This document shows positions 1-64,000 of a stretch of DNA of 64,000 bases, in pieces. Under the pieces are notes generated by a model. It saw only the letters and a program-made list of their open reading frames with translations, was not told the origin of the DNA and made no database searches. The DNA is taken from positions 10,113 through 74,112 of the forward strand of contig MFFQ01000026.1 of the NCBI GenBank assembly GCA_001780165.1, in the 5' to 3' direction. Made by a program: the position numbers and the translations under genes. The stretch comes from Candidatus Eisenbacteria bacterium RBG_16_71_46 (GTDB lineage Bacteria > Eisenbacteria > RBG-16-71-46). Numbering within the stretch: position 1 is the first letter of the stretch; each line of letters begins with the position of its first letter.

Positions 1-798
1 CTCGTGGTGGACAACGGCTCGACCGACGGTTCGGTGGAGGCACTGCGGGCGGCATTTCCGGCCGCCGAGATCCTGGCGCTTTCCGAGAACCGGCGCTTCG
101 CCGGCGGCAACAACGCCGGGCTCGAGCGCGCACTCGCGGCCGGCGCCGACGCGGTGATGCTGCTCAACAACGACACCGAGGCCGATCCCGGGCTCTACGA
201 GCGGCTGGTGCTGGCGCTCGAACAAGACCCGCGCGCGGGGGCGGCGGCGCCGCTCATCTACTTCGCCCCGCCCTCGGACCGCATCTGGTACGCCGGCGGC
301 CGCTGCGTGCCCGCGCTCGGGCTCGCCGCGCACCGCGGCCTGCGCACGCGCGACCGCGGCCAGCACCGCGCGGTCGAGCCCACCGGCTACCTCACCGGCT
401 GCTGCCTGCTCGCCACGCGCGAGGCGTGGGAGCGCGTGGGGATGCTGGACGAGCGCTACGTCATCTACGCCGAGGACGCCGACTGGAGCCTGCGCGCGCG
501 CGCTGCCGGCTACCGGTTGCTGTTCGTGCCCACCGCGCGCCTGTGGCACAAGGTGTCCTCCAGCGCGGGCGAGGCCAGCGCGTGGAAGATCTACCAGCGC
601 CTGCGCGCCAACCTCACGCTCTTCGCCCTCCATGCGCGCGGCATCGGCCGGTTCACCTGGCTGCCGGCGTTCCTGCTCCAGCAGGCCGCACTCGCCGCCT
701 GGCTGCTCGCGCGCGGCCGCGCCGCCGCCGCCGCCGCGATCCCGCGCGCGCTGTGGGACGCGGCACGCGGACGCCCCGCGGCCGAGGTGCGGGGATGA
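1..798 (+). CDS. Glycosyltransferase family 2, 5'-truncated by the window edge.
   Basis: ORF 4..798 shows a GT2 fold (VVDNGSTDGS, DxD-like EDAD). The frame is open to nt 1, so the true start is upstream of the window. Confidence 0.8.
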   Translation, partial: LVVDNGSTDGSVEALRAAFPAAEILALSENRRFAGGNNAGLERALAAGADAVMLLNNDTEADPGLYERLVLALEQDPRAGAAAPLIYFAPPSDRIWYAGGRCVPALGLAAHRGLRTRDRGQHRAVEPTGYLTGCCLLATREAWERVGMLDERYVIYAEDADWSLRARAAGYRLLFVPTARLWHKVSSSAGEASAWKIYQRLRANLTLFALHARGIGRFTWLPAFLLQQAALAAWLLARGRAAAAAAIPRALWDAARGRPAAEVRG

Positions 799-847
799 GG
801 CTTGGCACCCGGATCGCGCTGTGGGCGCCGCGCGGGCGGAAGGCGCC

Positions 848-1678
848 GTGAGCACGCCAACCCCCTGGGCGCGCAAGCCCGAGCGCGGGCCCGATCAGCC
901 GCCGCTCTTCCTGCGCGAGTTGATCGCGGCCGCGCCCTCCGGCGCGCGCGTGCTCGACGCGGGCTGCGGCCCGGGCTCCTGGCCCTACCCGGAGCGGACC
1001 GATCTCCGCATCACCGCCTTCGACGTCAAGTTCCCGCCCGGACCCCCGCCGCGCGCCGCGCACGTGGCCGCCTTCCGCGGCGACTTGGCATGGCTGCCGC
1101 TCAGGGCGGAGAGCTTCGACCTCACGGTGTGCCACTACGTGCTCGAGCACGTCGAGGCACTGGCGCCGTGCTGCGACGAGTTGGCGCGGGTGACCCGCCC
1201 CGGGGGCACGCTCTACCTCGCCGTGCCGCGCTCGGCCTCGTTCGACGACCGGCTCTACCGCTTCGCCGGACTGTTCGCCAAGTACGCGCTGCTCAAGCTC
1301 GGCAAGCGGCTCGAGCACCAGCAGCGCTTCGACCTCCAGAAATCGCTCGACCTGTTCTACGCGCGGGGCATGACCCTCGAGGCCTACGCGTGCGTGCCCG
1401 CCGGGTTCTCGTGGATGAACGACCCGCGCACCAAGCCCTGGCAGGGGGGCTTCACCCGCGTTCTCGCCTGGATCCACCGCGCGCTGGGGCTCGACCTCGC
1501 GCGCGACGCCAACTTCGTCCTGGCGCTGCGTAAGACGGGCACGCGCGGCGTGCGCCGGGTGAGCCACGTCTGCCGTGCCTGCGGCGAGCACGCCGTTCTC
1601 GATCCGCCGGCGCCCTCGCCCACGGCATGGACCTGTCCCTGGTGCGGGGCCGAGAATCCCCTCGGGAGGCCGCGGTGA
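848..1678 (+). CDS. Class I SAM-dependent methyltransferase.
   Basis: Motif I reads VLDAGCGPGS, and an acidic/hydrophobic motif follows. The C-terminus has a CxxC...CxxC zinc ribbon. GTG at 848 is the first in-frame start after the upstream gene stop at 798. Confidence 0.7.
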   Translation: MSTPTPWARKPERGPDQPPLFLRELIAAAPSGARVLDAGCGPGSWPYPERTDLRITAFDVKFPPGPPPRAAHVAAFRGDLAWLPLRAESFDLTVCHYVLEHVEALAPCCDELARVTRPGGTLYLAVPRSASFDDRLYRFAGLFAKYALLKLGKRLEHQQRFDLQKSLDLFYARGMTLEAYACVPAGFSWMNDPRTKPWQGGFTRVLAWIHRALGLDLARDANFVLALRKTGTRGVRRVSHVCRACGEHAVLDPPAPSPTAWTCPWCGAENPLGRPR

Positions 1679-2697
1679 GGGTGCTGCACGCCCCGGCCGA
1701 GATCGCCGGGCAGGCCTCGACCCTGGCACGCGCGCTGCGCGGGCTCGGGGTCGAGGCGCATTCGCTCGCCTACAACCCGGGCTTCCCCCAGTACCAGCCC
1801 GACGAGATGCGCCCCTACGACGCGTGGCCGCCGCTACCGCGCTACGCCGGCTACCTGGCGGGCACGCTGCGCCACCTCGCGCGCTACGACGTCTACCACT
1901 TCCATTTCGGACGCACGCTCATCCCGCCGCACAACGTCGACCTGCCGCTCTACCACGCGCTGGGGCGCCGGGTGGTCTTCCACTACCACGGCTGCGACGT
2001 GCGCGACCGCGCCCACATGCTCGCCAGCCACGCGCGCGCGACCTGCACCGAGTGCGATCCGTTCTGCCGTCCCGCGCGCCAGAAGACCATCCTCGCGAGC
2101 GCGCGCCGCTGGGCCGACGCCGAGCTGGTGTCCACGCCCGACCTGCTCGAGAGCGCGCCGCGGGCGCAGCACCTGCCGGTCGCGGTGGACCTGGCGCTCT
2201 ATCCGTTCACGACGGCGCGGGCGGAGCCCCGGCTCGTGCTCCACGCACCCACCAACCGCCTCATCAAGGGCACGCGCTACGTCGAGGCGGCCTTCGAGCG
2301 GCTGCGGCCGCGGTTCCCCGGCGTGCGTTTTCTCACCGTCGAAGGGCTGCCGTGGAGCGGGCTGCGCGAGCTGATGGCGGACGCCGACGTGGTGGTGGAC
2401 CAGCTCTTCATGGGCTGGTACGGCATGGTGGCGGTCGAGGCCATGGCGCTCGGAAAGCCGGTGCTGTGCTTCATCCGCGAGGATTTCGAGCCGCGGCTGC
2501 GCGACTGCCCGGTGGTGCGCTGCACGGTGGAGAACCTCGCCGCGCGCCTCGAGGCGGTGCTCGGCGACGCGTCGCGGCGGGCGCGCCTGGGCGAGCAGGG
2601 TCGCGCCTACGCCAAGCGCGAGCACGCGGCGGCGGCGGTGGCCGAGCGCCTGGTCGCCCTCTACCGCTCGTTCCCCGGGAGTGCGGCGCGTGCGTGA
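1675..2697 (+). CDS. Glycosyltransferase family 4 (group 1 GT).
   Basis: GT-B C-terminal domain with EAMALGKPV. The GTG start overlaps the upstream stop (GTGA), which suggests translational coupling. Confidence 0.75.
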   Translation: MRVLHAPAEIAGQASTLARALRGLGVEAHSLAYNPGFPQYQPDEMRPYDAWPPLPRYAGYLAGTLRHLARYDVYHFHFGRTLIPPHNVDLPLYHALGRRVVFHYHGCDVRDRAHMLASHARATCTECDPFCRPARQKTILASARRWADAELVSTPDLLESAPRAQHLPVAVDLALYPFTTARAEPRLVLHAPTNRLIKGTRYVEAAFERLRPRFPGVRFLTVEGLPWSGLRELMADADVVVDQLFMGWYGMVAVEAMALGKPVLCFIREDFEPRLRDCPVVRCTVENLAARLEAVLGDASRRARLGEQGRAYAKREHAAAAVAERLVALYRSFPGSAARA

Positions 2698-4174
2698 GGC
2701 GCTCGGGCACCTGCGCCGCGACGCGGTGATCTACGGCTTCGGCCAGGCGCTGGGCCGCGGCGTGCAGTTCCTGCTGGTGCCGATCTTCACCCGCGCGCTG
2801 CTCCCCGAGGTCTACGGGGTGGCCGACCTGGTGCTCGCCTATTCGCAATTCGTGGTGCTGGTGCTGGTGTTCGGCATGGACGGGGCGCTGGTGCGCTTCT
2901 TCTACCAGGAGCCCGACCGCGACGCGCGCCGCCGCATGGTGTCCACCTCGCTCGCCTGGCGGATCGGGAGCGGCGTGCTGTTCTCGCTGCTGTTCGTGGT
3001 GCTCAGCCGCTCGATGGCGGGCTCGCTCATCGGCTCCGAGGTCTACCGCAAGTACGTGACGATCGGCGCGCTCACGCTGCCGTTCTCGCTGCTGGTGCTG
3101 TTCTCCAACGACGTGCTGCGGGTGACGTTCCAGCCCTGGAAGTTCATCGCCCTCAATACCCTGCAGGCGGTGGTGACGGCCGCGCTGTCGTGGTGGCTGG
3201 TGGTGCCGCGCGACATCGGCGTGGCGGGGGTGCTCTACGGCAAGCTCGGCGGCGACGCGGTGGCGGCGCTGGCCGGACTGGCGCTCATCCGGCTCAACCT
3301 GACGCCGCGCCTGAGCCTCCGGGCGCTCGCCCGGATGCTCGCCTTCGGCTGGCCGTTGGTGCCCACCGCCTTCGCCTACGGTGTGATCTCCGCCGCCGAT
3401 CGCTTCTTCCTGCAACGCACGCGCAGCCTGGAGGAGGTCGGCGTCTACGCCGTGGCGGTCAAGTTCTTCTCGGCCGCCATGCTCGGGGTCTCGGCCTTCT
3501 CGCTCGCCTTCTTTCCCTTCGCCCACGCCCGGGCGCACGAGCCGGAGGCACCCCGGCTCTACGCGCGCGTGCTCGCGCTCTACGTCTCGCTCGGGAGCCT
3601 GGCCGCGATGCTGGTGGGGCTCTTCGCCCCCGAGGCGCTCGCCGTGCTGGTGCCGCCCGGCTACCGCGAGGCGGCGCGGCCGGCGCTGGTGCTCGGCTTT
3701 GCGGCGGTCGCCTACGGCGCTTACTATGTCGCCTGTCTCGGCGTGCAGCTGGCGCTCAAGACCCCGCACCTGATCTGGACCGCGCTGGCCGGCGCCGTGG
3801 TGGCGATCGGGGCCAACGTGGTGGCGACGCCACGGTACGGGGTCATGGGCGCGGCGGTGGCGACGCTGGCCGGCAACGTGGCGCTTGCGGTGCTCACCTA
3901 CGCGGTGTCGCAGCGCGTGTACCGGCTGCCGTATCGCGGTGCGAGGCTGGTGGCGCTGTACGCCGTCGCGGTGATCCTCGCCTGGCTGGGCCAGACGCTG
4001 GCGCCCGAGGGCGCCACGGGCGCGGCGATCAAGCTCGGTTTGGGCCTGCTGTTCGCGGTGCTGTGCGTGGCGGTGGGGATCTGGACCGAATGGGGGTCGG
4101 TGGGGAGCCCGGTCGGGGAGGGTGGGCCCCCCGGTCCGCCGGCGTCCAGGGCGATGGGCGGGCCCTCCGACTAG
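2681..4174 (+). CDS. Polysaccharide-unit flippase, Wzx-like (MOP/MATE superfamily).
   Basis: About 12 predicted TM helices. The N-terminus (GFGQALGRGVQFLLVPIFTRAL) matches the PST/Wzx family. Confidence 0.75.
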   Translation: MRRVREALGHLRRDAVIYGFGQALGRGVQFLLVPIFTRALLPEVYGVADLVLAYSQFVVLVLVFGMDGALVRFFYQEPDRDARRRMVSTSLAWRIGSGVLFSLLFVVLSRSMAGSLIGSEVYRKYVTIGALTLPFSLLVLFSNDVLRVTFQPWKFIALNTLQAVVTAALSWWLVVPRDIGVAGVLYGKLGGDAVAALAGLALIRLNLTPRLSLRALARMLAFGWPLVPTAFAYGVISAADRFFLQRTRSLEEVGVYAVAVKFFSAAMLGVSAFSLAFFPFAHARAHEPEAPRLYARVLALYVSLGSLAAMLVGLFAPEALAVLVPPGYREAARPALVLGFAAVAYGAYYVACLGVQLALKTPHLIWTALAGAVVAIGANVVATPRYGVMGAAVATLAGNVALAVLTYAVSQRVYRLPYRGARLVALYAVAVILAWLGQTLAPEGATGAAIKLGLGLLFAVLCVAVGIWTEWGSVGSPVGEGGPPGPPASRAMGGPSD

Positions 4175-4188
4175 AAAGGACGCTGGAG

Positions 4189-6243
4189 ATGTGCGGGATT
4201 GCGGGGATGCTCGATCGCGGAGGCCGCGCGGACCTCGGCCGGCTGCAGCGCATGTCCACGCTGTTGCGCCACCGCGGACCGGATGACGAGGGCATCGTGC
4301 TGCTCGACGCCCGCAGCGGCGCGTGGCTGACCCTGGGCGGGGCGGACACGCCCGCCGACGGCTACGCCAGTGCGGTGCGCTACGCCCCGGGGCGCCACGA
4401 CGGCGACATCGCGCGCGCCAGCTACGGGGTCGGGCTCGCGCACCGGCGATTGTCGATCGTGGACCTGAGCCCGTCCGGCCACCAGCCGATGAGTCGCGCC
4501 GACGGCCGCAGCTGGATCGTGTACAACGGAGAGATCTACAACCACGTCGAGCTGCGCGCCGAGCTCGAGGGGCTGGGCGAGCGATTCGTCAGCAGCAGCG
4601 ACACCGAGGTGATCCTCGCCGCGTACCGCCGTTTCGGGCGCGGCTGCCTGGCGCGGTTCAACGGCATGTTCGCCTTCGCGCTGTGGGACGGCGAGCGGCG
4701 CGAGCTGTTGTGCGCGCGCGACCGGCTGGGGATCAAGCCCTTCTACTACCAGTACGACGGCGAGCGTTTCGTCTTCGCCTCGGAGCCGCGCGCGCTGGTC
4801 CTCACCCAGCCGCGCCGCATCGCGCCGCGCCTCGAGGCGGTGCGCGATCTGGTGGCGCTCGACTGGGTGGACCACGAGGCGCACACCTTCTTCGAAGGGC
4901 TGTTCCAGCTGCCGGCGGGACACGCGCTCACCGTGGGGGAGCAGGGCTTCGCCGTCCACCGCTGGTGGGAGCTGGATCCCTCGGCCAGCGCGCCGGGCGA
5001 TCCCGAGGACTGGGACCGCGAGTTCGAGCGCCTGTTCACCGATGCCGTGCGGCTGCGGCTGCGCGCGGACGTCGAGGTCGGCTCCTGCCTGTCGGGCGGG
5101 CTGGACTCCACCGCGGTGGTGACCACCGCCGCGCGGCTGGCCACGCGGCCGCTCCACACCTTCACCTGCGCCTACGAAGAGGGTCCCGCCTTCGACGAGC
5201 GGCCTTACATGCGCGCCGCGGTCGAGGCCAGCCGCGCCGCCTCGCACGTGGTGATCCCGGACGGCGCGGACTTCTGGAGCGTCTTCGACCGGCTCGCCGA
5301 GCATCAGGCCGAGCCCACCGCCGGGCCGGGGCTCTACTCGCAGTGGAAGGTGATGGAGCTGGCGCACGAGGCCGGACTCAAGGTGCTGCTCGACGGCCAG
5401 GGCGGCGACGAGACCCTGGCCGGCTATCCCCGCTACCTGCCGCTGCGCCTGCGCGACCTGCTCGCCGGCGCGCGGCTGATCTCGTTCGCGCGCCTGTTCG
5501 GCCCGGTCGCCGCGCGACTCGGCGCCACCACCACCCTGGCACTCGCGCTGGAGCCCTGGCTGCCGCCCGCGGTCGTGGCGCCGCTGCGGCGGCGTTTCGG
5601 TCAAGGGAAGGACCGCGTGCTCTCCCCCACGCTGCGCGCGCTGGAGCGCGGTGCGTTGCCGCGGCCGCCGGGCGGCTTCCGCACCGCGGTCGCGCGACAG
5701 ATGGCGTTCGATGCCCGGCAGCGCCTGCTCCCCTCGCTGCTCCGCTACGAGGACCGCAACAGCATGGCGTTCTCGATCGAGACCCGGCTGCCGTTCCTGG
5801 ACTACCGCCTGGTCGAGTTCGCCTTCTCGCTCAGGGACGGCGTCAAGCTCGAAGGGGCGACGACCAAGGCGATCCTGCGCCGCGCACTCGGCGACCGCAT
5901 CCCGCGCGCGGTGCTCGAGCGCCAGGACAAGATGGGTTTCGAGACCCCCACCGACGTCTGGCTGCGCAGCCGCTTCGCCGGAGAGGTGCGCCGGCGATTG
6001 CTCACGCCGGGGCCGCTCCACGAGTGGCTGGATCCCAAGACGCTGGGCGCGGAGCTCGAGGACTACCTCGCCGACCGGCGCGCGATCGGGCTTCAGGTGT
6101 GGCGCTGGCTCTCGCTCGATGCCTGGGCGCGACGTTTCCTCGAACGCGACCCCCGGGTGGCCGAGCGCGCGCCCGAGATCCCCCTCCACGCGGGAAGGCA
6201 CCAGTCCTACGTCGAGGTGATGCGCGCGCTGCAGGGCGCCTAG
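4189..6243 (+). CDS. asnB: Asparagine synthase (glutamine-hydrolysing), AsnB family amidotransferase.
   Basis: The N-terminus is MCGIAG, the Ntn glutaminase motif. The central region has the PP-loop motif SGGLDS. GGAG lies 8 nt upstream of the ATG. The 3190..6243 track ORF is an N-terminally over-extended version of this gene. Confidence 0.85.
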   Translation: MCGIAGMLDRGGRADLGRLQRMSTLLRHRGPDDEGIVLLDARSGAWLTLGGADTPADGYASAVRYAPGRHDGDIARASYGVGLAHRRLSIVDLSPSGHQPMSRADGRSWIVYNGEIYNHVELRAELEGLGERFVSSSDTEVILAAYRRFGRGCLARFNGMFAFALWDGERRELLCARDRLGIKPFYYQYDGERFVFASEPRALVLTQPRRIAPRLEAVRDLVALDWVDHEAHTFFEGLFQLPAGHALTVGEQGFAVHRWWELDPSASAPGDPEDWDREFERLFTDAVRLRLRADVEVGSCLSGGLDSTAVVTTAARLATRPLHTFTCAYEEGPAFDERPYMRAAVEASRAASHVVIPDGADFWSVFDRLAEHQAEPTAGPGLYSQWKVMELAHEAGLKVLLDGQGGDETLAGYPRYLPLRLRDLLAGARLISFARLFGPVAARLGATTTLALALEPWLPPAVVAPLRRRFGQGKDRVLSPTLRALERGALPRPPGGFRTAVARQMAFDARQRLLPSLLRYEDRNSMAFSIETRLPFLDYRLVEFAFSLRDGVKLEGATTKAILRRALGDRIPRAVLERQDKMGFETPTDVWLRSRFAGEVRRRLLTPGPLHEWLDPKTLGAELEDYLADRRAIGLQVWRWLSLDAWARRFLERDPRVAERAPEIPLHAGRHQSYVEVMRALQGA

Positions 6244-6386
6244 GCTCCGTTTGAAAACGCCCGGGGGCAAGGCGTCGCGGTCGCGCGAGGACGACCGTGG
6301 CCGACCACGCTGCGCGTGGTGCCCGGCCACGTCGGAGCGAGGAGCCGACCGCGCAACGTAGCCCTCGGGCGTTTTCGAACGGAGCC
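6243..6386. repeat. Palindromic repeat element, family A, copy 1, in inverted orientation relative to copies 2 and 3.
   Basis: The terminal inverted repeats are AGGCTCCGTTTGAAAACGCCCG and its complement CGGGCGTTTTCGAACGGAGCCT. An internal hairpin reads CGTGGCCG...CGGCCACG. The conserved core GGGCAAGGCGTCGCG is shared with 40308-40454 and 56518-56647. Confidence 0.85.
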
Positions 6387-6388
6387 TC

Positions 6389-7516
6389 GTGGACCTGGTC
6401 GTCCTGTCGGAAGTGCGCTGGAGCTACTTCCGCACCCGCAAGCAGTTCCTGCTGTCGCGCTTCCCCGAGCGCTGGCGCGTCTTCTACGCCCAGCCCCCCG
6501 CGGCGGGGACGGACGACCCGTGGCGAGCGCGGCGCGAGGGGCGCGTCACCTACTTCACGGTGCCGTTTCTCAAGCCCGGCACCACCCAGCCGCTGTACAA
6601 CCGGCTGATGCGGGCCGGCGCGGCGCGCGCCACGGTCGAGCGCTGCGCCGAATCCTGGCTGCGCCTGATGCTGGCGCGGCTCGGGGTCGAGCCGCGACCG
6701 GTGGTGCTGGCGTCCAACATCTACTGCCCCGGAGCGCTTTCGCGGCTGCCCCGGAAGTTGTTATTCTACGACTTCAATGACAGCCCACTGCAGTTCGCCG
6801 GGGTGCCGGCCTGGGCCCCGGACTACTGGCGCCGCACCCGCGACCAGGTGGACGCGTTCTTCGTCGTGTCCGAGTACTACCGGCGCGAACTGAGCGCGCA
6901 GACGCGGAGGCCCGTGATCCTGCTCGGTAACGGCGTCGAGGTCGACCACTTCCAGGCCCCGCGGGCGGTTCCGCCCGAGTTGGCGTCCCTGCCGCGCCCG
7001 CTCATCGGTTACGTCGGCCTGCTCTCGCATTTCCTCGATTTCGAGACGCTCGAGGCCCTGCGCCAGGCGCGCCGCGGCGGCACGCTGGTCCTGGTCGGCC
7101 CCGGCACCCCGGCCACCGACGCCGCGGTGCGGGAGCTGGCCGGGCGCGAGGGGGTGGCGGTCCTGGGCCCCAGGCCCTATGCGGAGATCCCGGCCACCAT
7201 GCAGGCCCTGGACGTCGGGGTCATTCCTTTTCGGGCGAACGATCCCTTCGTGCAGGGTATCAATCCCAATAAGGTCTACCAGTACCTCGCCTCCGGCCTT
7301 CCCGTGGTAACCACCCCGGTGCTCGATCTCGAACCCCGCCCTCCGCACCTTCAGTTCGCCGCCGGGCCCGCCGCGATGCGGGCGGCGGTGGAGCGGGCGC
7401 TGGACGCACCGCCGGATCGCGCGGCCCGCGTGGCGCTGGCCCGCTCCCACGATTGGGGAGGGCTCGCGAGCCGGATGGTCGAGGAGATCGAGCGGCGGAT
7501 CCCCGCGGCCGGCTGA
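6389..7516 (+). CDS. Glycosyltransferase family 1/4 (TuaH-like).
   Basis: GT-B fold with GYVGLLSHFLDFE and VIPF...NPNKVYQYLASGLPVV. The GTG start is 2 nt after repeat copy 1. Confidence 0.7.
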   Translation: MDLVVLSEVRWSYFRTRKQFLLSRFPERWRVFYAQPPAAGTDDPWRARREGRVTYFTVPFLKPGTTQPLYNRLMRAGAARATVERCAESWLRLMLARLGVEPRPVVLASNIYCPGALSRLPRKLLFYDFNDSPLQFAGVPAWAPDYWRRTRDQVDAFFVVSEYYRRELSAQTRRPVILLGNGVEVDHFQAPRAVPPELASLPRPLIGYVGLLSHFLDFETLEALRQARRGGTLVLVGPGTPATDAAVRELAGREGVAVLGPRPYAEIPATMQALDVGVIPFRANDPFVQGINPNKVYQYLASGLPVVTTPVLDLEPRPPHLQFAAGPAAMRAAVERALDAPPDRAARVALARSHDWGGLASRMVEEIERRIPAAG

Positions 7517-7555
7517 CCGGCCGCCCACCCACCCCCTCCAACCCCGGAATCCTGC

Positions 7556-9991
7556 ATGGCCGATCGCAAGGCAGCAAAGCGTGAGAACGTGCGCCGCGAG
7601 GCGCCGCGGCCGGGCGCGCGCGGGGCGAGGTCCCCCTTCACGCTCGGCAGCGGATGGGCGGCGGTACTGCTGGCGCTGCTCGTCGTGATCTTCTTCCACC
7701 AGGTGCTCCTGGAGGGGAAGACCTTCGTCGCCCCCGACACCACCGCGCCCGCCGGCTTCGTCCGCATGGGGGAGAAGGCGCTCTACCAGGACCACGTCTA
7801 TCCCCTGTGGAATCCGTACGTCTTCCTCGGCATGCCCTCGTTCGCGAGCGGCGCCTACAATCCGTTGATCTATCCTCCCGACTGGCCGCTGGCGCTGCTG
7901 CAGAAGGTGGTGCCGCTGCCCGACATGACCTGGCTGCTGCTCTACTATTTTCTCGGCGCGCTGTTCCTGTTCCTGCTGGCGCGGGAGTGGGGGGCGCGGC
8001 CGGAGGGCGCGCTGCTCGGCGCGGTCGCGTTCGTGTTCGCGCCCAACCTGGTGGCGGTGGGCTCGCACGGCCACGGCAGCCAGCTGGTGGACTCGGCCTA
8101 CCTGCCGCTCCTGTTGTGGCTGGCCACCCGCTGGATGCGTGGTGGCCGGGTCTCCGACCTGGCCTGGCTCGCCCTCGCGGGCGGATTCCAGCTGCTGCGC
8201 GGCCACGTGCAGATCTGCTTCTACACCTGGCTCGCGGTCGGGCTCTACGTCGCGGTGGAATGGGGGGCGGCCCTGCGCTCGCCGGGCACGCTGCTGCCGC
8301 GGCTCGCGCGCGGCGCCGGGATCGCGGCGGCGGCGGCGGTGGCCTTCGGGCTCGCCGGCTTCTACAACCTGCCGCTGCGCGACTACGCCCAGCACTCGAT
8401 CCGCGGCGCGGGGGCGGGGGGCGGCGTCGGCATGGACTACGCGACCCAGTGGTCCATGGCGCCCTACGAGCTGCCCGCGACCGTGATCCCCGGCTGGGTG
8501 GGCTTCGGCGGCCGGAGCTACTGGGGGGCGATGCCGTTCACCGACTACCCGAACGCCTACATCGGCATGGTGGCCGTGGTGCTGGCGCTGCCCGCCTTCC
8601 TCGCCGGCGGCGCGGTGCGGATCTTCGCCCTGATCCTCGGGGCACTCGCCCTGCTCATCTCCTTCGGCAGCCACTTCCCGCTCTACGGTTTCCTCTACGC
8701 GCACCTGCCGCTGTTCAACAAGTTCCGCGTGCCGGTGATGGTCATCCTCCTCTTCCAGCTCGCGGCGGCGCTGGGGCTGGCGTGGGGCTGGAGCACCGTG
8801 CTCGCGGCGGGGGGCACGCGCACCGACGCCTCGCGGCGACTCGGGCGACTGCTCGTCGGCACCGCCGTGGCACTGGGCCTGATGCTCGTCTTCGGCGTGC
8901 TGCTGCAAGGCGCCTGGCGCCACGCCTACGAGCAGGCGGCGCTCTCCCATCGGCAGGCCTTCAGCGCCGATCTCGCGCGAATCGCGTTCCGCGGGGTCAG
9001 CGGCGACATCCTGCGCGCGGGCGTGCTGGGGCTGATCGCGATCGGCGCCATGGTGCTCGCGGCGCGCGGGCGGATCGCGCCGTCGCTGGCGAGCGTCGCG
9101 GTGCTGCTGCTGCTGCTGATCGAGTTGTGGCCGGTCAGCGGGCGGGTGATGGGGCCCGTCATCGGACCCGTGAACACCTACGGCCTCGAGACGGGACGCG
9201 ACGATGTCGTCGAGTTCCTCGAGAAGGCCGGTCCGCCCGGGACCTTTCGCGTCTTCCCGATGGACGAGTTCCAGAGCAATCGCTTCGCCGGCTTCGGCAT
9301 CGCCTCGCTCGGCGGCTACCACGCGGCCAAGCCGCGCCTCTTCCAGGACTTCCTCTCCGACCGCATGGAGGACAACCTGCCCTGGCTCCGGCTGCTCAAC
9401 GTGCGCTACATCATCGTCCAGCAGCCGCTTTCCTCGGTGCCACCGTTCGCGCGCGAGATCTTTCGCGGATCGGCGATCGTCTACGAGCACCTGCTCGCCC
9501 TGCCGCGCGCGACGGTGGTCGGGAGTTATCGCGTGGTGCGGCCGGCCCGCGCCATCCTCGACTCGGTGGCGTCGGGGCGTGAGGACCCGGCCGGCGTCAC
9601 CAACCTCGAAACGGATCCGCAGCTCACGCTCGGGCCGGTGGACGGGGCGCAGGCCGCGATCGAGTCCTACGATCTCAACCGCGTCGCGGTGCGGGTGACC
9701 ACGCCGGGACCCGCGCTGCTGCGGCTGGCCGACCTCTGGTACCCGGACTGGCGGGCAACCGTGGACGGTCGGGAGGCTCCGGTGCTGCGGGCCGACTACC
9801 TGCTGCGCGCCGTGCCGGTGCCCGCGGGCGAGCACCGCGTCGTCTTCGAGTTCCGCTCCCCCGCGGTGAGGCGCGGGCTGCTGCTGTCGCTGGCGAGCCT
9901 GGCGCTGGTGCTGGCGGCATTCGGGGTGGATCTCGTTCGCCGGCGTCGCGCGGCACGGCCCGTGGCTCCTGGGGCGGTGGAGGGGAACTGA
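7556..9991 (+). CDS. YfhO-family integral membrane glycosyltransferase (GT-C-like).
   Basis: 811 aa with many TM helices and a large C-terminal extracytoplasmic domain. This is the YfhO architecture. It sits next to a polyprenol-P-sugar synthase gene. Confidence 0.7.
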   Translation: MADRKAAKRENVRREAPRPGARGARSPFTLGSGWAAVLLALLVVIFFHQVLLEGKTFVAPDTTAPAGFVRMGEKALYQDHVYPLWNPYVFLGMPSFASGAYNPLIYPPDWPLALLQKVVPLPDMTWLLLYYFLGALFLFLLAREWGARPEGALLGAVAFVFAPNLVAVGSHGHGSQLVDSAYLPLLLWLATRWMRGGRVSDLAWLALAGGFQLLRGHVQICFYTWLAVGLYVAVEWGAALRSPGTLLPRLARGAGIAAAAAVAFGLAGFYNLPLRDYAQHSIRGAGAGGGVGMDYATQWSMAPYELPATVIPGWVGFGGRSYWGAMPFTDYPNAYIGMVAVVLALPAFLAGGAVRIFALILGALALLISFGSHFPLYGFLYAHLPLFNKFRVPVMVILLFQLAAALGLAWGWSTVLAAGGTRTDASRRLGRLLVGTAVALGLMLVFGVLLQGAWRHAYEQAALSHRQAFSADLARIAFRGVSGDILRAGVLGLIAIGAMVLAARGRIAPSLASVAVLLLLLIELWPVSGRVMGPVIGPVNTYGLETGRDDVVEFLEKAGPPGTFRVFPMDEFQSNRFAGFGIASLGGYHAAKPRLFQDFLSDRMEDNLPWLRLLNVRYIIVQQPLSSVPPFAREIFRGSAIVYEHLLALPRATVVGSYRVVRPARAILDSVASGREDPAGVTNLETDPQLTLGPVDGAQAAIESYDLNRVAVRVTTPGPALLRLADLWYPDWRATVDGREAPVLRADYLLRAVPVPAGEHRVVFEFRSPAVRRGLLLSLASLALVLAAFGVDLVRRRRAARPVAPGAVEGN

Positions 9992-10707
9992 TGGAGAAGC
10001 TGGTCATCATCCCCACCTACGACGAGTGCCAGAACATCGGGCCGATGCTCGACCGGCTGCTCGCCCTGCCTCACGACCTTCACGTGCTGGTGGTGGACGA
10101 CCGTTCGCCGGATGGGACCGCCGAGGTCGTCCGGGGGCGCATGGCCCGCGAGCCGCGCGTGCACCTCATCGAGCGCCCGGGCAAGCAGGGGCTGGGCTCG
10201 GCCTACCGCGAGGGGTTCCGCTACGCCCTCGAGAACGGCGCCGAGTACATCTTCGAGATGGACGCGGACTTCTCGCACGACCCCGATGCCATCCCCGAGT
10301 TCCTGCGGCACGCGGACGAGGTCGACCTGGTGCTCGGCTCCCGCTATCTCAAGGGGGTGACGGTCGTCAACTGGCCTTTGCGACGCCTGATCCTCTCGTA
10401 CGCCGCAAACCTGTACACTCGTGTGGTGACCGGGATGCCGGTCAACGACGCGACGGGCGGCTTCAAGTGCTTCCGGCGCCGGGCCCTCGAGGGCATCCGT
10501 CTGGACCGCGTGCAATCGGACGGCTACGCATTCCAGATCGAGGTGTCGTTCAAGTGCTGGAAGCGCGGCTTTCGGCTCCGGGAGATCCCGATCATGTTCG
10601 TCGATCGGCGCGCCGGGGAGTCCAAGATGAATCGGCGGATCATCGTCGAAGCCGCCTGGAGGGTGTGGCAGCTGCGGCTGCGCGATCTGTTCGGCCGATT
10701 GGAGTGA
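9991..10707 (+). CDS. Polyprenol-monophosphate sugar synthase (GT2, dolichol-phosphate mannosyltransferase-like, CsbB/GtrB-like).
   Basis: GT2 motifs (IIPTYDE, VVDDRSPDGT, DADFSHDP). The length is 238 aa. ATG overlaps the YfhO stop (TGATG). Confidence 0.85.
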   Translation: MEKLVIIPTYDECQNIGPMLDRLLALPHDLHVLVVDDRSPDGTAEVVRGRMAREPRVHLIERPGKQGLGSAYREGFRYALENGAEYIFEMDADFSHDPDAIPEFLRHADEVDLVLGSRYLKGVTVVNWPLRRLILSYAANLYTRVVTGMPVNDATGGFKCFRRRALEGIRLDRVQSDGYAFQIEVSFKCWKRGFRLREIPIMFVDRRAGESKMNRRIIVEAAWRVWQLRLRDLFGRLE

Positions 10708-10714
10708 GTGAAAC

Positions 10715-12961
10715 ATGAAGAGGATGCTCCCGGCGCTGCTCGCGGGCCTGCTGCTCGGGGCCGCGCCTTCGCCCGCCGCGGCCGCGGGCGCGTGGAACAC
10801 GTACCTGCACGCCACCGTGTACAACGACCTGCTCGCCACGCGTGACACGGTGTGGTGCGCGACCGGGGACGCCGGCCTGTTGATCTTCGACCGGACGGCG
10901 AGCGACTTCGTGCCGGCCCTGCGGCGCGAGCCCGGCGGGCTCGCCAGCAACCGCCTCACCTCGCTCGCCGTGGACCGGACGGGCCGGCTGTGGATCGGCA
11001 CCTCGGACAAGGGCGTGAGCCGCCTGTCCGCCGACCACGCCTCCTGGGGCCTGGTGAACAAGTTCGACGGCCTGCCCTCCGTGGCGATCAACGTGCTCGA
11101 GGCCGACGGCGACTCGGTATGGATCGGCACTGATTCCGGCATCGCGCTGTGGGACGGATCGCAGATCGCGGGCGCGCTGCCCGACGGCGTCAATCCGTCG
11201 CCGTTCGCCAGCGACAACATCGTCGGCATCGTCGTCCGCGCGGACTCGCAATTCATCGCCACCAGCGGGGGCATGTACCTGCGGCGCCGGCTTCCGGGCG
11301 GGGGCGACGACATCAGCACGATCAACGGCGGCTTGCTGTCCACCACGATCCAGGGGCTCGCTTCCGACGGCTACGCGGTGTTCGCGCGGGTCCAGGATCA
11401 GCCGTACCTCTTCAACTTCTCGACCGGGCAGTGGCAGCAGACCGGCGGCGTCGGGGCGGTCTATCGGATCCGGGACGGCAACGGCCTGATCACGCTCACC
11501 AGCAGCCTCGGCGTCTACCGCTGGACCGGCATCCAGTGGACGCTGCTCTCCGGCTCGCCGGTGTCGGGGAACGCGGCGTCCACCATCCTGGCGGCCGCGG
11601 CGGATTCCACCGGGCGCAGGTTCGTCGCCAACGGCGCCGGTCTGTACGAAGAGCCCGCCGCGCCCGGGGCGTGGATGCTGCACACGCCCGAGGGACCGCC
11701 CGGAAACGTCCTCATCAACCTGGCGATGGACGGCCCGCGCATCTACGCCATCACGTTCGATCAAGGCGTCGGCCGCTTCGATGGCACACGGTGGCGCAAC
11801 TGGTTCCCGACGCCGGCGAGCTGTCAGACCGGGTGCGACACCACATTCCTCAATCCGCTGTTCAGCATCGCGGCGCTCGTGGACGAGCAGGGACGCAAGT
11901 GGATCGGGTGCTGGTCCGTGGCGATGGAGATCTTCGACGATTCGGTCTCGCCCCCTCAGTTCGTGCGACCCACGTATCCGCCCGGCGAAGGCATCAACCC
12001 GGAGCGCCACACCTTCGCGGTGGCCTCGGCGCTCGATTCGACGTACGGGCACTGGTTCGGGATGGACACGCCGGATCTCGGCAATCCCGAGCTGGCGCCG
12101 ATCGGGCTCGACTACTACGACGCCACCGGCGCCTGGGTCGCCAACTACCGGCCGGAGAACACTCCCTCCATGCCCGGCGGCAAGATCCGCGGACTGGCCG
12201 TGGATCGCCGGGGCCGGGTGTGGGTGGGCTACTCGGGCCAGGGTGTCGCGTACTTCGACGTCCCGGCCCTCGGCGATCAACTCGACCTCCACCCGGTGAC
12301 GGGCACGTCCAGTCTCGACGTCCAGGGGATGGCGGCGATCGGCGACACGCTCTGGGTCTTCGCCAACAACGAGCTGCAGCAGTACTCGGCCGCCACCGCG
12401 CAGCTCAAGCGGTCGTTCCCGGTGCCCGCCGGCTCGGCCGGCAACTTCGCGATCTATCCCCTGGCCGTGGCGCGCGACGGCAGCGTGTGGCTCGGCACCG
12501 TCAGCGGCATCCGCGTCTACGAGCCGGACGGACGCACGCGCGCCGACTACACCACGGCCAATTCGCCGCTCGCCAGCGACGAGGTGCGCAGCATCCGGAT
12601 CAACCCCTCGACCGGGCTGGCGTGGATCGCCACCGCCGCCGGGCTCAACTCGTTCGATCCGGGGTACGTGCCGCCGCCGCCCCCGCAGCTTGCCCGGCTG
12701 GACGCGCGCGTGTACCCGAATCCCGCCCCGCTCTCGGCGATCGGGGTATCGCTCAGCGTGCTCGGCAACGCCTCGGACTACCGAGGCGAGATCTACGATC
12801 TCTCCGGTCGCGTGCTGCGCCGTTTCAGCGGAGTCGGCAATCGGCGCATGGTGTGGAACGGTCGCGACGGCGACGGCCGGGTGGTGCGACCGGGCATCTA
12901 CTTCATCCGGTTCGAGGCGGGCGGGAGGACGTCGGTCGCGCGTGTCGTGCTGCTGCGTTGA
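10715..12961 (+). CDS. Secreted beta-propeller (two-component-regulator propeller-like) protein with a T9SS-type C-terminal sorting domain.
   Basis: N-terminal signal peptide (MKRMLPALLAGLLLGAAPSPAAAAGA). Repeated WIGT/GL propeller blades. The last ~80 aa (YPNP...IYDLSGRVLRR...WNGRD...GIYFIRF...VLLR) match the Por/T9SS CTD (TIGR04183-like) or FlgD-Ig-like domain. Confidence 0.7.
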   Translation: MKRMLPALLAGLLLGAAPSPAAAAGAWNTYLHATVYNDLLATRDTVWCATGDAGLLIFDRTASDFVPALRREPGGLASNRLTSLAVDRTGRLWIGTSDKGVSRLSADHASWGLVNKFDGLPSVAINVLEADGDSVWIGTDSGIALWDGSQIAGALPDGVNPSPFASDNIVGIVVRADSQFIATSGGMYLRRRLPGGGDDISTINGGLLSTTIQGLASDGYAVFARVQDQPYLFNFSTGQWQQTGGVGAVYRIRDGNGLITLTSSLGVYRWTGIQWTLLSGSPVSGNAASTILAAAADSTGRRFVANGAGLYEEPAAPGAWMLHTPEGPPGNVLINLAMDGPRIYAITFDQGVGRFDGTRWRNWFPTPASCQTGCDTTFLNPLFSIAALVDEQGRKWIGCWSVAMEIFDDSVSPPQFVRPTYPPGEGINPERHTFAVASALDSTYGHWFGMDTPDLGNPELAPIGLDYYDATGAWVANYRPENTPSMPGGKIRGLAVDRRGRVWVGYSGQGVAYFDVPALGDQLDLHPVTGTSSLDVQGMAAIGDTLWVFANNELQQYSAATAQLKRSFPVPAGSAGNFAIYPLAVARDGSVWLGTVSGIRVYEPDGRTRADYTTANSPLASDEVRSIRINPSTGLAWIATAAGLNSFDPGYVPPPPPQLARLDARVYPNPAPLSAIGVSLSVLGNASDYRGEIYDLSGRVLRRFSGVGNRRMVWNGRDGDGRVVRPGIYFIRFEAGGRTSVARVVLLR

Positions 12962-12977
12962 CCGGGCGAGGGACCTC

Positions 12978-14006
12978 GTGACCCCCCATCGCCTGGAGGC
13001 CCCGCCCGCCGGGTGGGACCTTCTGCTCGAGCGCGACCCCAATGCCTCGCCGACGCACCGGCCGGAGGTCTGGGCCGCGCTCGCGGCGTCGCTGCCCGGC
13101 ATGCGCCCGTGCTTCATCGCCGCCGAGGAGGACGGCCGGATGCGCGGCGGCGCGCCGGTGCTGATCGAGCGCCGGGCGGGGATGCACTGGCTCCACGCGC
13201 TGCCCTTTCTGCTGCCGGGGACACCCCTCGCCGAGCCCGGCGCCCATCGCGCGGTGGATGCTGCCGTCGCCGAGGGGCTGGCGTCGCTGCAGCGCGAGCT
13301 GGGGGCGGTCGGCGGCGAATGGGCGCTCTACCGTCCCCAGGGCCCGCCGCTCGATCCGGCCGCCGCGGCCCGCGTGAGCGGCGAGAACCGGATGTTCGAG
13401 ACTGCGGTGATCGACCTCGACCAGGGGCTCGAGCCCGTGCGGCGTCGCATGAACCGCAAGACCCGCCAGGAGCTGGGGCGCGCGCGGGCCAACGGTCTGA
13501 CGTTCGGCGAGGAGCCGGGGATGCTGGCGGATGCCTACGCGCTGCATCTGAGCCAGTCGCGGGGCTGGTCCTGGAATCGCCCGCCGCCACTCGAGCTGCT
13601 GCGGCGCCTCATGCATTCGACGGCCGCAGGCGTCTCACCCGTGGCGCGTCTCTTCACGGTGCGCGACGCGCGCGGGCTGCTGACCGCGGCGCTGGTGCTC
13701 GACCACCGGCACGAGTCCATGGTGTGGTGGAGCGGGTCGCATCGCGACGCCCGGGAGCGGCACGCCTTCGGCTTCCTGCTGTGGTCCATCGCCGAGTGGG
13801 CACAGCGCGCGGGCCGCGCCCGCCTCAACCTCGGCGCCAGCGGCGGCAGCGAGGCGGTCTGGGCGTTCAAGCGGGCGCTGGGGGCCACGGGGCAGCGCTA
13901 CCCGGTGCGCTGGCTCGACGCGCGTCACGCGACCCCGGTCGGGCGCCTGGCCGCCGGGATCCAGGCGCGCCTGCGGCGCGGCCGAGTCCGCGGAGAGCCG
14001 GCGTGA
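12978..14006 (+). CDS. FemAB-like/GNAT-fold acyl- or aminoacyl-transferase (BioF2-like).
   Basis: About 340 aa with the duplicated GNAT-like pattern seen in FemXAB/peptidoglycan-bridge enzymes. GTG at 12978 is the first start after the upstream stop. The 12690 start in the track overlaps the previous gene. Confidence 0.55.
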   Translation: MTPHRLEAPPAGWDLLLERDPNASPTHRPEVWAALAASLPGMRPCFIAAEEDGRMRGGAPVLIERRAGMHWLHALPFLLPGTPLAEPGAHRAVDAAVAEGLASLQRELGAVGGEWALYRPQGPPLDPAAAARVSGENRMFETAVIDLDQGLEPVRRRMNRKTRQELGRARANGLTFGEEPGMLADAYALHLSQSRGWSWNRPPPLELLRRLMHSTAAGVSPVARLFTVRDARGLLTAALVLDHRHESMVWWSGSHRDARERHAFGFLLWSIAEWAQRAGRARLNLGASGGSEAVWAFKRALGATGQRYPVRWLDARHATPVGRLAAGIQARLRRGRVRGEPA

Positions 14007-15088
14007 GGATCGCCACGCTGTCCAACGCCGCGGTCGTCCATACGCAGCGCTGGGTCGAGCACTTCCGCGCGCGCGGGCACGAGGTGGGACTGTGGTCGCT
14101 CGAGCCGGGGCCGCCGCGGCTCGGCGCGCGCCCCCTGCCGCGCCTGCCGCTCCCGGGATTCCTGCGCTACCCGCTCGCCGCGCCCGCGCTGCGCCGCGAG
14201 CTCGCGGCCTTCGCGCCCGACGTGGTGGATGCGCACTTCGTTCCCAACTACGGACTCCTGGGCGCGCTGGCGGGCCGGCGGCCGCTCGCGGTCACGGCGT
14301 GGGGGTCCGACCTGCTGGTGGTTGGCCCGCGCGACGCGTTGCAGCGGGCGCGCGCGCGGTTCGTGCTCCGGCGCGCGGATCTGGTGCTCGCCGACAGCGG
14401 CAACCTCGCCGCCGCGGCGCGCCGGCTCGGCGCCGCGCCGGCCCGCGTCCGCGAGATCCCCTGGGGCGTGGACCTGCGGCGTTTCCGCGACCGCGACGCG
14501 CGCGAACCGGGACTGCTGCTGAGCGCGCGCATGCACGAGCCGGTCTACGACATTCCCACGGTGCTGCGCGGGGCGGCCGTGGTGCTCGCGCGCCTGCCCC
14601 ACGCGCGCCTGGTGGTGACCGGCGACGGCAGCCTGCGGCCGGCGCTCGAACGGATGGCGGCGGAGCTGCTGCCGCGCGGGCGCGTCACCTTCACCGGGCG
14701 GCTCGAGCTGGACACCCTCGCCGCTTGGCTGGCGCGCGCCGAGGTCTACCTCTCGGCGTCGCGGTCGGACTCGACTTCGCTCTCGCTGCTCGAGGCGATG
14801 GCGTGCGGCGCCGTTCCGGTGGTGAGCGACCTCGAGGGCAACCGCGAATGGGTGGGCGAGGGTGACGGCGCGCGGCTGTTCCCGCCGGGCGATGCCGCCG
14901 GCCTCGCCGCGGCGGCGCTGCGCGCGCTCGACGATCCCGGCTGGACCGCGGCGGCGCGCGCGCGCAATCGCGCGGTCGTGACGGAACGCGCGGATCGGGA
15001 GGCCAACATGGCCCGGATCGAGGCGCTGTTCGCGGAGTTGGCCGGAGCGGCGCGCGAGCCCGCGGCGGGGCGGAGCGCGAACCGGTGA
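14003..15088 (+). CDS. Glycosyltransferase family 4.
   Basis: GT-B C-terminal domain with SLSLLEAMACGAVPVVSD. The GTG start overlaps the upstream stop (GTGA). Confidence 0.75.
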   Translation: MRIATLSNAAVVHTQRWVEHFRARGHEVGLWSLEPGPPRLGARPLPRLPLPGFLRYPLAAPALRRELAAFAPDVVDAHFVPNYGLLGALAGRRPLAVTAWGSDLLVVGPRDALQRARARFVLRRADLVLADSGNLAAAARRLGAAPARVREIPWGVDLRRFRDRDAREPGLLLSARMHEPVYDIPTVLRGAAVVLARLPHARLVVTGDGSLRPALERMAAELLPRGRVTFTGRLELDTLAAWLARAEVYLSASRSDSTSLSLLEAMACGAVPVVSDLEGNREWVGEGDGARLFPPGDAAGLAAAALRALDDPGWTAAARARNRAVVTERADREANMARIEALFAELAGAAREPAAGRSANR

Positions 15089-16371
15089 GCGCCCGCCGCC
15101 TGCTGGTGCTCTGCTACTTCTATCCGCCGCTCGCGGGGGGCGGAGTGCACCGCGTGCTCGGCTTCACCCGCTACTTGCCGCGGCACGGCTGGGCGTGCAC
15201 CGTGGTGTGCGCGGGGGAGGACGACTACTGGGTGACCGACTCGAGCCTGCTCGCGCGCGTCCCGGCCGAGACCGCTGTCGTGCGGGTGCGGGGCGGCAGC
15301 GCGCTCTCGGCGTGGCTGGCGTGGCGTCGGCGCGATCGCGGGCGGAGGCCGGGAGGCGTATTCGCCGGGCTGCGGCGGCTGAGCGACTGGTTCCTGATGC
15401 CGGACTCCTACGTGGGCTGGGCTCGGCGGGCGCGCAGGGTGGCCGCGGGGCTGCTGGCCGCCGGCGACTTCGATGCGGTGCTCTCCAGCTCGCCGCCGGA
15501 CAGCGTGCACCTCGCGGCGCTCGACGTGCGCCGCCGCTTCGGGCTGCCCTGGGTGGTCGACTTCCGTGACCCCTGGATTCCCCTCTACTTCCGAGAGCCG
15601 CCGAGCGGCTGGCACCGCGCGCGGCAGGCGGCGCTCGAGCGCCGCGTGATCGAGGGTGCCGACCTCGTGCTCACCGCCTCCGCCACGCACGCCGGAATGC
15701 TCGGCGCGCGCTCCGGCGCGCGCGCGCGCCGCGTGCTCCACCTGGCGAACGGCTACGAACCGGATGCCGCGACCGCGGCGCCGCCCGCCGCGGCGCTCGC
15801 GGAGTCGTTCCTCGTGGTGTTCACCGGCACGCTGTCCCAAATGCCCGACGCCGAGGTGTTCTTCGAGGCCCTCCACGACCTGTTCGCGCGCCGCTCCGAG
15901 GCGCGGCGCCGCCTGCGGGTGGTGATCGCCGGCCCCTTCGAGTCCCACTACGAGGACCGCGCGCGCGCGCTCGGGCTCACCGGGATCGTGCGCTTCGCAG
16001 GACCCCTGGCGCACGGCGAATCGCGCGCGCTGCAGCGGCGCGCCGACCTGTTGCTGCTGTGGAAATTCCGCGGGTTCCCCACCATGGTGCCGGGCAAGGT
16101 CTACGAGTACCTGGATGCCGGGCGCCCGCTGCTGGGATTGCTCGAGGCGCAGGACGAAGTCGCCGAGCTGGTGCGGCGGGCGGGCGGCACCGTCGTCGCG
16201 CCCGGCGACCGCTCCGCACTCGCGGACGCGATCGAGCGCCGCTACCTCGCGTGGTGCGAGGGCGGCGCCGCCGCCTCGGCGCGGCCGGATTGGCTCGTGG
16301 ACCACACGCGCGAGGCCCTGACGGTCCGGCTGGCTTCGGCCCTGGACGCGCTGGTGGAGGCCCGAGCGTGA
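15085..16371 (+). CDS. Glycosyltransferase family 4.
   Basis: The N-terminus YFYPPLAGGGVHRVLGF and a C-terminal EYLDAGRPLL fit a GT4. GTGA overlap with the upstream gene. Confidence 0.75.
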   Translation: MSARRLLVLCYFYPPLAGGGVHRVLGFTRYLPRHGWACTVVCAGEDDYWVTDSSLLARVPAETAVVRVRGGSALSAWLAWRRRDRGRRPGGVFAGLRRLSDWFLMPDSYVGWARRARRVAAGLLAAGDFDAVLSSSPPDSVHLAALDVRRRFGLPWVVDFRDPWIPLYFREPPSGWHRARQAALERRVIEGADLVLTASATHAGMLGARSGARARRVLHLANGYEPDAATAAPPAAALAESFLVVFTGTLSQMPDAEVFFEALHDLFARRSEARRRLRVVIAGPFESHYEDRARALGLTGIVRFAGPLAHGESRALQRRADLLLLWKFRGFPTMVPGKVYEYLDAGRPLLGLLEAQDEVAELVRRAGGTVVAPGDRSALADAIERRYLAWCEGGAAASARPDWLVDHTREALTVRLASALDALVEARA

Positions 16372-17924
16372 GCGCCGACCCGCGGCCGCCGCTGAGCCGC
16401 GTCGAGCGCATCGGCCTGCTCGGGGCCCTCGCGCTCGTGATGGTGCTGATGTGGCCGCTGCGCCATTACCTCACCGACGACACCTTCATCCACCTCCAAT
16501 ACGCGCGCCACCTGGCTCGGGGCGAGGGCCTGGTGTTCAACCTGGGCGAGCGCGTGTACGGGTGCACCAGCCCGCTGTGGGTGGGGCTCATCTCCGCCGG
16601 CGTGGCGCTCGGCCTCGACGGCCTCCGGGTCGCGCGGGTACTCGGCCTGCTCGCGACCCTCGCGTCGGTCGTGCTGTTCTTTCAGCTCATGCGCCACACC
16701 CTGCGCACGCCCGGACTGCGCGTCCTCGCCACCCTGACGTGGGCCGCGCACGCCTGGATGCTGCGCTGGTCGCTCTCGGGGATGGAGACCCCGCTCGCGG
16801 TCGCGCTGACCCTCGCCGGCTTCGTGGCCTTCACCTCCGGGCCGCGATGGGGCACGCGAGCGGCGCTCAGCGGAACGTCGTGGGCGCTGGCCGCGCTCGC
16901 GCGGCCGGAGGGGGTCTTCCTGCTGATGCTGTGGGGCCTGTATCTGCTGCTCGATGCCGATGGACGCGACGGGCTGCGGCGGGCGGTGTTCGGCGTGCTG
17001 CCCGCGCTCGCGATCTACGGCGGCTGGCTGGTGTTCGCGCGCTCCTACTTCGGGACCTTCTGGCCGCAGACGCTGTCTGCCAAGACCGCGGGCGCCACCG
17101 GTCTCGCCTACGAGATCGGAAACCTCTGGCGCCAGGCGCGCATCGTCGGGGCGAGCGACGGCGTGCTGGTGGTGCTGCTGGTGGCCGCGGTTGCGGCCAC
17201 CCTGGTCACGGCCGGCCGGCGCCCGTGGCGCTGGGAGCCGGCGCGGCTGCTGCCCTGGGCCTGGACGCTGGGGCTGCCGGCGCTCTACGTCGCGCGCGGC
17301 GTGCCGGTGATCTCGCGCTACCTGCTCGTGCTGCTGCCGGTGCTGGCGATGCTGGCCTGGCGCGCGGCCGAAGGCTGGTGGACGGGAGGGGAACCCGACC
17401 CGCGCCGGGTGCGGCGCGCGCTGGCGCTCGGTGGCATCGTGGCGGTGCTGTCGCTCGCGCTCAATCTCACGGTCTACCGCGCGGTGGTGGTGCCGCAGGT
17501 GCGCTCGTTCACCGCCGGGCTCGAACGCACGCTGGTGTGGTGGGGGCGCTGGCTCGGCGAGCACGCCGCGCCGGGTGACGCCGTCGCGACGCCCGACATC
17601 GGGGCGATCGGCTACTTCAGCGGCCGGCGGGTGCTCGACCTCGGAGGCCTGGTGACGCCCGGCATGGTGCCGTTGCTCGAGCAGGCGCCCGAGGAGGACG
17701 TCATCGCCGGCTTCGGCTTCGCCGCCGTGGGCCGCCCGGCGTTCCTGGTGGATCGCGACCCGGCGCCCGACCGCCTGCTCGCGGGCGGGCGTTACGCGGC
17801 GTGCCTGGTCGCGCTCGGTCACGCCGAGGCGCCGAACCTCGGCATCGCGCGGCCGGGCCCCGTGATCTACACCGTCTATCGGATCCGCTGGTCGGCGTAC
17901 GACTCGCTCCGAGTCGGGGGCTGA
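16368..17924 (+). CDS. GT-C fold membrane glycosyltransferase (ArnT/PMT, GT83/GT39-like).
   Basis: Multi-TM protein. A DDTFIH motif sits in the first extracytoplasmic loop, the catalytic DD/DE motif of ArnT/PMT-like enzymes. GTGA overlap with the upstream gene. Confidence 0.65.
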   Translation: MSADPRPPLSRVERIGLLGALALVMVLMWPLRHYLTDDTFIHLQYARHLARGEGLVFNLGERVYGCTSPLWVGLISAGVALGLDGLRVARVLGLLATLASVVLFFQLMRHTLRTPGLRVLATLTWAAHAWMLRWSLSGMETPLAVALTLAGFVAFTSGPRWGTRAALSGTSWALAALARPEGVFLLMLWGLYLLLDADGRDGLRRAVFGVLPALAIYGGWLVFARSYFGTFWPQTLSAKTAGATGLAYEIGNLWRQARIVGASDGVLVVLLVAAVAATLVTAGRRPWRWEPARLLPWAWTLGLPALYVARGVPVISRYLLVLLPVLAMLAWRAAEGWWTGGEPDPRRVRRALALGGIVAVLSLALNLTVYRAVVVPQVRSFTAGLERTLVWWGRWLGEHAAPGDAVATPDIGAIGYFSGRRVLDLGGLVTPGMVPLLEQAPEEDVIAGFGFAAVGRPAFLVDRDPAPDRLLAGGRYAACLVALGHAEAPNLGIARPGPVIYTVYRIRWSAYDSLRVGG

Positions 17925-17986
17925 TCGGTGCACGCGCGTGCAGTAGGATTCGCGCGTCGCGCGGGAATCATCCGCCTCGTTTTTCT

Positions 17987-18015
17987 TTGACAGGGGCTTG
18001 CAGCGCGCCTAATGT
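17987..18015 (+). promoter_or_regulatory. Candidate sigma70-type promoter of the dcw cluster (Pmra).
   Basis: TTGACA at 17987-17992, a 17-nt spacer, and TAATGT at 18010-18015. It lies about 70 nt upstream of mraZ. Confidence 0.55.
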
Positions 18016-18085
18016 GCCGCCTCGTGGGGACCAGTGGGGAATTGTGGAGCCCAGTGGTAGAGAGTCGTGAACCGAGGCGGGAACC

Positions 18086-18538
18086 ATGTCGTCCTTCTAC
18101 GGCGGAGAGATCCACGCGATCGACCACAAGGGTCGCGTCAGCATCCCCGCGACGCTGCGTCGCGCCGAGGGGAAGCGGACGTCGATCCCGCGGTTCTTTC
18201 TCGCGCCCGGCTTCGACGGCTGTCTCGCGCTCTACAGTCCCGAAGGATGGAACAAGATCGAGGAGCAGCTGCAGGCGCTGCCGCTGGGGGACCGCGAAGC
18301 CCGCGCCTTCCAGCGCGCCTTCCTGCGCCACGTGTGCAAGGTGGCGGTGGATGCACAGGGACGGATCACCATCCCACCGTCGCTGCTGAGCCTTGCGGGT
18401 TTGGGCAAGGAAGCCCTCCTGCAAGGCTTGATGAATCGCATCGAGATCTGGAACCCCGAGCGCTTCACCGGCGAATCGGATGCGGTCGAAGGCAAGCTCG
18501 AGGACATGGCGGCGCGGGTGATCGGAGGCCGGTCGTGA
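18086..18538 (+). CDS. mraZ: Transcriptional regulator MraZ.
   Basis: Two DXXXR-type MraZ repeats (IDHKGRVSIP and DAQGRITIP). Its position at the head of the dcw cluster is typical. Confidence 0.9.
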   Translation: MSSFYGGEIHAIDHKGRVSIPATLRRAEGKRTSIPRFFLAPGFDGCLALYSPEGWNKIEEQLQALPLGDREARAFQRAFLRHVCKVAVDAQGRITIPPSLLSLAGLGKEALLQGLMNRIEIWNPERFTGESDAVEGKLEDMAARVIGGRS

Positions 18539-18987
18539 GCAGCACGTTCGCACCCCAGCCGCGCGTGGCCCTGGTGATGAATCTCGATCTGAGCCACGGT
18601 CGCCACGGCGCCACGGCCCGGATCGAGCTTCACGAGCGCGACCAGGGACGGGTGGCGCTGGTCCAGCTCGGCGGCTGGCTCGACGCCGTGGCACTCGGCC
18701 GGCTCGAGGATACGTTGCGCGACCTCGAGCTGCGGGGCGTGTCCCAGCTCCTCCTCGACTGCGCCGCCGTGCGCCACATCGACTACCGCCTGGTGCCGGC
18801 CCTGGTCGCGGCCCTCGATCGCTTCGAGGTGCGCGCGGGCGGGTGCGTGGTGTGCGGGCTCTCGAACTACCTCCGCGACCTCTTCAGGCTCGCGGGCTGC
18901 GAATCGAGCATGCGCTGCTGGCCGTCAGCCGCCGAGCTGCTCGAGCCGCCCGCCGCTCCCGAGCCCGGTCGTGAGCGCGCGTCATGA
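18535..18987 (+). CDS. STAS-domain protein (anti-sigma factor antagonist-like).
   Basis: About 150 aa with a SpoIIAA-like pattern (ARIELHERDQGRVALVQLGGWLDAVALGRLEDTL...LLLDCAAVRHIDYRLV...AGG). GTGA overlap with mraZ, and the 3' end overlaps rsmH. Confidence 0.55.
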   Translation: MSSTFAPQPRVALVMNLDLSHGRHGATARIELHERDQGRVALVQLGGWLDAVALGRLEDTLRDLELRGVSQLLLDCAAVRHIDYRLVPALVAALDRFEVRAGGCVVCGLSNYLRDLFRLAGCESSMRCWPSAAELLEPPAAPEPGRERAS

Positions 18988-19900
18988 GCCGGTCCTGCTG
19001 GCCGAGACCCTGTCGTTCCTCGCGAACGGCGGGGGGCTCTACCTCGACGCCACGCTGGGCGACGGAGGGCATGCCGGGTCGCTGCTCGAGCGCGAGCCGG
19101 GCGCCCGCGTGCTCGGCTGCGATCGCGATCCCGCCGCACTCGCCTTCGCGCGCGAGCGGCTGTCGCGATTCGGGGACCGGCTGGTGATCGCCCACGCGAG
19201 CTTCCGTGAGCTGCCCGACGCCCACGCGCGGGCGGGAGGCGAGCCGTTCACCGGCGCGCTCTTCGATCTCGGCTTGTCGTCGCGACAGATCGACGATCCC
19301 GCCCGGGGCATGAGCTTCATGGCGACCGGGCCGCTCGACCTGCGCATGGACCCGACGCGCGGCGAGACCGCCGTGGAGCGGCTGCGACGCGCGGAGGCCG
19401 ACGAGGTGGCGGAGGTGCTGCGGACCCACGGCGACCTGCGCGAGGCGCGCCGTCTGGCGCCGGCGCTGGTGGCCGAGGCGCGGCGCGGAGGACTGGCGAC
19501 GACGCGCGACCTCGCCGCCCTGATCGATCGCGCGCTCGGTGGACGGCCGCATCCGCGCCGCCACGCCCGCGTGTTTCAGGCGCTGCGGATCTGGGTCAAC
19601 GACGAATCCGCGGATCTCGATGCCGCGCTCACCTGGCTGCCGGGGGCGATGATGCCCGGCGGTGTGGTCGTCACCCTCGCCTATCACTCGGGCGAGGATC
19701 GTAAGATCAAGCGCGCGCTGCGCGGCGGGAACCGCCTCCGCCCGTCGCGTCGCCTGCCGGAGTTGACCGAGGAGCGGCCTCCCGAGGGGCCGTGGCAAGA
19801 GCTCACCCTGAAAGTCGTGACCCCCTCGAACGAGGAGAGGGCCTCGAACCCGCGCGCACGGAGCGCGAGGCTGCGGGCCTTTCGGAGGAAGTCCACATGA
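18971..19900 (+). CDS. rsmH: 16S rRNA (cytosine1402-N4)-methyltransferase RsmH (MraW).
   Basis: HEPVLL N-terminus with the DATLGDGGH and FDLGLSS motifs. Length 309 aa. Confidence 0.9.
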   Translation: MSARHEPVLLAETLSFLANGGGLYLDATLGDGGHAGSLLEREPGARVLGCDRDPAALAFARERLSRFGDRLVIAHASFRELPDAHARAGGEPFTGALFDLGLSSRQIDDPARGMSFMATGPLDLRMDPTRGETAVERLRRAEADEVAEVLRTHGDLREARRLAPALVAEARRGGLATTRDLAALIDRALGGRPHPRRHARVFQALRIWVNDESADLDAALTWLPGAMMPGGVVVTLAYHSGEDRKIKRALRGGNRLRPSRRLPELTEERPPEGPWQELTLKVVTPSNEERASNPRARSARLRAFRRKST

Positions 19901-20334
19901 GAGCTGCACTCCGTCGCCCCCGTCCGTCGTGGCGCGCCACCGAGACGCGCCCGTTTCGACCCGAGCTGTGGCTCATCGCCGCAGCCGTGGTCGGCATGCT
20001 GCTGGTCGAGGTGTGGCAGAGCTCGCGCGTCACGGAGCTCAGTCTCGGGCTCGATCGCACCCGCACGGCGCTCGTGCAGGCGCAGGCGCACTACCAGTAC
20101 GCCCGCGCCGATCTCGACCGCCAGGCCACCCGCGCCGAACTCGCCCCGCTCGCATCCGCGCTGGGGCTGGCGCCAGCCGACGCGCAGCAGATCGTCGTGC
20201 TGCCCTCCGAGTACCTGGCCGCGGAGCGGCCGGGCGAGCGGCAGGGACGCACCGAACCGCTGCTCGCATGGGCGGAAAGGGCTTCGCGTGTTCTCGTGCC
20301 GGAAGCGACGGCGCGCGATCGCGCAGGACACTGA
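19897..20334 (+). CDS. ftsL: Cell division protein FtsL-like.
   Basis: Small bitopic protein with one TM (LWLIAAAVVGMLLVEVW) followed by a coiled coil. It sits between rsmH and ftsI. ATGA overlap with rsmH. Confidence 0.7.
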   Translation: MRAALRRPRPSWRATETRPFRPELWLIAAAVVGMLLVEVWQSSRVTELSLGLDRTRTALVQAQAHYQYARADLDRQATRAELAPLASALGLAPADAQQIVVLPSEYLAAERPGERQGRTEPLLAWAERASRVLVPEATARDRAGH

Positions 20335-20443
20335 TCGACCCAGACGATCGGACCTGACGACCGGATATGACCGGCCGCACCACCGCACCGCGCTTGTGAC
20401 GGCCCGGCGGTCTGCGTGAACCGCCGTTCCACGGAGGGAAGAT

Positions 20444-22575
20444 TTGGCCCACATGGACATGCGCAGGAGTCGGGTGCTGGTGGCTGCGGCCGGTCTGTTA
20501 CTCGGGCTGGCCCTGCTGTGGCTGCGCGCGGGCTGGCTCCAGCTCGTGATGCACGAGGCCTACGAGCAGCGGGCCGAGCGGAACCAGGAGCAGCGCGTCC
20601 TGATCAAGCCGGCGCGCGGCAATCTGTTCGACCGCTACGGGCGTCCCCTGGCGCGCGACCTACCCACCTATTCCATTTCCGCCGCCCCCGCGGAGATGCA
20701 GGACCCGCGCCGCACGGCGCGCGATCTCGCGCGGCTGCTCCATCTCGACCGCCGCCGGCTCGAGCGGCAGTTCGCCTCCCGCCCGCGATTCCTCTGGGTG
20801 GCGCGTCAGGTGCCCCCGGCGCCGGGGCAGGAGGTGGCGGGCTGGAGCCGGCGCGGCCTGTACGTCTCGATCGAGACCCGGCGCGAGTATCCGCTCGGCG
20901 CCGCGGCGGGAGAGATCATCGGCCGCACCAACGTCGACAACGAAGGGGTGGACGGTCTCGAGCTGCAGCTGGACGGTGACCTGCGCGGGAGGCCGGGCTG
21001 GGCCACCCTGATTCGCGACGGGCGCGGCCACTCCCACTCGCTGCCGCGCGGCCTGCGGCGCAGTCCCGAGGACGGCCGCAGCGTCGTGCTGACGCTGGAC
21101 GCGGACCTCCAGTCGATCCTCGAGTCGCACCTCGGTCACGTGGTGGACACGCTCAACGCCGAGCGCGGCTTCGCCCTGTTCATGGATCCTCGCACCGGCG
21201 AGGTGCTGGCCTCGGTGGGCGTGCCGCACCTGCCCCCGGGTCGGGCGCGCAACTGGACCATCACCGACCAGTACGAGCCGGGGTCGACCTTCAAGCTGGT
21301 GGTGGCCGCCACCGCGCTCGAGGAGGGGCTGGCGACGCCCGACCAGTGGTTCGAGGCGGCCGCGAACGGCGTGGGGCAAGTGGCGCCCGGCGCGGTGTTC
21401 CACGACGTTCACAAGGAGCCGCGCTACCGCTTCCGTGACGCCCTGCGCTGGTCGAGCAACATCGTCATGGGGCGCCTCGGCGTCCTGGTCGGCGACGAAC
21501 GCCTCTACCGCTACGCCACGTCGCTCGGCTTCGGCAGCATCAGCGGCATCGACTTCCCCGGCGAGGCGAGCGGCCGGCTGCGCAGCCCCGCCCAATGGTC
21601 CGCGCGCTCCGCCCCGACCATCGCGATCGGGCACGAGGTGTCGGTGACCCCACTGCAACTCGTGCTCGCCTACGCCTCGATCGCCAACGGCGGCCTGCTC
21701 ATGCAGCCGCAGCTGGTGCGCGAGGTGCGCACGGCCGAAGGCGAGGTCGTGCGGCGCTTCACGCCCCATGCCTCGCACCGCGTGTTCAGCGAGCGCACCG
21801 CGGCGCTCATGCGGGCGCTGCTGGCCGCGGTGGTGGACAGCGGCACGGCGCAGGCGGCCCGGCTACCGGGATTTCACGTCGCGGGCAAGACGGGCACGTC
21901 GCAGAAGTACGACGCCAGCATCGGCACCTACGCGCGCGGGAAGTACCTGTCCTCGTTCGTGGGCTTCGCGCCCGCCGAGGATCCGGTGCTGGTCGGCCTG
22001 GTGGTGATCGACGAACCCAAGGGCGGGCACTACTACGGGGGCGAGGTGGCCGCGCCGGTGTTCCGCAAGGTGATCGAGGACCTGCGCCGCGTGCCCCATG
22101 GCATGTTCGAGTACGACGCGAACCGCGTCGCCGCGCGCCCCCCGGCGCCGGCACCGGTGACGGTGCCCGACCTGCGGCTGATGGTGCCGGCCGCGGCGGA
22201 ACGGCGGCTCGCGGATCACGAGCTACGCGCCCGTTTCGAGGGCGAGGGCGCGCGCGTCCTCGCGCAGTCGCCGGCGTGCGGCGTGGCGGTGGGACGCGGC
22301 TCCAGCGTGACGATGTGGCTGGCCCCCCCGGTGGATTCGCTCGAGCGCTGCATGCCGGATCTCGCGGGTCTCAGCGTGCGCGAGGCCCTGCGCCGGCTGA
22401 CGAGGCTCGAGCTGCGCCCCCAGATCCTCGGCAGCGGCACCGTGGTGCGGCAGTCGCCCGCGGCGGGGACGGCGCTCGAGCCCGGCGCGGGCTGCCGCCT
22501 GTGGTGCGAGCCTGGCGTGCGGGCCGTCGGGCTCGCGCCGGCCCAGCCGGGTATCATGGCGCGAAACGGAGAGCC

Positions 22576-22579
<4 letters not shown>
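20444..22579 (+). CDS. ftsI: Peptidoglycan D,D-transpeptidase FtsI (PBP3-like) with a C-terminal PASTA region.
   Basis: STFK and KTGT transpeptidase motifs; an SSN motif is also present. The TTG start lies 6 nt after GGAGG. ATG at 20453 is an alternative start. Confidence 0.85.
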
Positions 22580-24044
<1,465 letters not shown>

Positions 24045-24051
<7 letters not shown>

Positions 24052-25466
24052 TCGCCGCGAGCTCGGCCGCGCCGGCGCTGACGCTCACCCGCGTGGCGCA
24101 GCTGGTGCACGGCGACCTCGTCGTGCGCCAGGTGCCGCGCGACGCCTCCGCGCGCGAGGCCTTCCTGCGCACCGCCATCGAGGGCGCGAGCATCGACACC
24201 CGCGCGCTCGAGCCCGGCCAGCTGTTCGTGCCGTTGCGCGGCGAGCATGCGGACGGCCACGACTTCCTCGACGAGGCGTTTCGCTGCGGCGCCGCCGCGG
24301 CGCTGTGCGAGCGGTCGCGCCACGCCGCCCTGGCCGGACGCGAGCCCGGACCGCTGATCGTGGTGGAGGACGTCACCGGCGCGCTGCTCACCCTCGCTCG
24401 GCGTCACCGCGAGGGCTGGCCGGGCCTGGCGCTCGCGGTCACCGGCAGCGCGGGCAAGACCACCACCAAGGACCTGGTGGCCGCGGCCTTCGCCAGCGCG
24501 GGGCCCACGCTCAAGACCGAGGGGAATCTCAACAACCAATGGGGCGTGCCGCTCACGCTGCTGCGGCTGCGCCCGGAACATCGGGTGGCGGTGGTGGAGC
24601 TGGCGATGAACCACCCGGGCGAGATCGCCGCGCTCGCGCAGGTCGCGTTGCCCGGCGCCGCGGTGATCACCAACGCCGGCAGCGCCCACCTCGAGCACCT
24701 GGGGTCCCTGGAGGCGATCGCGCGCGAGAAGGCGTCGCTGGCCTTCGCGCTCGCGCCCGGCGCGGTGGCGTTCGCGGGCGCGGATTCGCCGCGGCTGCTC
24801 GCGGCACTCTCCGGGGCGCCGTGCCGGATCGTGACCTACGGGTTCGCGCCCGCGGCCGACGTGCGCCCGCGGCACGTGGATGACCTCGGCGCCGAGGGCA
24901 GCCGCTTCGAGGTCGAAGGTTTCCCGCCGGTGCGGCTTCAGCTGGTGGGCCGCCATCAGGTCGCGAACGCGCTGGCCGCGATCGCGGTCGCTCGCGAATA
25001 CGGCCTCGATCCCGCCGCGGTGGCGCGGGCGCTCGAGACCCACCGCCCCGGCCGCGGGCGCATGGAGGTGCGACGCGCCCGAGGCGCGACGTTGCTGGTG
25101 GACTGCTACAACTCCAATCCCGAGTCCGCGCGCGCCGCGCTCGACACCCTGGCCGCGTGGCCGCGGGCCCGCCGGCGCATCGCCGTGCTCGGCGACATGC
25201 TCGAGCTCGGGCCCGAGGCTCCCGCCCTCCATCGCGCGGTGGGGGCGGCGGTGCGCGAGGCGGAGCTGTGGGCGCTGGGCCGCCACGCGGGCGACTACGG
25301 GGCCGGTGGCCGGAGCGCGGGGGTCGAGGTGCGCGAGTTCGCGGACCTGCCGAGCCTGCGTGCCGCCGTGGCCGGGGCCCTCGAGCGCGATGTCGTCGTC
25401 CTGCTCAAGGCGTCGCGCGGCGTGGCGCTCGAGCGCGTGCTCGAGGGCCTCGAGGCGGAGGGTTAG
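24045..25466 (+). CDS. murF: UDP-N-acetylmuramoyl-tripeptide--D-alanyl-D-alanine ligase MurF.
   Basis: Mur ligase P-loop GSAGKTTTK. It follows murE and overlaps it by 7 nt. Confidence 0.85.
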
Positions 25467-25470
25467 CGGC

Positions 25471-26562
25471 GTGTTCTACGAATGGGTCTATCCGCTCCAC
25501 GAGCTGCCCGGGCTCTCGGCGCTGAACGTCTTCCGCTACATCACGTTTCGCGCCGCGTACGCCGCGATCACGGCGCTGCTGGTGTGCTTCGTCCTGGGGC
25601 CGCCGATGATCGAATGGCTCCGGCGCGTCAAGCTCGGGCAGCGGGTGCGGGCCGAGGGACCGCAGAGCCACCTCGCCAAGGCGGGCACGCCGACCATGGG
25701 AGGCGTGCTCATCCTCGCCGCCATCGTGGTGCCGACGTTGCTGTGGGGCAACCTCCACTCGCGCCCGTTGTGGCTCGCGCTGCTCGCCACCGTCTGGCTC
25801 GGCGCGATCGGCTTCCTGGACGACTATTTGCGCGTCGTCAAGGGGTTCCCCAAGGGCCTGCTCGGGCGCTACAAGCTCACCGGGCAGTTCGCCATCGGGC
25901 TCGCGATCGGGCTGATTCTCGTGCTGTGGCCCGAGCCCGGGCTGCCGGGAACGACCACCCACGTCCCGTTCCTCAAGTTCCGCTTCATCGACTTCGGCTG
26001 GTTGTTCGTTCCTTTCGTGATCCTGGTGATCACCGGCGCCTCGAACGCCGTCAACCTCACCGACGGGCTCGACGGTCTCGCCTCGGGGTTGATGGCGATC
26101 GCCGCGCTGACCTTCGCCGGGATGTGCTACCTCAGCGGCCACATCAAGATCTCCGAGTACCTCAACATCAGCTACCTCCCCTATGGCGGGGAGCTCACCG
26201 TGTTCTGCGCGGCAGTGCTCGGGGCCTCGCTCGGCTTCCTCTGGTACAACTGCCATCCGGCCGACGTGTTCATGGGCGACACCGGGTCGCTCGCGCTGGG
26301 CGGCGCGCTCGGCACCGTGGCGGTGCTGATCAAGCGCGAATTCTGGCTGGTCCTGGTGGGCGGCGTGTTCGTCGCCGAGGCGATGTCGGTGATGCTCCAG
26401 GTCGCGTCCTTCAGGCTGTGGGGCCGGCGGGTCTTCCGCATGTCGCCGCTCCACCATCACTTCGAGCTCAGGGGCTGGGCGGAGTCGCGCGTGGTGCTAC
26501 GCTTCTACATCGTTGGGGCGCTGCTCGCCCTGCTCTCGCTCTCGACCTTCAAACTCCAATGA
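25471..26562 (+). CDS. mraY: Phospho-N-acetylmuramoyl-pentapeptide transferase MraY.
   Basis: NAVNLTDGLDGLA and HHHFEL motifs with about 10 TM helices. Confidence 0.9.
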   Translation: MFYEWVYPLHELPGLSALNVFRYITFRAAYAAITALLVCFVLGPPMIEWLRRVKLGQRVRAEGPQSHLAKAGTPTMGGVLILAAIVVPTLLWGNLHSRPLWLALLATVWLGAIGFLDDYLRVVKGFPKGLLGRYKLTGQFAIGLAIGLILVLWPEPGLPGTTTHVPFLKFRFIDFGWLFVPFVILVITGASNAVNLTDGLDGLASGLMAIAALTFAGMCYLSGHIKISEYLNISYLPYGGELTVFCAAVLGASLGFLWYNCHPADVFMGDTGSLALGGALGTVAVLIKREFWLVLVGGVFVAEAMSVMLQVASFRLWGRRVFRMSPLHHHFELRGWAESRVVLRFYIVGALLALLSLSTFKLQ

Positions 26563-27953
26563 CGATCGACGCCCGCCACCCGCTTCCCGGGACCCGACCG
26601 CTGGTGGTCGGCGCAGCGCGCTCGGGCCTGGCCGCGGCACGCCTGCTGCGCGCCCACGGCCTCGCGGTGCGGGTCTGCGACGCCCGCGCCGCCGCCGAGC
26701 GGCCGGAGGCGGCGCGGGACCTCGAGGCGCTCGGGGCCGAGACGCGATGGGGGCGCGACGACCCGGCGCTGCTCGAGGGCCGCGACTTCGTGGTGTGGAG
26801 CCCGGGCATTCCGGTCGCGCACCCCACCGCCGCCGCGGCGCGGGCGGCGGGCCTCCCGCTGCTCTCCGAACTCGAGCTCGGCTTCCTCGCCGCGCACGCC
26901 CCGCTGGTGTGCGTGACCGGCACCAACGGCAAGAGCACCACGACCGACCTGGTTGGCGCCATCCTGCGCGCCGCCGGGCGCGAGGTGGAGGTGTGCGGCA
27001 ACATCGGACGCGCCTTGTGCGACGTGGCGGAGTCGGTCGGGCCGACCGGGCTGCTGGTGGTCGAGGTGTCCTCGTTCCAGCTCGAGACCGTGGACCGGCT
27101 CAAGCCCTTCGTCGCCACCTGGCTCAACCTCACGTCCGACCACCTCGATCGCCACCACGACTTCGAGACCTACGGGGCTCTCAAGCAGAAGTTGTTCGCC
27201 CGGCAGGGCGAGGGGGACTACGCGGTGCGGAACGCGGACGATCCCGAGGTCGTCCGGCGGCGCGCCGGGGCCGCGACGCCGCTCGCGTTCTCCCGCCGCG
27301 GGCCGGTGGACGAGGGCGCCTGGCTCGAGGCCGGCGAGATCGCGCTGGCGTGGCGCGGGGGTACCGAACGCGTGCTCCCGTCGCGCGAGCTGCGGCTGCG
27401 CGGCCCGCACAACCTGGCGAACGCGCTCGCGGCCCTGGCCACGACCCTGCCGCTCGAGGTCGCTCCCGAGCTGCTGCGTCGCACGCTGCGGAGCTACGCT
27501 GGCCTCGAGCACCGGCTCGAGCTGGTGGCCGTCGTGGAGGGCGTCCAGTTCGTGAACGACTCCAAGGCCACCAACGTCGGTTCGCTCGAGGTGGCGCTCG
27601 CGAGCTTCGACGATCCGGTGGTGCTCATTGCGGGGGGACGCGACAAGGGACAGGACTTCGCGCCCCTCCTCGAGACCGTGCGCCGCCGCACTCGGCTGGT
27701 GGTGCTCATCGGCGAGGGTGCGGAGCGCATCACGACCGCGTGGCCCGGGGTGCCGGTCCGTCGCGCGGCGACGCTGGCGGAGGCCGTGGATCTCGGTTTC
27801 GACGCGGCCCGCGCGCAGGTCGCGGCGGGCGGCCGCGTGGTCCTGCTCTCGCCGGGGTGCGCGTCGTTCGACATGTTCTCGGACTTCGAGGATCGCGGCC
27901 GGCGTTTCAAGGCCGAGGTCACCCGTCTGCAGACGAAGGAGGCCCACACGTGA
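26559..27953 (+). CDS. murD: UDP-N-acetylmuramoylalanine--D-glutamate ligase MurD.
   Basis: Rossmann-like N-terminal domain followed by the GTNGKSTT P-loop. ATGA overlap with mraY. Confidence 0.9.
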   Translation: MTIDARHPLPGTRPLVVGAARSGLAAARLLRAHGLAVRVCDARAAAERPEAARDLEALGAETRWGRDDPALLEGRDFVVWSPGIPVAHPTAAAARAAGLPLLSELELGFLAAHAPLVCVTGTNGKSTTTDLVGAILRAAGREVEVCGNIGRALCDVAESVGPTGLLVVEVSSFQLETVDRLKPFVATWLNLTSDHLDRHHDFETYGALKQKLFARQGEGDYAVRNADDPEVVRRRAGAATPLAFSRRGPVDEGAWLEAGEIALAWRGGTERVLPSRELRLRGPHNLANALAALATTLPLEVAPELLRRTLRSYAGLEHRLELVAVVEGVQFVNDSKATNVGSLEVALASFDDPVVLIAGGRDKGQDFAPLLETVRRRTRLVVLIGEGAERITTAWPGVPVRRAATLAEAVDLGFDAARAQVAAGGRVVLLSPGCASFDMFSDFEDRGRRFKAEVTRLQTKEAHT

Positions 27954-29086
27954 ACCGCGGCGACCGCTGGCTGCTGGTGCTGCCGCTCGCCCTCACCGCG
28001 CTGGGCGTGGTGATGGTGTACTCGTCGAGCGCGATTCTCGGCATCACGCGCTATCAGGATCCCAACTATTTCTTCGCCAAGCAGCTGTTCCGCGCCGTGC
28101 TGGGCGTGATCGTGATGCTGCTGGTGTCGCGCGTGCCGCTCCACCGCCTCGAGCGCCTGGCGCCGGCCCTGATCCTGGTCGGGGCCGGGCTGCTGGCGCT
28201 GGTCGGGGTGGCCGGGCACATGTCGAACGGCGCGACGCGCTGGCTGCGCCTCGGCATGCTCACCGTGCAGCCGACCGACGTCGGGCGGCTCACGGCGGTC
28301 GTGTTCCTCGCCTGGTGGCTCAAGCGCCGCCCGCCGGCCGAGCACGGGCTGGTGCGCGGCCTGTTTCCGCCGCTCGCCGTGGTCGGCGGGCTGGCCGGCC
28401 TGATCCTGATCCAGCCCAACCTGAGCAGCGCGACCCTGCTGGCGCTGACCGGTTTCGGAATGGTGTTCCTCGCCGGCGCCCCGCTGCGGCACCTCGCGGT
28501 GCCGCTGGGCGTGGGAGCGGTGGTGGGGGCGGTGACGCTGCGCACCCACCCCTACATGATGGAGCGGGTCGAGACCTTCGTCCGCTTCCTCGGCACCGGC
28601 ACGCTCGACAGCCGAGGCTCCGGCTGGCAGCTCGACCAATCGCTGATCGCCATCGGCTCGGGTGGCTGGTTCGGCCGCGGGCTGGGCGGCGGATTGCAGA
28701 AGTACCTGTTCCTGCCCGAGGCGCACACCGACTTCATCTTCTCGATCCTGGCCGAGGAGCTGGGGTTCGTCGGCGTGACCGCGCTGCTCGTGCTGGTGGG
28801 GCTGCTCCTGTGGCGCGGGATGCGGGCGACGGCACGCGCCGGAGGGCCGTTCGCGTTCCTGCTCGCCGGAGGGCTCACGCTCCAGATCGGTCTTTACGCG
28901 CTGGTCAACCTGGCGGTCGCCACCGGGCTCGCCCCGACCACCGGCCTGCCGCTGCCGTTCGTCTCCTACGGTGGCTCGGCGCTGCTCGCCAACATGGCCG
29001 CCGCCGGCGTGCTGTACCGCGTGAGCGCGGCCAACGACGAGCGCGAGGCGCTGGCCCGCCAGCGCTGGTCGCGGGAGACGCCATGA
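27950..29086 (+). CDS. ftsW: Peptidoglycan glycosyltransferase FtsW (SEDS family).
   Basis: SEDS signature PEAHTDFIFS...LPLPFVSYGGS. GAAGGAGG lies upstream. GTGA overlap with murD. Confidence 0.85.
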   Translation: MNRGDRWLLVLPLALTALGVVMVYSSSAILGITRYQDPNYFFAKQLFRAVLGVIVMLLVSRVPLHRLERLAPALILVGAGLLALVGVAGHMSNGATRWLRLGMLTVQPTDVGRLTAVVFLAWWLKRRPPAEHGLVRGLFPPLAVVGGLAGLILIQPNLSSATLLALTGFGMVFLAGAPLRHLAVPLGVGAVVGAVTLRTHPYMMERVETFVRFLGTGTLDSRGSGWQLDQSLIAIGSGGWFGRGLGGGLQKYLFLPEAHTDFIFSILAEELGFVGVTALLVLVGLLLWRGMRATARAGGPFAFLLAGGLTLQIGLYALVNLAVATGLAPTTGLPLPFVSYGGSALLANMAAAGVLYRVSAANDEREALARQRWSRETP

Positions 29087-30222
29087 AGGTCGTGATCGCG
29101 GGCGGTGGCACCGGCGGACATGTCTACCCCGGCATCGCGGTGGCCGAGGAGATTCGCAACACGCGTCCCTCGTGGGAGGTGCTCTTCATCGGCAGCCGTC
29201 GCGGCCTCGAGGTCCAGGCGGTGCCCGAGGCGGGCTTCCGCATCCGCTACATCCTCGCCCGCGGCTTTCCGCGCCGGGCGTGGTGGCGCTGGCCGATGGC
29301 CCTGCTCACCAACATCCTCGGGTTCGTCCAGGCAATGTGGGTGGTGGGCGCCGAGCGGCCCGACGTGGTGCTCGGCACCGGCGGCTACGTCAGCGCGCCG
29401 GTGGCGCTCGCCGCGGTGGTGCACCGCCGGCCGCTGCTGCTCCAGGAGCAGAACAGCATCCCGGGCATCGCCAATCGCTGGCTCGCCCGCATCGCCAGCG
29501 AGGTCCATCTCTCGTTCATCGAGGCCCGCACCTACTTCAAGCGCAAGGACAACCTCAAGGTGAGCGGCAACCCGGTGCGCGCCCACATCCTGAGCGGCGA
29601 CCGTGCCACCGGGCTCAAGGAGTTCGGCCTGCTCGCCGGCAAGCCCACGGTGTTCGTCTTCGGCGGCAGCCGCGGCGCCCACCGCATCAACGAGGCGGCG
29701 CTCGAGGCGATGCGCCGGCTCAAGGGCCGGGTGGATGTCCAGTTCATCCTCCAGACCGGGCGCGAGGACTTCGAGTGGGCGCGGAACCTGGTGGAGATCG
29801 AGCAGCTCCCGGCGCGGGTCATGCCATTCATCCGGCGCATCCACATGGCCTATGCCGCGGCCGATCTCGTCGTGTGTCGCTCGGGGGCGATGACCCTGGC
29901 CGAGATCGCCGCGTGCGGCACCCCGGCGATCCTCGTGCCGTATCCGTACGCCGCGCACAATCACCAGGTCGTCAATGCCGGCAATCTCGTGGACCGCGGC
30001 GCCGCGGCGATGATCCTCGACCGCGAGCTGAGCGGCGAGCGGCTGGCGCAGGAGATCGCCCACTGGCTCAGCGATCGCCAGGCCCTGAGCCGCATGTCGG
30101 CGAACTCGCGCACCTTCACCCGGCCCGACGCGGCGGGGAAGATCGTGCTCAGCCTCGAGCGCTGGTCCACCGGGCGCCCCGCGCCGCCGGTGGAACCCGA
30201 GGACGACGAGGAGTCCGGCTGA
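29083..30222 (+). CDS. murG: UDP-GlcNAc:lipid I N-acetylglucosaminyltransferase MurG.
   Basis: N-terminal GGGTGGHVYP motif. GT28 architecture. ATGA overlap with ftsW. Confidence 0.9.
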   Translation: MKVVIAGGGTGGHVYPGIAVAEEIRNTRPSWEVLFIGSRRGLEVQAVPEAGFRIRYILARGFPRRAWWRWPMALLTNILGFVQAMWVVGAERPDVVLGTGGYVSAPVALAAVVHRRPLLLQEQNSIPGIANRWLARIASEVHLSFIEARTYFKRKDNLKVSGNPVRAHILSGDRATGLKEFGLLAGKPTVFVFGGSRGAHRINEAALEAMRRLKGRVDVQFILQTGREDFEWARNLVEIEQLPARVMPFIRRIHMAYAAADLVVCRSGAMTLAEIAACGTPAILVPYPYAAHNHQVVNAGNLVDRGAAAMILDRELSGERLAQEIAHWLSDRQALSRMSANSRTFTRPDAAGKIVLSLERWSTGRPAPPVEPEDDEESG

Positions 30223-31616
30223 TGTACGGGCGCACGCACCGCATCCACTTCATCGGCGTCGGCGGCGTCGGCATGTCGGGGATCGCCGAGGTGCTGCTCA
30301 CGCTCGGCTACGAGGTCTCGGGCAGCGATCTCAAGCAGAGCGAGACCACCGACCGCCTGCTCGGGCTCGGGGGCCGCATCTTCATCGGGCACGCGGCGTC
30401 GAACGTGGAGGGGGCGCAGGTCGTGGTGCACTCGACCGCGATCCGCCCCGACAACGTCGAGCTGATCGCGGCCCGCGCCGCCGACATGACCGTCATCGGC
30501 CGCGCCGAGATGCTGGCCGAGCTCATGCGCATGAAGTACGGCATCGCGGTGGGCGGAGCGCACGGCAAGACCACGACGACCTCGATGATCGCCGCGGTGC
30601 TGGCGCGCGGCGGCCTCGATCCCACGATCGTGGTCGGGGGCCGGCTCCACGCCATCGGCTCCAACGCCCGCCTCGGCCTCGGCCCGTTCCTGGTCGCCGA
30701 GGCGGACGAGAGCGACGGCTCCTTCCTGCGGCTGTCGCCGGCGGTGGTGGTGGTCACCAACATCGACCGCGAGCACCTGGATTTCTTCTCGGGCCTCGAA
30801 GAAATCCGGCAGTCGTTCGTCTACTTCGCCAACCGCGTCCCCTTCTACGGGGTGGCGGTGCTGTGCGCCGACGACGAGCAGGTGCGCGAGATCGTGCCGC
30901 GCGTGACCAAGCGCGCGCTGCTCTACGGAACCCGGCCCGAGGCCCAGGTGCGGGGCGAGGACCTGCGGCTGTTGCCCGACGGCTCCCGCTTCCGCGTGGT
31001 CGGCTTCGGTCGCGAGCTGGGCGAGATCGAGCTGCGGGTCCCGGGTCGCCACAACGTGCTCAACGCCCTGGCCGCGGTGGCGGTGGGGCTGGAGGTCGAG
31101 GTCGGCTTCGGGCAGATCGCCGAGGCGCTGGCGACCTTTGGCGGGGTCTCGCGCCGATTCGAAACCCGCGGCGAGGTGAACGGCATACGCGTGGTGGACG
31201 ATTACGCGCACCATCCCACCGAGATCCGCGCCAGCCTCGCCGCCGCGCGCGCCGCCGGCCGCCAGGTGTTCGCGCTGTTCCAGCCTCACCGCTACAGCCG
31301 CACCGGCGCGCTGCGCGAGGAATTCGGCTTAGCCTTCGGCGACGCCGATCGGGTATGGGTGTTGGACATCTACCCGGCGGGCGAGACGCCGCTCGAGGGG
31401 GTGAGCGGGAACACCGTGGTCGAGAGCGCGCGGCGCCAGGGCGCCCGCCACGTCGAATACGCCGCCGACCCGCACCAGGCCGCCGCCGCCGCCGCCGCCG
31501 CCGCGCGCCCCGGGGACCTGGTGATCACCCTCGGCGCGGGCGACGTCGGGAAGCTGGCCGACGAGATCCTGCGCCTGCTCGCCCGCGAGCTGGGCGTGGC
31601 GGGGAGCAAGGCCTGA
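30222..31616 (+). CDS. murC: UDP-N-acetylmuramate--L-alanine ligase MurC.
   Basis: HFIGVGGVGMSG N-terminus and P-loop GAHGKTTTTS. Overlaps the murG stop by 1 nt. Confidence 0.9.
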   Translation: MYGRTHRIHFIGVGGVGMSGIAEVLLTLGYEVSGSDLKQSETTDRLLGLGGRIFIGHAASNVEGAQVVVHSTAIRPDNVELIAARAADMTVIGRAEMLAELMRMKYGIAVGGAHGKTTTTSMIAAVLARGGLDPTIVVGGRLHAIGSNARLGLGPFLVAEADESDGSFLRLSPAVVVVTNIDREHLDFFSGLEEIRQSFVYFANRVPFYGVAVLCADDEQVREIVPRVTKRALLYGTRPEAQVRGEDLRLLPDGSRFRVVGFGRELGEIELRVPGRHNVLNALAAVAVGLEVEVGFGQIAEALATFGGVSRRFETRGEVNGIRVVDDYAHHPTEIRASLAAARAAGRQVFALFQPHRYSRTGALREEFGLAFGDADRVWVLDIYPAGETPLEGVSGNTVVESARRQGARHVEYAADPHQAAAAAAAAARPGDLVITLGAGDVGKLADEILRLLARELGVAGSKA

Positions 31617-32434
31617 TGGCGCTCTACCAGGGACGTGCCCTGCGAGACGATCGCCCGCGGCGCCCGACCGGACGCCTGCGGCGGATCGCCCGCGTGCTCG
31701 GCATGCTCGCGCTGCTGGCGCTGCTCGCGCACCTGCCGTGGCAGGGGCTGCGGCGGCGCTTGGGCGTCGTGACCCGCATCGACGTCGAAGGCGTGCACTA
31801 CGTGCCCAGCGAGCGCGTGCTGGCGATTGCCGGCCTCGCCCCGGGCCAGGACCTGTTCTCGCTCGAGCTCGACCGCGCGCGCCAGGCGCTGCTGCTCCAT
31901 CCCCGGGTGGCGGGGGCGGTCGTCGAGCACCGCTGGCTTCGCGGCCTGCGGGTCCGCATCCAGGAACGGTTGCCAGTGCTGCTGGTCCAGCACGGCGTAC
32001 CGTGGGAGCTGGACTCGGCCGGCGTGCTGCTGGCGCCGCTGCAGCCGGGCGTGGTGGCCGACGTGCCGCTGCTCACCGGGCCGCGCTTCGACGCGCTGCC
32101 GGCCGGCGCGCAGATCCGCAGCGAACCGGTGGCGCGCGGGCTGGCGTGGGCGCAGGCGCTCGCCGAGCGTGAGCTGCAGCTCAGCGGCCGGGTGTCGGAG
32201 GTGGACGTTTCCGATCCGTCGTCCACCGGGCTCACGCTGCTGGGCGGTACGCGCGTGCTGGCGCCGGCGTGGCCGCCGGGCACGCGCCGCCTCTCGGCGC
32301 TGCGCGTGGTGCTCGCCGATCTGGAGCGGCGTGGGACGGTGGCCGAGCAGGTGGACCTGCGCTTCGAGAACCAAGTGATCGTGCAGCCCCTCGAGGGCCC
32401 GAAAATCCCTCGCGACGGCCCGCGCAAGGGCTGA
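31616..32434 (+). CDS. ftsQ: Cell division protein FtsQ (POTRA domain).
   Basis: Single N-terminal TM followed by a POTRA-like region (VTRIDVEGVHYV). Its position between murC and ftsA is typical. TGATG overlap with murC. Confidence 0.75.
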   Translation: MALYQGRALRDDRPRRPTGRLRRIARVLGMLALLALLAHLPWQGLRRRLGVVTRIDVEGVHYVPSERVLAIAGLAPGQDLFSLELDRARQALLLHPRVAGAVVEHRWLRGLRVRIQERLPVLLVQHGVPWELDSAGVLLAPLQPGVVADVPLLTGPRFDALPAGAQIRSEPVARGLAWAQALAERELQLSGRVSEVDVSDPSSTGLTLLGGTRVLAPAWPPGTRRLSALRVVLADLERRGTVAEQVDLRFENQVIVQPLEGPKIPRDGPRKG

Positions 32435-32464
32435 CCGCGATGGCACAGGGAGGTGAGTAGGACC

Positions 32465-33703
32465 ATGGGACAGGCAGGGCGGACGTACGTCGGGCTCGAC
32501 ATCGGAACCACCAAGATCTCGTGCATCATCGCCGACATGAACGGTGGGGCCGAGCTGCGGGTCGTCGGGGTCGGCACCGCGACGAGTGAGGGCCTGCGCC
32601 GCGGGGTGGTCGTCGACCTCGAGAAGACCGTGGCCAGCATCCAGCGCGCGGTGGACGAGGCGGAGCGCATGGCGGGCATGTCGATCAAGAGCGTCTACGC
32701 GGGGATCGCGGGAGATCACATCCGCAGCATCAACAGCCGCGGCGTCATCGCGGTCTCGCGCAAGGACAACGAGATCGGTCCGGCCGACGTCGAGCGTGTG
32801 ATCGAGGCCGCCAAGGCGATCGCGATCCCGATGGATCGCGAGATCATCCACGTCATCCCTCAGGAGTTCATCGTCGACGACCAGAACGGCATCAAGGACC
32901 CGGTGGGCATGAGCGGCGTGCGGCTCGAGGCGGAGGTCCACATCATCACCGGGGCGGTGACCTCGGCGAAGAACATCTGCCGCTCGATCCAGAGGGCCGG
33001 CCTCAAGGTGTACGACCTGGTGCTCGAGCCGCTGGCATCGAGCCACGCGGTGCTCGGCTCCGACGAGCGGGATCTCGGCGTAGTGCTGCTCGACTGCGGC
33101 GGCGGCACCACCGACGTCGCGGTGTTCTTCGAGGGCTCGATCCGCCACACGGCGATCGTGCCGTTCGGCGGGGCGAACGTCACCAATGACATCGCCATCG
33201 GGCTGCGCACGCCCATCGACAAGGCCGAGCAGATCAAGATCCAGCACGGAGTCGCCCTGGCCGCGCTGGTTTCGTCGGAGGAGATGCTGACGGTCTCGGG
33301 CGTGGGCGGTCGCGCCGACCGCCGCATCTCGCGACACGTGCTGGCGTCCATGATCGAGCCGCGCATGGAGGAGATCTTCGTCCTGGCCAACAAGGAGGTG
33401 AAGAAGAACCACTTCGCCGAGTTGCTCGGCGGCGGCGTCGTGCTCACCGGCGGGACCTCGCTGATGCCGGGCGTCGTCGAGCTGGCCGAGCAGGTGTTCG
33501 AGATGCCGGTGCGGCTCGGAGCCCCCCACGGGCTGGGCGGGCTCTCGGCGAACGTCGCCGATCCACGATTCTCCACCGGCGTCGGGCTGGTGCTTCACGG
33601 CGCGCTCAGCGAGAGCGGCGACACCAACGGAAGGGAGCGTCGCGGATCGTCGGACCGCCGGAGCGGTTTCGACCTGCGCCGCTGGTTCAGCGACTTGTTC
33701 TAG
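32465..33703 (+). CDS. ftsA: Cell division protein FtsA.
   Basis: Actin-like ATPase motifs ([18 protein letters not shown]). GGGAGGTGA lies 7 nt upstream of the ATG. GTG at 32453 is an alternative start. Confidence 0.9.
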
Positions 33704-33795
33704 ACCCATCACCGCCTCACCCCTGGAGGGCGTCGCGCGGCCGGCGGAACGGCCGCCGCCGCGGGTCCGCCGGGGAGGGCACAGGGAGTGGTGCC

Positions 33796-34959
33796 ATGTT
33801 CGAGCTGGAGATCGAGACCACCTCGTCGGCGAAGCTCAAAGTCATCGGATGCGGAGGCGCCGGCGGCAACGCCGTCAACCGCATGATCGGCGCCGGCCTG
33901 CGCGGCGTGGAGTTCATCGTCGCCAACACCGACATGCAGGCGCTCAACCAGTCGCTGGCGCCCCACCGGATCCAGATCGGGCTCAACTCCACACGCGGTC
34001 TCGGGGCGGGGGGCGATCCGTCGGTGGGCCGGCGCGCCGCCGAGGAGGACGAGCCGGGGATCAGCGATGCCCTCAACGACAGCGACATGGTCTTCATCAC
34101 GGCGGGCATGGGCGGCGGCACCGGGACCGGCTCGGCGCCGGTGGTGGCGCGGCTCGCGAAGCAGACCGGGGCGCTGACCGTGGCGGTGGTGACCAAGCCG
34201 TTCCTCTTCGAGGGCCGGCGCCGCATGCGGCAGGCCGAGGAGGGGCTCGCGGAGCTGCGCGCCGAGGTCGACACCCTGATCGTCATCCCCAACGAGCGCC
34301 TGCTGGCGGTGGTCGAACGCGGCACCGCGCTGTCGGAGGCCTTTGCCGTGTGCGACGAGGTGCTGCTCAAGGCGACCAAGGGCATCTCCGACCTGGTGAC
34401 GGTTCCCGGGCTGGTCAATCTGGACTTCGCCGACGTCAAGGCGGTGATGTCGAACCGCGGCAATGCGCTGATGGGCACCGGCCGCGCCTCGGGGCCGTCG
34501 CGCGCCGCCGAGGCGGCGCAGGCCGCGGTCTCGAGCCCGCTGCTCGAGGACGTCTCGATCGCCGGCGCCGAGGGGGTGCTGGTCAATATCACCGGCGGGC
34601 GCGACCTCACGCTGCACGAGGTCAACGAGGCCGCGGGGGTGGTGGTGAGTGCGGCGGGAGACGACGCCAACGTCATCTTCGGGGCGGTGATCGATCCCAA
34701 TCTGGACGGCGAGATGATCCTCACCGTGATCGCCACCGGATTCGGGGCCACCGAACCGCGGCTCAAGCTGCTCGATCGCACACGTGCCGCGGTCGCCGCC
34801 GCGACGCCCCGCGCCGGGGAGGACGAGGAGGACCTGCGTCACCCGCAGCCGTGGAAGCGCGGCGAGGAGAGCGCCGCGCGGCCCAATCGCTGGGGCCGCA
34901 GCGCCACGCGCGGCGAGTCGCTGGAGGTGCCGACATTCCTGCGCAAACAGATGGACTAG
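33796..34959 (+). CDS. ftsZ: Cell division GTPase FtsZ.
   Basis: Tubulin signature GGGTGTG and the NTDMQAL motif. A C-terminal variable linker is followed by a conserved tail. Confidence 0.95.
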
Positions 34960-35230
34960 GGCGCCGTCCGCACACGCCCGCGGGTCAGGCGCCGCGGGGG
35001 TCGCTTCCGTCGGGCGCGGTGCTCGACGCGCCCACCCTCCCTGGCTCCTGCGCGTCTGCGGAGCTCGCGCGGAGGTCCCCGCCCGCGGAGGCCCGCCGGG
35101 CACGGAGCACGATGCAAGCGACGCCCGCGACGCCTCGTCCGCGGGCGCTCGAGAACGGCGCCCGGAGCGTGTCGCGAGGCCGAACGCGGCGCGGTGAAAG
35201 GAGGGGGAGCTGGGCTTCTTCTCTACTCTG

Positions 35231-36946
35231 TTGAAGTGGGGCCACAACCGCCATTACAACCGCGGCATGCTGCACTTCAACCGCGGCGAATTCGCGCGCG
35301 CGGCGGCGTGCTTCGAATCGGCGCTGGCCGAAGTGCGCGATCCCAGCGACCCCGACCACTCGCTCGCCGCGTGCTACGCGGCCGAGGCGCGCGCCCAGCT
35401 CGGGCTGGCGTTCTTCCACGCCGGTGATTTCGCGCGCGCCGAACAGGAGTTCACCCGGGCGCTCGAGGAAAACCCGAACTTTCCCGACCTCCGCTACTGC
35501 CGGGCGCGCATCTACGAGCGCTCGGGGCGGCTCGCGGAGGCGATCGCCGACCTCGAGCAGGCGATCGGCGAGCATCCGCACTACCTCGACGCCTGGCTGC
35601 TGCTCGCGGTGTGCCGCGGGCAGCTCGGCGACGCCGAGCGCTCGACCGCGGCGCTCGAGCGCGCCTGCGCCCTCGGGCTCGAGCTGCCGGCCGGGGTGTC
35701 CGCGGCGCGCACCCTCACCTGGGGCGTGGCGGACTGGCAGGGCCTGGGGCGCGGCGCGGCGGCCGCGGCGGCCGCGGCGGAGCCCAGCGCGGCCCCGCGG
35801 GCGCTCCAGGAGGCGCTCGAGCGCTACGGCGCCGGTGACCTCGCCGGAGCGGCCGAGGAGCTGCGACGGGCGGTGCGCGAGCGCCCCGGCTTCGCGGATC
35901 TCCGCTGCCGGCTCGCCGGGGTGCTGCTCGAGGCGGGCGCCGTGGACGAGGCGCTGGGCGAGCTGGAGCAGGCGTTGCGCATCAATCCCGGCTACCTCGA
36001 GGCGCGCCTGCTCGCGGCTCGCGCGCGCCTCGAGCGGGGGGAGGCCCCCGAGGCGGTGGCCCACGTCGAGGCCGCGCTCGCCGCGCACCCCGAATACCCC
36101 GACCTGCACTTCTGGCTCGGGCTCGCGCGATTCCGCTCCGGCGACCTTGCCGCCGCCGCCACCGCGCTGGAGCGGGCGGTGGCGCTCAACCGGCAGTTCG
36201 CCAGGGCCCAGCGCCTGCTCGGGCTGGTCTACCACGTGCTCGGCCGCCCCGAGGATGCGCTGCGGGCGATCCGCCGCGGGCTGGCGCGCGACCGCGAGCT
36301 GCCGGGCGCGGCCATCGAGGTCGCCACGGTGCTCGCGGCGCGGGGGGAGGAGAGCACGGCCGAGACCGAGCTGCGCCGGGCGCTGGCGGTCCAGGCCGAT
36401 TACCCGGACCTTCACCTGGCACTGGGTCGCCTGCTCGCCGCGCGCGGGGAGCTCGAGCGCGCGGCCGACGCCTACCGGGCGGCGCTGGCGCTGGAGCCGG
36501 CCTATGCCGCGGCGATTCGCGACCTGGCCGAGATCGAGATCGCCCTCGGCGCCCCGGCTGCTGCCGTGGCGCGGCTCGAAGCGCTGATCCTGACCCATCC
36601 GGAGTGGGCCGACGCCCACGCCCTGTTGGGCCGCGCGCGGATGCTGAGGGGAGATGCGGCCGGCGCCGAGACCGCGCTGCGCGCCGCCCTGCTGCTGAAC
36701 CCCGGCTTCGCCGCGGCGCGCGCCGAGCTGGGGTGGGCGATCCTCGCGCAGGACCGCAGCCGCGATGCCGACGCCGAGTTCGCCCGGGCGGTCGAGATCG
36801 ACCCGCTGAGCGCGCTGGCGCGACAGCAGCTCGAATGGCGCGAGCTGCTCGCGGTGCATCGGGAGGAGGAGCAGGGGCCGGCGCCCCCCGACTCCGGCGG
36901 CAGGGCCGGCCGCGCGCGCGGGGCGCGCCGGGACGTCAGGCGCTGA
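35231..36946 (+). CDS. Tetratricopeptide-repeat protein.
   Basis: At least 10 tandem TPR-like 34-aa units spanning the protein. AAAGGAGGGGGAG lies upstream. The start is ambiguous: TTG at 35231 or ATG at 35267. Confidence 0.6.
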
Positions 36947-37154
36947 TCAGCTTGCGCCGGCCGCGGGTCGCCTTCTGCACGCGGTTGCCGCGCAGGCAGC
37001 GGGTGCAGACGTCCAGGTTCCGCACCCGTCCTTCGACGAGCGCGCGCACGCGCTGGAGGTTGGGCCTCCAGACGCGTTTCGTGATGTTGTGCGCGTGGCT
37101 CACGTTGTTGCCCGTCATCTTGCCCTTGCCGCAGATCTCACACTGGTGGGCCAC
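36936..37154 (-). CDS. rpmB: 50S ribosomal protein L28.
   Basis: The minus-strand translation [37 protein letters not shown] is the L28 signature. It starts at GTG with GGAGGA 8 nt upstream. The track ORF 36936..37514 is over-extended. Confidence 0.85.
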
Positions 37155-37329
37155 TGCTGATCCTCCCGGAGGGCCTCGTCGGCCGTGGAGTTGAGGGTGA
37201 AGAAAGGCGCTGGACCATAGCAGCCCGGGAATGTCGCTGTAAAGCGCCGCCGGCGGGCCCCGCGGGCCCCCCGGCCCCCGCTGGGCCACGGCGTCGGCTA
37301 CCATGCCGGGGACGCGGGAGGATCGGGCC

Positions 37330-39498
37330 ATGAGCGGGAGGGAGAAGCAGGCGCCGGGGGTCGGAGTGGGCGCGGCGCGGGTGCGGGCCGGGCCTCCCGG
37401 CGGCGCCTCCCCGGCACCGGCGCGGCGGCGGCTCGAGCCCGGCACCCGGATCCAGTTCCTTCCCGGAATCGGCCCCAAGCGCGCGCAGCTCTTCGAGCGC
37501 CTCGAGCTGGTCACGCTCGAGCACCTGATGCGCCACTACCCGCGCGCCTACCTCGATGCCCGGCGGTTCGTGCCGATCGCGGCCCTCCGCCCGGGCGAGC
37601 TGCTCACGGTGAGCGGTACGGTGCGCCACGCCGCGGCGCTGCGCACCCGCGGCGGACGCGCGGACTTCGTCGCCACGCTCGAGGACGACAGCGGCACCGT
37701 CGGGTGCTACTTCTTCGGCCAACCCTTCCTGGCCCGCACGCTCAAGCCCGGCGTGCGCGTGGTGGTGAGCGGCGAACTCGACCCGATCGAGCGACGCCTG
37801 TTCAACCCGCTGTTCGAGGTGTTCGAAGGGGATCTCGAGGAGCTGCTCGACGTCGGGCGCCTGGTGCCGGTGCACCCGCTCACGCGCGGCGTCACCGCGC
37901 GGGGCATGCGCCGCGCGGTGCGCCTGGCGCTGGATGCCGCCGCCGCCGCCGTGGCGGACCCGGTGCCGGCCGAGGTCGCGCGCGCCCACGGGCTCGGGCC
38001 GCTGGCCGAGGCGCTGGAGCAGATCCACTTTCCCGACGACGATGCCCGGCTCGCGACGGCCCGCCGCCGGCTCGCATTCGAGGAGCTGTTCCTGCTCCAG
38101 ACCGTGCTCGAGGTGCGGCGCCGGGCGCTCGGCGAGCAGGGCCGGGGCCTGAGCCTCACCGGCTCCGGCGCCCTGGTCCGGCGGGCGATCGCCGCACTTC
38201 CCTTCACGCTCACGCCCGACCAGGCCCAGGCACTCGAGGAGATCGAGGCCGACCTGCGCGCGCCGCGGCCGATGCACCGGCTGCTGCTCGGCGACGTCGG
38301 GAGCGGCAAGACGGTGGTGGCGCTGCTCGCGGCCCTCCACGCCATCGAGGGCGGCCTTCAGGCGGCGTTCATGGCGCCGACCGAGATCCTGGTGCGCCAG
38401 CACGCGGCGACCCTCGCCCGGCTTGCCGTGGCGGCGGGGGTGGAGATCGTCACGCTCACCGCCGCCACGCCCACCGCCGAGCGGCGCGCCGTCGCCGCGC
38501 GATTGCAGGCGGGCGAGCCGTTGCTCGCGGTCGGCACCCATGCCCTGCTCGAGGAGAAGGTGCGCATGCCGCGTCTCGGCCTCGCGATCGTGGACGAGCA
38601 GCATCGCTTCGGCGTGCGCCAGCGCGCGACGCTGGCGCACAAGGGCGTGATCCCCGACGTGCTGGTCCTCACCGCGACGCCGATCCCGCGCTCGCTGGCG
38701 CTCGCCTACTACGGCGACCTCGAGGTCAGTCGGCTGCGGGCGCGTCCCCCGGGGCGCGGCCGGCTGGTGACGCGGATCGCCGGGGAGCAGAAGTTCCCGC
38801 AGGTCATCGAATTCATGGCCCGCGAGATCGGGGCGGGGCGCCAGGCGTTCGTCGTGGTCCCGGTCATCGAGGAGGGCGCGCGCGTCGAGCACCGCGCGGC
38901 GGAGGTGGAATTCGAGCGCCTGTCCCAGCACCCGTTGCTGCGCGGCTTCCGCGCCGGGCTGCTGCACGGACGCCTGCGTCCGGACGCCAAACAGCAGGTG
39001 ATGGAAGAGTTCGCCTCGGGCGCGATCCAGATGCTGGTCGCGACCTCGGTGGTGGAGGTGGGGGTGGACGTGCCCAACGCCAGCCTGATGGTGATCGAGA
39101 ACGCGGACCACTTCGGGCTGACCCAGCTGCACCAGTTGCGTGGGCGGGTGGGGCGCGGCGAGCACCGCGCGGTGTGCGTGTTGGTGCCGGGCCCGGGCGC
39201 CGGAGCGCTCGCCCGCGAGCGGCTCGAGGTGCTCACCCGGACCGACGACGGCTTCGCCATCGCCGAGGAGGACCTGCGCCTGCGCGGGCCGGGCGAGCTG
39301 TGGGGGACGCGCCAGAGCGGGCTGCCCAGGCTCCGTCTCGCCGACCTGCGCGACGAGCCGCTGCTGCTCGAGACCCAGGCCGCGGCGCGGGCCGCGGTGC
39401 AATCCGACCCGCGGCTGGCGGCCCCGGAGCACGGCATGCTGCGCGAGACGCTCCTGGCCCGCTACAGCGAGCCCCTGGCGCTGGCGCTCGCCGGATGA
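37330..39498 (+). CDS. recG: ATP-dependent DNA helicase RecG.
   Basis: OB-fold wedge region followed by superfamily-2 helicase motifs ([28 protein letters not shown]). ATG at 37330 sits 7 nt after GGGAGGA. ATG at 37303 is an alternative start. Confidence 0.9.
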
Positions 39499-39572
39499 AA
39501 GCGGAGTTTCCACTGCGGGGGTTTTTGCGGCAGAATGCCGCCATGGGCAAGCCCGCACGCAAGCCGGACTCC

Positions 39573-40118
39573 ATGACCGTCAGCTGTCCCCACTGCTCGA
39601 GCCGCTACCTTCTGCCCGAACGGCTCATGGGGAAGGCCGGGGCGAAGGTGCGCTGCCCCCAGTGCCGCAAGGCCTTCGTGGTCAGGAGCCCGGCCCCGGC
39701 CGATGAGAAGGCCTCCGGAGCGGCGCCCATCGAAGTCCCGCCGCCGGCCGAGGCGAAAGCGGCGGTGATCGCCACCGACGTTTCGGAGCCGGCCGAGGAG
39801 CAGCCCGCGGCGCGCGAGCCCCTGGAGGCCGGGACCGCGACCCACGGCCGCGCCGCCGCCGGGCCGGAGCCCCCGCCCGGTGCGAGCCCGGCCGAGATCG
39901 CCCGCATCCTGCTCGACGATCTGAACGCGCGCTCCGGCGAGGCCATGGTCCAGGCCCTGGCGCGCGGCCATCTGTTCGCGGAATTCGGGCGGGACCTGGT
40001 GGCCGTCTTCGAGGAGTACCGCCGGCGCGCGGGCCCCGAAGCCGGCTCGGGGCCTTTCCGCGAAGCGCTCCGCGAGCGGTGGGGAGTGGACCTGAGCCCG
40101 GTGGCCGACAAGGACTAG
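39573..40118 (+). CDS. MJ0042-type zinc-ribbon domain protein with a Pro/Ala-rich linker.
   Basis: N-terminal CPHC-x14-CPQC zinc ribbon (MTVSCPHCSSRYLLPERLMGKAGAKVRCPQCRKAFVV), then a low-complexity linker and a C-terminal helical region. ATGs at 39495 and 39543 are alternative upstream starts. Confidence 0.55.
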   Translation: MTVSCPHCSSRYLLPERLMGKAGAKVRCPQCRKAFVVRSPAPADEKASGAAPIEVPPPAEAKAAVIATDVSEPAEEQPAAREPLEAGTATHGRAAAGPEPPPGASPAEIARILLDDLNARSGEAMVQALARGHLFAEFGRDLVAVFEEYRRRAGPEAGSGPFREALRERWGVDLSPVADKD

Positions 40119-40307
40119 CCTGGACTATTCAGTGCGCCGCCTGCGACCGCGATCTGCGCGCCATCCGCGGCGTCGTTCCACCGGCCGCTTCCTCGACGTG
40201 AGCGACACGGGACCCGCTTCGCGGGTGCCCCTCGCGGCCGGTGGAACTCCTTGCGGCTGTCGCGCATCTCGCGGTCTCGGCTGGCGGTTCATGAATAGTC
40301 CAGGCTA
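40116..40307. repeat. MITE-like palindromic element B (192 bp) with perfect 16-bp terminal inverted repeats.
   Basis: The left end is TAGCCTGGACTATTCA and the right end is its exact reverse complement TGAATAGTCCAGGCTA. The interior is itself a long imperfect palindrome. Its first three nt, TAG, form the stop codon of the zinc-ribbon gene. Confidence 0.75.
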
Positions 40308-40454
40308 GGCTCCGTCCGCAAACGCCCGCGGGCTGCGTTGCGCGGGCGGCTCTTCGCTCCGACGTGGCCGGGCACCGCGCGCAGCGTGGTCGGCCACGAC
40401 TCCGCTCCTCGCTCGACCGCGACGCCTTGCCCTCGGGCGTTTGCGAACGGGGCC
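40308..40454. repeat. Palindromic repeat element, family A, copy 2.
   Basis: GGCTCCGTCCGCAAACGCCC...GGGCGTTTGCGAACGGGGCC. The core matches copy 3 and the reverse complement of copy 1. It directly abuts element B. Confidence 0.85.
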
Positions 40455-40487
40455 TCTACCGCTGCCGCGCCCGCTGCCGGCGGGCGC

Positions 40488-41126
40488 CTACTTGAGCAGC
40501 TTGAAGGCGTGCCCCCACTCGTTGCGCAGGAGGCCCGGGATGCACCACAGCATGCACAGCGGCTCGATCGCACGGGCGGCCTGGACGCGGCCCATGTCCG
40601 CGGTTTCCCAGCCGAACTGATCGAGAACGCCGCTCACGGTCTGCTTGGCCTGCTCGTCGTCGCCGCAGATGAACATGGTGGGCTTGCCGCCCGGGTACTG
40701 CGGGTGGACCATGCGCGCGTTGCCGACGGAATTGAACGCCTTGACGAAGCGCGCGTCGCGGAACTCGCGCTGGAACCGCTCCATGAGCGATTCGTCGAGG
40801 CTGGTGAAGAATTTCAGCACGCCATGGGTGGGCGGTGCGTCCGCGATCGGGTTGGTCGCGTCGATCACCGGCTTGCCCGCGAGGTTCGACGTCCCCGCGG
40901 CGCGCAGGGCGTCGGCCGCCACCGAGCCCTTGACGGCGAGCACGATCAGCTCGCCGAAGCCCGCCGCGCCGGCGAAGCTGCCGGTGCGGCCCTTGGGATT
41001 CTGGGCCGCCCACTCCGCCAGCTTGGCGGGCGTCCGCGTCCCGAGCATCACCTCGTGGCCGTGTTGAAGAAAGCCGCCGGCCAGCGCCTTGGCCACGTCA
41101 CCCGATCCGAGAATTCCGACCTTCAT
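40488..41126 (-). CDS. NADPH-dependent F420 reductase-like NAD(P)-binding oxidoreductase (NpdG family).
   Basis: The N-terminus MKVGILGSGDVAKALAGGF is a Rossmann GxGxxG motif. Length 212 aa. GGGGGAG lies upstream. The track ORF 40488..41414 is over-extended. Confidence 0.65.
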   Translation of the reverse strand: MKVGILGSGDVAKALAGGFLQHGHEVMLGTRTPAKLAEWAAQNPKGRTGSFAGAAGFGELIVLAVKGSVAADALRAAGTSNLAGKPVIDATNPIADAPPTHGVLKFFTSLDESLMERFQREFRDARFVKAFNSVGNARMVHPQYPGGKPTMFICGDDEQAKQTVSGVLDQFGWETADMGRVQAARAIEPLCMLWCIPGLLRNEWGHAFKLLK

Positions 41127-41346
41127 GCCGTGCTCCCCCTGGAAGAGTCGCTCGCATCGCGCGAGACGAGTGGACTCCGGCCCGCGCCTGCGGTGCGGAT
41201 CGGAGGAGGTTTTGCAGCCAGGGCGCGACCCGCATCGCGCGCCCGACGCCGGGCAGCTTGCGCTCGGCGGGCGATGCCGGCGACCGCGGACGCCCACCCG
41301 CCGCGTTGGCTTGGATGAGTCGAAGCCGCCATTGGCTCGGGCTTTT

Positions 41347-41931
41347 TCAAGCGGCTCCGCGGTGCGCCGTCCCACAACGCGCCGACGGAACGCCCTCCCG
41401 CACGGGCTCGACACTCCTCCGCCGCCGGGCGAGGAGCAGCGCGCCGAGTCCCCGAGCGAGCGCCATGAGCGGGCCCCGCCGCCCGGCGTAGAGGCCGAGG
41501 ACGTAGGCCCAGCCGATCGGATAGCCGCGCCGCGCCTTCCTCGCCAGCGGTCCGAGCCGCTCGAAACCGGCGTGCTCGAGCTCGACGCGCGTGCGGCCGG
41601 CCGCCGCGGTGAAGCGCACCTCGATGTCCTGCGCGATGGCGGGATCGCGCCCGGGGTGCCAGGTGAAGGCCACCCGGCGCGGCGGGTCCCATGCGGTCAC
41701 GGTTCCCCAGACGCTCTCGCGCCCGCCGCGGATGCGCTCGACGATGCGACCGCCCACCCGGCCTTCCATCGTCACGCCCTCCGCCTCGCCTTGTCCCACC
41801 GAATGCGAGGCGAGCGGCCACCAACTCGCCATCTCGGCGGTGAACCGATGGAACGCCTGCTCGGGAGAGGCTTTGACGGTCACGATCTTTCGAATCGGGG
41901 TGAACACGGGAGTGGTTTGGGGCCTGGTCAT
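41347..41931 (-). CDS. SRPBCC-superfamily protein (AHSA1/activator-of-Hsp90-ATPase-like).
   Basis: The N-terminus IVTVKASPEQAFHRFTAEMASWWP matches the AHSA1/polyketide-cyclase fold pattern. The start was chosen at MTRPQ, which overlaps the upstream ArsR-like stop (ATGA). The C-terminal ~40 aa are unusually long. Confidence 0.55.
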   Translation of the reverse strand: MTRPQTTPVFTPIRKIVTVKASPEQAFHRFTAEMASWWPLASHSVGQGEAEGVTMEGRVGGRIVERIRGGRESVWGTVTAWDPPRRVAFTWHPGRDPAIAQDIEVRFTAAAGRTRVELEHAGFERLGPLARKARRGYPIGWAYVLGLYAGRRGPLMALARGLGALLLARRRRSVEPVREGVPSARCGTAHRGAA

Positions 41932-42140
41932 GGGTCTCGCTCCTCGCAGGACCGTGCGTGGCTCCTGAGCACCTCGGTCCACATGCGATCCGCGTACGCG
42001 CGCATCACCGCGATGCCCGCCGGATCGGCACGGTATAGGCGCCGGCGTCCGTCGGGCCGGCTCCGCACCAGCCGCGCCCGCCGCAGCACGGCCAGATGCT
42101 GGGACACCGCGCCGGCAAGCGCGGGATCCGCGTGGCGCCG
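41928..42140 (-). pseudogene. ArsR/SmtB-family HTH regulator, C-terminal half only (likely a truncated remnant).
   Basis: The minus-strand translation VSQHLAVLRRARLVRSRPDGRRRLYRADPAGIAVMRAYADRMW matches the recognition-helix and wing region of ArsR. No matching N-terminal half exists in any frame before the MFS gene end at 42163. Confidence 0.35.
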
Positions 42141-42162
42141 GCGGAAGCGGGGGCCTCGGGAG

Positions 42163-43560
42163 TTACGGGGCCTCCATCCGCCCCGACTCGCGCCGGCCCC
42201 CCAGGATGGTGAGCGCGCCCGCGAGCGCCACCAGTACGGCGCTCACCAGCAGCGCCGCCTCGGTCCCGAAGAAGCGCGTCACCCACGCCGCCACCGTCAC
42301 CGACGCCAGGAACATCAGGCGCATCAGGAAGTCGCGCGCGCTGAACACCCGCCCGCGCTGGCGCGGCTCGGTGCCCTCCTGGAGCAGGGTCTCGGAGAGC
42401 ACGAAGGCCGGCGCGGCGGAAAGGCCGATCAGGAACCCGGCGATCGCGAACACGGCGAATCGCGTGCTCACCGCGAAGACCACCAGGCCCGCGCCCACCA
42501 GCACCAGGCCGCCGCCGAGCAGCACCGGGCGGGGCAGCCGGCGCCCGTGCGTGTTCACCCACCAGGTGCCGAGCCCGGCGCCGAGGCCGAGCACGGTGAG
42601 CAACACGCCCAGCCGCTCCATGCCGGGGATCGCCGCCGCCCGCTGGATGTGCTGATTGCCGGCCACGTGCAGGAAGCCGCCGCCGATCCACACCGCGGAG
42701 AGTCCGATCAGCGCCACCCACACCGCCCGCCGTCGGCGGGTGAGGCGCCAGCCCTCGCGCACCTCCTGCAGGTAGCTTCCCGCCGAGATCTCGGGCGGTG
42801 GGGTCGTGACCGCGTGCGGCTGGTAGCGGACGAGCGCGAGCGCCACGACCGAGACCAGGTAGGTGCCGGAGTTGATCAGCAGCGCGGTGGGCCAGCCCCA
42901 GTGATCCACGATCCATCCACCGAGCAGCGCTCCAATCGCGGTGGAGGCGATGCCCGCCCCCGACAGCAGGGCGTTCGCGGTGAGCAGCTGCTTCGGGGCC
43001 ACGATCTCCGGGGTGATGGCGCTCTTCGCCGGGAGAAAGAAGACGTTGGCGGTGAACAGGGCGAAGACCAGCGCGTAGACCGGCACCGTGTGGTGGAGCA
43101 TCGCGTAGGCGAGCGGGATGAGCAGCACGATGACCGCGCGGATGAGATCGGAGACGATCAGCACCCGCTTGAGGTTCATCCGGTCCACCCAGGCGCCGGT
43201 GAACGGGGCGAACAGCAGCACCGGCGCGAGCATGACGTTGGCGAGCAACGACAACAGCCAGGGGGAGTTGGGATCCCGGAACTGGCGGGTGTGCTCGGCG
43301 AGCAACCCGACCAGGGCCAGGTAGGTGAGCCGCTCGCCGAGAATCGAGATGAGCTGCCCCCACCACAGCGCCGCGAAGTTGCGCTGGGTGAGGATGGGCG
43401 GCGGCTCTGGGGCCCCTGGGCCGTCCGGCGGCTCACCGTCGCCGGCGGTCGCTCCGGCGCTCGTCGCGGTCGAACGACTCGGGCGTTTCGACCGTGTGAG
43501 TCCGTGCACGCGACGCCTCTCCGCTCGATGCCCGCCGGGGTGCGGCGCGCCCGCACCCAT
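42163..43560 (-). CDS. MFS transporter.
   Basis: Twelve to fourteen predicted TM helices, with RNFAALWWGQLIS at the N-terminus. The N-terminal ~60 aa are low-complexity, so the true start may be internal. Confidence 0.7.
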   Translation of the reverse strand: MGAGAPHPGGHRAERRRVHGLTRSKRPSRSTATSAGATAGDGEPPDGPGAPEPPPILTQRNFAALWWGQLISILGERLTYLALVGLLAEHTRQFRDPNSPWLLSLLANVMLAPVLLFAPFTGAWVDRMNLKRVLIVSDLIRAVIVLLIPLAYAMLHHTVPVYALVFALFTANVFFLPAKSAITPEIVAPKQLLTANALLSGAGIASTAIGALLGGWIVDHWGWPTALLINSGTYLVSVVALALVRYQPHAVTTPPPEISAGSYLQEVREGWRLTRRRRAVWVALIGLSAVWIGGGFLHVAGNQHIQRAAAIPGMERLGVLLTVLGLGAGLGTWWVNTHGRRLPRPVLLGGGLVLVGAGLVVFAVSTRFAVFAIAGFLIGLSAAPAFVLSETLLQEGTEPRQRGRVFSARDFLMRLMFLASVTVAAWVTRFFGTEAALLVSAVLVALAGALTILGGRRESGRMEAP

Positions 43561-43645
43561 CGCCCGAAACGTGCCCCCCGCTCCCGCGGGCGAGAAGCGC
43601 TGCGCGTGCGGCCGCCGGATCGCGTCCCGCCCTGACCGCCCGAAG

Positions 43646-44452
43646 CTACGACGCGCCGCGGCCGCGGCGCAACCGCCGGCGTGGGGCGCCGGGCCCCGGG
43701 CGCGCCCGCCGCTCGGCCTGGTCCAGAGCGCGCGCGATCGCCACGGTGCGGAACGCCGCGGTGGCGGTCGAGGCCAGGGCGATGAAGGCCACCGCCAGTA
43801 CCAGCAAGCTGCCCGCGGCCCAGTGGAGGGCGGTGACCGCCACCGGATCGAGCAGCGACGCCAGCGCGAGCAGCACCAGGCGTTCGGCGCGCTGCATCAG
43901 CCCGCCGCGAAAGCTCACCCCCAGGCCCTCGCCGCGGGCGCGCGTGTAGCTGACCAGCAGCGAGCCGCCCAGGGCCAGGGCCACCGCGAGGATCCTCAGC
44001 GGCGACCCGGCGTAGAACATGGCCATGCCGGCGAAGGCGAAGGCCTCGGCGAATCGATCGAGCGTGGAATCCAGAAACGCGCCCGCGGGCGAGATCATGC
44101 CGCGCGCGCGCGCGATGCGGCCGTCGAAGACGTCGGCCGCGCCGCCGAGCAGCACCAGCCAGCCGCCCGCCGCCGGGGCGCCCTGAGCGTAGGCCACCCC
44201 GGCCGCCGCACCGAGGCCCACGCCCGCGAGATTGAAGACCAGCGGGGACACGCGGGCGCGCACCAGCGCCCGCTCGAGCGGCGCGATGACCCACATCAGC
44301 CAGTCGCGCACCCAGTGGCCGAGCAGCACGGTGGTGGGGCGGGCCGCCACCTCGGGGTCGCGGGGCCGTCCGCGCGAGACCAGCGCGTAGAGCGGCATGG
44401 TGAGCAGCAGGGCGGCCGCCGCGGCCAGAGCGAAGGCGTCGAGCGGGCTCAT
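43646..44452 (-). CDS. CDP-alcohol phosphatidyltransferase family protein.
   Basis: Catalytic motif DVFDGRIARARGMISPAGAFLDSTLDRFAE (D-G-x2-A-R-x8-G-x3-D-x3-D). Six TM helices. Length 268 aa. Confidence 0.8.
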   Translation of the reverse strand: MSPLDAFALAAAAALLLTMPLYALVSRGRPRDPEVAARPTTVLLGHWVRDWLMWVIAPLERALVRARVSPLVFNLAGVGLGAAAGVAYAQGAPAAGGWLVLLGGAADVFDGRIARARGMISPAGAFLDSTLDRFAEAFAFAGMAMFYAGSPLRILAVALALGGSLLVSYTRARGEGLGVSFRGGLMQRAERLVLLALASLLDPVAVTALHWAAGSLLVLAVAFIALASTATAAFRTVAIARALDQAERRARPGPGAPRRRLRRGRGAS

Positions 44453-46233
44453 CGGCCCCGCCCGGACCGGCGTCCGCGCAGGACGCGGATCGCCTTGGCC
44501 CACAGGAACACCAGCGGCCAGCGGCGCTCGCGACCGGTGAGCTCGATGGTCACGCCGGCACGTCGCTCGACCTTGTGCACCACGTAATCGAGCCAGCCGT
44601 CGTAGAGCGCCACGTACTTGCCCCAGCGCAGTGTCGCCCGCGCCTTGCTGGCGGCGAGGAAGCCGCGTGACCGCAGCCGAGCGAGCCGGCCCGGCGGACG
44701 CGGATCCCGGTACGCCGCGCCGTCGCGCGCGACCCGGCCGCGGGCCGCGAGGTGCTCGAGCAGGGCGGCGTACATCGGCGACAGGGTCTCGCGCTGGGCC
44801 GCGATCAGCGCGTCGAGGCGCTCCGCGCCCTCCGGGCGGATCTCGGCGGCGTAGGAAACCCGCAGGAGCGCCGTCCAGTAGGATTCGGCCGCGAAGCTCG
44901 AGGGGAGGTGGGCGCGGCCCCAGTCGAAGGTCGCCGCCCGTGCCGCGACCAGCGCGTCGACGACCGTCGCGCGCGCGGCATCGTCGCGGGCCCAGGCGAG
45001 TTGGACCTGCTGGAACAGGCGCGCGCGCGTGAAGTTGTCCTTCGCCCGCGGCGAGCAGGCGCGCCTGAGGTCGGCGAGGCTCAGGACCGCGCACTTGGCC
45101 TCCTCAGGCGGGCTCCCGGCCGAGACCGCGATCACGTTCGGCGGCAGCATCCGGTTGAGCAGGGCCGCTCCCGCCGGGGCGAGCCGCAGCCGCCCGGTCG
45201 CCGCCAGCGCCCGGTAGCCCTCGGCGTAGCGCTCCAGGATCACGAAATAGTCGCGAGCGCTATCCGCGGTCACGCCCGATCCCTGGGCGTGGGAGCCGTA
45301 GTGGAGGAGGGCGAGCGTGCCCGGTCCGAAGGCGCGGGCCAGGCCGCCGGCGATCCGCGCCGCGGCCGGGTCCGGCGGATGCTCCAGATCGCGCGCGAGG
45401 GCCGCGCGCAGGGCGGGATCAGCAGGCGGCATCGGCATGCCGCGAGGTGGCGGGGGGGCGGCGCGCATCCGCCCCAGGGCTTCGACCATGCGCGCGCGCA
45501 GCTCGCGAACGAAGCCGTCGTGAGCCGCGGGGTCGGCAGGGGCGGTGAACGGACCCAGCACCACCGCGCGGGCGGATGTCCCCGCGAGCCGGCGCGCGAC
45601 GTCGCCCAGGGTCCGCAGCCGCCACCAGCCGTCCACCACGACGGCATAGACCGGGCGGCCCGCGACGCGGGGGAGGATGATCCGCAGGCCCGAGGTCATG
45701 AAGGGCAGCATCTCACCATTGCGTGAGCGATGTCCTTCGGGAAAGATCAGCAGGGATTGCTCGCCTCGGGCGACCTCGTCGGCCGCGGCCGCCAGGGTTT
45801 CCCGCTCCTTTTCGGTGACCCGGCCGCCCTGGGCGACGAACGGGCAGCGGGCGAGGTGCATGATGTAGGAGATCCCCGGGATCCCCCGCGCATAGCTTGC
45901 GCGCGTCGGAATGAGCGGGTAGGGTCCCGGCCCGAGCAGGAAGGCCAGCGGCACGTCGAACAGCGACTGGTGATTCATCAGCACGAGACAGCTCTCCCCG
46001 GGGAGGGCGCCCTCGACCTCCAGCCGCAGGCCGGCCAGCCGCCGGGCCGGCGCCAGGACCGCGCGGGCCTGGAGTCGAAGCCACGCCCGCATCAACGCCC
46101 GGCGGCTGGCCGGGCGCAAGGCGACCAGCGGCCCGATGACCAGGCGTTGGATGGGCGCCATGATGAACAGGACGTAGGTGGAGTAGACTGCGAGAAATAG
46201 GAGGCTACGCCCTGCTCGGCTCAGTCGCGTCAC
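44449..46233 (-). CDS. Fusion protein: N-terminal lysophospholipid acyltransferase (PlsC/AGPAT-like) plus C-terminal nucleotidyltransferase-fold domain (Tam41/Mmp37-like).
   Basis: LPLAT motifs NHQSLFDVP (HX4D) and FPEGHRS lie in the N-terminal ~300 aa. The C-terminal ~330 aa carry an NTase-like G-S-x10-DxARD pattern (LLHYGSHAQGSGVTADSARDYFVILE). The start is ambiguous: GTG at 46233, ATG at 46161, or ATG at 46302. One TM helix lies upstream of ATG 46161. Confidence 0.6.
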   Translation of the reverse strand: MTRLSRAGRSLLFLAVYSTYVLFIMAPIQRLVIGPLVALRPASRRALMRAWLRLQARAVLAPARRLAGLRLEVEGALPGESCLVLMNHQSLFDVPLAFLLGPGPYPLIPTRASYARGIPGISYIMHLARCPFVAQGGRVTEKERETLAAAADEVARGEQSLLIFPEGHRSRNGEMLPFMTSGLRIILPRVAGRPVYAVVVDGWWRLRTLGDVARRLAGTSARAVVLGPFTAPADPAAHDGFVRELRARMVEALGRMRAAPPPPRGMPMPPADPALRAALARDLEHPPDPAAARIAGGLARAFGPGTLALLHYGSHAQGSGVTADSARDYFVILERYAEGYRALAATGRLRLAPAGAALLNRMLPPNVIAVSAGSPPEEAKCAVLSLADLRRACSPRAKDNFTRARLFQQVQLAWARDDAARATVVDALVAARAATFDWGRAHLPSSFAAESYWTALLRVSYAAEIRPEGAERLDALIAAQRETLSPMYAALLEHLAARGRVARDGAAYRDPRPPGRLARLRSRGFLAASKARATLRWGKYVALYDGWLDYVVHKVERRAGVTIELTGRERRWPLVFLWAKAIRVLRGRRSGRGR

Positions 46234-46300
46234 GAGGGACCGAGGCTGCGAGCCGGGGACCGCGGAGTCGGTGGGTGGGTCGTCCAAGCGGAGGGCACCC

Positions 46301-47575
46301 ATGGCAGCTCGGATGGACGTGAGAATCAAGGAAGAATTCTCCGATTACGACTACAGTAGCTTCTATTACTCGTCAAGCGACGACGTCTTCGCGATCCTCG
46401 ATCCCTACACCCGCTGGTACGACGAGGCGCAGCTCCGCGGCTACCACCTCTACGCCCAGCCGATGTCCACGCGCCCGCGCACGCGCATCGACCTCGAGGA
46501 CAAGCTCGATCGGAAGCGCGTCAATCTGCTCAACCTGTCGTCGTACAATTACCTGGGATTGTCCTACCGCGCCGAGGTGCTGGACGCCGCACGCCGCGCC
46601 CTAGACCAGTACGGACTCGGCGCCTCGGGCTCGCCGGTGCTCAGCGGCACCATGGACGTCCACCTCGAGCTCGAGCGCGAGCTGGCGGCCTTCAAGCGCA
46701 AGCCGGCGGCGATGCTGTTCCCCACCGGCTACAGCACCAATGTCGGCCTGATCCAGGGCCTGATGCGCCCCGGAGACCTCATCGTCGCCGACCAGAACTC
46801 CCACGCCAGCATCGTGGACGGCGCCATCCTGTCCAAGGCCGAGGTGCGCTTCTTCAAGCACAACCTCCCCGAGGAGGTCGAGCGCAAGCTGCGGGGCGCC
46901 ACGGGCAAGAAGCTGGTGATCGTCGAGGGCGTCTACTCCATGGACGGCGACGTCTGCCGCCTGCCCGAGATCGTCGAGATCGCGCGACGCCACGGCGCCC
47001 GCGTGATGATCGACGAGGCCCACTCGAGCTTCATCTACGGCGAGAGCGGCCGCGGGGTGGCCGAGCACTTCGGGCTCGAGGACGAGATCGACATCCACGT
47101 CGGCACCCTGTCCAAGGCCCTCGGCGGCCAGGGCGGTTTCGTCGCCGGCTCCGAGAGCCTCTACAAGTACCTGCAGGGCTTCGCCCGCGCGCGGCTGTTC
47201 TCCTGCGCGCTGTCGCCGGTGGTCGCCGCGGGCGTGCTGGAGGCGCTGCGCATCGCGGCGCGCGAGCCCGAGCTGCGGGCCCGGTTGTGGGACAACGTCG
47301 CCTATATCCGCAGCCGGCTCCGCGAGGAGGGCATCGACACCGGAGAGTCGACCTCGCAGGTGATCCCGGTGCTGGTGCGCAACGACCGCCGGATCTTCGA
47401 GATCGCCCGCCGGCTCCAGGATGCCGGCCTCTACCTGCAGCCGATCGTCTACCCGGCCGTGGCCAAGCACCGCTCGCGGTTCCGCATCTCGGTCTCGGCG
47501 GCGCACACCCGCGAGCAGCTCGACGAAGGGGTGGGGATCCTCGCCCGCGTCCTGCGCGAGGAGGGCGTGCGATGA
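46301..47575 (+). CDS. Alpha-oxoamine synthase family PLP-dependent acyltransferase (serine palmitoyltransferase/BioF/KBL-like).
   Basis: NLSSYNYLGL, a DEAHS motif and the PLP-lysine motif GTLSKALGG. A ~85-aa N-terminal extension resembles Spt more than KBL/BioF. ATG at 46313 is an alternative start. Confidence 0.8.
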   Translation: MAARMDVRIKEEFSDYDYSSFYYSSSDDVFAILDPYTRWYDEAQLRGYHLYAQPMSTRPRTRIDLEDKLDRKRVNLLNLSSYNYLGLSYRAEVLDAARRALDQYGLGASGSPVLSGTMDVHLELERELAAFKRKPAAMLFPTGYSTNVGLIQGLMRPGDLIVADQNSHASIVDGAILSKAEVRFFKHNLPEEVERKLRGATGKKLVIVEGVYSMDGDVCRLPEIVEIARRHGARVMIDEAHSSFIYGESGRGVAEHFGLEDEIDIHVGTLSKALGGQGGFVAGSESLYKYLQGFARARLFSCALSPVVAAGVLEALRIAAREPELRARLWDNVAYIRSRLREEGIDTGESTSQVIPVLVRNDRRIFEIARRLQDAGLYLQPIVYPAVAKHRSRFRISVSAAHTREQLDEGVGILARVLREEGVR

Positions 47576-48270
47576 AGGGGGCCGGTCCGTGCCGCTACCA
47601 GTATCGTGACGCGATCAACGGCTTCTTCGAGATCCCGACCGGGACCGCCCACGCCATCCTGCCCGCGGGCCTGCAGCCGGTCGAGCCGCATCACGGCTCG
47701 AGCGTGCTGGGTGTCACCGCGTTCGAGTTCCACGATTCCCCGGCCGGCGCCTATCGCGAGATCGCGCTCTCGATCTCGGTGGCGCCTCGCATCCTCGCGG
47801 GCGAATCCATGCCGCGCGCCGCGCTCTATCCGTTCCTGGTCGCCACCACCACGCGCGCCTCGCGCCAGCACGGCATCGAGGTCTGGCGCCTGCCGCACCA
47901 CGACCGCGACCTCGAGATCGCGTTCGACCGCGGCGAGCGCCGGGTGACCGTGACCGCCTCCGAGGGCCGACGCCGGCTCCTCGCGCTCACCGTCTTCGAC
48001 GCGCCTGAGGCCAACTGGCAGTCGGTCGAGCACCGCTACCAGACCTTTTCGCGTGACGACTCGGGGTCCTACCTCTCGGCGCTCGAGATGAGCGGTCCGT
48101 TCATGGAGCACGAAGAGGAGCGCGGCCGGCTCGAGCTGGAGCCCCGCGCCTTCTCCGCCGCATTCGACCTCGGCGACATCGACCCCGTTCCCTTCCGCGA
48201 GCAGTGGATGAAGGACGGGGTGGAGACCATCCATCCGCTCCAGCCGCTGGTGACGCACGCGGCACGATGA
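47572..48270 (+). CDS. Acetoacetate-decarboxylase-like (ADC-fold) protein.
   Basis: 232 aa. YQYRDAINGFFEIP and internal beta-rich segments suggest an ADC-like fold. ATGA overlap with the upstream gene. Confidence 0.4.
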   Translation: MKGAGPCRYQYRDAINGFFEIPTGTAHAILPAGLQPVEPHHGSSVLGVTAFEFHDSPAGAYREIALSISVAPRILAGESMPRAALYPFLVATTTRASRQHGIEVWRLPHHDRDLEIAFDRGERRVTVTASEGRRRLLALTVFDAPEANWQSVEHRYQTFSRDDSGSYLSALEMSGPFMEHEEERGRLELEPRAFSAAFDLGDIDPVPFREQWMKDGVETIHPLQPLVTHAAR

Positions 48271-49172
48271 CCCCGCGGGTGTGTGTGATCGTGAACCCCG
48301 CCGCGGGCCGGGGCCGCGGGGGACGCATGCTGCCCGCGGTGCGCGCCGCGTTTTCCGCGGTGGGTGTGGGCGACGTGCGGACCACGACCGGTCCGGGTGA
48401 GGAGGGGGATCTCGCGCGACGGGCGATCGCCGAAGGGTGCACGACCCTGGTCGGCGTCGGCGGCGACGGCACCTGGAGCAACGTGGCCGCGGCCATCCTG
48501 GCGGCGGGGGCCGATTGCCGCCTCGGCCTGCTCGCGGCCGGCACCGGCAACGACTTCGCCAAGACCGTGGGGGCGCCCGCGCGCGACCTGGCCGCCAGTG
48601 CCCGGCTCGCGGTCGAGGGGCCCGATCGGCACGTGGACGTCGGGACCGTCGAGGGGCACACCTTTCTCAACATCGCCGGTTTCGGCATCGACATCGCGGT
48701 GCTCGAGGAACTCGGCCGCGTGCGCTGGCTCCGCGGCGACGCGCTCTACCTCTTCGCGGCGTTGCGCCAACTCTTCGGCTATCCGGGCCTCGAGGTCGAG
48801 GTCGCCTCGCCGGCCGGCCGGCGGGGGGGTGGGCGCCACCTCATGCTGATCATCGCCAACGCCCGCCGCTTCGGCGGCGCCTTTCACATCGCCCCCGGAG
48901 CCGACCCCGCCGACGGCCTGCTCGACGCGGTGTCGGTGCTGGACGCGCCGCTGCTCGGGCGCTTCCGGCTGTTCGGCGCCGTCACCCGGGGTCGCCACGG
49001 CGCCCACCCGGAGGTGCGGACCGAGCAGGCCGCCCGCTTCACCTTGCGCTTTCCCGCGCCCCCCGCCTACGAGACCGACGGCGAGTACCGCCGCGCGCAA
49101 TCCCGCGAGCTGGAGGTGGCGTGCCTCCCGCGCGCGATCCGCATCGTCACCCCGGTGCCGGCGGTCATGTGA
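48267..49172 (+). CDS. Diacylglycerol-kinase catalytic-domain lipid kinase (YegS/BmrU/sphingosine-kinase-like).
   Basis: VIVNPAAGRGRG followed by GVGGDGT and GTGNDFA, which is the DAGK_cat signature. ATGA overlap with the upstream gene. Confidence 0.8.
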   Translation: MTPRVCVIVNPAAGRGRGGRMLPAVRAAFSAVGVGDVRTTTGPGEEGDLARRAIAEGCTTLVGVGGDGTWSNVAAAILAAGADCRLGLLAAGTGNDFAKTVGAPARDLAASARLAVEGPDRHVDVGTVEGHTFLNIAGFGIDIAVLEELGRVRWLRGDALYLFAALRQLFGYPGLEVEVASPAGRRGGGRHLMLIIANARRFGGAFHIAPGADPADGLLDAVSVLDAPLLGRFRLFGAVTRGRHGAHPEVRTEQAARFTLRFPAPPAYETDGEYRRAQSRELEVACLPRAIRIVTPVPAVM

Positions 49173-50413
49173 TGAAGGCGATACGCTTCGCCGCACCGCT
49201 CCCGACCTACCTGCTGACGCTCGCCGCGGGGCGGCTCTCGCCGCGGTTTTACGTCGGACCGCTCGCCTGCACCCGCTACGGCGAGGTGCCCGATCCCGCG
49301 CTGCCCGCGCCGGACTGGGTCAGCGTGCGCACGCGACTCGGCGGCATCTGCGGCAGCGACCTCGCGATCGTGACCCTCGGCGCCAGCCCGTCGACCTCTC
49401 CGTTCTCGTCGTTTCCGTTCGTGCTCGGGCACGAGAACGTCGGCGAGATCGTGGAGCTCGGTGCCGACGTCCGCGGCTTCGACCGCGGGCAGCGCGTGGT
49501 GGTGAACCCGCTGCTGAGCTGCGTGCCGCGAGCGATCCGCCCGGCGTGCGCGGCGTGCGCCGCCGGACGGCCGTCGCGCTGCGCGCACTTCACCGACGGT
49601 GCCCTCGCCCCCGGGATGTTCATCGGGACCACGCGCGGCGTGGGGGGAAGCTGGGGCGAGTGTTTCACCGCCCATGCGTCCCAGCTGGTCGCCGTACCGG
49701 AGAGCCTGTCGGACGAGGAGGCGGTGTTGGTCGAGCCGCTCGCCTGCGCGGTCCACGCGGTACGCTCGCACCTGCCGCCCGCGGGGGAGCGGGCGCTGGT
49801 CGTGGGGGCGGGCTCGATCGGTCTGCTCACCGTGGCCGCGCTGCGCGCGCTGGCGCCGGCCTCACCGGTCACGGTGCTGGCGCGGCACGTCTTCCAGGGC
49901 GAGCACGCCGAGCGGCTCGGGGCGGAGCGCGTCGTGATCGCCCGCGGGAGATACGTCGACGCGCTGGCCGAGGCCGCCGGGGCGCGGTTGCTGAGACCCG
50001 TCCTCGGCGAGCGCATCGCCGTGGGCGGATTCGACCGCACGGTCGTGTGCACCGGCGACTCGCGAGCGATGGAGGACGCGCTGCGGATGACGCGCGCCGG
50101 CGGGACGATCGTACTGCTCGGCAACGCGGTCCATCTGAAGGGCGTGGATTGGGCCCCCCTGTGGCTCAAGGAGCTGACGCTGGCCGGGAGCCTGGCCTAC
50201 GGCGCCCACGCGCATGGCGGGGCGACCCGGCACGCCTTCGAGGAGGCGGTGGCGCTGATCGCGGGTGGGCGCGCTGCGGTGCGCCCGCTGGTCACGCACA
50301 CCTTCCCGCTCGCCGACCACGCGCGCGCGCTCGCGACCGCGGCCGACCGCGGCGGCGCGCACAGCATCAAGGTGGCGTTCCGGCCGGGGCCGCCGGCCCC
50401 CGGGCCCGTCTGA
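49172..50413 (+). CDS. Zinc-dependent medium-chain dehydrogenase/reductase (threonine/sorbitol dehydrogenase-like).
   Basis: GICGSDL, the structural-zinc cysteine cluster CxxCxxGxxxxC and the Rossmann motif GAGSIGL. TGATG overlap with the lipid kinase gene. Confidence 0.8.
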   Translation: MKAIRFAAPLPTYLLTLAAGRLSPRFYVGPLACTRYGEVPDPALPAPDWVSVRTRLGGICGSDLAIVTLGASPSTSPFSSFPFVLGHENVGEIVELGADVRGFDRGQRVVVNPLLSCVPRAIRPACAACAAGRPSRCAHFTDGALAPGMFIGTTRGVGGSWGECFTAHASQLVAVPESLSDEEAVLVEPLACAVHAVRSHLPPAGERALVVGAGSIGLLTVAALRALAPASPVTVLARHVFQGEHAERLGAERVVIARGRYVDALAEAAGARLLRPVLGERIAVGGFDRTVVCTGDSRAMEDALRMTRAGGTIVLLGNAVHLKGVDWAPLWLKELTLAGSLAYGAHAHGGATRHAFEEAVALIAGGRAAVRPLVTHTFPLADHARALATAADRGGAHSIKVAFRPGPPAPGPV

Positions 50414-51768
50414 TGCCGGAGGTCGATCCTCCCCCGGGACCGTCCCCGGCCGAGCCCGGCCCGCCCGCGGCCTCGGCGGGCGAGGGGACCGCCGCGCCCG
50501 CTCCGCGCCGCGCTCGCCTTCATCTTCGTTACCGTGGTGCTCGAGGTCCTGGCGCTCGGCACCATCCTGCCGGTGCTGCCGCGGCTGGTCGAGACCTTCA
50601 GGGGCGGCGATACCGCGCGCGGCCGAGATCTACGGTCTGTTCGGCACCGTCTGGGCGATGATGCAATTCGTCTTCTCTCCCGTGATGGGCGCGCTCTCCG
50701 ATCGCTTCGGTCGCCGCAAGGTGATCCTGACCTCGAACTTCGGCCTCGGCTTCGACTACATCCTCATGGCTCTGGCACCCACGATCGGCTGGCTGTTCGT
50801 GGGCCGGGTCAGCTCCGGCATCAACGGGGCGAGCTTCACCACCGCGGGCGCCTACATCGCCGACGTCACGCCTCCGGAGAAGCGTGCCGCGGGGTTCGGC
50901 ATGATGGGCGCCGCGTGGGGGCTCGGCTTCGTGCTGGGGCCGGCGCTGGGCGGCGTGCTGGGCGGGATCGATCCGCGGCTGCCGTTCTTGGGCCGCGGCG
51001 GGGATGACGCTGCTCAACGCCCTCTACGGTCTGTTCGTGCTGCCGGAGTCGCTGTCGCGCGCGCGCCGCCGAGCATTCGCCTGGCGGCGCGCCAACCCGG
51101 TCGGATCGCTCAGGCTGCTGCGCTCGCATCCCGATCTGCTCGGAATCGCCTCGGTGAGCTTCCTCTACTACCTCGCCCATCACGTCCTGGCGAGCGTCTT
51201 CATCCTCTACGCCGGCTACCGCTACGGCTGGGGCGAGACCACGGTCGGCCTCACCCTCGCGGCGGTGGGCATCTGCAACATCGCGGTGCAGGGTGGCCTG
51301 GTGCATCCGGTGGTGGCGCGCTTCGGCGAGCGACGCACGCTGCTCGTGGCGCTGTTCTTCGGCGCCGTGGGGTTCGCGATCTACGGGCTGGCTCCGACCG
51401 GTACCGCGTTCTGGCTCGGGACTCCGGTTTTTTCCGTGATCAAGCTCTACTCGCCCGCGGCCCAGGGGCTGATGACGCAGCGCGTCGGCTCCTCGGAGCA
51501 GGGACAGCTCCAGGGCGCCAACAGCAGCATCATGGGGATCACCGGGCTGTTCGGACCGGTCCTGTTCACGCTCACGTTCGCCAGCTTCATCGGCGCGCGA
51601 CGGACTTGGCACCTGCCCGGCGCCCCGTTCCTGCTCGCGGCCGCGCTGATGCTCGTCGCCGTGACTCTGGCCTGGCGCGTCACGCGCCCGCGCCGCGAAC
51701 CGTCGTCTGCCGGGAGGCGTCAGGCCGCGGAGTTGAGCGCTCCGCGGCGCCCGAGCACTTCGCGGTAG
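50413..51768 (+). pseudogene. MFS transporter (TetA/TCR-like), interrupted by two to three +1 frameshifts.
   Basis: Canonical MFS segments lie in three different frames. TM1 LAFIFVTVVLEVLALGTILPVLPRLVETF runs from 50507. AEIYGLFGTVWAMMQF...GALSDRFGRRKV...PFLG runs 50610-51000. MTLLNALYGLFVLPES... runs from 51004 to the end. The shifts fall in G/C runs near 50600 and 51000. Confidence 0.6.
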
Positions 51769-52862
51769 ACCGCCTCGATCTGATCCGTCACGCGTGGCCA
51801 GGCGAAGTCGAGCGCCCGGGTCCGACCGCGCTGGCGCAGGGCCGCCTGCCGTGCGGGATCGTCCACCAGCTGGACCAAGGTCCGGGCCAGCGCCGAGACG
51901 TCCTCGGGCGGAAAGACCAGGCTGTCCTCGCCGGGTTTGACCACCGAGCGATAGCCGGGGATGTCGGAGGCCACCACCGCGCATCCGGCCGCCATCGCCT
52001 CGAGCAGCACGATGCCGAAGCTCTCGTTCCCCGTGGCGGGAGAGACGAAGATGTCTCCGGTGGTGTACCAGCGCGGCAGGTCGGTGCTGGGCACGTGACC
52101 GAGGAAGTGCACGTGCTGGCGGATCGCGGCGGGCACGGTGGACTCGAAGTGCGATCGCAGGTAGGAATCCCCGACGATCAGTAACCGGGCGCGATAGCGG
52201 GTGCGCTCCAGCACCTCCGGCATCGCGCCCAGCAGGTGCTGCAGGCCCTTGCGCGGGTCGAGCCGGCCCACGAACAGCAGGTTCACACGCTGCGGGTCGC
52301 GCCACTCCTCGAACGGCGGGGCGTCGGCCCGGAAACGCTCGACGTCGACCCCGTTGGGGATGACGTGGTAGGGCCCCGGGTAGTACCGCGCCGCCGAATC
52401 GCGGGCGGTGCGCGAGACCGCGATGCGCGCGTCGAGGCGTCCGACGGTGTCGCTCAGGTACGACTTGAAGGTGTCCTGCAGAAAGCTGCGCCCGGCAGTG
52501 GTGTGGAAGGTCCCGACCTGCGCGCAACGCGCGGCCCGCACCGCGAGGATGGGCAGGCTGGGGGCGTTCGGGCTGTGGGTATGCAGCAGGTCGAAATCGT
52601 GCTTCCGGATCAGACCGCGCAGTTGCCGGCTCAGGTTCAGGCCGAGCGTGAAGTCCACGAACGCGCGATTGAACGGTATCAGGATGTTGTAGCCCACACG
52701 CTCGACGCCCGCTGCGTGATTGGACTCCCCGTCGCGGAAGCGGCTGGTGATGATCGTCACCTCGTGGCCGCGCCGGCGCAGCTCGACGGCGGTCGAGTGC
52801 ACGTGCTCGGTGACGCCGCCGTAGCGCGGGTAGTAGGACTGGGTGACGATTCCGATCTTCAC
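51720..52862 (-). CDS. GT4 glycosyltransferase, PimA-like (phosphatidylinositol alpha-mannosyltransferase-like).
   Basis: VKIGIVTQSYYPRYGGVTEHV at the N-terminus and ESFGIVLLEAMAAGCAVVASD in the C-terminal half. Length 380 aa. It starts at GTG with GGAG upstream. The track ORF 51720..53801 is over-extended. Confidence 0.7.
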   Translation of the reverse strand: MKIGIVTQSYYPRYGGVTEHVHSTAVELRRRGHEVTIITSRFRDGESNHAAGVERVGYNILIPFNRAFVDFTLGLNLSRQLRGLIRKHDFDLLHTHSPNAPSLPILAVRAARCAQVGTFHTTAGRSFLQDTFKSYLSDTVGRLDARIAVSRTARDSAARYYPGPYHVIPNGVDVERFRADAPPFEEWRDPQRVNLLFVGRLDPRKGLQHLLGAMPEVLERTRYRARLLIVGDSYLRSHFESTVPAAIRQHVHFLGHVPSTDLPRWYTTGDIFVSPATGNESFGIVLLEAMAAGCAVVASDIPGYRSVVKPGEDSLVFPPEDVSALARTLVQLVDDPARQAALRQRGRTRALDFAWPRVTDQIEAVYREVLGRRGALNSAA

Positions 52863-53764
52863 GCTTCCAGGCTCCGGGCCGCCCCGGCCGGCGCCTCGTG
52901 CTCGCTCGGCATGCCCTCCCACAGCGGGCGGAATATGCACCACTGCCCCAGGTGCTCGCGGATGTGGCGTTCGACGGTCGTGGCCACGGCCGTGTGGAGG
53001 GCGTCGGTGCTGGCAAAGGTCTCGGGATCGAGCGGGGGCTCGAGCACGATGCGAAAGCGGCCGGGCTCGAGTCGCTCGCAGTAGCCGCAGATGATGAGCG
53101 CTCCGGTGCGCTGCGCCAGCACGCCGGGCCCGGCGGGGAAGGGGGTCTCGCGCCCAAACATCTCGACGCTCGTTCCGTGTCGATAGACGTCGCCGTCCAC
53201 CATCAGGGCGACGAAGTCGTTGTGCTCGAGCGCGCGCAGCAGCCGCCGGAAGCCATCTTCGGGCGCCACGGTGTGGATGGCGAGCTCGCTCTTCGTCTCG
53301 CGCACCGCGGGGGTGAGCCAGCGGCTGATCTGCACGCCCGCCACCGCGAAGATGGTGTAGCCCCAATGCGCGAGCATCACCGCCCCCAGCTCCCAGTTCC
53401 CGATGTGGGTCGAAGCCAGGATCACGCCGCGCCCACGCGCCGCCGCGCGCTCGAGGTGCTCGCGCCCCACCACCTCGATCGAGTCGAGCAGGTCCTCGCG
53501 GGTGAGGTGGGGGAGACGGAAGAACTCGAACAGCATGCAGTTGTAGCTGTACATCATCGAGCGGACCACCCGCAGGCGCTCGCGCCGGGTGGCGCGCGGC
53601 ATCGCCGCGGCGAGGTTGGTGAGCGCGGCGTGCCGGCGGGCGGGAAACGCCCGAAAATGCAGTTCGGTGAGCACGCGGGCGAGGAAGTACCCCACCCTCA
53701 AAGGTAGGCCAGCCATCAGGGATGTCAGCCAGCCGAAAACGAGTCGAGACATCCTGTTCCCCAC
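52859..53764 (-). CDS. LpxL/HtrB-family lipid acyltransferase (PatA-like).
   Basis: The LABLAT/LpxL-family acyltransferase HX4D motif STHIGNWELG. Length 301 aa. Its stop overlaps the pimA-like GTG start (GTGA). Confidence 0.65.
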   Translation of the reverse strand: MGNRMSRLVFGWLTSLMAGLPLRVGYFLARVLTELHFRAFPARRHAALTNLAAAMPRATRRERLRVVRSMMYSYNCMLFEFFRLPHLTREDLLDSIEVVGREHLERAAARGRGVILASTHIGNWELGAVMLAHWGYTIFAVAGVQISRWLTPAVRETKSELAIHTVAPEDGFRRLLRALEHNDFVALMVDGDVYRHGTSVEMFGRETPFPAGPGVLAQRTGALIICGYCERLEPGRFRIVLEPPLDPETFASTDALHTAVATTVERHIREHLGQWCIFRPLWEGMPSEHEAPAGAARSLEA

Positions 53765-54046
53765 TCTCCAAGAAACGGCGGGCAGGCCGATTGCGCCGCA
53801 ACGTACGGCTTGGCTGGAAACCCTGTCAAGCCCGGACCGGGGCGCATTCCCGGCGCACGCACGCCTGATCCGGCGTGCTGCCAGCGGGTTGCGGCGTTCG
53901 GTGATTGACCTGCCGCGGTCCGCCCACTACGATGCGCGCAAGCCTTGGATGGCGAAGCCGGGCCCGGGCCCGGCTTCGCGCGTCGTCGCGGCGCGGCGGC
54001 CGCCCGCGGCGATCGCCGTCGCGTGGTTTCGCCGGGAGGAACGCCG

Positions 54047-54463
54047 ATGTCCAGCCAAAAACTGGTGCGTTGCGAGTTGCGTCCCCGGGGAAAGAACGCG
54101 CCGGGCTCCCCGCGCTACATCCCGCTCGAGATCTTCGGTCTCTGGGAATACATGATGAGCACCAAACACGCCTTCGAGGTGCTCGACGCCCGGGCCTCGC
54201 TGTGGCTGGACATGGAAGACTCTCCGGAGGCGGCTTACAGCGCGGGCCAATACGAGCGGGTGACCGAGGTCACGGCGTTCGTCTATTCGGGCCGCGACGA
54301 GATGTTCACCCGGGCCTGCCGCTACTTCCCCTCGGAGCAGATCGACCACCTCAAGCCGATCTTCCTCTCCCACTACCAGGACAATGGTTCCAGGCTCCAG
54401 ACCCAAGTGCGCGAGCGCGTGGGGATCTGGCTCCACCGCGACTCCACCACGACCACGATCTGA
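54047..54463 (+). CDS. Hypothetical protein.
   Basis: 138-aa ORF with GGGAGGA 7 nt upstream of the ATG. No recognisable motif. About 410 nt of non-coding sequence with GC-rich hairpins follows it. Confidence 0.4.
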   Translation: MSSQKLVRCELRPRGKNAPGSPRYIPLEIFGLWEYMMSTKHAFEVLDARASLWLDMEDSPEAAYSAGQYERVTEVTAFVYSGRDEMFTRACRYFPSEQIDHLKPIFLSHYQDNGSRLQTQVRERVGIWLHRDSTTTTI

Positions 54464-54875
54464 ACACCCCGGTGGGGCCCAACCCCCGCCCGCATGCCCG
54501 CTTGCGCCGCCGGCCTCCCGGCCGGGAGCACCACGGCGAGCCGCCCCCCCGGGGGGCGTCGCCCGCGCCAGCCCTCCGGAATTCGCTGAAGGCCGTCTTT
54601 CTGCCCGCCGATACACCGCGCGAAGGATGGTGCCCGCGTGGCGTCGAGCGGGGGGGCCTGCGGCGCCCCCGCTTCGGAGCGCGACGCCGGGCGCTCGCAC
54701 AGGAGATGCGCGACCCCATCCGGTGCGTGAGGGCTCGATCGGGCCTCGTGCGTCAGGCATGGGTGCCGTCGAACGGTTCGATCCACCTTCGAAGTACCTT
54801 TGGAGAAAGGGCGGCAAGGGGCTCCATGGGAATCCGCTTCGTGACAGGGTGGGGTCGCACAGGGAGGAACACACC

Positions 54876-55970
54876 GTGGTCGTGGTGAGCTATTCGGGCA
54901 AGGAGATCAACGCCAAGCTGGTGTACTACGGCGCCGGCCTGAGCGGGAAGACCACTAACCTCGAAGCCATCTACGAGGCTGTGCCCGAGACCAGCCGCGG
55001 CAAGATGGTGAGCATGAAGACACAGTCGGATCGCACCCTGTTCTTCGACCTGCTTCCGCTGGACCTGGGCGAGATCATGGGGTTCAAGACGCGCTTCCTG
55101 CTGTACACGGTCCCCGGGCAGGTGTTCTACAACGCCACCCGCAAGCTGGTGCTCAAGGGGTCGGACGCCATCGTGTTCGTCGCCGACAGCGAAGTCGGCA
55201 AGATGGAGGAGAACAAGGAGAGCCTCGCCAACCTGCGCGCGAACCTGGCCGAGTACAACCTCAGCCTCGATCAGATCGCCTGGGTGATCCAGTACAACAA
55301 GCGCGACCTCCCGAACGTGTACACGATCGAGGAGCTGAACGCCGAGCTCAATCCGGGCGGCAAGGTGCCGTTCTTCGAGGCCGTGGCCACCCAGGGCAAG
55401 GGCGTGTTCGAAACCTTCCGCGGAATCTCCCACATGCTGATGGAGAAGGTGACGCGGGACCTGCGGCGGGCCCCCGGGGGCTCCGGCTCGCGGCCGACGC
55501 ACCCGGCCGCCGAGGCCCCGGCTCCGCCCGCCCGTCATGCCCAAGCCGCCGCACCGTCCGCGCCAGGGCACGTGATCGCCCGCGAGGCCTTCCAGAGCCC
55601 GGCGTTCGAGGAGAACGGCTCCGAGCAGGTGGACTACGGTCGCGAGATCGAGCTGCCGGAGGAGATTCCGGCGCCGCGCGCGAGCGCCGCACCGCGGGCC
55701 CAGGCCGCTCCCCCGGCGGCGCCCGCCGCGCCCGCGCCGGTCCGCGAGCCCAGCCGGCCGGCGCCGCGCGCCGCGGTGGCGACGCCCCACGCCCCTGCGC
55801 CGCCGGCGCCCCAGGCTCAGGCGCCCGCAGCGCGCCCACGGCCCTCGATCGAGGCGCTGGCCCGCGTCGAGGCCGAGGCGCGGAGCGACGCAGTGGTGGT
55901 TCCGATCACGATTCCGCGCGGCACCTCGCGCGAGATCGTGCTGCGGATCGTCATCAGCGACGGCGAGTAG
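54876..55970 (+). CDS. MglA-like Ras-superfamily small GTPase with a Pro/Ala-rich C-terminal extension.
   Basis: The N-terminal ~190 aa align with MglA (SYSGKEINAKLVYYGAGLSGKTTNLEAIYE, TVPGQVFYNATRKL and NKRDL are the G1, G3 and G4 motifs). Next comes a ~130-aa PA-rich low-complexity segment, then a ~35-aa C-terminal domain. GTG starts 7 nt after GGGAGGA. Confidence 0.7.
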   Translation: MVVVSYSGKEINAKLVYYGAGLSGKTTNLEAIYEAVPETSRGKMVSMKTQSDRTLFFDLLPLDLGEIMGFKTRFLLYTVPGQVFYNATRKLVLKGSDAIVFVADSEVGKMEENKESLANLRANLAEYNLSLDQIAWVIQYNKRDLPNVYTIEELNAELNPGGKVPFFEAVATQGKGVFETFRGISHMLMEKVTRDLRRAPGGSGSRPTHPAAEAPAPPARHAQAAAPSAPGHVIAREAFQSPAFEENGSEQVDYGREIELPEEIPAPRASAAPRAQAAPPAAPAAPAPVREPSRPAPRAAVATPHAPAPPAPQAQAPAARPRPSIEALARVEAEARSDAVVVPITIPRGTSREIVLRIVISDGE

Positions 55971-56062
55971 CGCTTATCGCGCGATTTGACCAAAGCTTGA
56001 AACCCGCGGCGGCGGTCATCGTTCCGGTTGACTTCGGAGGCGCGGGTTCCTACCTTCATCCC

Positions 56063-56518
56063 ATGCGCCACTCGACTCTGCTCGCGGCACCCGTCCTGAT
56101 GATCGCCCTCGCGCTGCTCGCGGGACCCACGGCGGCGCAGTCGCCGCTCGGCATGCCCGCGCTCGGCGCGTACTCGCCCAGAGTCCCGGTGACCGGACTC
56201 GGCCTCGCGAGTTGGTTCGACCCCTCGCGCCTCCATCTGTCCACGTCGGTGAGCGTGGGCACGGGCTTCGGCGGCGGCGCCCAGGGGCTGCAGGTCACCA
56301 GCCTGAACTACCAGTTCCGCGCGCCGATGACGATGAGCGTGAGTCTCGGCAACGCCCTCGGCGGCCCCGCCGGCGCCCGTGGCTCCTCGATCTTCCTCGA
56401 GGGCCTGCGCATGGCCTACCAGCCGAGCCCGTCGATGCTCTTCCAGATCCGCTACCAGGATCTCCGCTCGCCGCTGCAGTACCAGTCCTCACCGTACGAT
56501 CCCTTCCGGTTCCACTAG
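56063..56518 (+). CDS. Small secreted protein with a signal peptide (hypothetical).
   Basis: MRHSTLLAAPVLMIALALLAGPTAAQSP looks like a Sec signal peptide with an AXA site. A promoter-like TTGACT-17-TACCTT lies upstream. Confidence 0.45.
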   Translation: MRHSTLLAAPVLMIALALLAGPTAAQSPLGMPALGAYSPRVPVTGLGLASWFDPSRLHLSTSVSVGTGFGGGAQGLQVTSLNYQFRAPMTMSVSLGNALGGPAGARGSSIFLEGLRMAYQPSPSMLFQIRYQDLRSPLQYQSSPYDPFRFH

Positions 56519-56647
56519 TCTCTGTCTGGAAAGGCCCGAATGGCTGCGTTGCGCGGTCGGCTCCTCGCTCCAACGTGGCCAGAAGGCCACGATTCCGCTC
56601 GTCGCTCGACCGCGACGCCTTGCCCTCGGGCGTTTCCAGACAGAGCC
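56518..56647. repeat. Palindromic repeat element, family A, copy 3.
   Basis: AGTCTCTGTCTGGAAAGGCCC...GGGCGTTTCCAGACAGAGCCT. It has the shared core and a shorter internal hairpin (CGTGGCCagaaGGCCACG). It lies between the secreted-protein stop codon and the trpA start. Confidence 0.85.
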
Positions 56648-56654
56648 TGATCGG

Positions 56655-57452
56655 ATGCCGGCGGCTGTAGGCCGCCTCGGTCGCGCGTTTGCCGCGGCGC
56701 CGGGCGCCACCGGCCTCATCCCGTTCATCACCGTGGGCTACCCGTCTCTCGATGCCTCGCTCGAGATGCTGCGCGGGTTCTCGCGCCTCGGGGCGCGTGC
56801 TGTCGAGATCGGGATCCCGTTCTCCGATCCCATCGCCGATGGCCCCGAGATCCAGCGCGCCTCGGAGTGGGCGCTCGGCCACGGCGTCGGAGCGCGGCAG
56901 GCGCTGGAGCTCGCCGCGGCGCTGCGCCGCGAGTCCGAGCTTCCGGTGGTGCTCATGACCTACGCGAATCCGGTGCTGCGCATGGGAATCCGGTCGTTCG
57001 CCACCGGCGCGCACGCCGCGGGCGCGGACGCCATCATCCTGTCGGACCTGCCGCCGGACGAGTCGCCCGAGGTGTGGCAGGCGCTGGACGCCGCGAGCCT
57101 CGACACCGTGATGCTGGTGGCGCCCACCACCGAGCCGAAGCGCCTCCGACTGCTGCTCGAGCGCAGCCGCGGCTTCGTCTACTGCCTCGCCCGCACGGGC
57201 ATCACCGGCCGCTCGGGCGGCGACACGGGCTCGCTGCCGAAGCGCGTGGCCGAGCTGCGGGCGCGTACGGCGCTGCCGATCGCGGTGGGCTTCGGGATCG
57301 CCGGTGCCGACCAGGCACGCGCGCTGCGCGGCCTGGTGGACGCGGTCGTGGTCGGCGCCGCGTTCATGCGCGCGGTGAGCGAGGATCCCGAGCACGGCGC
57401 GGTCGAGCGCGTGCTGGCGCTCGCCGCGGAGTTGCTCGCGGCGCTCGCCTGA
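56655..57452 (+). CDS. trpA: Tryptophan synthase alpha chain.
   Basis: LIPFITVGYP, EIGIPFSDPIADGP and GFGI motifs. Length 265 aa. No trpB is adjacent. Confidence 0.9.
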   Translation: MPAAVGRLGRAFAAAPGATGLIPFITVGYPSLDASLEMLRGFSRLGARAVEIGIPFSDPIADGPEIQRASEWALGHGVGARQALELAAALRRESELPVVLMTYANPVLRMGIRSFATGAHAAGADAIILSDLPPDESPEVWQALDAASLDTVMLVAPTTEPKRLRLLLERSRGFVYCLARTGITGRSGGDTGSLPKRVAELRARTALPIAVGFGIAGADQARALRGLVDAVVVGAAFMRAVSEDPEHGAVERVLALAAELLAALA

Positions 57453-57838
57453 AACGAGCCGGCCCCCCCCGGCACGCGGCGCCCGCCGGACGGACCGGGG
57501 CGGGCGTCCATTCCCACCCCGATCCATCGCCTTCCGGCGGGCCCAAGCGAAACCTGGGCACCAGGGACGCGTCAGCGGGTTCGGCGTTGAGGCGACGAGC
57601 GGGTCGAGCGAGCGGGATGCGCCGCCGCGAGGAGCGACCGAGCCAACGCGTGGATCGGCGACTTCAGCGGTCCGCTACCTGCGAATCCACCACAGCAGAT
57701 CGAGGAGCATGACCATCAGGCCGATTTCCACGGTCCACCTCCAACGTCGAGGGGTCGTGCATGTCGAGCACGGTCAACCGTTCGGATCGGCCGCCCGCGG
57801 GTTGGCAGCGCGGGCGGGGAAGACGTCGTCCTGACGCC

Positions 57839-60277
57839 TCACCCTTCGTCATCGGCCGCGGCGGCCCGCCACTTGAGCGCATTCTGCGGGGTCGCCGCGC
57901 GGGCCGTCGCCGGGTCCGTCAGCTGCTTGAGCACCACGACGGTGAGATCGTCGAGCGGGCGGTCGGCGAAGCTCCGCACCGCGTCGAGCACACCCGCCAG
58001 GATGTCGGCCGCGCGCCGGTGGGCGTGGGCGTCGAGCGCCCGCCGCACCCGCCCGACGCCGAACATCTCGTCGCCGCGCCGCGCCTCGGTCAGACCGTCC
58101 GTATAGAGCAGCGCGACGTCGCCCGCGCGCAGCTCGACACGATCCTCCGGGTAGTCGGCCGTGGCGCTCACCCCGAGCAGCACGCCGCCGGCGGTGTACT
58201 CCTCGAACGAGCCCCGCCTGCGGCGCACCAGCGGGGGCGTGACACCGGCGTTGGCGACGCACAGGCGCCCCGTGGAGGCTTCCACCCGGGCGCACAGCAG
58301 ACCGACGAACTTTTCAGGCTGATCCAGATCCACGAGTTCCAGGTTGAGCGCGCGCAGCACGTCGCCCGGGTTCGGACGGAGCCGCGCCTCGTGACGGAAG
58401 CGCGCCTGCACCCCGGCCAGGACCAGCGCCGCCGGCATGCCGCGCCCGGCGGCATCGCCCACCGCCAGCGTGAACGTGCGTGGAGCGGTCTCGACGAAAT
58501 CGTAATAGTCGCCCCCCACCGGTTCGGAGAGCAGGGCGGCGGCCGCGCAGTCGAGCGTCGGGTAGGCGGGGGCATGGCGCGGCAGCAGGTGAGCCTGGAT
58601 CGCGCCCGCCTCGCGCAGCGCGCGGTCGAGCGCGCCGTGCGAGCTGGCGGCGCGACGCAGCTCGGCGTTCTCGAGCGAGACGTCGAGGCGCGCCGCGAAG
58701 TCCTCGATCTCCGCCGACTCGCGCCGGCTGAGCCACGGTCCGGCGATGCGGCGTCCGAGCAGGATGACCGACTGCAGGGGGCCGCCGCCGGCGGGCAGCA
58801 GCCAACCCACCCCCGCGCGCTCGAGCGCCTCGCGATCGCTGGCGTCGAGATCGGCCTCGTCCACCGCCACCGGTGCGCCGGGGGAGAGTCGCGGGGCGAA
58901 GCGATCGCGCGGGCGGAAGCTGCTGAGGGCACCGCAGGTGGCGGCGAGCTCCGGGCCCCCGGGGCCGGACACGAGCGCGGCGCAGCCGTCGAGCCTCAGC
59001 GCCCGCGCCAGCGCATCGCACGCCCACTCGAGCAGGTGCAAGGGGTTTTCATCACGCCCACCGGGAGGCGCGGCGAGCACGCCCAACGCGCGATCGTCGG
59101 CGTCGCGGCCGGCGGCGAACGACCGCAACCAGGGATTCGCCGGCCCGGCGAGGGCCGCGCCCATGGCGAGGAGCGCGAGGGAGCCGCCGGCCATGCCCGC
59201 GCCAAACCCGGGCCAGCGTCCGGCGGCGATCCACTGGCCCACGACATAGCCGCCCGCGCCGGCGAACGCCAGCACCGTCGTCGCCACCACCGCCCGCAGC
59301 GCCACGCGGAAGTCGAACACGCGGTGCACCACGGTCGCCCATGCGAACGAGGCCGGCACCAGCAAGGTGAGCAGGACGGCTCCCCGCTCGCCCGGAACCT
59401 CGGTGCCCGGCGAGAGGCTGCGCACCGCGATGAGCGCGGTGATCGGCGCCGCGCCGAAGATCGTGCCCACCAGCGCGACGCGCAGGCGCCGGCGCGCGTC
59501 CCCCGACGCGGCGCGCAGGTAGGAGCGCACGAACAGGCCGAGCGCGATCAGCAGGCCGGCGGCGAACCACACGCCGCCCGCGGCGGCGAGCAGGGTGAGA
59601 TCGGACTCGAACCCGGGCCTCCCGAGGGAGCGCAGCCCCAGCACCGTGAGGGCGGCGGCAAACAGCAGCAGCGACCCGATGTAGCTCGCCGCCACGAGCG
59701 CACCGAGCCCTCCGCGGACCTGCCTCGACCCCGGGAACTGGGCGAAGAAGTGGATGCAGAGCGCGGCCAGGAACGCGGCCGCCGCGGCCTGGATGACCTC
59801 GTGGGTCAGGGTGAGCGCGGTCGAGGCCAGATGGGGCGGAGGCACGAGCAACAGGGTGAACGCGAGGCACAGCAGCAGGAAGGTGCGCGTGAGCCGGTCG
59901 CGGCGTTCGCTCCACACCCAGCCCCCGAGCAGCAGGAACCCGCAGGCGACCGCCAGCAGGGCGCCGTGCAAGCGCCGCTCCCCGTCCGGCAGCGGCACCG
60001 GGGCGAGCCAGGCCACCCGGCGCTCGCTGCCGCGCCGAATCTCGAGCGGCAGAGGCCTCTCGGGAACGGCCGCGGAGAGCGGGTTGCTGATCAGGCTGCG
60101 GGGGCTGGCCGCGAGCACGTCCCCGGGGGCGAGGCCGGCCTGCTGGCCCGGACTTCCGGGCTCGATCGTCGCCACCCGGTCCCCCTGGAGCGCCACGCCC
60201 GTATACGGTTGCAGGGGCAGCGTCAACGCGGAGAGCGCCAGGATGGCCGCGACCGGAAACAGGAGCAGCGAAAACAC
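57839..60277 (-). CDS. Membrane sensor Ser/Thr phosphatase: N-terminal PDZ domain, polytopic TM region, and C-terminal PP2C/SpoIIE-type phosphatase.
   Basis: PDZ-like GVALQGDRVATIEPGSPGQQAGLAPGDVL. At least eight TM helices. C-terminal PP2C motifs (GGDYYDF, AVGDAAGRGMPAAL, YTDGLTEAR). The start is uncertain: GTG at 60277 or further upstream to 60361. Confidence 0.7.
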   Translation of the reverse strand: MFSLLLFPVAAILALSALTLPLQPYTGVALQGDRVATIEPGSPGQQAGLAPGDVLAASPRSLISNPLSAAVPERPLPLEIRRGSERRVAWLAPVPLPDGERRLHGALLAVACGFLLLGGWVWSERRDRLTRTFLLLCLAFTLLLVPPPHLASTALTLTHEVIQAAAAAFLAALCIHFFAQFPGSRQVRGGLGALVAASYIGSLLLFAAALTVLGLRSLGRPGFESDLTLLAAAGGVWFAAGLLIALGLFVRSYLRAASGDARRRLRVALVGTIFGAAPITALIAVRSLSPGTEVPGERGAVLLTLLVPASFAWATVVHRVFDFRVALRAVVATTVLAFAGAGGYVVGQWIAAGRWPGFGAGMAGGSLALLAMGAALAGPANPWLRSFAAGRDADDRALGVLAAPPGGRDENPLHLLEWACDALARALRLDGCAALVSGPGGPELAATCGALSSFRPRDRFAPRLSPGAPVAVDEADLDASDREALERAGVGWLLPAGGGPLQSVILLGRRIAGPWLSRRESAEIEDFAARLDVSLENAELRRAASSHGALDRALREAGAIQAHLLPRHAPAYPTLDCAAAALLSEPVGGDYYDFVETAPRTFTLAVGDAAGRGMPAALVLAGVQARFRHEARLRPNPGDVLRALNLELVDLDQPEKFVGLLCARVEASTGRLCVANAGVTPPLVRRRRGSFEEYTAGGVLLGVSATADYPEDRVELRAGDVALLYTDGLTEARRGDEMFGVGRVRRALDAHAHRRAADILAGVLDAVRSFADRPLDDLTVVVLKQLTDPATARAATPQNALKWRAAAADDEG

Positions 60278-60410
60278 GTGGGACGTGGTGGAGCGGTCCA
60301 AGGCGCATCCCCCATGCGTGTGGAGCCCCCGAAAGGCTAGCAGTCGCGGGGGTCGTGTCAAGCCGCAGTCGCGGCATGGACGCGGCGGCGGGTTGAGGCT
60401 ATTCTCGGCT

Positions 60411-60437
60411 TAAGTAGCTGGCAGTTCTTGCCGATAC
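60411..60437 (+). promoter_or_regulatory. Candidate sigma28 (FliA/SigD)-type promoter upstream of csrA.
   Basis: TAAG, 15 nt, then GCCGATAC. Compare the consensus TAAA-N15-GCCGATAA. It lies about 55 nt upstream of csrA. Confidence 0.45.
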
Positions 60438-60492
60438 GCTGACTGTCCACAGGCGATGCGCGCCCGGACCCCGGAGCGGAGGACGCTTCACC

Positions 60493-60720
60493 ATGCTGGT
60501 CCTAACAAGGAAGTTAGGCGAAAACATCCGGATCGGAGATTCGGTGAAGATCACCGTGCTGGAAGTGCGCTCGGGCCAGGTGAAGCTCGGCATCGAAGCG
60601 CCGCCCGAGGTGAAGGTGCATCGCGAGGAAATCTATGCCCGGATCCAGGAAGAAAATCGGCGGGCGGAGCGGCAGAAGGCCGAGGGTGGAGCCGCGCCGA
60701 CCAAGGAGCCGGACAAGTAG
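60493..60720 (+). CDS. csrA: Carbon storage regulator CsrA.
   Basis: [25 protein letters not shown]...GIEAP is the canonical CsrA sequence. Length 75 aa. Confidence 0.95.
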
Positions 60721-60820
60721 GGGCACGACGGCCCCGGGTCAGGTGCCGCATTCAGGTGCCGGCCCGCGTGGAGAGCGGCAGGGACGCGTGCGGCGCGCGG
60801 GTGAACGTTCGAGGGGAGCC

Positions 60821-61024
60821 ATGACGGCGACACAGCGTGCGCGTCGCAGCGACCGCCGAGCGGGTGGCGAGCTGACGCGTTGGGTCAAGCCCGGCGACCC
60901 GGGTCGCGTGCGTTGGAATCGCGTGCTCACCGCTCAGGCCCGCATGGCCAGCGGCTACTACGAGCGCCCCGATGTGCGCGAATGTCTGGTGGACGCGATC
61001 ATGGCGGAGCTCGCCCGACACTAG
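60821..61024 (+). CDS. flgM: Anti-sigma-28 factor FlgM-like.
   Basis: The C-terminus ASGYYERPDVRECLVDAIMAEL matches the conserved FlgM sigma28-binding helix pattern (G-x-Y-x-V-D-x3-A-x2-M). GAGGGGAG lies upstream. The start may be further upstream (GTG). Confidence 0.5.
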   Translation: MTATQRARRSDRRAGGELTRWVKPGDPGRVRWNRVLTAQARMASGYYERPDVRECLVDAIMAELARH

Positions 61025-61102
61025 AGCCCCGCCCGCCATGCTGCCCGCGGCGGGCTTCGGCGTTTGCACTCGATTGCTATACTGCGCGCCCATGGAGCGT
61101 GC

Positions 61103-62329
<1,227 letters not shown>

Positions 62330-64000
62330 CGACGAGCGCTCGATCCGCTTCGGGATCGGCGAGTGGGCGCGGGACGCCGGCTTCCAGGCGCTCGAGGCCG
62401 CGAGCGGGCGGGAGGCGCTCGATCGCCTCCGCGACCAGTCGGTGGACATCGTGGTGCTCGACCTGCGGCTCGGCGACATGGACGGCCTCCAGGTGCTCAA
62501 GCGCCTGCGCGAGGAGGACGCCAACGTCCCGATCATCATGCTGAGCGCCCACGCCACTTTCGATCACGTCGTGCAGGCGGTGAAGTCGGGGGCCTTCTGG
62601 TTCCTGCCCAAGCCGCTCGACACCGAGCAGCTCGCGGCGCTGGTGGACCGCGCGCTCGAGAACGCGCGCCTCAAGCGCGAGGTGGAGCTTCACCGCCGCG
62701 AGCGGTCCCAGCCCCTGATCGGCGAGAGCGCCGGGCTCAAGCGCGCCCTCCAGCGCCTCGAAAAAGCCGGGCGCAGCGGCACCGCCACCGTGCTCATCCA
62801 GGGCGAGACGGGCTCGGGCAAGGGGCTGCTGGCGCGCTACCTCCACGCGCACAGCGCTCGCGCCAAGGGCCCGTTCGTGGAGCTCAACTGCAGCGCGATT
62901 CCCGAGCAGTTGCTCGAGAGCGAGCTCTATGGGCACGAGAAGGGCGCGTTCACCGACGCCAAGCGCTTCCGCAAGGGGCTCTTCGAGCTGTCCGACGGCG
63001 GCACGCTGTTCCTCGACGAGATCGGGGAGATGACCCCGGGGCTCCAGGCCAAGCTGCTCCACGTGCTCGAGACCCGCACCTTCCGGCGGGTCGGCGGCGC
63101 CCACGACATCACCGTGGACGTGCGCGTGATCGCCGCCACCCATCGCGATCTCCCCCGCGCGGTGGCCGAGAACCGCTTCCGCGAGGACCTCTACTTCCGC
63201 CTCAACGTCGTGCCGATCGAGGTGCCGGCGCTGCGCGAGCGGCGCGACGACATCCCGGCGCTGTGCGGACACTTCATCGCCCATTTCTGCCGCGAGCTCG
63301 GGCGGCCCGCGGCAACCCTCCACCCCGCGGCGCTCAAGGCGCTGGTGGACTACCCCTGGCCGGGCAACGTGCGCGAGGTGAAGAACGTCATCGAGCGCGT
63401 GGTGCTGCTCGAGGCCGAGGACGAGATCCGCCTCGAGCACTTGCCGCCCGAGGTGCATCGCCAGAAGAGTGCGGCCACCGGCGGTGAGGCGTTCCCGGCC
63501 GGGGTCGTGCGCCCGCTGGCCGAGATCGAGAAGCTGGCGATCGAGCACGCGCTCCGCGTGTGCGATGGCAACAAGACGCGCGCCGCGCAGCTACTCGGCA
63601 TCTCGCGCCAGACCCTGCGCACCAAGCTCAAGGATTACTCGCTGGGCGACGATACCGAAGAGGGAGCCGAAACCGCCTGAGTTCCGGCCGGGCGCACCGC
63701 CGTCCCCGGCGGTGCCGCCGTCGCCCCGTCCCGGCCGGCGGCGACCAGCTTCGTTCCGGGTTTGCGGTCGGGCGGAACGAGCTTGGGCGGGCGAATTGCA
63801 AACGGCTTTCCCGGTTTGTGCACGGTCCGGGCGGAATGGTGGCCCCGGGGGAGGGCTGCGGCCCGTCGCCGGCGTGACCACCGCGCGCCGCTAAACCCCG
63901 TTCCTGCAAACTGAATGGCCGCCCCGTCCTGGGGCGCTCGCCGCTCCCCCAGAAGCTCCACCGCGCCGCTCCCGGCGCGTGGCGCGCGTGCCGTTTTCCC

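Follow-up and report, generated by a model that had tools for sequence, protein, structure and literature searches.

A conserved gene cluster across soil-bacterial phyla with a candidate role in CDP-activated phosphosphingolipid synthesis

An alpha-oxoamine synthase (AOS), an acetoacetate-decarboxylase (ADC)-fold protein, a lipid kinase, an LPLAT acyltransferase, a Tam41-like nucleotidyltransferase and a CDP-alcohol phosphatidyltransferase are encoded together in a real conserved gene cluster across several soil-bacterial phyla. We propose, with about even confidence, that this conserved unit makes a phosphosphingolipid via a CDP-activated intermediate, mirroring the CDP-diacylglycerol pathway; its substrates and products, the order of kinase and acyltransferase, and the inositol head group are all what we infer. 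A sphingolipid is preferred over a glycerolipid because of a parallel with Caulobacter-type loci, the homology of the Tam41-like domain to a cpgC-position protein, and an SPT as the nearest solved relative of the AOS, together with the position of the AOS outside the KBL and BioF clades and the scores of four lipid enzymes under glycerolipid cut-offs.

Layout of the locus

The window, a stretch of 64,000 nucleotides from Candidatus Eisenbacteria bacterium RBG_16_71_46, was annotated by GC3 frame plot together with Pfam and NCBIfam (Table 1). Two divergent gene sets, each translationally coupled, occupy positions 43646-50413, with four genes on the plus strand and two on the minus strand. All six genes named in the original prediction are present at essentially the coordinates first given, as confirmed by the Pfam and NCBIfam calls and, independently, by a public contig (L083) that is 99.78% identical to window positions 45524-52244 and whose gene calls give 424, 232, 301 and 413 amino acids for the four plus-strand products. 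ATGA overlaps join the AOS and ADC genes, the ADC and kinase genes, and the fusion ORF and the CDP-alcohol transferase gene, while the kinase and MDR dehydrogenase genes meet in TGATG with a 1 nt overlap; four overlapping junctions among six coding sequences are consistent with translational coupling. The true start of the LPLAT::Tam41-like fusion ORF is probably the ATG at 46302.

Table 1. Features of the cluster and its flanks, with window coordinates.
Feature	Coordinates	Strand	Basis
MFS transporter	42163..43560	-	PF07690 MFS_1, 109 bits
CDP-alcohol phosphatidyltransferase (CDP-OH_P_transf)	43646..44452	-	PF01066, 38.9 bits
LPLAT::Tam41-like fusion ORF	44449-46329	-	N-terminal PF01553; C-terminal ~326 aa without Pfam match
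Tam41-like nucleotidyltransferase domain (C-terminal half of fusion ORF)	44452..45429	-	AF2/Foldseek, hhalign
LPLAT (PlsC-superfamily) acyltransferase domain (N-terminal half of fusion)	45430..46329	-	PF01553 Acyltransferase, 49.3 bits
Alpha-oxoamine synthase (AOS)	46301..47575	+	PF00155, 197 bits
Acetoacetate-decarboxylase (ADC)-fold protein	47572..48270	+	PF06314, 24.9 bits, under gathering score 29.8
DAGK_cat + YegS_C lipid kinase	48267..49172	+	PF00781, 87 bits; PF19279, 84 bits
Zn-dependent MDR dehydrogenase	49172..50413	+	ADH_N, 78 bits; ADH_zinc_N, 54 bits
PimA-like GT4 glycosyltransferase	51720..52862	-	Best PDB matches 4n9w, 2gej
PatA-like acyltransferase (Lip_A_acyltrans)	52859..53764	-	PF03279, 139 bits

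Conservation across phyla

Orthologous loci were defined by an AOS ortholog of at least 59% identity (n = 35). These orthologs, 59-85% identical, come from Eisenbacteria, Gemmatimonadota and Acidobacteriota, and the next relatives step down to 47% and then to about 40%; every carrier of the cluster that was found is a MAG. Conservation among relatives, put forward as a check on the original prediction, was observed. The ADC-fold gene is kept in 34 of the 35 loci (the exception is cut by a contig end) and the kinase gene in 32 (the other three are likewise truncated), and the divergent triad of LPLAT, Tam41-like and CDP-alcohol transferase genes is adjacent in 27, in members of all three phyla. 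The MDR gene adjoins the cluster in 15 loci, about half of the orthologous clusters. In one locus (L086), a single co-directional operon encodes all six functions, arranged AOS-ADC-kinase-LPLAT::Tam41-CDP-OH, and the linkage of the AOS to the LPLAT, Tam41 and CDP-alcohol transferase genes persists through rearrangements, this one included. A more divergent LPLAT::Tam41-like fusion (P0367) still adjoins an AOS. Such an arrangement is far beyond chance.

Proposed pathway

The AOS would first condense an amino acid, most likely L-serine, and a long-chain acyl thioester into a 3-keto long-chain base, whose keto group would be reduced by the MDR dehydrogenase where present; at this stage the lysine-less ADC-fold protein would act on or escort the AOS product. 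Phosphorylation of the C1 hydroxyl by the DAGK-type kinase would be followed by N-acylation of the base by the LPLAT enzyme to ceramide-1-phosphate, the sphingoid counterpart of the conversion of LPA to PA, after which the Tam41-like domain would use CTP to form CDP-ceramide. The PIP-synthase-like transferase would then place the ceramide-phosphate on an alcohol, probably myo-inositol phosphate. In Eisenbacteria, including the window, the head group would finally be glycosylated and acylated by PimA-like and PatA-like enzymes.

The alpha-oxoamine synthase and its plus-strand partners

The best PDB match of the AOS is Sphingobacterium SPT (307 bits, 39% identity), followed by the Thermus BioF/KBL enzyme (246 bits). 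The protein is about equally distant from SPT, KBL and BioF-type enzymes (37-43% identity) and falls under every NCBIfam equivalog cut-off, including all three for SPT. It conserves the PLP lysine (GTLSKALG), the histidine (NSHASIVDG) and the DEAHS motif, and is extended at its N-terminus by a conserved stretch of about 40 residues; in the alignment, a proline stands at what we take to be the position of the arginine in the GSR motif of SPT, KBL and ALAS. The phylogenetic placement suggested with the original prediction yielded, in a neighbor-joining tree, a separate clade with 100% bootstrap support outside the KBL and BioF clades; its position on the SPT side was less firm, with deep support of just 16-36% and the SPT cut-offs failed. 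We propose that this distinct clade comprises candidate Spt-like long-chain-base synthases, with the amino-acid and acyl substrates that we infer.

The MDR protein belongs to the Zn-dependent polyol/threonine-dehydrogenase subfamily. Its best NCBIfam matches are IolM (120 bits, cut-off 450) and Tdh (116 bits, cut-off 380), its nearest PDB matches are a ketose reductase and sorbitol dehydrogenase (90-95 bits), and it has an extra N-terminal segment in comparison to E. coli Tdh. It is a candidate 3-keto reductase for the long-chain base, as an accessory member of the cluster.

That the MDR shares a broad subfamily with Tdh, and that KBL and BioF models score the AOS at 286-362 bits, would be in keeping with unrelated lipid genes that happen to stand beside genes for threonine catabolism (Tdh-Kbl) or biotin synthesis (BioF). 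We consider this highly improbable: those scores are below the model cut-offs, as is the Tdh score, the AOS clade is apart from BioF and from the Kbl of E. coli and Bacillus in the tree, no bio genes lie nearby, and some half of the clusters lack the MDR gene whereas none is without the ADC and kinase genes unless a contig end cuts it. An operon of the Tdh-Kbl or BioF kind was rejected on the missed cut-offs, the mere 29% identity of the MDR to E. coli Tdh, and the linkage of the set across three phyla; the original view of a sphingoid-type lipid island is upheld on the same failed AOS cut-offs and linkage.

The AF2 model of the ADC-fold protein (pLDDT 92.6) has as its top 24 Foldseek matches only ADC, MppR, Sbi00515 or Swit_4259 (TM 0.55-0.69). 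Its gene always lies between those of the AOS and the kinase and is the most tightly linked AOS partner. Across 32 aligned sequences, many His, Glu, Arg and Tyr residues are invariant, while no invariant or near-invariant Lys was found. The protein may have a part in handling or processing what the AOS makes.

The fold of ADC is that of a beta-keto-acid decarboxylase. With the gene always following that of the AOS, and with the proline in the AOS GSR motif, this would suit a form of the pathway that keeps the CDP-activated sphingoid logic with different chemistry at one end: the AOS would condense glycine or alanine without decarboxylation, and the ADC-fold protein would decarboxylate the beta-keto acid, leading to a 1-deoxy-type amino-alcohol lipid. 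However, all characterised ADC family members known to us need a Schiff-base lysine, which is absent here, and a glycine- or alanine-derived base would leave the kinase and the CDP chemistry without a primary hydroxyl. Altered chemistry, whether of this kind or in the head group as discussed below, seems to us unlikely.

The kinase matches TIGR00147 at 132 bits, above the cut-off of 118.65, and in the PDB it comes nearest to DgkB (69 bits) and YegS (62-65 bits). It falls in the YegS/Rv2252/BmrU family and not in the CpgB clade, with marginal pairwise similarity to a Roseomonas kinase (E 1e-3). It is a candidate long-chain-base or ceramide 1-kinase.

The acyltransferase and Tam41-like domains

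The LPLAT domain contains the HX4D (NHQSLFD) and FPEGHRS motifs. It scores far under the PlsC cut-off (TIGR00530, 28 bits vs 103), and its sole PDB match is PlsC 5kym (33 bits). The classical activity of LPLAT enzymes is O-acylation, not N-acylation; here we propose a candidate N-acyltransferase producing ceramide-1-phosphate.

Pfam and PDB sequence searches with the Tam41-like domain of the window gave no match. Its AF2 model (pLDDT 90.5), however, has Tam41 for all of its top five Foldseek matches, with a Foldseek probability of 1.0, and family members P0367 (29 bits, gathering score 24) and P0362 (22.6 bits) match PF09139 Tam41_Mmp37. On these two grounds the domain is assigned as a candidate CTP:lipid-phosphate cytidylyltransferase, here a predicted CDP-ceramide synthase. 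About 50 residues are invariant over 40 aligned sequences with 53-63% identity to the window domain. The fusion described in the original prediction is indeed a single ORF in the window, but in the window alone: in 26 of 26 other comparable loci of the divergent set, LPLAT and Tam41-like are encoded by separate genes that abut or overlap. Independent LPLAT::Tam41-like fusions occur elsewhere (P0367, P0369 and P0376), as does a fusion of a Tam41-like domain with a CDP-alcohol transferase (P0398), and fusions of both kinds suggest consecutive steps.

Comparison with the Caulobacter genes and with glycerolipid synthesis

CpgB is a ceramide kinase in Caulobacter, ceramide phosphate accumulates in cpgC mutants, and a kinase, cpgC and a CDP-alcohol transferase beside spt have been studied experimentally only in Caulobacter-type loci (PMC10331486, PMC9393093); an NDP-activated ceramide was proposed for CC_1161 (PMC11324152). 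The kinase, Tam41-like domain and CDP-alcohol transferase of the window mirror cpgB/cpgC/cpgA. The Tam41-like family profile aligned by hhalign (99.4%, E 5e-21) with a Roseomonas protein identified as cpgC by its synteny with the gene order published for Caulobacter rather than by the CCNA_01219 sequence, while the relationship of the window transferase to the Roseomonas cpgA-position protein is remote only. In contrast to the Caulobacter ceramide set, the cluster has no ACP, acyl-ACP synthetase, GNAT-type bCerS or CerR. The original prediction of an undescribed pathway distinct from that of Caulobacter is correct for the ceramide module, which fits no described set, but not for the head-group module, which parallels cpgABC.

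The acyltransferase and CDP-alcohol transferase were also put forward as possible suppliers of a glycerolipid head group. Such a PI/PIM pathway beside an unrelated AOS operon would have the LPLAT as LPA acyltransferase, the kinase as DAG kinase and the Tam41-like domain as CDP-diacylglycerol synthase, with the transferase making a phosphatidylinositol phosphate that PimA- and PatA-like enzymes decorate; the AOS, ADC-fold and MDR proteins would yield an amino-ketone or amino-alcohol of their own, or else a sphingoid base linked in through another enzyme. The known Tam41 substrate is phosphatidate (according to the PDB match descriptions), the closest relatives of the transferase are PIP synthases, PimA-like and PatA-like genes are adjacent, PlsC alone matches the LPLAT in the PDB, and the kinase passes the cut-off of a family that includes Rv2252, an M. 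tuberculosis DAG kinase with a link to PIM synthesis. Nevertheless, the kinase gene is coupled to and invariant with the AOS and ADC genes while the PimA/PatA-like genes are confined to Eisenbacteria, the AOS keeps its link to the other three genes through rearrangements and in the L086 operon, and the Tam41-like domain is homologous to a cpgC-position protein, whose place in the Caulobacter pathway is downstream of ceramide phosphate. Moreover, the LPLAT, kinase, Tam41-like and CDP-alcohol transferase enzymes all score far under the NCBIfam cut-offs of glycerolipid equivalogs. We regard the glycerolipid pathway as a rather doubtful alternative; the acyltransferase, the nucleotidyltransferase and the CDP-alcohol transferase more likely have the sphingoid lipid itself as substrate, in its acylation, CDP activation and head-group transfer.

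The head group and flanking genes

The CDP-alcohol transferase has an intact DxxDGxxAR-x8-G-x3-D-x3-D motif. Its best NCBIfam models (AIPS 124, PIPS 103 and BT_1523-type PIPS 100 bits) are all below cut-off, and PIP synthases fill the first five places among its PDB matches, with DIPPS next. It is of the PIP-synthase/archaetidylinositol-phosphate-synthase type and is proposed to transfer a CDP-activated lipid phosphate to inositol phosphate. An inositol head group would follow from these matches and from the adjoining PimA-like GT4 and PatA-like genes. The GT4 protein matches PimA (4n9w and 2gej) over its full length at 185 bits, with PimB' next at 84 bits, and its gene adjoins the cluster in L002, L004, L005, L015 and L017. 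The PatA-like gene lies upstream and overlaps it; its product best matches the PIM acyltransferase model PRK07920 (135 bits, cut-off 209). Five Eisenbacteria loci have the two together, with 71-77% identity, and this extension was seen in Eisenbacteria only.

The second form of altered chemistry would replace inositol phosphate with either glycerol phosphate or phosphoglycerate, on the pattern of Caulobacter CPG. The transferase scores under every PIPS and AIPS cut-off, no myo-inositol-phosphate synthase (MIPS) gene was found in the scanned parts of the window, and PimA/PatA-like genes are absent outside Eisenbacteria, all of which would fit; yet every significant match of the transferase is to an enzyme that uses inositol phosphate, in line with the preferred inositol-phosphate acceptor.

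A peripheral member of the cluster, the MFS gene, follows the CDP-alcohol transferase gene at a distance of 85 nt and keeps this position in L002-L005 and L017, loci of the Eisenbacteria type (63-70% identity); its product possibly exports or flips the lipid.

Gene organization of the cluster

Because the G+C content of the window is about 73%, raw lists of open reading frames are crowded with spurious frames; genes were called by combining a GC3 frame plot with Pfam and NCBIfam searches. The four plus-strand genes of the cluster encode an α-oxoamine synthase (AOS), a protein weakly matching the acetoacetate decarboxylase (ADC) family, a lipid kinase, and a Zn-dependent dehydrogenase (MDR), and are called as 424, 232, 301, and 413 amino acids on L083, an independent public contig that is 99.78% identical. 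ATGA overlaps are found at the AOS/ADC and ADC/kinase junctions and, on the minus strand, between the fusion gene and the CDP-alcohol phosphatidyltransferase gene, while the kinase/MDR junction is TGATG. One CCATGG palindrome (46299-46304) holds both the AOS start codon (46301-46303, plus strand) and the first in-frame ATG of the fusion's PlsC-superfamily acyltransferase (LPLAT) domain (46302-46300, minus strand), so that the two operons stand head to head with zero intergenic space and no intergenic promoter region. The genes of the cluster had been described correctly in the original prediction, including the guess, now backed by a predicted Tam41 fold, that the fusion partner of the acyltransferase is a nucleotidyltransferase (NTase).

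Features of the window, with positions in nucleotides
Feature	Position	Strand	Content or basis
Polysaccharide glycosyltransferase cluster	1-17 kb		GT2, GT4, flippase, asparagine synthase, YfhO-like, and GNAT genes
dcw cell-division/cell-wall cluster	~18.6-26.5 kb (to 26562), probably continuing		mraW, PBP with PASTA domain, murE, murF, mraY
RecG	37303-39498
MFS transporter	42163-43560	-	frame plot, Pfam/NCBIfam
CDP-alcohol phosphatidyltransferase	43646-44452	-	frame plot, Pfam/NCBIfam
LPLAT::Tam41-like fusion	44449-46329	-	single ORF: LPLAT acyltransferase domain and ~326 aa without Pfam match
AOS	46301-47575	+	frame plot, Pfam/NCBIfam
Extra N-terminal segment of AOS	46301-46420	+	residues 1-40
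ADC-fold protein	47572-48270	+	weak ADC-family match: PF06314, 24.9 bits against a gathering score of 29.8
Lipid kinase (DAGK_cat and YegS_C)	48267-49172	+	frame plot, Pfam/NCBIfam
Zn-dependent MDR dehydrogenase	49172-50413	+	frame plot, Pfam/NCBIfam
TetA-like MFS efflux gene	50413-51768	+	between MDR and GT4
PimA-like GT4	51720-52862	-
PatA-like acyltransferase	52859-53764	-
ORF	53945-54463	+	no Pfam match; between PatA-like gene and trpA
ORF	54384-55970	+	sub-threshold Arf/small-GTPase match; between PatA-like gene and trpA
ORF	55997-56518	+	no Pfam match; between PatA-like gene and trpA
trpA	56343-57452

Conservation of the gene set

AOS homologs of 70-85% identity are plentiful both in metagenomes and among Candidatus Eisenbacteria and Gemmatimonadota MAGs. 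When one genome per species was scanned, 35 loci had an AOS of at least 59% identity; they belong to Eisenbacteria, Gemmatimonadaceae, Longimicrobiales, Vicinamibacterales, and Solibacteraceae. Below 59%, identity falls sharply to 47% and then to about 40%. When synteny was scored by tblastn, the ADC-fold gene was found beside the AOS gene at 34 of the 35 loci and the kinase gene at 32, the exceptions all being cut by a contig end, and the divergent set of LPLAT, Tam41-like, and CDP-alcohol transferase genes at 27. In the Longimicrobiales-type loci and L018, the neighbors of the AOS-ADC-kinase triad, among them TetR regulators, an ABC transporter, and sugar-nucleotide enzymes, offer no alternative partners. 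Conservation in relatives, put forward earlier as a check on the proposed island, is thus seen wherever the contig suffices for the triad, and the set is linked across Eisenbacteria, Gemmatimonadota, and Acidobacteriota. The cluster is very probably one conserved lipid-biosynthesis unit. As the RecG, Zn-ribbon, and MFS genes also lie upstream of the cluster in the related locus L002, it belongs to the core chromosome of an Eisenbacteria-like organism.

Identity of the α-oxoamine synthase

The AOS scores under every NCBIfam equivalog cut-off. Its NCBIfam scores are 379 bits for a BioF/Kbl-related subfamily, 362 for BioF, 356 for serine palmitoyltransferase (SPT) of the CFB type, and 342 for KBL, and all three SPT equivalogs fall short of their cut-offs (SerpalmtaseCFB, 356 against 640; BetaP, 328 against 500; AlphaP, 258 against 670). 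The nearest solved relative is the Sphingobacterium multivorum SPT (PDB 3a2b/8guh), at 307 bits and 39% identity over 375 residues, followed by Thermus BioF/KBL at 246 bits and 37.5% identity; in tblastn searches against plasmids and in PDB comparisons the enzyme is about 40% identical to SPT, KBL, and BioF types alike. The motifs holding the PLP-binding lysine (GTLSKALG), the histidine (NSHASIVDG), and the aspartate (DEAHS) align with 3a2b. In a neighbor-joining tree labeled with E. coli Kbl and BioF, Bacillus Kbl, Thermus BioF/KBL, S. multivorum SPT, and Roseomonas Spt, bootstrap support for the window AOS clade is 100%. The clade groups apart from KBL and BioF, on the side of SPT together with Roseomonas Spt, Bacteroidetes SPT, and Myxococcales, through deep nodes with bootstrap values of only 16-36%. 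Placement among the known clades, as the original prediction proposed, therefore gives a clade of its own that misses all equivalog cut-offs and is weakly placed on the SPT side. A CqsA-type autoinducer synthase was also considered and rejected (205 bits against a cut-off of 428).

Two further features characterize this clade. An extra N-terminal segment of about 40 amino acids is conserved (KEEFSDYDYSSFYY); it is rich in tyrosine, serine, and acidic residues (MAARMDVRIKEEFSDYDYSSFYYSSSDDVF...) and lies ahead of the part of the protein that can be aligned to known AOS enzymes, and its KEEFSDYD stretch is sufficiently conserved among orthologs to serve as a scan pattern. In contrast to the SPT of the S. 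multivorum or Bacteroides BT_0870 type, the window AOS is always accompanied by an ADC-fold partner.

The main alternative in the original prediction was a threonine-degrading Tdh-Kbl pair, and a BioF operon is the related possibility. The MDR does belong to the polyol/threonine-dehydrogenase subfamily and is 29% identical to E. coli Tdh. It nonetheless scores far below the Tdh cut-offs (PRK05396, 116 bits against 380; TIGR00692, 108 against 458). The AOS misses the cut-offs for KBL (PRK06939, 342 against 460; TIGR01822, 286 against 493), and in the tree it lies apart from the KBL enzymes of E. coli, Bacillus, and Thermus. The MDR gene, moreover, lies beside the AOS gene at only 15 of the 35 loci, against 34 for the ADC-fold gene and 32 for the kinase gene. 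As to BioF, the AOS misses the cut-off (TIGR00858, 362 against 426) and stands apart from E. coli BioF in the tree; Pfam searches of the surrounding genes found no bioA, bioB, or bioD. Both operon types are effectively excluded.

The ADC-fold protein

The AlphaFold2 model of the ADC-like protein (pLDDT 92.6) finds only members of the ADC superfamily among its top 24 Foldseek matches (TM up to 0.69), and judging from this model the protein truly has the ADC β-cone fold. Among 32 sequences, the family has no invariant or 90%-conserved lysine, which makes the Schiff-base chemistry of ADC, MppR, and Sbi00515 impossible and rules out a canonical Schiff-base decarboxylase role. Many invariant histidine, glutamate, arginine, and tyrosine residues nevertheless suggest that it is an enzyme.

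The Tam41-like domain and its fusions

The C-terminal half of the fusion protein was identified only through structure prediction. It has no Pfam match at E values up to 10, PF09139 (Tam41_Mmp37) included, and phmmer and profile searches of the PDB returned at best a weak NTase (E 0.04) and a cupin (E 0.6). Its model (pLDDT 90.5) shows the Tam41 fold, an NTase plus a winged helix. Among relatives, PF09139 matches the family protein P0367 at 29 bits (gathering score 24), P0362 at 22.6, and the fusion protein of locus L086 at 14. Sequence identity to the mitochondrial and bacterial Tam41 (Mmp37) CDP-diacylglycerol synthases (PDB 6ig2, 6ig4, 7ecd) is only 11-12%, and, unlike Tam41, the window domain is joined to an LPLAT by fusion or coupling, with a CDP-alcohol transferase coming after it. 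Since the domain is linked to an AOS, its proposed substrate is ceramide-1-phosphate rather than phosphatidate.

Among orthologous loci the fusion is particular to the window, as LPLAT and the Tam41-like protein are encoded by separate abutting or overlapping genes in 26 of 26 comparable loci; it is not a general feature of the family. A Tam41-like profile search of 1.84 billion representatives gave 1134 family members, and Pfam searches of the long ones revealed independent LPLAT::Tam41-like fusions (P0367, P0369, P0376) and a fusion of the Tam41-like domain to the CDP-alcohol transferase (P0398). A divergent AOS still adjoins P0367, and P0369 lies within a single co-directional operon, L086, that encodes the AOS, ADC-fold protein, kinase, LPLAT::Tam41 fusion, and CDP-alcohol transferase. 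This persistence of linkage through rearrangement argues that the six genes work together.

Other long members of the family carry different domains. Of two metagenomic proteins, P0441 and P0492, one has an N-terminal MobA/IspD-like NTP_transf_3 domain and the other a preceding YegS_C (lipid kinase) fragment. Proteins of 756 and 1152 amino acids are Tam41-like::P450 fusions (P0383, P0388), and at locus L087 (714-3562) a CDP-alcohol transferase comes directly after the fusion, with a 240-amino acid protein showing a faint GNAT match (E 0.085) ahead of it. This arrangement may represent a variant pathway with lipid hydroxylation.

Comparison with the Caulobacter and Roseomonas loci

The Caulobacter crescentus operon CCNA_01217-01220 makes ceramide phosphoglycerate, spt (CCNA_01220) being followed by cpgC, in whose product no conserved domains were described, cpgB, a lipid kinase, and cpgA, a PgsA-like CDP-alcohol transferase; ceramide phosphate accumulates in cpgC mutants (PMC9393093). 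CpgB has been proven biochemically to be a ceramide kinase (PMC10331486). For CC_1161, Olea-Ozuna et al. pointed out an InterPro signature resembling that of CDP-DAG synthases and proposed that ceramide is NDP-activated (PMC11324152). The mechanism of CpgC was still termed unidentified in 2025 (PMC12275187).

In tblastn searches against plasmids, the Tam41-like domain matched only Roseomonas replicons, and a complete alphaproteobacterial sphingolipid locus, L088, was found on the 358-kb plasmid p1 of Roseomonas mucosa (NZ_CP147881.1, 272314-290922). The products of its genes include an NTP transferase, a sterol-desaturase-family protein, LptF/G paralogs, a metallophosphoesterase, a CDP-alcohol transferase, a DAG-kinase-family protein, the hypothetical protein in the cpgC position, GT39, Spt, ACP, and an SDR. 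This hypothetical protein, between the DAG-kinase-family gene and spt/ACP, aligns with the Tam41-like family profile over 275 columns (hhalign 99.4%, E 5e-21); its assignment as CpgC is by synteny with the published CCNA_01217-01220 order rather than by alignment to CCNA_01219. Through this synteny-assigned homolog, the cluster appears to contain a CpgC-family protein.

Like the Caulobacter-type locus, the cluster places an AOS beside a DAGK-superfamily kinase, a protein without a Pfam domain, and a CDP-alcohol transferase. The kinase and transferase, however, are only remotely similar to their Roseomonas counterparts (pairwise E 1e-3 and 2e-3): the window kinase is of the YegS/Rv2252 type, above the YegS/Rv2252/BmrU family cut-off, and the window transferase of the type of phosphatidylinositol-phosphate (PIPS) or archaetidylinositol-phosphate (AIPS) synthases. 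The AOS is 40% identical to Roseomonas Spt and forms a separate clade, and the host phyla differ. Missing from the cluster are an ACP, an acyl-ACP synthetase, a GNAT-type bCerS, CerR, CpgD, LptF/G paralogs, and a metallophosphoesterase, and Pfam searches of every gene from 42163 to 53764 found no ACP, GNAT-type ceramide synthase, or NDUFA9-like reductase, all of which are present in the Roseomonas locus; an LPLAT, an ADC-fold protein, and an MDR are found instead. The view that this is not the Caulobacter gene set consequently stands for ACP, bCerS, and CerR, and gives way for the head group, whose logic, by analogy, appears to be that of the cpg genes, with a CpgC-family homolog included.

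A proposed CDP-ceramide pathway

On the most economical reading, the cluster would run the CDP-diacylglycerol pathway in a sphingoid version. The AOS would produce a 3-keto long-chain base, which the MDR, where present, would reduce; the kinase would phosphorylate the long-chain base to the 1-phosphate. Sphinganine-1-phosphate is a structural analogue of lysophosphatidate, and the PlsC-type LPLAT would N-acylate the base 1-phosphate. The Tam41/CpgC-family enzyme would then form CDP-ceramide, and the PIPS-like transferase would transfer the ceramide-phosphate to inositol phosphate. Gene order in L086 is colinear with these steps, and the fusions connect neighboring ones. CDP-ceramide is a concrete and testable prediction, given the CDP-lipid-synthase fold of the Tam41-like domain and its fusions to the acyltransferase of the preceding step and the transferase of the following one. 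We consider it an even question whether the cluster follows this CDP-ceramide/inositol-phosphoceramide mechanism specifically, a scheme in which we infer every substrate.

Inositol and PIM-like components

The CDP-alcohol transferase carries the full DxxDGxxAR-x8-G-x3-D-x3-D motif, as DVFDGRIAR-x8-GAFLDSTLD. Its best matches in NCBIfam and the PDB are all phosphatidylinositol-phosphate or archaetidylinositol-phosphate synthases, with 5d92, 6h53, and 6wm5 (PIPS) at the top of the PDB list, followed by 4mnd (DIPPS). It scores under the equivalog cut-offs for AIPS (124 bits against 180), PIPS (103 against 170), and the BT_1523 type (100 against 350), and no myo-inositol-phosphate synthase (MIPS) gene was found in the scanned parts of the window (up to 26.5 kb and from 35 to 57.5 kb). 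We consider improbable a pathway sharing the CDP logic, but with another head group or a base not derived from serine. As to the other head group, the missed cut-offs speak for it and the uniformly inositol-type matches against it.

The window also contains a GT4 gene whose product matches PimA at 185 bits in the PDB (next match, 84) and an acyltransferase gene for which the PIM acyltransferase model is the best NCBIfam match. The two overlap, in the order of the mycobacterial PIM operon, and they lie beside the AOS at 5 of the 35 loci, all of the Eisenbacteria type. The pair is suggestive of PIM-like glycolipids in a diderm candidate phylum, and in Eisenbacteria the PimA-like and PatA-like enzymes might decorate the product of the pathway to yield a mannosylated and acylated "sphingo-PIM".

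These genes could also belong to a plain glycerolipid PI/PIM pathway that merely lies beside an unrelated AOS operon. The window resembles the actinobacterial PI/PIM pathway (PgsA1, PimA, PatA) in its PIP-synthase-type transferase, PimA-like GT4, and PatA-like acyltransferase. The coupling of the transferase to a Tam41-like enzyme and an AOS, and the occurrence of the cluster in diderm soil phyla, set it apart from that pathway and from the Bacteroides inositol-lipid system. We think the plain glycerolipid explanation unlikely. In Bacteroides, inositol phosphoceramide is made from phosphatidylinositol by an AUR1-like enzyme (PMC9246714). Unlike the Bacteroides inositol-lipid cluster (BT_1522-1526), the window cluster has no AUR1-like IPC synthase; no PgpA-like phosphatase was seen near it.

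Novelty and implications

To our knowledge, the only types of sphingolipid synthesis worked out in bacteria are those of the Bacteroidota and of the Alphaproteobacteria/Myxococcota, and the cluster shares neither ceramide synthase nor reductase with them. The long-chain-base/ceramide part, with its new AOS clade, ADC-fold partner, LPLAT, and MDR, differs from the known sets, as does the PIPS-type transferase. No description of the cluster, of bacterial CDP-ceramide, or of sphingolipids in Gemmatimonadota, Acidobacteriota, or Eisenbacteria was found in searchable full text. The suggestion of an undescribed pathway is supported for the ceramide part, and the head-group logic appears to be that of Caulobacter cpg.

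We propose only tentatively that Gemmatimonadota, Acidobacteriota, and Eisenbacteria make sphingolipids by a step-for-step copy of the CDP-diacylglycerol route, extended to the "sphingo-PIM" in Eisenbacteria. The cluster is kept, at 59-85% AOS identity, in three poorly cultured and environmentally abundant phyla. If the proposal is true, it would establish CDP-ceramide as a real metabolite and give Caulobacter CpgC its long-sought activity, and the N-acylating LPLAT would stand as an independent third type of ceramide synthase in bacteria. Its confirmation would provide lipid biomarkers for these phyla and a compact six-gene cassette for producing phosphosphingolipids in a heterologous host.

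Additional observations

The TetA-like gene is broken up between two or more reading frames, with profile positions 38-161 encoded at 50598-51020 and positions 169-381 at 51004-51768. Contig L083 differs from the window by a 2-nt indel inside it, at window position 50614, and it is missing at the corresponding position in loci L002, L015, and L017. The split gene is a pseudogene or an assembly error.

At L039 (10001-11848), a locus in an Acidobacteriaceae MAG, a KBL/Thermus-like AOS, 36% identical to that of the window, directly adjoins a convergent CDP-alcohol transferase gene whose product is 34% identical to the window's. This pair may be another AOS-linked lipid head-group system.

Follow-up and report, generated by a model that had tools for sequence, protein, structure and literature searches.

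The coupled gene pair

The window analysed here, a 64,000-nucleotide stretch of the genome of Candidatus Eisenbacteria RBG_16_71_46 with a GC content of 72.8%, carries on its minus strand a patA-like acyltransferase gene of the LpxL/HtrB/PatA superfamily (52859..53752, 297 aa), followed by a pimA-like GT4 glycosyltransferase gene (51720..52862, 380 aa, GTG start). Both are annotated as hypothetical in the source genome, and GC3 is ~0.90 in both frames. The host is an uncultured soil bacterium. The acyltransferase frame reaches back to a first GTG at 53764; the alternative ATG at 53752 is the likelier start and is also the one called in an independent assembly. Read directly from the sequence, the letters GTGA at 52859..52862 (minus strand) are shared by the acyltransferase stop codon (TGA) and the GT4 start codon (GTG), which couples the two genes translationally. 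An earlier note on this DNA had described both frames and their coupling, and both were recovered at the same positions; the order of the pair, likened there to that of mycobacteria, matches Rv2611c-Rv2610c (patA-pimA; PMC4792965). A 4-nt [A/G]TGA overlap is found again in ~20 related loci, spread over several lineages, so it is conserved and not a chance occurrence.

The acyltransferase belongs to the family first assigned to it, with a PF03279 (Lip_A_acyltrans) match at 1.9e-40. In NCBIfam the PIM acyltransferase model NF005919 ranks first with 135.4 bits, short of its cut-off of 209; the best LpxL model lies 40 bits lower (94.7 bits, cut-off 248), and the LpxL, LpxM and LpxP models all fall far below their cut-offs (≥248) and below the PatA model. 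Among proteins of known structure, PatA is the best match (5f2t, 76.7 bits; LpxM, 48.8 bits), with 29% identity to the mycobacterial enzyme. The charge relay of PatA consists of the catalytic His126 and the block-3 Glu200, a position filled by Glu or Asp in HtrB, MsbB and PatA (PMC4792965). The histidine is invariant in 18 homologues of the window protein, and the block-3 acid is Asp in all 18. PatA W130 is also retained, while the Y83-D131-Y163-R164 network of PatA is not kept (Y83 to M/N, D131 to E, Y163 to T/A/V, R164 to K).

The glycosyltransferase matches Glycos_transf_1 (1e-36) and Glyco_transf_4 (2e-32) in Pfam. Its best match of known structure is PimA of M. smegmatis, aligned over the full length at 184.8 bits and 35% identity, compared with 83.6 bits for PimB' and 56.6 bits for WaaG, and a PimA-type representative from Nocardioidaceae lies within its best 150 of 362,756 GT4 matches. 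The resemblance to PimA that had been noticed in the N-terminus and the EX7E region is borne out, as the GG loop and ESFGIVLLE align with PimA; the conserved PimA residues are G15, G16, N63, H118, R196, R201, K202 and E274-SFGIV-E282. Mutagenesis of PimA has identified Y9, Q18, Y62, N63, R68, H118, R196, E199, R201 and E274 as critical, with Y9, Q18 and R68 on the acceptor side and R68 the proposed contact to the PI phosphate (PMC9202250). Across the whole clade of the window enzyme these three are replaced (Y9 to S, Q18 to T, R68 to D/N/H), and the acceptor loop holds no conserved basic residue in place of R68; Y62 is F and E199 is D. The guanine contacts D253 and K256 of PimA are not kept, and GDP-Man-dependent PimB' lacks them too. 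In a neighbour-joining tree rooted on PimB' and drawn without support values, the enzyme falls in a sister clade marked by 'QSYY', separate from the clade marked by 'PY[D/S]...R68' that includes M. smegmatis PimA. By its scores the enzyme shares a GT4 subfamily with actinobacterial PimA, but in this tree it lies outside the bona fide PimA clade.

A lipid cassette and a transporter beside the pair

In the window, seven genes of apparent lipid metabolism lie between the glycosyltransferase gene and a gene for an LplT-like MFS transporter (42163..43509, minus strand, in a frame that extends to 43560; Pfam MFS_1 and MFS_3). NCBIfam scores for the transporter are 161 bits with TIGR00900, 92 bits with the MFS part of the Aas-type acyl-ACP:phospholipid acyltransferase and 56 bits with LplT. 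Within the cassette, genes for a serine-palmitoyltransferase-like enzyme, an ADC-like protein, a lipid kinase and a Zn-dependent dehydrogenase are on the plus strand, divergent from a fusion gene and a CDP-alcohol phosphatidyltransferase gene on the minus strand.

The CDP-alcohol phosphatidyltransferase (43646..44452, minus strand, 268 aa) is of the PIP/AIP-synthase type. It scores 124.3 bits with the archaetidylinositol-phosphate synthase model (cut-off 180), 102.8 bits with that of PIP synthase (cut-off 170) and 100.5 bits with a BT1523-type model (cut-off 350), while pgsA and pssA models reach only ~20 bits. Its best PDB matches are the PIP synthases 5d92, 6h5a and 6wm5, and it carries the Dx2DGx2ARx8Gx3Dx3D motif in the form DVFDGRIARx8GAFLDSTLD. 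An RAER (RxxR) stretch and the TM6 arginine align with R153 and R191 of RsPIPS, which bind the phosphate of inositol phosphate and are specific to enzymes that use this substrate (PMC4634129). The earlier description of this protein as PI-synthase-like is supported, in the sense of a PIP/AIP synthase rather than PgsA or PssA, and with both inositol-phosphate arginines kept. The gene, likewise mentioned there, is real and lies 7.3 kb from pimA; it had been placed upstream, but its lower coordinates put it downstream in the direction of transcription.

The adjacent fusion frame (44449..46161, minus strand, 570 aa) joins a PlsC-type acyltransferase (PF01553; N-terminal part, 45454-46161) to a nucleotidyltransferase with a predicted Tam41 fold, which combines an NTase with a winged-helix domain (C-terminal part, 44452-45453), and in relatives the two parts are separate genes. 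The C-terminal part (334 aa) has no Pfam match even at E = 10, PF09139 included, and no PDB match by sequence. Its AlphaFold model (pLDDT 90) was compared with the PDB by Foldseek, and the top five matches are all Tam41 CDP-DAG synthases (E 5e-6 to 2e-4, TM 0.49-0.63). The best reaches E = 5e-6, probability 1.0 and TM 0.53/0.63, and beyond the top five the TM-score is ~0.22. With an acyltransferase on one side and a CDP-alcohol transferase on the other, this part is placed as would suit a CDP-lipid synthase. Restricted to ~315 proteins from Eisenbacteria and Gemmatimonadota and annotated only as hypothetical, the family would, on the strength of the model, be a previously unrecognised one.

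On the plus strand, the alpha-oxoamine synthase (46301..47575, 424 aa) is serine-palmitoyltransferase-like. Its best PDB match is the Spt of Sphingobacterium (3a2b/8guh, 307 bits; next family, 246); BioF, Kbl and Spt models of NCBIfam score 356-379 bits, each under its cut-off, and the NCBIfam Spt models 258-357 bits against cut-offs of 500-670. The ADC-like protein (47572..48270, 232 aa), conserved in the cassette, has a weak PF06314 match (1.7e-5) and no relative in the PDB. A kinase of the YegS/BmrU/DgkB family (48267..49172, 301 aa) exceeds the cut-off of TIGR00147 (132 bits against 118.65) and matches DgkB and YegS in the PDB. The Zn-dependent medium-chain dehydrogenase (49172..50413, 413 aa; ADH_N and ADH_zinc_N) weakly matches ketose reductase, sorbitol dehydrogenase and threonine dehydrogenase. 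A second MFS gene, TetA-like and convergent with pimA (50406..51768, plus strand), is split into two frames and probably disrupted: its C-terminal half (51004-51768) aligns with positions 169-390 of Tet(A)-type models, and its N-terminal fragment is a separate call in the independent assembly.

Conserved synteny and known systems

In relatives, the gene immediately after pimA is orthologous to that of the window transporter, which is identical to these pimA-adjoining transporters at 62-74% of positions in other Eisenbacteria, 53-57% in MAGs labelled 'Gammaproteobacteria' and 29-37% in UBP1 and Krumholzibacteriota. An LplT/Aas-like MFS gene adjoins the patA/pimA pair in more than 30 loci, downstream of pimA and once upstream of patA, and the abutment of patA and pimA with its 4-nt overlap is kept in all four of these groups; some related loci have the pair without the transporter. 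The cassette is conserved between pimA and the MFS gene in at least five independent loci (the window, L001; L047; L048 with L051; L013; L056), and it is found without patA and pimA in Gemmatimonadaceae. In most loci with all three genes, the retrieved flanks of 6-10 kb show no PIP-synthase gene, and no lpx, kdt or waa gene occurs in any annotated neighbourhood. Members of the glycosyltransferase clade from Patescibacteria/Kerfeldbacteria stand alone, without patA, MFS or inositol genes. The Patescibacteria that carry this clade are monoderm.

The mycobacterial pgsA1-patA-pimA cluster (Rv2612c-Rv2611c-Rv2610c) shares with the window an acyltransferase gene followed by a GT4 gene on one strand, a PIP-synthase-type gene in the locus and the catalytic residues of both enzymes. 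However, identity is only 35% for the GT4 and 29% for the acyltransferase, and the window proteins lack Y9, Q18 and R68 of PimA and Y83, Y163 and R164 of PatA. The PIP-synthase-like gene of the window is not the first of the operon but lies 7.3 kb away in a separate cassette, an LplT-like transporter is the third conserved gene, and the host belongs to a candidate phylum rather than to the Actinobacteria. A second non-actinobacterial system is found in Methylomirabilota (L095, GCA_035636015.1), where an operon encodes a PIP synthase, MIPS, two PF03279 acyltransferases, a PHP phosphatase and a GT4, in this order. This GT4 is of the same subfamily and 42% identical to that of the window, and the acyltransferases share 31-32% identity with the window enzyme. 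Unlike the window GT4, it keeps the Y9 and R68 signature and is linked to MIPS and a short classical PIP synthase, but neither to an MFS partner nor to Spt or Tam41-like genes.

The inositol-lipid cluster of Bacteroides thetaiotaomicron (BT_1522-1526; PMC9246714) also comes from the FCB group and contains a PIP-synthase-type enzyme, and the window enzyme matches the BT1523-type model. This species makes Spt-dependent sphingolipids as well. Its cluster has MIPS and a PIP phosphatase, whereas the window cassette has no MIPS; conversely, the GT4/PatA pair, the Tam41-fold enzyme and the lipid kinase of the window are absent from it. Tam41, the mitochondrial and Firmicutes CDP-DAG synthase (6ig2, 6ig4, 7ecd), is the sole fold match at a comparable TM-score for the C-terminal part of the fusion, yet sequence similarity is not detectable (10-12% identity, no PF09139). 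The LplT/Aas system of E. coli likewise pairs an LplT-type transporter with a lipid acyltransferase, but there the acyltransferase is PlsC joined to an acyl-ACP synthetase, and in the window it is a PF03279 enzyme coupled to a glycosyltransferase.

Possible products of the module

For each gene of the pair independently, the best characterised relatives are consecutive enzymes of one pathway, PimA and PatA, which supports the earlier proposal of acylated glycosyl-phospholipid or glycolipid synthesis. The strict reading, in which true PimA and PatA orthologues make PIM, is not established by these sequences, because Y9, Q18 and R68 are replaced, the NCBIfam equivalog cut-offs are missed for PIM acyltransferase, PIP synthase and AIP synthase, and no MIPS (inositol-1-phosphate synthase) was found by motif scan or by tblastn with the Methylomirabilota MIPS in the 64-kb window and the fetched Eisenbacteria loci. 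Our preferred reading, to which we give an even chance, is that the locus encodes a variant of a known pathway type, leading to an acylated glycosyl-(inositol) lipid, and that the coupled pair and the LplT-like transporter form a lipid module of three genes, with the pair as its core. Homologies, catalytic residues, coupling, synteny and the make-up of the cassette are shown by the sequences; which substrates and sugar donor are used, in what order the steps run and which way the transporter works is inferred, as follows. At the cytoplasmic face, the peripheral GT4 would move a hexose from a nucleotide sugar, by analogy with PimA mannose from GDP-mannose, onto the head group of a membrane lipid. 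The coupled acyltransferase would esterify the added sugar from acyl-CoA or acyl-ACP by means of its His/Asp charge relay, and the resulting lipid, or the lyso form of it, would be moved across the inner membrane by the transporter. The likeliest acceptor in this genome would be an inositol-phosphate lipid made by the inserted cassette: the PlsC acyltransferase and/or the lipid kinase would yield a lipid phosphate, which would become a CDP-lipid through the Tam41-fold enzyme and receive its inositol-phosphate head group from the PIP/AIP-synthase-like enzyme.

The main alternative is an acylated glycosyl-diacylglycerol, in which the GT4 glycosylates phosphate-free DAG, the acyltransferase places a third chain on the sugar, and the inositol/sphingolipid cassette is an unrelated insertion at a recombination hot-spot; taken together, these proposals are possible though rather unlikely. 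They would agree with the clade-wide loss of R68 and Y9 without a basic replacement in the acceptor loop, with the scarcity of PIP-synthase genes in the 6-10 kb around most three-gene loci and with the solitary glycosyltransferases of Patescibacteria/Kerfeldbacteria. GT4 glycosyl-DAG synthase models do match, but weakly: these profile models reach 52-71 bits, against 185 bits for single PimA sequences. The precise position of the cassette between pimA and the transporter in at least five loci also argues against this alternative, and the Methylomirabilota operon of PIP synthase, MIPS and GT4 genes ties this subfamily to inositol lipids outside Actinobacteria.

Assembly of LPS, by an LpxL/LpxM-type late acyltransferase of lipid A and a core-oligosaccharide GT4 such as an LpcC-like mannosyltransferase acting on Kdo2-lipid IVA, is very improbable. 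The host lineage belongs to FCB-related candidate phyla that are presumably diderm, the acyltransferase is a PF03279 protein, and many LpxL/LpxM models match it, at up to 95 bits. The earlier note had raised grouping with LPS enzymes as the outcome that would tell against its reading, and the scores point the other way: PatA stands above the LpxL/LpxM models and above LpxM in the PDB, and the GT4 scores 185 bits with PimA and just 57 with WaaG. Moreover, the annotated neighbourhoods are free of lpx, kdt and waa genes, the constant partner is a phospholipid-type LplT-like transporter, and the GT4 clade extends to monoderm Patescibacteria. Least probable is the salvage of lysolipids in the manner of LplT/Aas, in which the transporter imports an outer-leaflet lyso-lipid, the acyltransferase re-acylates it and the GT4 is separate or accessory, for although the transporter resembles LplT and the Aas-fusion MFS domain and the acyltransferase is its constant neighbour, that enzyme is of the LpxL/PatA and not the PlsC/Aas type, is coupled to the GT4 rather than to the transporter, and occurs with the GT4 in some loci where the transporter is missing.

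Inositol lipids are considered uncommon among bacteria (PMC9246714), and the published work on PIM synthesis that we found all concerns Actinobacteria, in which PimA, PatA and PgsA1 are essential and attract interest as drug targets. Since the coupled pair adjoins inositol-phospholipid and sphingolipid-type genes, acylated inositol glycolipids may exist well outside this group. The patA-pimA-MFS module of Eisenbacteria, Krumholzibacteriota, UBP1 and a gammaproteobacterial lineage alters the Actinobacteria-only picture, as does the PIPS-MIPS-PatA-PimA operon of Methylomirabilota. Both suggest that in the envelopes of uncultured soil and sediment bacteria, acylated glycosyl-inositol lipids, or close analogues of them, are old and widespread. 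By uniting an Spt-like enzyme, a Tam41-fold family and an inositol-phosphate transferase, the cassette offers a candidate pathway for bacterial inositol lipids or sphingolipids.

On the most far-reaching reading, which we hold to be unlikely, the 10-kb locus would be a complete and so far undescribed route to an acylated glycosyl-inositol-phospho-sphingolipid, which would correspond in bacteria to the MIPC of fungi and plants. The Spt-like enzyme and the Zn-dehydrogenase would build the long-chain base, the PlsC-type enzyme would N-acylate it, and the YegS-type kinase would form ceramide-1-phosphate, which the Tam41-fold enzyme would turn into CDP-ceramide. The AIP/PIP-synthase-like enzyme would then attach inositol phosphate, the PimA-like and PatA-like enzymes would glycosylate and acylate the head group, and the LplT-like transporter would flip the finished lipid. 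If this route is true, that transporter would represent a candidate family for the still unknown flippase step of PIM synthesis.

A PatA-like and PimA-like gene pair

In the window, where overall GC content reaches 72.8%, a third-position GC of ~0.9 distinguishes real genes. On the minus strand, the ORF of the patA-like acyltransferase extends from a GTG at 53764 to 52859, although an ATG at 53752 is the likelier start, yielding 297 aa, the length called on an independent assembly. The pimA-like glycosyltransferase (GT4) gene follows on the same strand, from a GTG at 52862 to 51720 (380 aa). The earlier proposal that the two genes are coupled through a GTGA was borne out: this motif, at 52859-52862, is shared by the stop of the first gene and the start of the second, and Pfam recognizes Lip_A_acyltrans in one ORF (1.9e-40) and both halves of a GT4 enzyme in the other (1e-36 and 2e-32). 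Scanning 51.4-54.2 kb for promoters and terminators was uninformative.

A search of all PDB sequences aligned the GT4 end to end with Mycobacterium smegmatis PimA (184.8 bits, E = 2e-53, 35% identity), with the next families far below (PimB' 83.6 bits, MshA-type 68, WaaG 56.6). For the acyltransferase, the top PDB relative was PatA (76.7 bits; LpxM 48.8), and the top NCBIfam model was the PIM acyltransferase equivalog, which at 135 bits exceeded the best LpxL model by 40 bits without reaching its curated cut-off of 209. The earlier note had named, as the outcome adverse to a PIM-like reading, a grouping of the GT4 with lipopolysaccharide GT4s and of the acyltransferase with LpxL/LpxM; PimA and PatA proved instead to be the best-scoring relatives.

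The catalytic His126 of PatA is invariant in 18 homologues of the acyltransferase, and the block-3 acid Glu200 is replaced by Asp in all of them; either acid occupies this position in HtrB, MsbB, and PatA (PMC4792965). None of the PatA structural residues Y83, Y163, and R164 is retained. In the GT4, donor-side and catalytic residues persist (G15, G16, H118, R196, R201, K202, and E274-SFGIV-E282). On the acceptor side of PimA, Y9, Q18, and R68 are reported as critical, R68 being the proposed contact to the phosphate of phosphatidylinositol (PI) (PMC9202250). Clade-wide, the GT4 carries S in place of Y9, T in place of Q18, and D, N, or H in place of R68. Reading the sugar donor from the guanine-contact residues R228, D252, D253, and K256 was abandoned, since PimB', which uses GDP-mannose, also lacks them; the donor is therefore not inferable from these positions.

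A search covering 1.84 billion cluster representatives returned 362,756 GT4 matches, 1,229 of them at E <= 1e-30. Two proteins among the best 150 matches share 51% identity with M. smegmatis PimA, one of them from Nocardioidaceae, which places the window GT4 and true PimA in one narrow subfamily. In a neighbor-joining tree rooted on PimB' and bearing no support values, the window protein falls in the QSYY clade, apart from the clade of mycobacterial PimA, which retains P8-Y9 and R68; the two clades are treated as sisters rather than orthologues.

A conserved module with an MFS transporter

Context scans of species-representative genomes and metagenomes placed the acyltransferase immediately 5' of the GT4 in Eisenbacteria (GT4 identity 66-76%), in metagenome-assembled genomes (MAGs) labelled Gammaproteobacteria/Pseudomonadales (~63%), in UBP1 (~50%), and in Krumholzibacteriota (44-48%), usually with the 4-nt overlap retained. 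In Patescibacteria and Kerfeldbacteria, the GT4 stands alone. The ~190-aa and ~370-aa genes located 5' of it in Patescibacteria-type loci were considered as PIP synthase and inositol-1-phosphate synthase (MIPS) and rejected: their translations, judged without a family-library scan, suggest a small protein with a membrane anchor, and GAPDH or other housekeeping products.

An MFS transporter adjoins the pair in more than 30 loci, lying 3' of pimA with a single exception in which it is 5' of patA; the conserved unit is thus patA-pimA-MFS. The window copy of this LplT-like transporter (42163-43509) is 62-74% identical by tblastn to those found 3' of pimA in other Eisenbacteria, and among its top family matches are LplT, a lysophospholipid flippase, and the MFS portion of Aas-type acyl-ACP:phospholipid acyltransferases.

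Three plus-strand genes divergent from patA (53945-56518; ~138, ~364, and ~151 aa) are syntenic with the module. The ~364-aa product is small-GTPase-like, with a weak Arf match. The ~138-aa and ~151-aa genes accompany patA across Eisenbacteria, and only the GTPase-like gene is also found beside it in UBP1 and Krumholzibacteriota. This shared gene order suggests that the module was inherited vertically in these lineages. The patA-pimA-MFS copies at ~63% identity to the Eisenbacteria genes in the Gammaproteobacteria/Pseudomonadales-labelled MAGs (L009-L012, L026, and L029) reside on contigs of up to 2.66 Mb with 61-64% GC, and similar identities were observed in three unlabelled metagenome contigs (L055, L057, and L064). 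Judged from sequences, the module flanks in L011 are unrelated (P450, LLM oxidoreductase, and TerC). These observations point to horizontal transfer or mis-binned taxonomy.

A lipid cassette between pimA and the transporter gene

In the related locus L046, trpA is followed by three small genes and then, divergently, by patA-pimA-MFS, a Zn-ribbon gene, recG, ftsZ, and further genes. The window has the same frame with seven additional genes inserted between pimA and the MFS gene. This cassette (43646-50413) occupies the same interval in L047, L048+L051, L013, and L056, and occurs without patA or pimA in a Gemmatimonadaceae locus (L049). It comprises two divergent arms. The plus-strand arm encodes an alpha-oxoamine synthase, an ADC-like protein, a YegS/DgkB-family lipid kinase that exceeds its NCBIfam cut-off, and a Zn-dehydrogenase; the top solved relative of the synthase is Sphingobacterium serine palmitoyltransferase (307 bits; next family, 246).

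The opposite arm encodes a PlsC-type acyltransferase, a ~330-aa protein without family assignment (44452-45453, minus strand), and a CDP-alcohol phosphatidyltransferase. The ~330-aa protein belongs to a family (~315 proteins in Eisenbacteria and Gemmatimonadota) that lacks any Pfam domain and carries no annotation beyond 'hypothetical'. It was predicted to be a cytidylyltransferase from where it lies and from a GS...D motif of the NTase kind. Its sequence gave no match in Pfam or the PDB, and only the fold search was informative: with an AlphaFold model built from 36 homologues (pLDDT 90), the top five Foldseek PDB matches were all Tam41 CDP-DAG synthases (E = 5e-6 to 2e-4, probability 1.0, TM 0.49-0.63), after which TM fell to ~0.22. 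In the window, this Tam41-fold part and the PlsC acyltransferase 5' of it form a single 570-aa ORF; relatives carry two overlapping genes. The CDP-alcohol enzyme, with its motif complete, scored best against archaetidylinositol-phosphate synthase (AIPS, 124 bits) and PIP synthases (PIPS, 103 and 100), and only ~20 bits against PgsA and PssA, all below curated cut-offs. With this PlsC, Tam41-fold, and PIPS/AIPS-like content, the arm reads as acylation, formation of a CDP-activated lipid, and addition of an inositol-phosphate head group. The cassette as a whole may provide a pathway, not described before, to an inositol-containing phospholipid or sphingolipid.

In the Eisenbacteria relative L051, a gene of the Asp/Arg beta-hydroxylase family, to which the lipid hydroxylases LpxO and OlsC belong, lies directly 3' of pimA (11164-12003), followed by asnA, a multicopper oxidase gene, and the cassette. 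In the window, a second, TetA-like MFS gene (50406-51768, plus strand) converges with pimA and is missing from related loci. It is split into two ORFs separated by ~245 nt in both the window and the independent assembly L001, and is therefore probably a pseudogene.

The acceptor lipid and genomic surroundings

The module probably serves to make an acylated glycolipid. The peripheral GT4 would glycosylate the head group of a membrane lipid, the coupled acyltransferase would esterify the added sugar through a His/Asp relay, and the MFS protein would translocate the acylated glycolipid or a lyso form. For the acceptor, an inositol-phosphate lipid that the cassette would supply, whether PI or an inositol sphingolipid, has roughly even chances. 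It is favored by the homologies, by the fact that a cassette with an inositol-phosphate transferase has been inserted into the operon repeatedly, and by an operon from Methylomirabilota (L095, GCA_035636015.1; 1723-7152). This operon encodes a PIP synthase, MIPS, two PF03279 acyltransferases, a PHP phosphatase, and a PimA-type GT4, and resembles a full PIM-type pathway in a phylum outside Actinobacteria. Its GT4 differs from the window enzyme (42% identity) in belonging to the R68 clade. The operon is the clearest genomic evidence tying the PimA subfamily and PF03279 acyltransferases to inositol-lipid synthesis beyond Actinobacteria, rendering an inositol-lipid reading plausible for the sister QSYY clade.

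The same acceptor is weakened by the loss of R68, Y9, and Q18 and by the missed cut-offs. It is also weakened by gene content: most loci with the three-gene module have no PIP synthase in the 6-10 kb of flank fetched, and in other lineages none was detected by tblastn within 6 kb of pimA, even at E = 1. When the window and every fetched locus (~0.7-1 Mb) were searched by motif scan and tblastn, MIPS turned up solely in the Methylomirabilota locus, with none in the window or any fetched Eisenbacteria locus. The main rival, an acyl-glycosyl-diacylglycerol pathway, would keep glycosylation and acylation while dispensing with inositol; it agrees with the lack of a nearby PIP synthase in most module loci and with the loss of R68 and Y9, would make the inositol-phosphate-transferase cassette an unrelated insertion, and is judged rather unlikely. 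A role in lipopolysaccharide synthesis, suggested by the Lip_A_acyltrans family of the acyltransferase, is much less likely than this rival, as no lipid A or core genes appeared in any Pfam-annotated neighborhood. Least probable, by a little, is an LplT/Aas-like salvage role, which the transporter's relatives suggest and in which the PimA-like partner would have a separate or accessory part.

Automated pipelines already label this GT4 as PimA: close homologues carry the JGI annotation 'phosphatidylinositol alpha-mannosyltransferase', while NCBI lists them as GT4 or hypothetical, and the window protein is exactly OGF16516.1, 'hypothetical protein A2W00_13175' of Candidatus Eisenbacteria bacterium RBG_16_71_46. 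Literature searches on Eisenbacteria and related phyla found no account of PimA/PatA-type genes, inositol lipids, or the cassette, and neither those on PimA/PatA outside Actinobacteria nor those on Tam41 with bacterial sphingolipid genes turned up an earlier description. What is new is not a category but the PimA/PatA-like pair with its MFS partner, its divergent acceptor-side residues, and the linked Spt/Tam41-fold/PIPS-like cassette.

Elsewhere in the window, positions 1-17900 hold a polysaccharide-biosynthesis cluster (GT2 and GT4 enzymes, a methyltransferase, a Wzx-type flippase, an asparagine synthase, a YfhO-like protein, and a GNAT), and positions 18900-35000 an entire dcw cell-division cluster, mraW through ftsZ, with a TPR protein gene and recG after it. 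Gene calls on the identical contig L001 place a csrA homologue and a short ORF of 67 aa in the minus-strand region (~60490-60720) between a SpoIIE-phosphatase and a PAS-histidine kinase, 5' of the pair that this kinase forms with a sigma-54 response regulator.

What the first reader, a model, noticed from the sequence alone, without database searches (positions are those of the whole stretch)
54876..55970. MglA-like small GTPase with a long Pro/Ala-rich tail, a short C-terminal domain and no adjacent mglB.
The first ~190 aa are collinear with the motility/polarity GTPase MglA, including the same 17-residue lead-in before the P-loop. The protein then continues for ~170 aa. The extension has a PAPxAP-rich low-complexity segment and a conserved-looking final ~35 aa (IEALARVEAEARSDAVVVPITIPRGTSREIVLRIVISDGE). 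The upstream neighbour (54047-54463) is not a Roadblock/LC7 (MglB) protein. A ~410-nt GC-rich structured non-coding stretch precedes the gene. This is an atypical MglA paralogue, perhaps tethered or localised through its tail.
Basis: partly seen in the sequence, partly recalled or inferred. Interest (0 to 1): 0.55.

Follow-up and report, generated by a model that had tools for sequence, protein, structure and literature searches.

The report
Long-tailed MglA GTPase with regulatory leader
This is a real, widely conserved variant of the bacterial polarity GTPase MglA that carries a long flexible tail ending in a small conserved module, and its gene sits behind a motility-type (sigma-28) promoter and a previously uncatalogued structured RNA leader.

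Summary
The ORF 54876-55970 (+) is real: GTG start, Shine-Dalgarno 8 nt upstream, 364 aa. Residues 1-192 are a catalytically complete MglA, aligned without gaps to Thermus MglA (E 1e-72, 59% identity).

The ~170-aa tail is not read-through. 98 of 100 full-length orthologues (322-452 aa) keep the frame and end in the same module (VVPVxLPxGxxxEIVxRIV). Two further conserved islands lie between Pro/Ala-rich linkers. The tail occurs only fused to MglA. It is found in Candidatus Eisenbacteria, Latescibacteria and Krumholzibacteriia.

No mglB lies within 10 kb here or in about 30 syntenic genomes, and the upstream 138-aa protein shows no Roadblock similarity.

The 410-nt spacer contains two features:
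- A sigma-28 (FliA/WhiG)-type promoter at 54587-54614. The same promoter type precedes csrA plus an FlgM-like ORF 5 kb downstream.
- A ~150-nt three-way-junction RNA at 54710-54858, ending 3 nt before the Shine-Dalgarno. It has strong covariation, no Rfam match, and precedes this gene in all 116 testable metagenomic copies.

Best reading: an orphan MglA-type switch whose tail acts as a tether or docking device, expressed as a late motility-regulon gene under translational control by the leader. Verdict: new variant of a known kind. The tail's role, the RNA's ligand and whole-genome absence of mglB remain untested.

The parts
54047..54463 (+). Conserved 138-aa protein, Eisenbacteria-restricted, always immediately upstream. 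Not Roadblock-like by any test run. Probably a separate transcription unit, because the sigma-28-type promoter lies between it and mglA.
   Evidence: Syntenic in ~30 loci at 57-76% identity (38-41% in the divergent L027 and L032). 634 homologues, all ~138 aa, no Pfam. AF2 model pLDDT 87 with bbabbbab topology. Foldseek PDB found nothing.
54587..54614 (+). Sigma-28 (FliA/WhiG)-type promoter: TGAAG-N15-GCCGATAC. The inferred transcription start is ~54622.
   Evidence: A block conserved in position across loci. The strict pattern T-N-AAG-N15-GCCGATA gives 120 hits in 1.07 Mb of loci: 76 upstream of this gene, ~30 upstream of csrA. GCCGATA occurs only twice in the window, both as this promoter type. 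Consensus GCCGATAA / TCTAAAG is taken from PMC12784957.
54710..54858 (+). Structured leader RNA, a three-way junction. P1 54710-54721 pairs with 54847-54858. P2 is a variable hairpin domain, 54722-54787. P3 54789-54794 pairs with 54837-54844. P4 is 54797-54830, with an invariant 16-nt loop AAAGGGCGGCAAGGGG at 54806-54821.
   Evidence: 93.6% of cells paired against 44-56% in slid controls; 14 pairs with compensatory changes; covariation above 500/500 shuffles. The same holds on 91 distinct sequences, with a P3 pair at AU:44 / GC:44. The covariance model hits once in the window, at 116 bits. No Rfam match at E<=1. Coordinates.
54862..54867 (+). Shine-Dalgarno GGGAGG, 3 nt after the 3' strand of P1 and 8 nt before the start codon.
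54876..55970 (+). CDS of the extended MglA (364 aa, GTG start, stop included).
54876..55451 (+). MglA GTPase domain (aa 1-192). It carries the P-loop GAGLSGKT, Arg53, Thr54, T78-V-P-G-Q82 and N141-K-R-D144.
   Evidence: PDB matches 3t12 and 5ymx. All of these residues are invariant in 29 orthologues.
55548..55589 (+). Tail island 1 (aa 225-238, consensus APPxAPxxAIxREA).
   Evidence: Column conservation in 96 non-redundant orthologues.
55632..55658 (+). Tail island 2 (aa 253-261, DYGREIELP).
   Evidence: Y254 and G255 are 90-92% conserved, L260 93%. Y, G, R and E are invariant in the 18-sequence tail alignment.
55893..55955 (+). C-terminal module (aa 340-360, VVVPITIPRGTSREIVLRIVI). The residue pattern suggests two short beta-strands around a Gly turn.
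   Evidence: Present at the end of 98/100 orthologous ORFs whose tails vary greatly in length. Pro343 is invariant; E353 and I354 are 93-94% conserved. It aligns with the C-termini of the Latescibacteria and Krumholzibacteriia proteins.
56063..56518 (+). Conserved downstream ~150-aa protein with an N-terminal signal-peptide-like segment. Possibly co-transcribed; function unknown.
   Evidence: Syntenic in ~30 loci at 35-61% identity. No Pfam or NCBIfam hit. No terminator-like site between it and mglA.
60410..60437 (+). Second sigma-28-type promoter (TTAAG-N15-GCCGATAC), 56 nt upstream of csrA.
   Evidence: 30 of 36 csrA loci have the same promoter type.
60493..61024 (+). csrA (60493-60720) followed by a 67-aa FlgM-like ORF (60821-61024).
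   Evidence: CsrA matches Pfam at 3e-26. Of 16 homologues of the small ORF, 5 weakly match Pfam FlgM (best E 0.0035), and FlgM is the only family hit more than once.

Best explanation
The gene encodes a catalytically complete MglA-type (Group 1) Ras-like switch GTPase. It has been permanently fused to a ~170-residue, mostly disordered Pro/Ala-rich tail. The tail carries three short conserved elements: AIxREA, DYGREIELP, and a terminal module whose residue pattern suggests a ~21-residue beta-hairpin.

I propose that the tail is a flexible tether with docking motifs. It would hold the GTPase at, or bring partners to, a fixed cellular site. This is the job that separate proteins (MglB, RomR/RomX, TPR effectors) do for the single-domain MglA proteins.

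Expression is wired into a sigma-28 (FliA/WhiG) late-motility-type regulon, shared with csrA and an FlgM-like gene. A gene-specific ~150-nt three-way-junction RNA adds a further control layer. Its closing helix ends 3 nt before the Shine-Dalgarno, so it most likely controls translation initiation.

Shown: the GTPase identity, the conservation and exclusivity of the tail, the conserved promoter-like block, and the RNA structure.

Inferred: use of sigma-28, translational control, the docking role of the tail, and the link to flagellar rather than other motility.
For: GTPase. PDB MglA matches at E 1e-72 and 9e-70, gap-free. P-loop, Arg53, Thr54, Thr78, Gln82 and NKRD are invariant.

Tail is real and constrained:
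- More than 120 database homologues of 319-481 aa; most cover 99-100% of the query, the rest match over a shorter stretch.
- 98/100 ORFs from independent contigs keep frame and C-terminal module although linker lengths differ by more than 100 residues.
- Three conservation islands in 96 sequences.
- GC3 of 0.90 in the tail.

Tail is specific to this GTPase. A tail-only profile against 1.84 billion representatives gave 86 hits. All 16 inspected are MglA-tail proteins or N-truncated fragments of them.

Tail is old. The same architecture and C-terminal module occur in Latescibacteria and Krumholzibacteriia.

Orphan status. No MglB was found.

Promoter:
- The conserved T-N-AAG-N15-GCCGATA pattern is almost restricted to this gene and csrA.
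- A FliA/WhiG sigma (TIGR02479, E 1e-41 on a partial sequence) is encoded ~10 kb downstream, after a MinD/FlhG-like ATPase, in relatives.
- An FlgM-like ORF follows csrA.

RNA. Searches (covariation; single copy; 116/116 testable metagenomic copies precede this gene by 47-56 nt; P1 abuts the Shine-Dalgarno).
Against: - No partner of the tail is known, and no structure of it was obtained. The AlphaFold run on the full protein failed (pLDDT 49).
- No flagellar structural gene was seen in any sequence I hold. FliA/WhiG-family sigmas also drive non-flagellar programmes (WhiG).
- The -35/-10 spacer is one nucleotide longer than in the P. aeruginosa fliC promoter.
- The P4 stem top and loop are invariant, so they give no covariation evidence.
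- The single-sequence fold is not more stable than shuffles (z -0.89).
- An RNA tied to one gene only is more typical of a protein-binding leader than of a metabolite riboswitch.
- Absence of mglB from the whole genome is untested.
Confidence: 0.55

Rival explanations
1. The tail is an in-cis regulator of the nucleotide cycle, not a tether. The C-terminal module or the DYGREIELP island would fold back on the GTPase domain. It would either autoinhibit, or substitute for the missing MglB (GAP) or RomR/RomX (GEF). It might be released in one nucleotide state, as the N-terminal helix of Arf is released by the interswitch toggle.
For: No MglB within 10 kb in any locus. The tail is never found apart from this GTPase, as expected for an intramolecular partner. 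The GTPase surface is almost invariant within the clade. That MglA undergoes an Arf-like beta-strand register shift comes from my own knowledge of the Thermus structures, not from a test here.
Against: The Arg finger and catalytic Gln are intrinsic and intact, so no catalytic residue needs to be supplied. A 100-200-residue variable linker is long for a purely intramolecular latch. No structural prediction supports docking (one search failed).
Confidence: 0.2
2. The leader RNA is not a small-molecule riboswitch. It would be a binding site for a protein: autoregulation by the GTPase or its tail, CsrA, or another factor. Alternatively it is simply a stabilising or processing structure.
For: The motif is tied to a single gene family in all 116 testable metagenomic copies, the pattern of ribosomal-protein-type leaders. 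csrA is co-regulated by the same promoter type 5 kb away. GGA-containing sequences lie at the Shine-Dalgarno.
Against: The invariant P4 loop (AAAGGGCGGCAAGGGG) has no GGA in a loop context as CsrA prefers. A three-way junction with conserved junction residues (YGA between P3 and P1) is also typical of ligand pockets. Neither option was tested.
Confidence: 0.3
3. The promoter belongs to a WhiG-like developmental or otherwise non-flagellar programme. The protein would then work on type IV pili or gliding as in Myxococcus, or in cell division or development. The flagellar link would be spurious.
For: No flagellar structural gene was seen in the window or in the loci. The sigma matches WhiG models as well as FliA models. 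The Latescibacteria/Krumholzibacteriia orthologues use a sigma-54 promoter, which also drives pilin genes in other bacteria (own knowledge), and they sit next to a TPR protein.
Against: The combination of a MinD/FlhG-like ATPase directly followed by the FliA/WhiG sigma, csrA, an FlgM-like ORF and a sigma-54 response regulator is the usual flagellar regulatory set.
Confidence: 0.2
4. The tail is a neutral low-complexity expansion or a gene-calling artefact with no function.
For: The linkers are 50% Pro+Ala and vary freely in length and sequence.
Against: Frame and C-terminal module are kept in 98/100 ORFs. Three islands are conserved across phyla. GC3 is coding-like.
Confidence: 0.03

Closest known systems
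MglA of Myxococcus xanthus / Thermus thermophilus (Group 1 MglA; Wuichet & Sogaard-Andersen 2015, PMC4316618)
   Same: The G domain is 57-59% identical and gap-free. It has the same P-loop, intrinsic Arg53, Gln82, Thr78 in place of the G3 Asp, and NKRD.
   Different: It is 364 aa rather than ~195, with a C-terminal disordered tail carrying conserved motifs. There is no neighbouring mglB. It has a sigma-28-type promoter and a structured leader.
Orphan MglA-family GTPases: SofG (M. xanthus) and Bdellovibrio MglA
   Same: They are MglA-family members without a coupled MglB. PMC4316618 lists 59 such orphans. SofG also has extensions (own knowledge). The Bdellovibrio MglA works with a TPR protein, and the Latescibacteria orthologues here sit next to a TPR gene.
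   Different: This tail has no counterpart in those proteins as far as tested: the tail-only profile finds only this family. I did not compare directly with the SofG sequence.
Eukaryotic Ras/Rho/Rab hypervariable region plus C-terminal anchor; bacterial FtsZ C-terminal linker plus C-terminal peptide
   Same: The design is the same: a conserved nucleotide-binding domain, a variable disordered linker, and a short conserved terminal element that docks the protein to a membrane or partner (own knowledge).
   Different: There is no sequence relationship and no lipidation box. The terminal element here looks like a beta-hairpin, not a helix or CAAX motif. The analogy concerns how it may work, not family membership.
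Sigma-28 (FliA) late flagellar promoters
   Same: The -10 element GCCGATAC matches 7 of 8 positions of GCCGATAA. The -35 element TGAAG matches 4 of 5 positions of TAAAG.
   Different: The spacer is one nucleotide longer than in Pa fliC. Use by sigma-28 was not tested. The regulated gene is a Ras-like GTPase, which is not a known member of flagellar regulons to my knowledge (searches found none).
Translational riboswitches and structured 5' leaders
   Same: It lies in the 5' UTR. It is a three-way junction with covarying helices and conserved junction and loop nucleotides, and its closing helix lies next to the Shine-Dalgarno.
   Different: It matches none of the 4227 Rfam families. It is tied to a single gene. 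The ligand or binding factor is unknown.

Membership tests
MglA family, Group 1 | Ras-like P-loop GTPase domain with G1-G5 motifs, collinear with solved MglA structures | tested here: met
   3t12 at E 1.1e-72 and 5ymx at E 8.6e-70, residues 3-192. GAGLSGKT and NKRD are invariant.
MglA family, Group 1 | Thr in place of the conserved Asp of G3 (TxxGQ) and catalytic Gln82 | tested here: met
   Y77-T78-V-P-G-Q82, invariant in 29 orthologues. The Thr78 hallmark is described in PMC3000849 (abstract).
MglA family, Group 1 | Intrinsic arginine finger (Arg53) | tested here: met
   D52-R53-T54 are invariant and aligned to the same positions of the Mx and Tt MglA proteins. The role of the intrinsic Arg and Gln is described in PMC4316618.
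MglA family, Group 1 | Coupled to an MglB (Roadblock/LC7) gene within four genes (390 of 449 MglA proteins) | tested here: not met
   No MglB-like ORF in the window or 46 loci. No Robl_LC7 within +-10 kb. It therefore falls in the 'orphan' class of PMC4316618. Whole genomes were not searchable.
MglA family, Group 1 | Single-domain protein of ~195 aa | tested here: not met
   364 aa here; orthologues range from 322 to 452 aa.
MglB / Roadblock-LC7 (for the upstream 138-aa protein) | Robl_LC7 sequence signature or Roadblock fold | tested here: not met
Sigma-28 (FliA/WhiG)-dependent promoter | -10 GCCGATAA and -35 TAAAG at the proper spacing, conserved in position | tested here: inconclusive
   GCCGATAC and TGAAG, with a spacer one nucleotide longer than Pa fliC. 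Conserved in at least 76 loci and repeated upstream of csrA in 30/36. Transcription was not tested.
Sigma-28 (FliA/WhiG)-dependent promoter | Cognate sigma factor encoded by the organism | tested here: met
   In relatives only: L167 20436-20960 matches TIGR02479 FliA_WhiG at E 1.1e-41 on a partial protein. The window ends before that position.
Cis-regulatory structured RNA (riboswitch-like) | Conserved secondary structure supported by compensatory changes, in a 5' UTR | tested here: met
   P2 and P3 have 4 pairs each with double changes. 91.5-93.6% of cells are paired, against 43-56% in slid controls.
Cis-regulatory structured RNA (riboswitch-like) | Membership of a described RNA family | tested here: not met
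   No Rfam 15 match at E<=1.
Cis-regulatory structured RNA (riboswitch-like) | Specific ligand binding that changes expression | not testable with these tools
   Needs in-line probing and reporter assays.

The most novel reading that the evidence does not exclude
A Ras-like polarity GTPase has been recruited into a flagellar-type (sigma-28 in Eisenbacteria, sigma-54 in Latescibacteria/Krumholzibacteriia) motility regulon. It does without MglB because its own tail supplies localisation and/or nucleotide-state-dependent docking. Its synthesis is gated by a new class of riboswitch sensing a motility-related signal such as a guanine nucleotide or cyclic dinucleotide.
Probability: 0.2. Interest if true: 0.85.

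Novelty: new variant of a known kind. Interest (0 to 1): 0.62.

Why it matters
MglA is the model for how bacteria set and switch cell polarity. All studied cases are single-domain proteins steered by separate GAP, GEF and adaptor proteins.

This finding shows a whole branch of uncultured soil phyla in which the switch carries its own conserved tail, lacks a neighbouring GAP, and is wired to sigma-28 or sigma-54 promoters. That gives concrete, testable sequences for three questions:
- How can a small GTPase be localised without MglB or RomR?
- Does MglA-type polarity control extend to flagellar systems?
- What does the new leader RNA sense?

The leader is a well-supported candidate for a new cis-regulatory RNA family: about 100 distinct examples, clear covariation, and no Rfam match.

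Tried and rejected
- AlphaFold on the full protein with 29 orthologues gave pLDDT 49, even for the GTPase domain.
- Pfam and NCBIfam on the tail alone found nothing. A PDB profile search with the C-terminal module found nothing at E<=10.
- A single-sequence fold of the leader is not better than shuffles (z -0.89) and recovers only P1. The structure rests on comparative evidence.
- RNAalifold on the raw MAFFT alignment missed P3 because of a 2-nt indel. This was fixed by a curated alignment in which the P2 interior was masked.
- I considered that the leader might be a small upstream ORF, because the frame is open back to 54384 and one database entry starts upstream. I rejected this for three reasons: P2 lengths differ by non-multiples of 3, all codon positions of the core are invariant, and the helices covary.
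- I considered the upstream 138-aa protein as a cryptic MglB and rejected it.
- The FlgM guess for the 67-aa ORF got only weak support (5/16 members, best E 0.0035). There was no NCBIfam hit and no PDB hit.
- Literature searches for extended MglA, MglA with flagella, or an mglA riboswitch found nothing relevant.
- A flagellar survey supplement lists Eisenbacteria only as a tree label.
Complete Eisenbacteria chromosomes therefore could not be searched for mglB, romR/romX or flagellar genes.
Full report
**The observation**

The window is ~72% G+C. The ORF reported at 54876-55970 (+) is present. The frame stays open upstream to 54384. The true start is nevertheless the GTG at 54876. It is preceded by GGGAGG at 54862-54867, and every orthologue begins with the same VVVVSYSGKEIN.

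Residues 3-192 align without a gap to T. thermophilus MglA (3t12, E 1.1e-72). They align with one gap to M. xanthus MglA (5ymx, E 8.6e-70). Identity is 59% and 57%. Pfam gives only a sub-threshold Arf hit.

The catalytic set is complete and invariant among 29 orthologues:
- P-loop G19-x-G21-x-x-G24-K25-T26
- D52-R53-T54 (the intrinsic arginine finger)
- T78-V-P-G-Q82 (the MglA-specific Thr in G3, and the catalytic Gln)
- N141-K-R-D144

**The tail is real**

The protein database returned more than 120 homologues of 319-481 aa; most cover 99-100% of the query and the rest match over a shorter stretch. From the loci I collected, 100 ORFs of 322-538 aa could be read through to their stop. Of these, 98 end in the same module, hVVPVxLPxGxxxEIVhRIxh, although tail lengths differ by more than 100 residues. 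The two exceptions look like frameshifted assemblies.

In 96 non-redundant sequences the tail shows three conservation islands. These are aa 225-238 (APPxAPxxAIxREA), aa 253-261 (DYGREIELP) and aa 340-360. Linkers between them vary freely. The window's linker region is 50% Pro+Ala and 10% hydrophobic. GC3 of the tail is 0.90, as in coding DNA of this genome.

Only the last ~21-25 residues are conserved.

**Lineage and age**

The genome collection places the family in Candidatus Eisenbacteria MAGs. The upstream neighbour is 98% identical to a protein of Ca. Eisenbacteria RBG_19FT_COMBO_70_11.

MglA genes of Latescibacteria and Krumholzibacteriia MAGs also encode 450-529-aa proteins. They have Pro/Ala-rich linkers and a C-terminus (…VRVAVPLVLTRAQLEGGAPIRVVLDIKIVD) that aligns with the Eisenbacteria module, including the invariant Pro. 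A Chloroflexia MglA picked up in the same scan is a normal 194-aa protein.

A profile of the tail alone was searched against 1.84 billion representative proteins. It found 86 proteins. The 16 I inspected are all MglA-tail proteins or N-terminally truncated fragments of them. The tail is therefore specific to this GTPase lineage and predates the split of these phyla.

**No MglB nearby**

The M. xanthus MglB sequence, confirmed identical to PDB 6h5b, finds nothing at E<=10 among all six-frame ORFs of at least 70 aa in the window and 46 loci. Precomputed Pfam annotation of +-10 kb around three orthologues shows no Robl_LC7. The small ORFs of the window that I scanned are MraZ, L28, a GT2, an AHSA1-like protein and CsrA. 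No second mglA is in the window.

The upstream 138-aa protein is syntenic in about 30 loci. It has 634 homologues of the same length, all without Pfam domains. Its AlphaFold model (pLDDT 87, but only two of five models agree) has no Foldseek match in the PDB. It is not a recognisable Roadblock protein.

By the definition of Wuichet & Sogaard-Andersen (coupled means within four genes; PMC4316618), this is an orphan Group 1 MglA. Whether mglB exists elsewhere in the genome could not be tested.

**Gene order**

The order is conserved across Eisenbacteria:
- GT4 glycosyltransferase (reverse strand)
- lipid A-type acyltransferase (reverse strand)
- the 138-aa protein
- the extended mglA
- a ~150-aa signal-peptide protein
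- trpA
- a PDZ-SpoIIE phosphatase (reverse strand)
- csrA and a 65-67-aa ORF
- a PAS histidine kinase and a sigma-54 response regulator
- a receiver protein and two small ORFs
- a MinD/FlhG-like ATPase
- a sigma factor

The sigma factor, read from L167, matches FliA/WhiG (TIGR02479, E 1.1e-41 on the first 175 residues). Five of 16 homologues of the small ORF after csrA weakly match Pfam FlgM, the only family hit more than once.

**The 410-nt spacer, part 1: the promoter**

Aligning the upstream regions of 30 loci showed a conserved block about 260 nt before the start codon. Its consensus is gAAttcCnnT(C/G/A)AAG-N15-GCCGATA(A/C/G). In the window it is TGAAG-N15-GCCGATAC at 54587-54614.

GCCGATA occurs only twice in the window. 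The other copy is TTAAG-N15-GCCGATAC at 60410-60437, 56 nt upstream of csrA.

In 1.07 Mb of collected loci the strict pattern occurs 120 times, 76 times before this gene and about 30 times before csrA. My estimate from base composition is ~0.1 expected by chance. Of 36 csrA loci, 30 carry it.

GCCGATAA with TCTAAAG is the sigma-28 consensus (PMC12784957). The spacer here is one nucleotide longer than in P. aeruginosa fliC. With a FliA/WhiG sigma and an FlgM-like ORF in the same neighbourhood, I infer that mglA-ext and csrA are transcribed by a sigma-28-family holoenzyme. The start would be near 54622, giving a 5' UTR of ~254 nt. This is inference from conserved consensus matches, not a demonstrated promoter.

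**The 410-nt spacer, part 2: the leader RNA**

Between 54710 and 54858 lies a conserved structure. Its parts are:
- P1: GCGACCCCAUCC pairs with GGGUGGGGUCGC (54710-54721 with 54847-54858).
- P2: a hairpin domain of two size classes, 19-27 nt or 41-66 nt (54722-54787).
- P3: UCGAAG pairs with CUUCG(UG)A (54789-54794 with 54837-54844).
- P4: CCUUUGGAG pairs with CUCCAUGGG, closing an invariant 16-nt loop AAAGGGCGGCAAGGGG (54797-54830).
- A conserved YGA in the P3-P1 junction.

On a curated 26-sequence alignment, 93.6% of cells form pairs, against 44-56% when partners are slid by 1-3 columns. Fourteen pairs show changes on both sides. The covariation score exceeds all 500 shuffles.

On 91 distinct sequences aligned by a covariance model the result holds. 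One P3 pair is AU in 44 and GC in 44 sequences, and the P2 pairs show 3-5 pair types. That alignment was fitted to the model, which favours the structure. The outer three pairs of P1 are poorly supported. The upper P4 stem and its loop never vary and so are uninformative.

The model finds one copy in the window (116 bits). It finds none in divergent Eisenbacteria or in the Latescibacteria/Krumholzibacteriia loci. In all 116 with enough downstream sequence, the extended mglA starts 47-56 nt later.

No Rfam family matches at E<=1. The 3' strand of P1 ends 3 nt before the Shine-Dalgarno, and no terminator-like site follows. Control of translation initiation is therefore the most likely mode. The ligand or binding factor is unknown.

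**How it most likely works**

*Shown:*
- The protein is a complete MglA switch.
- Its tail is conserved, disordered-looking, and carries three short constrained elements.
- It occurs without a neighbouring GAP.
- A conserved sigma-28-type promoter-like block and a conserved, covarying RNA precede it.

*Inferred:* the tail acts as a tether with docking motifs. The design is that of FtsZ's linker plus C-terminal peptide, or of the hypervariable region plus anchor of eukaryotic small GTPases. It would fix the switch at a site or recruit partners. The gene would be produced late in a motility programme together with CsrA, and the leader would set how much is translated.

The main rival for the tail is an intramolecular regulator replacing MglB or RomR/RomX. 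The main rival for the RNA is a protein-binding leader. The main rival for the regulon is a non-flagellar WhiG-like programme.

I saw no flagellar structural gene. The regulatory set (FlhG-like ATPase directly followed by FliA/WhiG, csrA, an FlgM-like ORF, a sigma-54 regulator) is the usual flagellar one, but this is circumstantial.

**Comparison with what is known**

It passes every sequence test for Group 1 MglA. It fails two descriptive features: single domain, and coupling to MglB. I file it as an orphan, extended Group 1 MglA, not as a new family.

PMC4316618 describes orphans (SofG, Bdellovibrio MglA) but no such tail. Full-text searches found no paper on an extended MglA, on MglA under sigma-28, or on an mglA leader RNA. 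The leader is a candidate new RNA family.

**Verdict**

The finding is a new variant of a known kind, with an unexpected regulatory context. Interest is 0.62. It would be higher if the tail's partner or the RNA's ligand were identified. It is limited because function is inferred entirely from sequence in uncultured organisms.

Noticed in passing
L034-L041 (e.g. L035 5800-6000; L038 3640-3815): The extended mglA of Latescibacteria and Krumholzibacteriia is preceded by an invariant sigma-54-type promoter (TTGGCATGCTACTTGC). A different, highly conserved ~105-nt leader follows, with a long GC-rich closing stem (GCCGGGGCGGCC pairing with GGCCGCYCCGGC). There is no Rfam match. With only 6-8 near-identical sequences there are no compensatory changes, so the structure is unproven.
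   Followed up: partly
L035 7713-8825; L038 5611-6723: A conserved 370-aa TPR protein lies directly downstream of the extended mglA in Latescibacteria and Krumholzibacteriia. This recalls the MglA-TPR partnership described for Bdellovibrio (PMC3983030, title and abstract only).
   Followed up: no
window 60410-61024: csrA (60493-60720) has the same sigma-28-type promoter as mglA. It is followed by a 67-aa ORF (60821-61024) whose conserved C-terminus (RVxxAxxRIAxGYYDRxDVRxxLvxAvLxEL) weakly matches FlgM in 5 of 16 homologues.
   Followed up: partly
window 54047-54463: A 138-aa protein family (634 members, Eisenbacteria only) has conserved Cys9/Cys91 and several Trp/His residues. Its predicted topology is a duplicated beta-beta-alpha-beta unit with no PDB fold match. 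It is always upstream of the extended mglA. Function unknown.
   Followed up: partly
window 54384-54875: The mglA reading frame is open for 164 codons upstream of the true start, an effect of high G+C. At least one database entry (P0033, 481 aa) is called from an upstream start and translates part of the leader RNA (…LWRKGGKGLHG…).
   Followed up: yes
L016 1-1720: Two copies of the leader plus the mglA 5' part lie in inverted orientation at a contig end (141-725 + and 1592-1008 -). This is probably an assembly artefact.
   Followed up: no
L045 (OY970342.1) 4000-7100: This long-read chromosome shows split tblastn matches (apparent frameshifts) in the acyltransferase, the 138-aa gene and mglA itself. 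These are likely indel errors. It also differs in gene order from the window upstream of the glycosyltransferase.
   Followed up: no
L001 8853-8879 (-) and the same place in L008, L009, L017, L019, L047: A third recurrent match to the T-N-AAG-N15-GCCGATA pattern lies on the minus strand, at the 3' end of the SpoIIE phosphatase gene, pointing toward trpA. Whether it is a promoter or a coding coincidence is unknown.
   Followed up: no
window 61064-63680 and L047 16172-21182: A PAS histidine kinase plus a sigma-54-dependent response regulator (FlbD and FlgR models are among its hits) lie downstream of csrA. A receiver protein, a MinD/FlhG-like ATPase and a FliA/WhiG sigma follow. This is a flagellar-type regulatory cluster, although no structural flagellar gene was seen.
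   Followed up: partly
window 18086-18538: mraZ, and thus presumably the division/cell-wall cluster, lies ~36 kb upstream. Relatives have ftsZ, L28 and recG between it and the mglA region.
   Followed up: no
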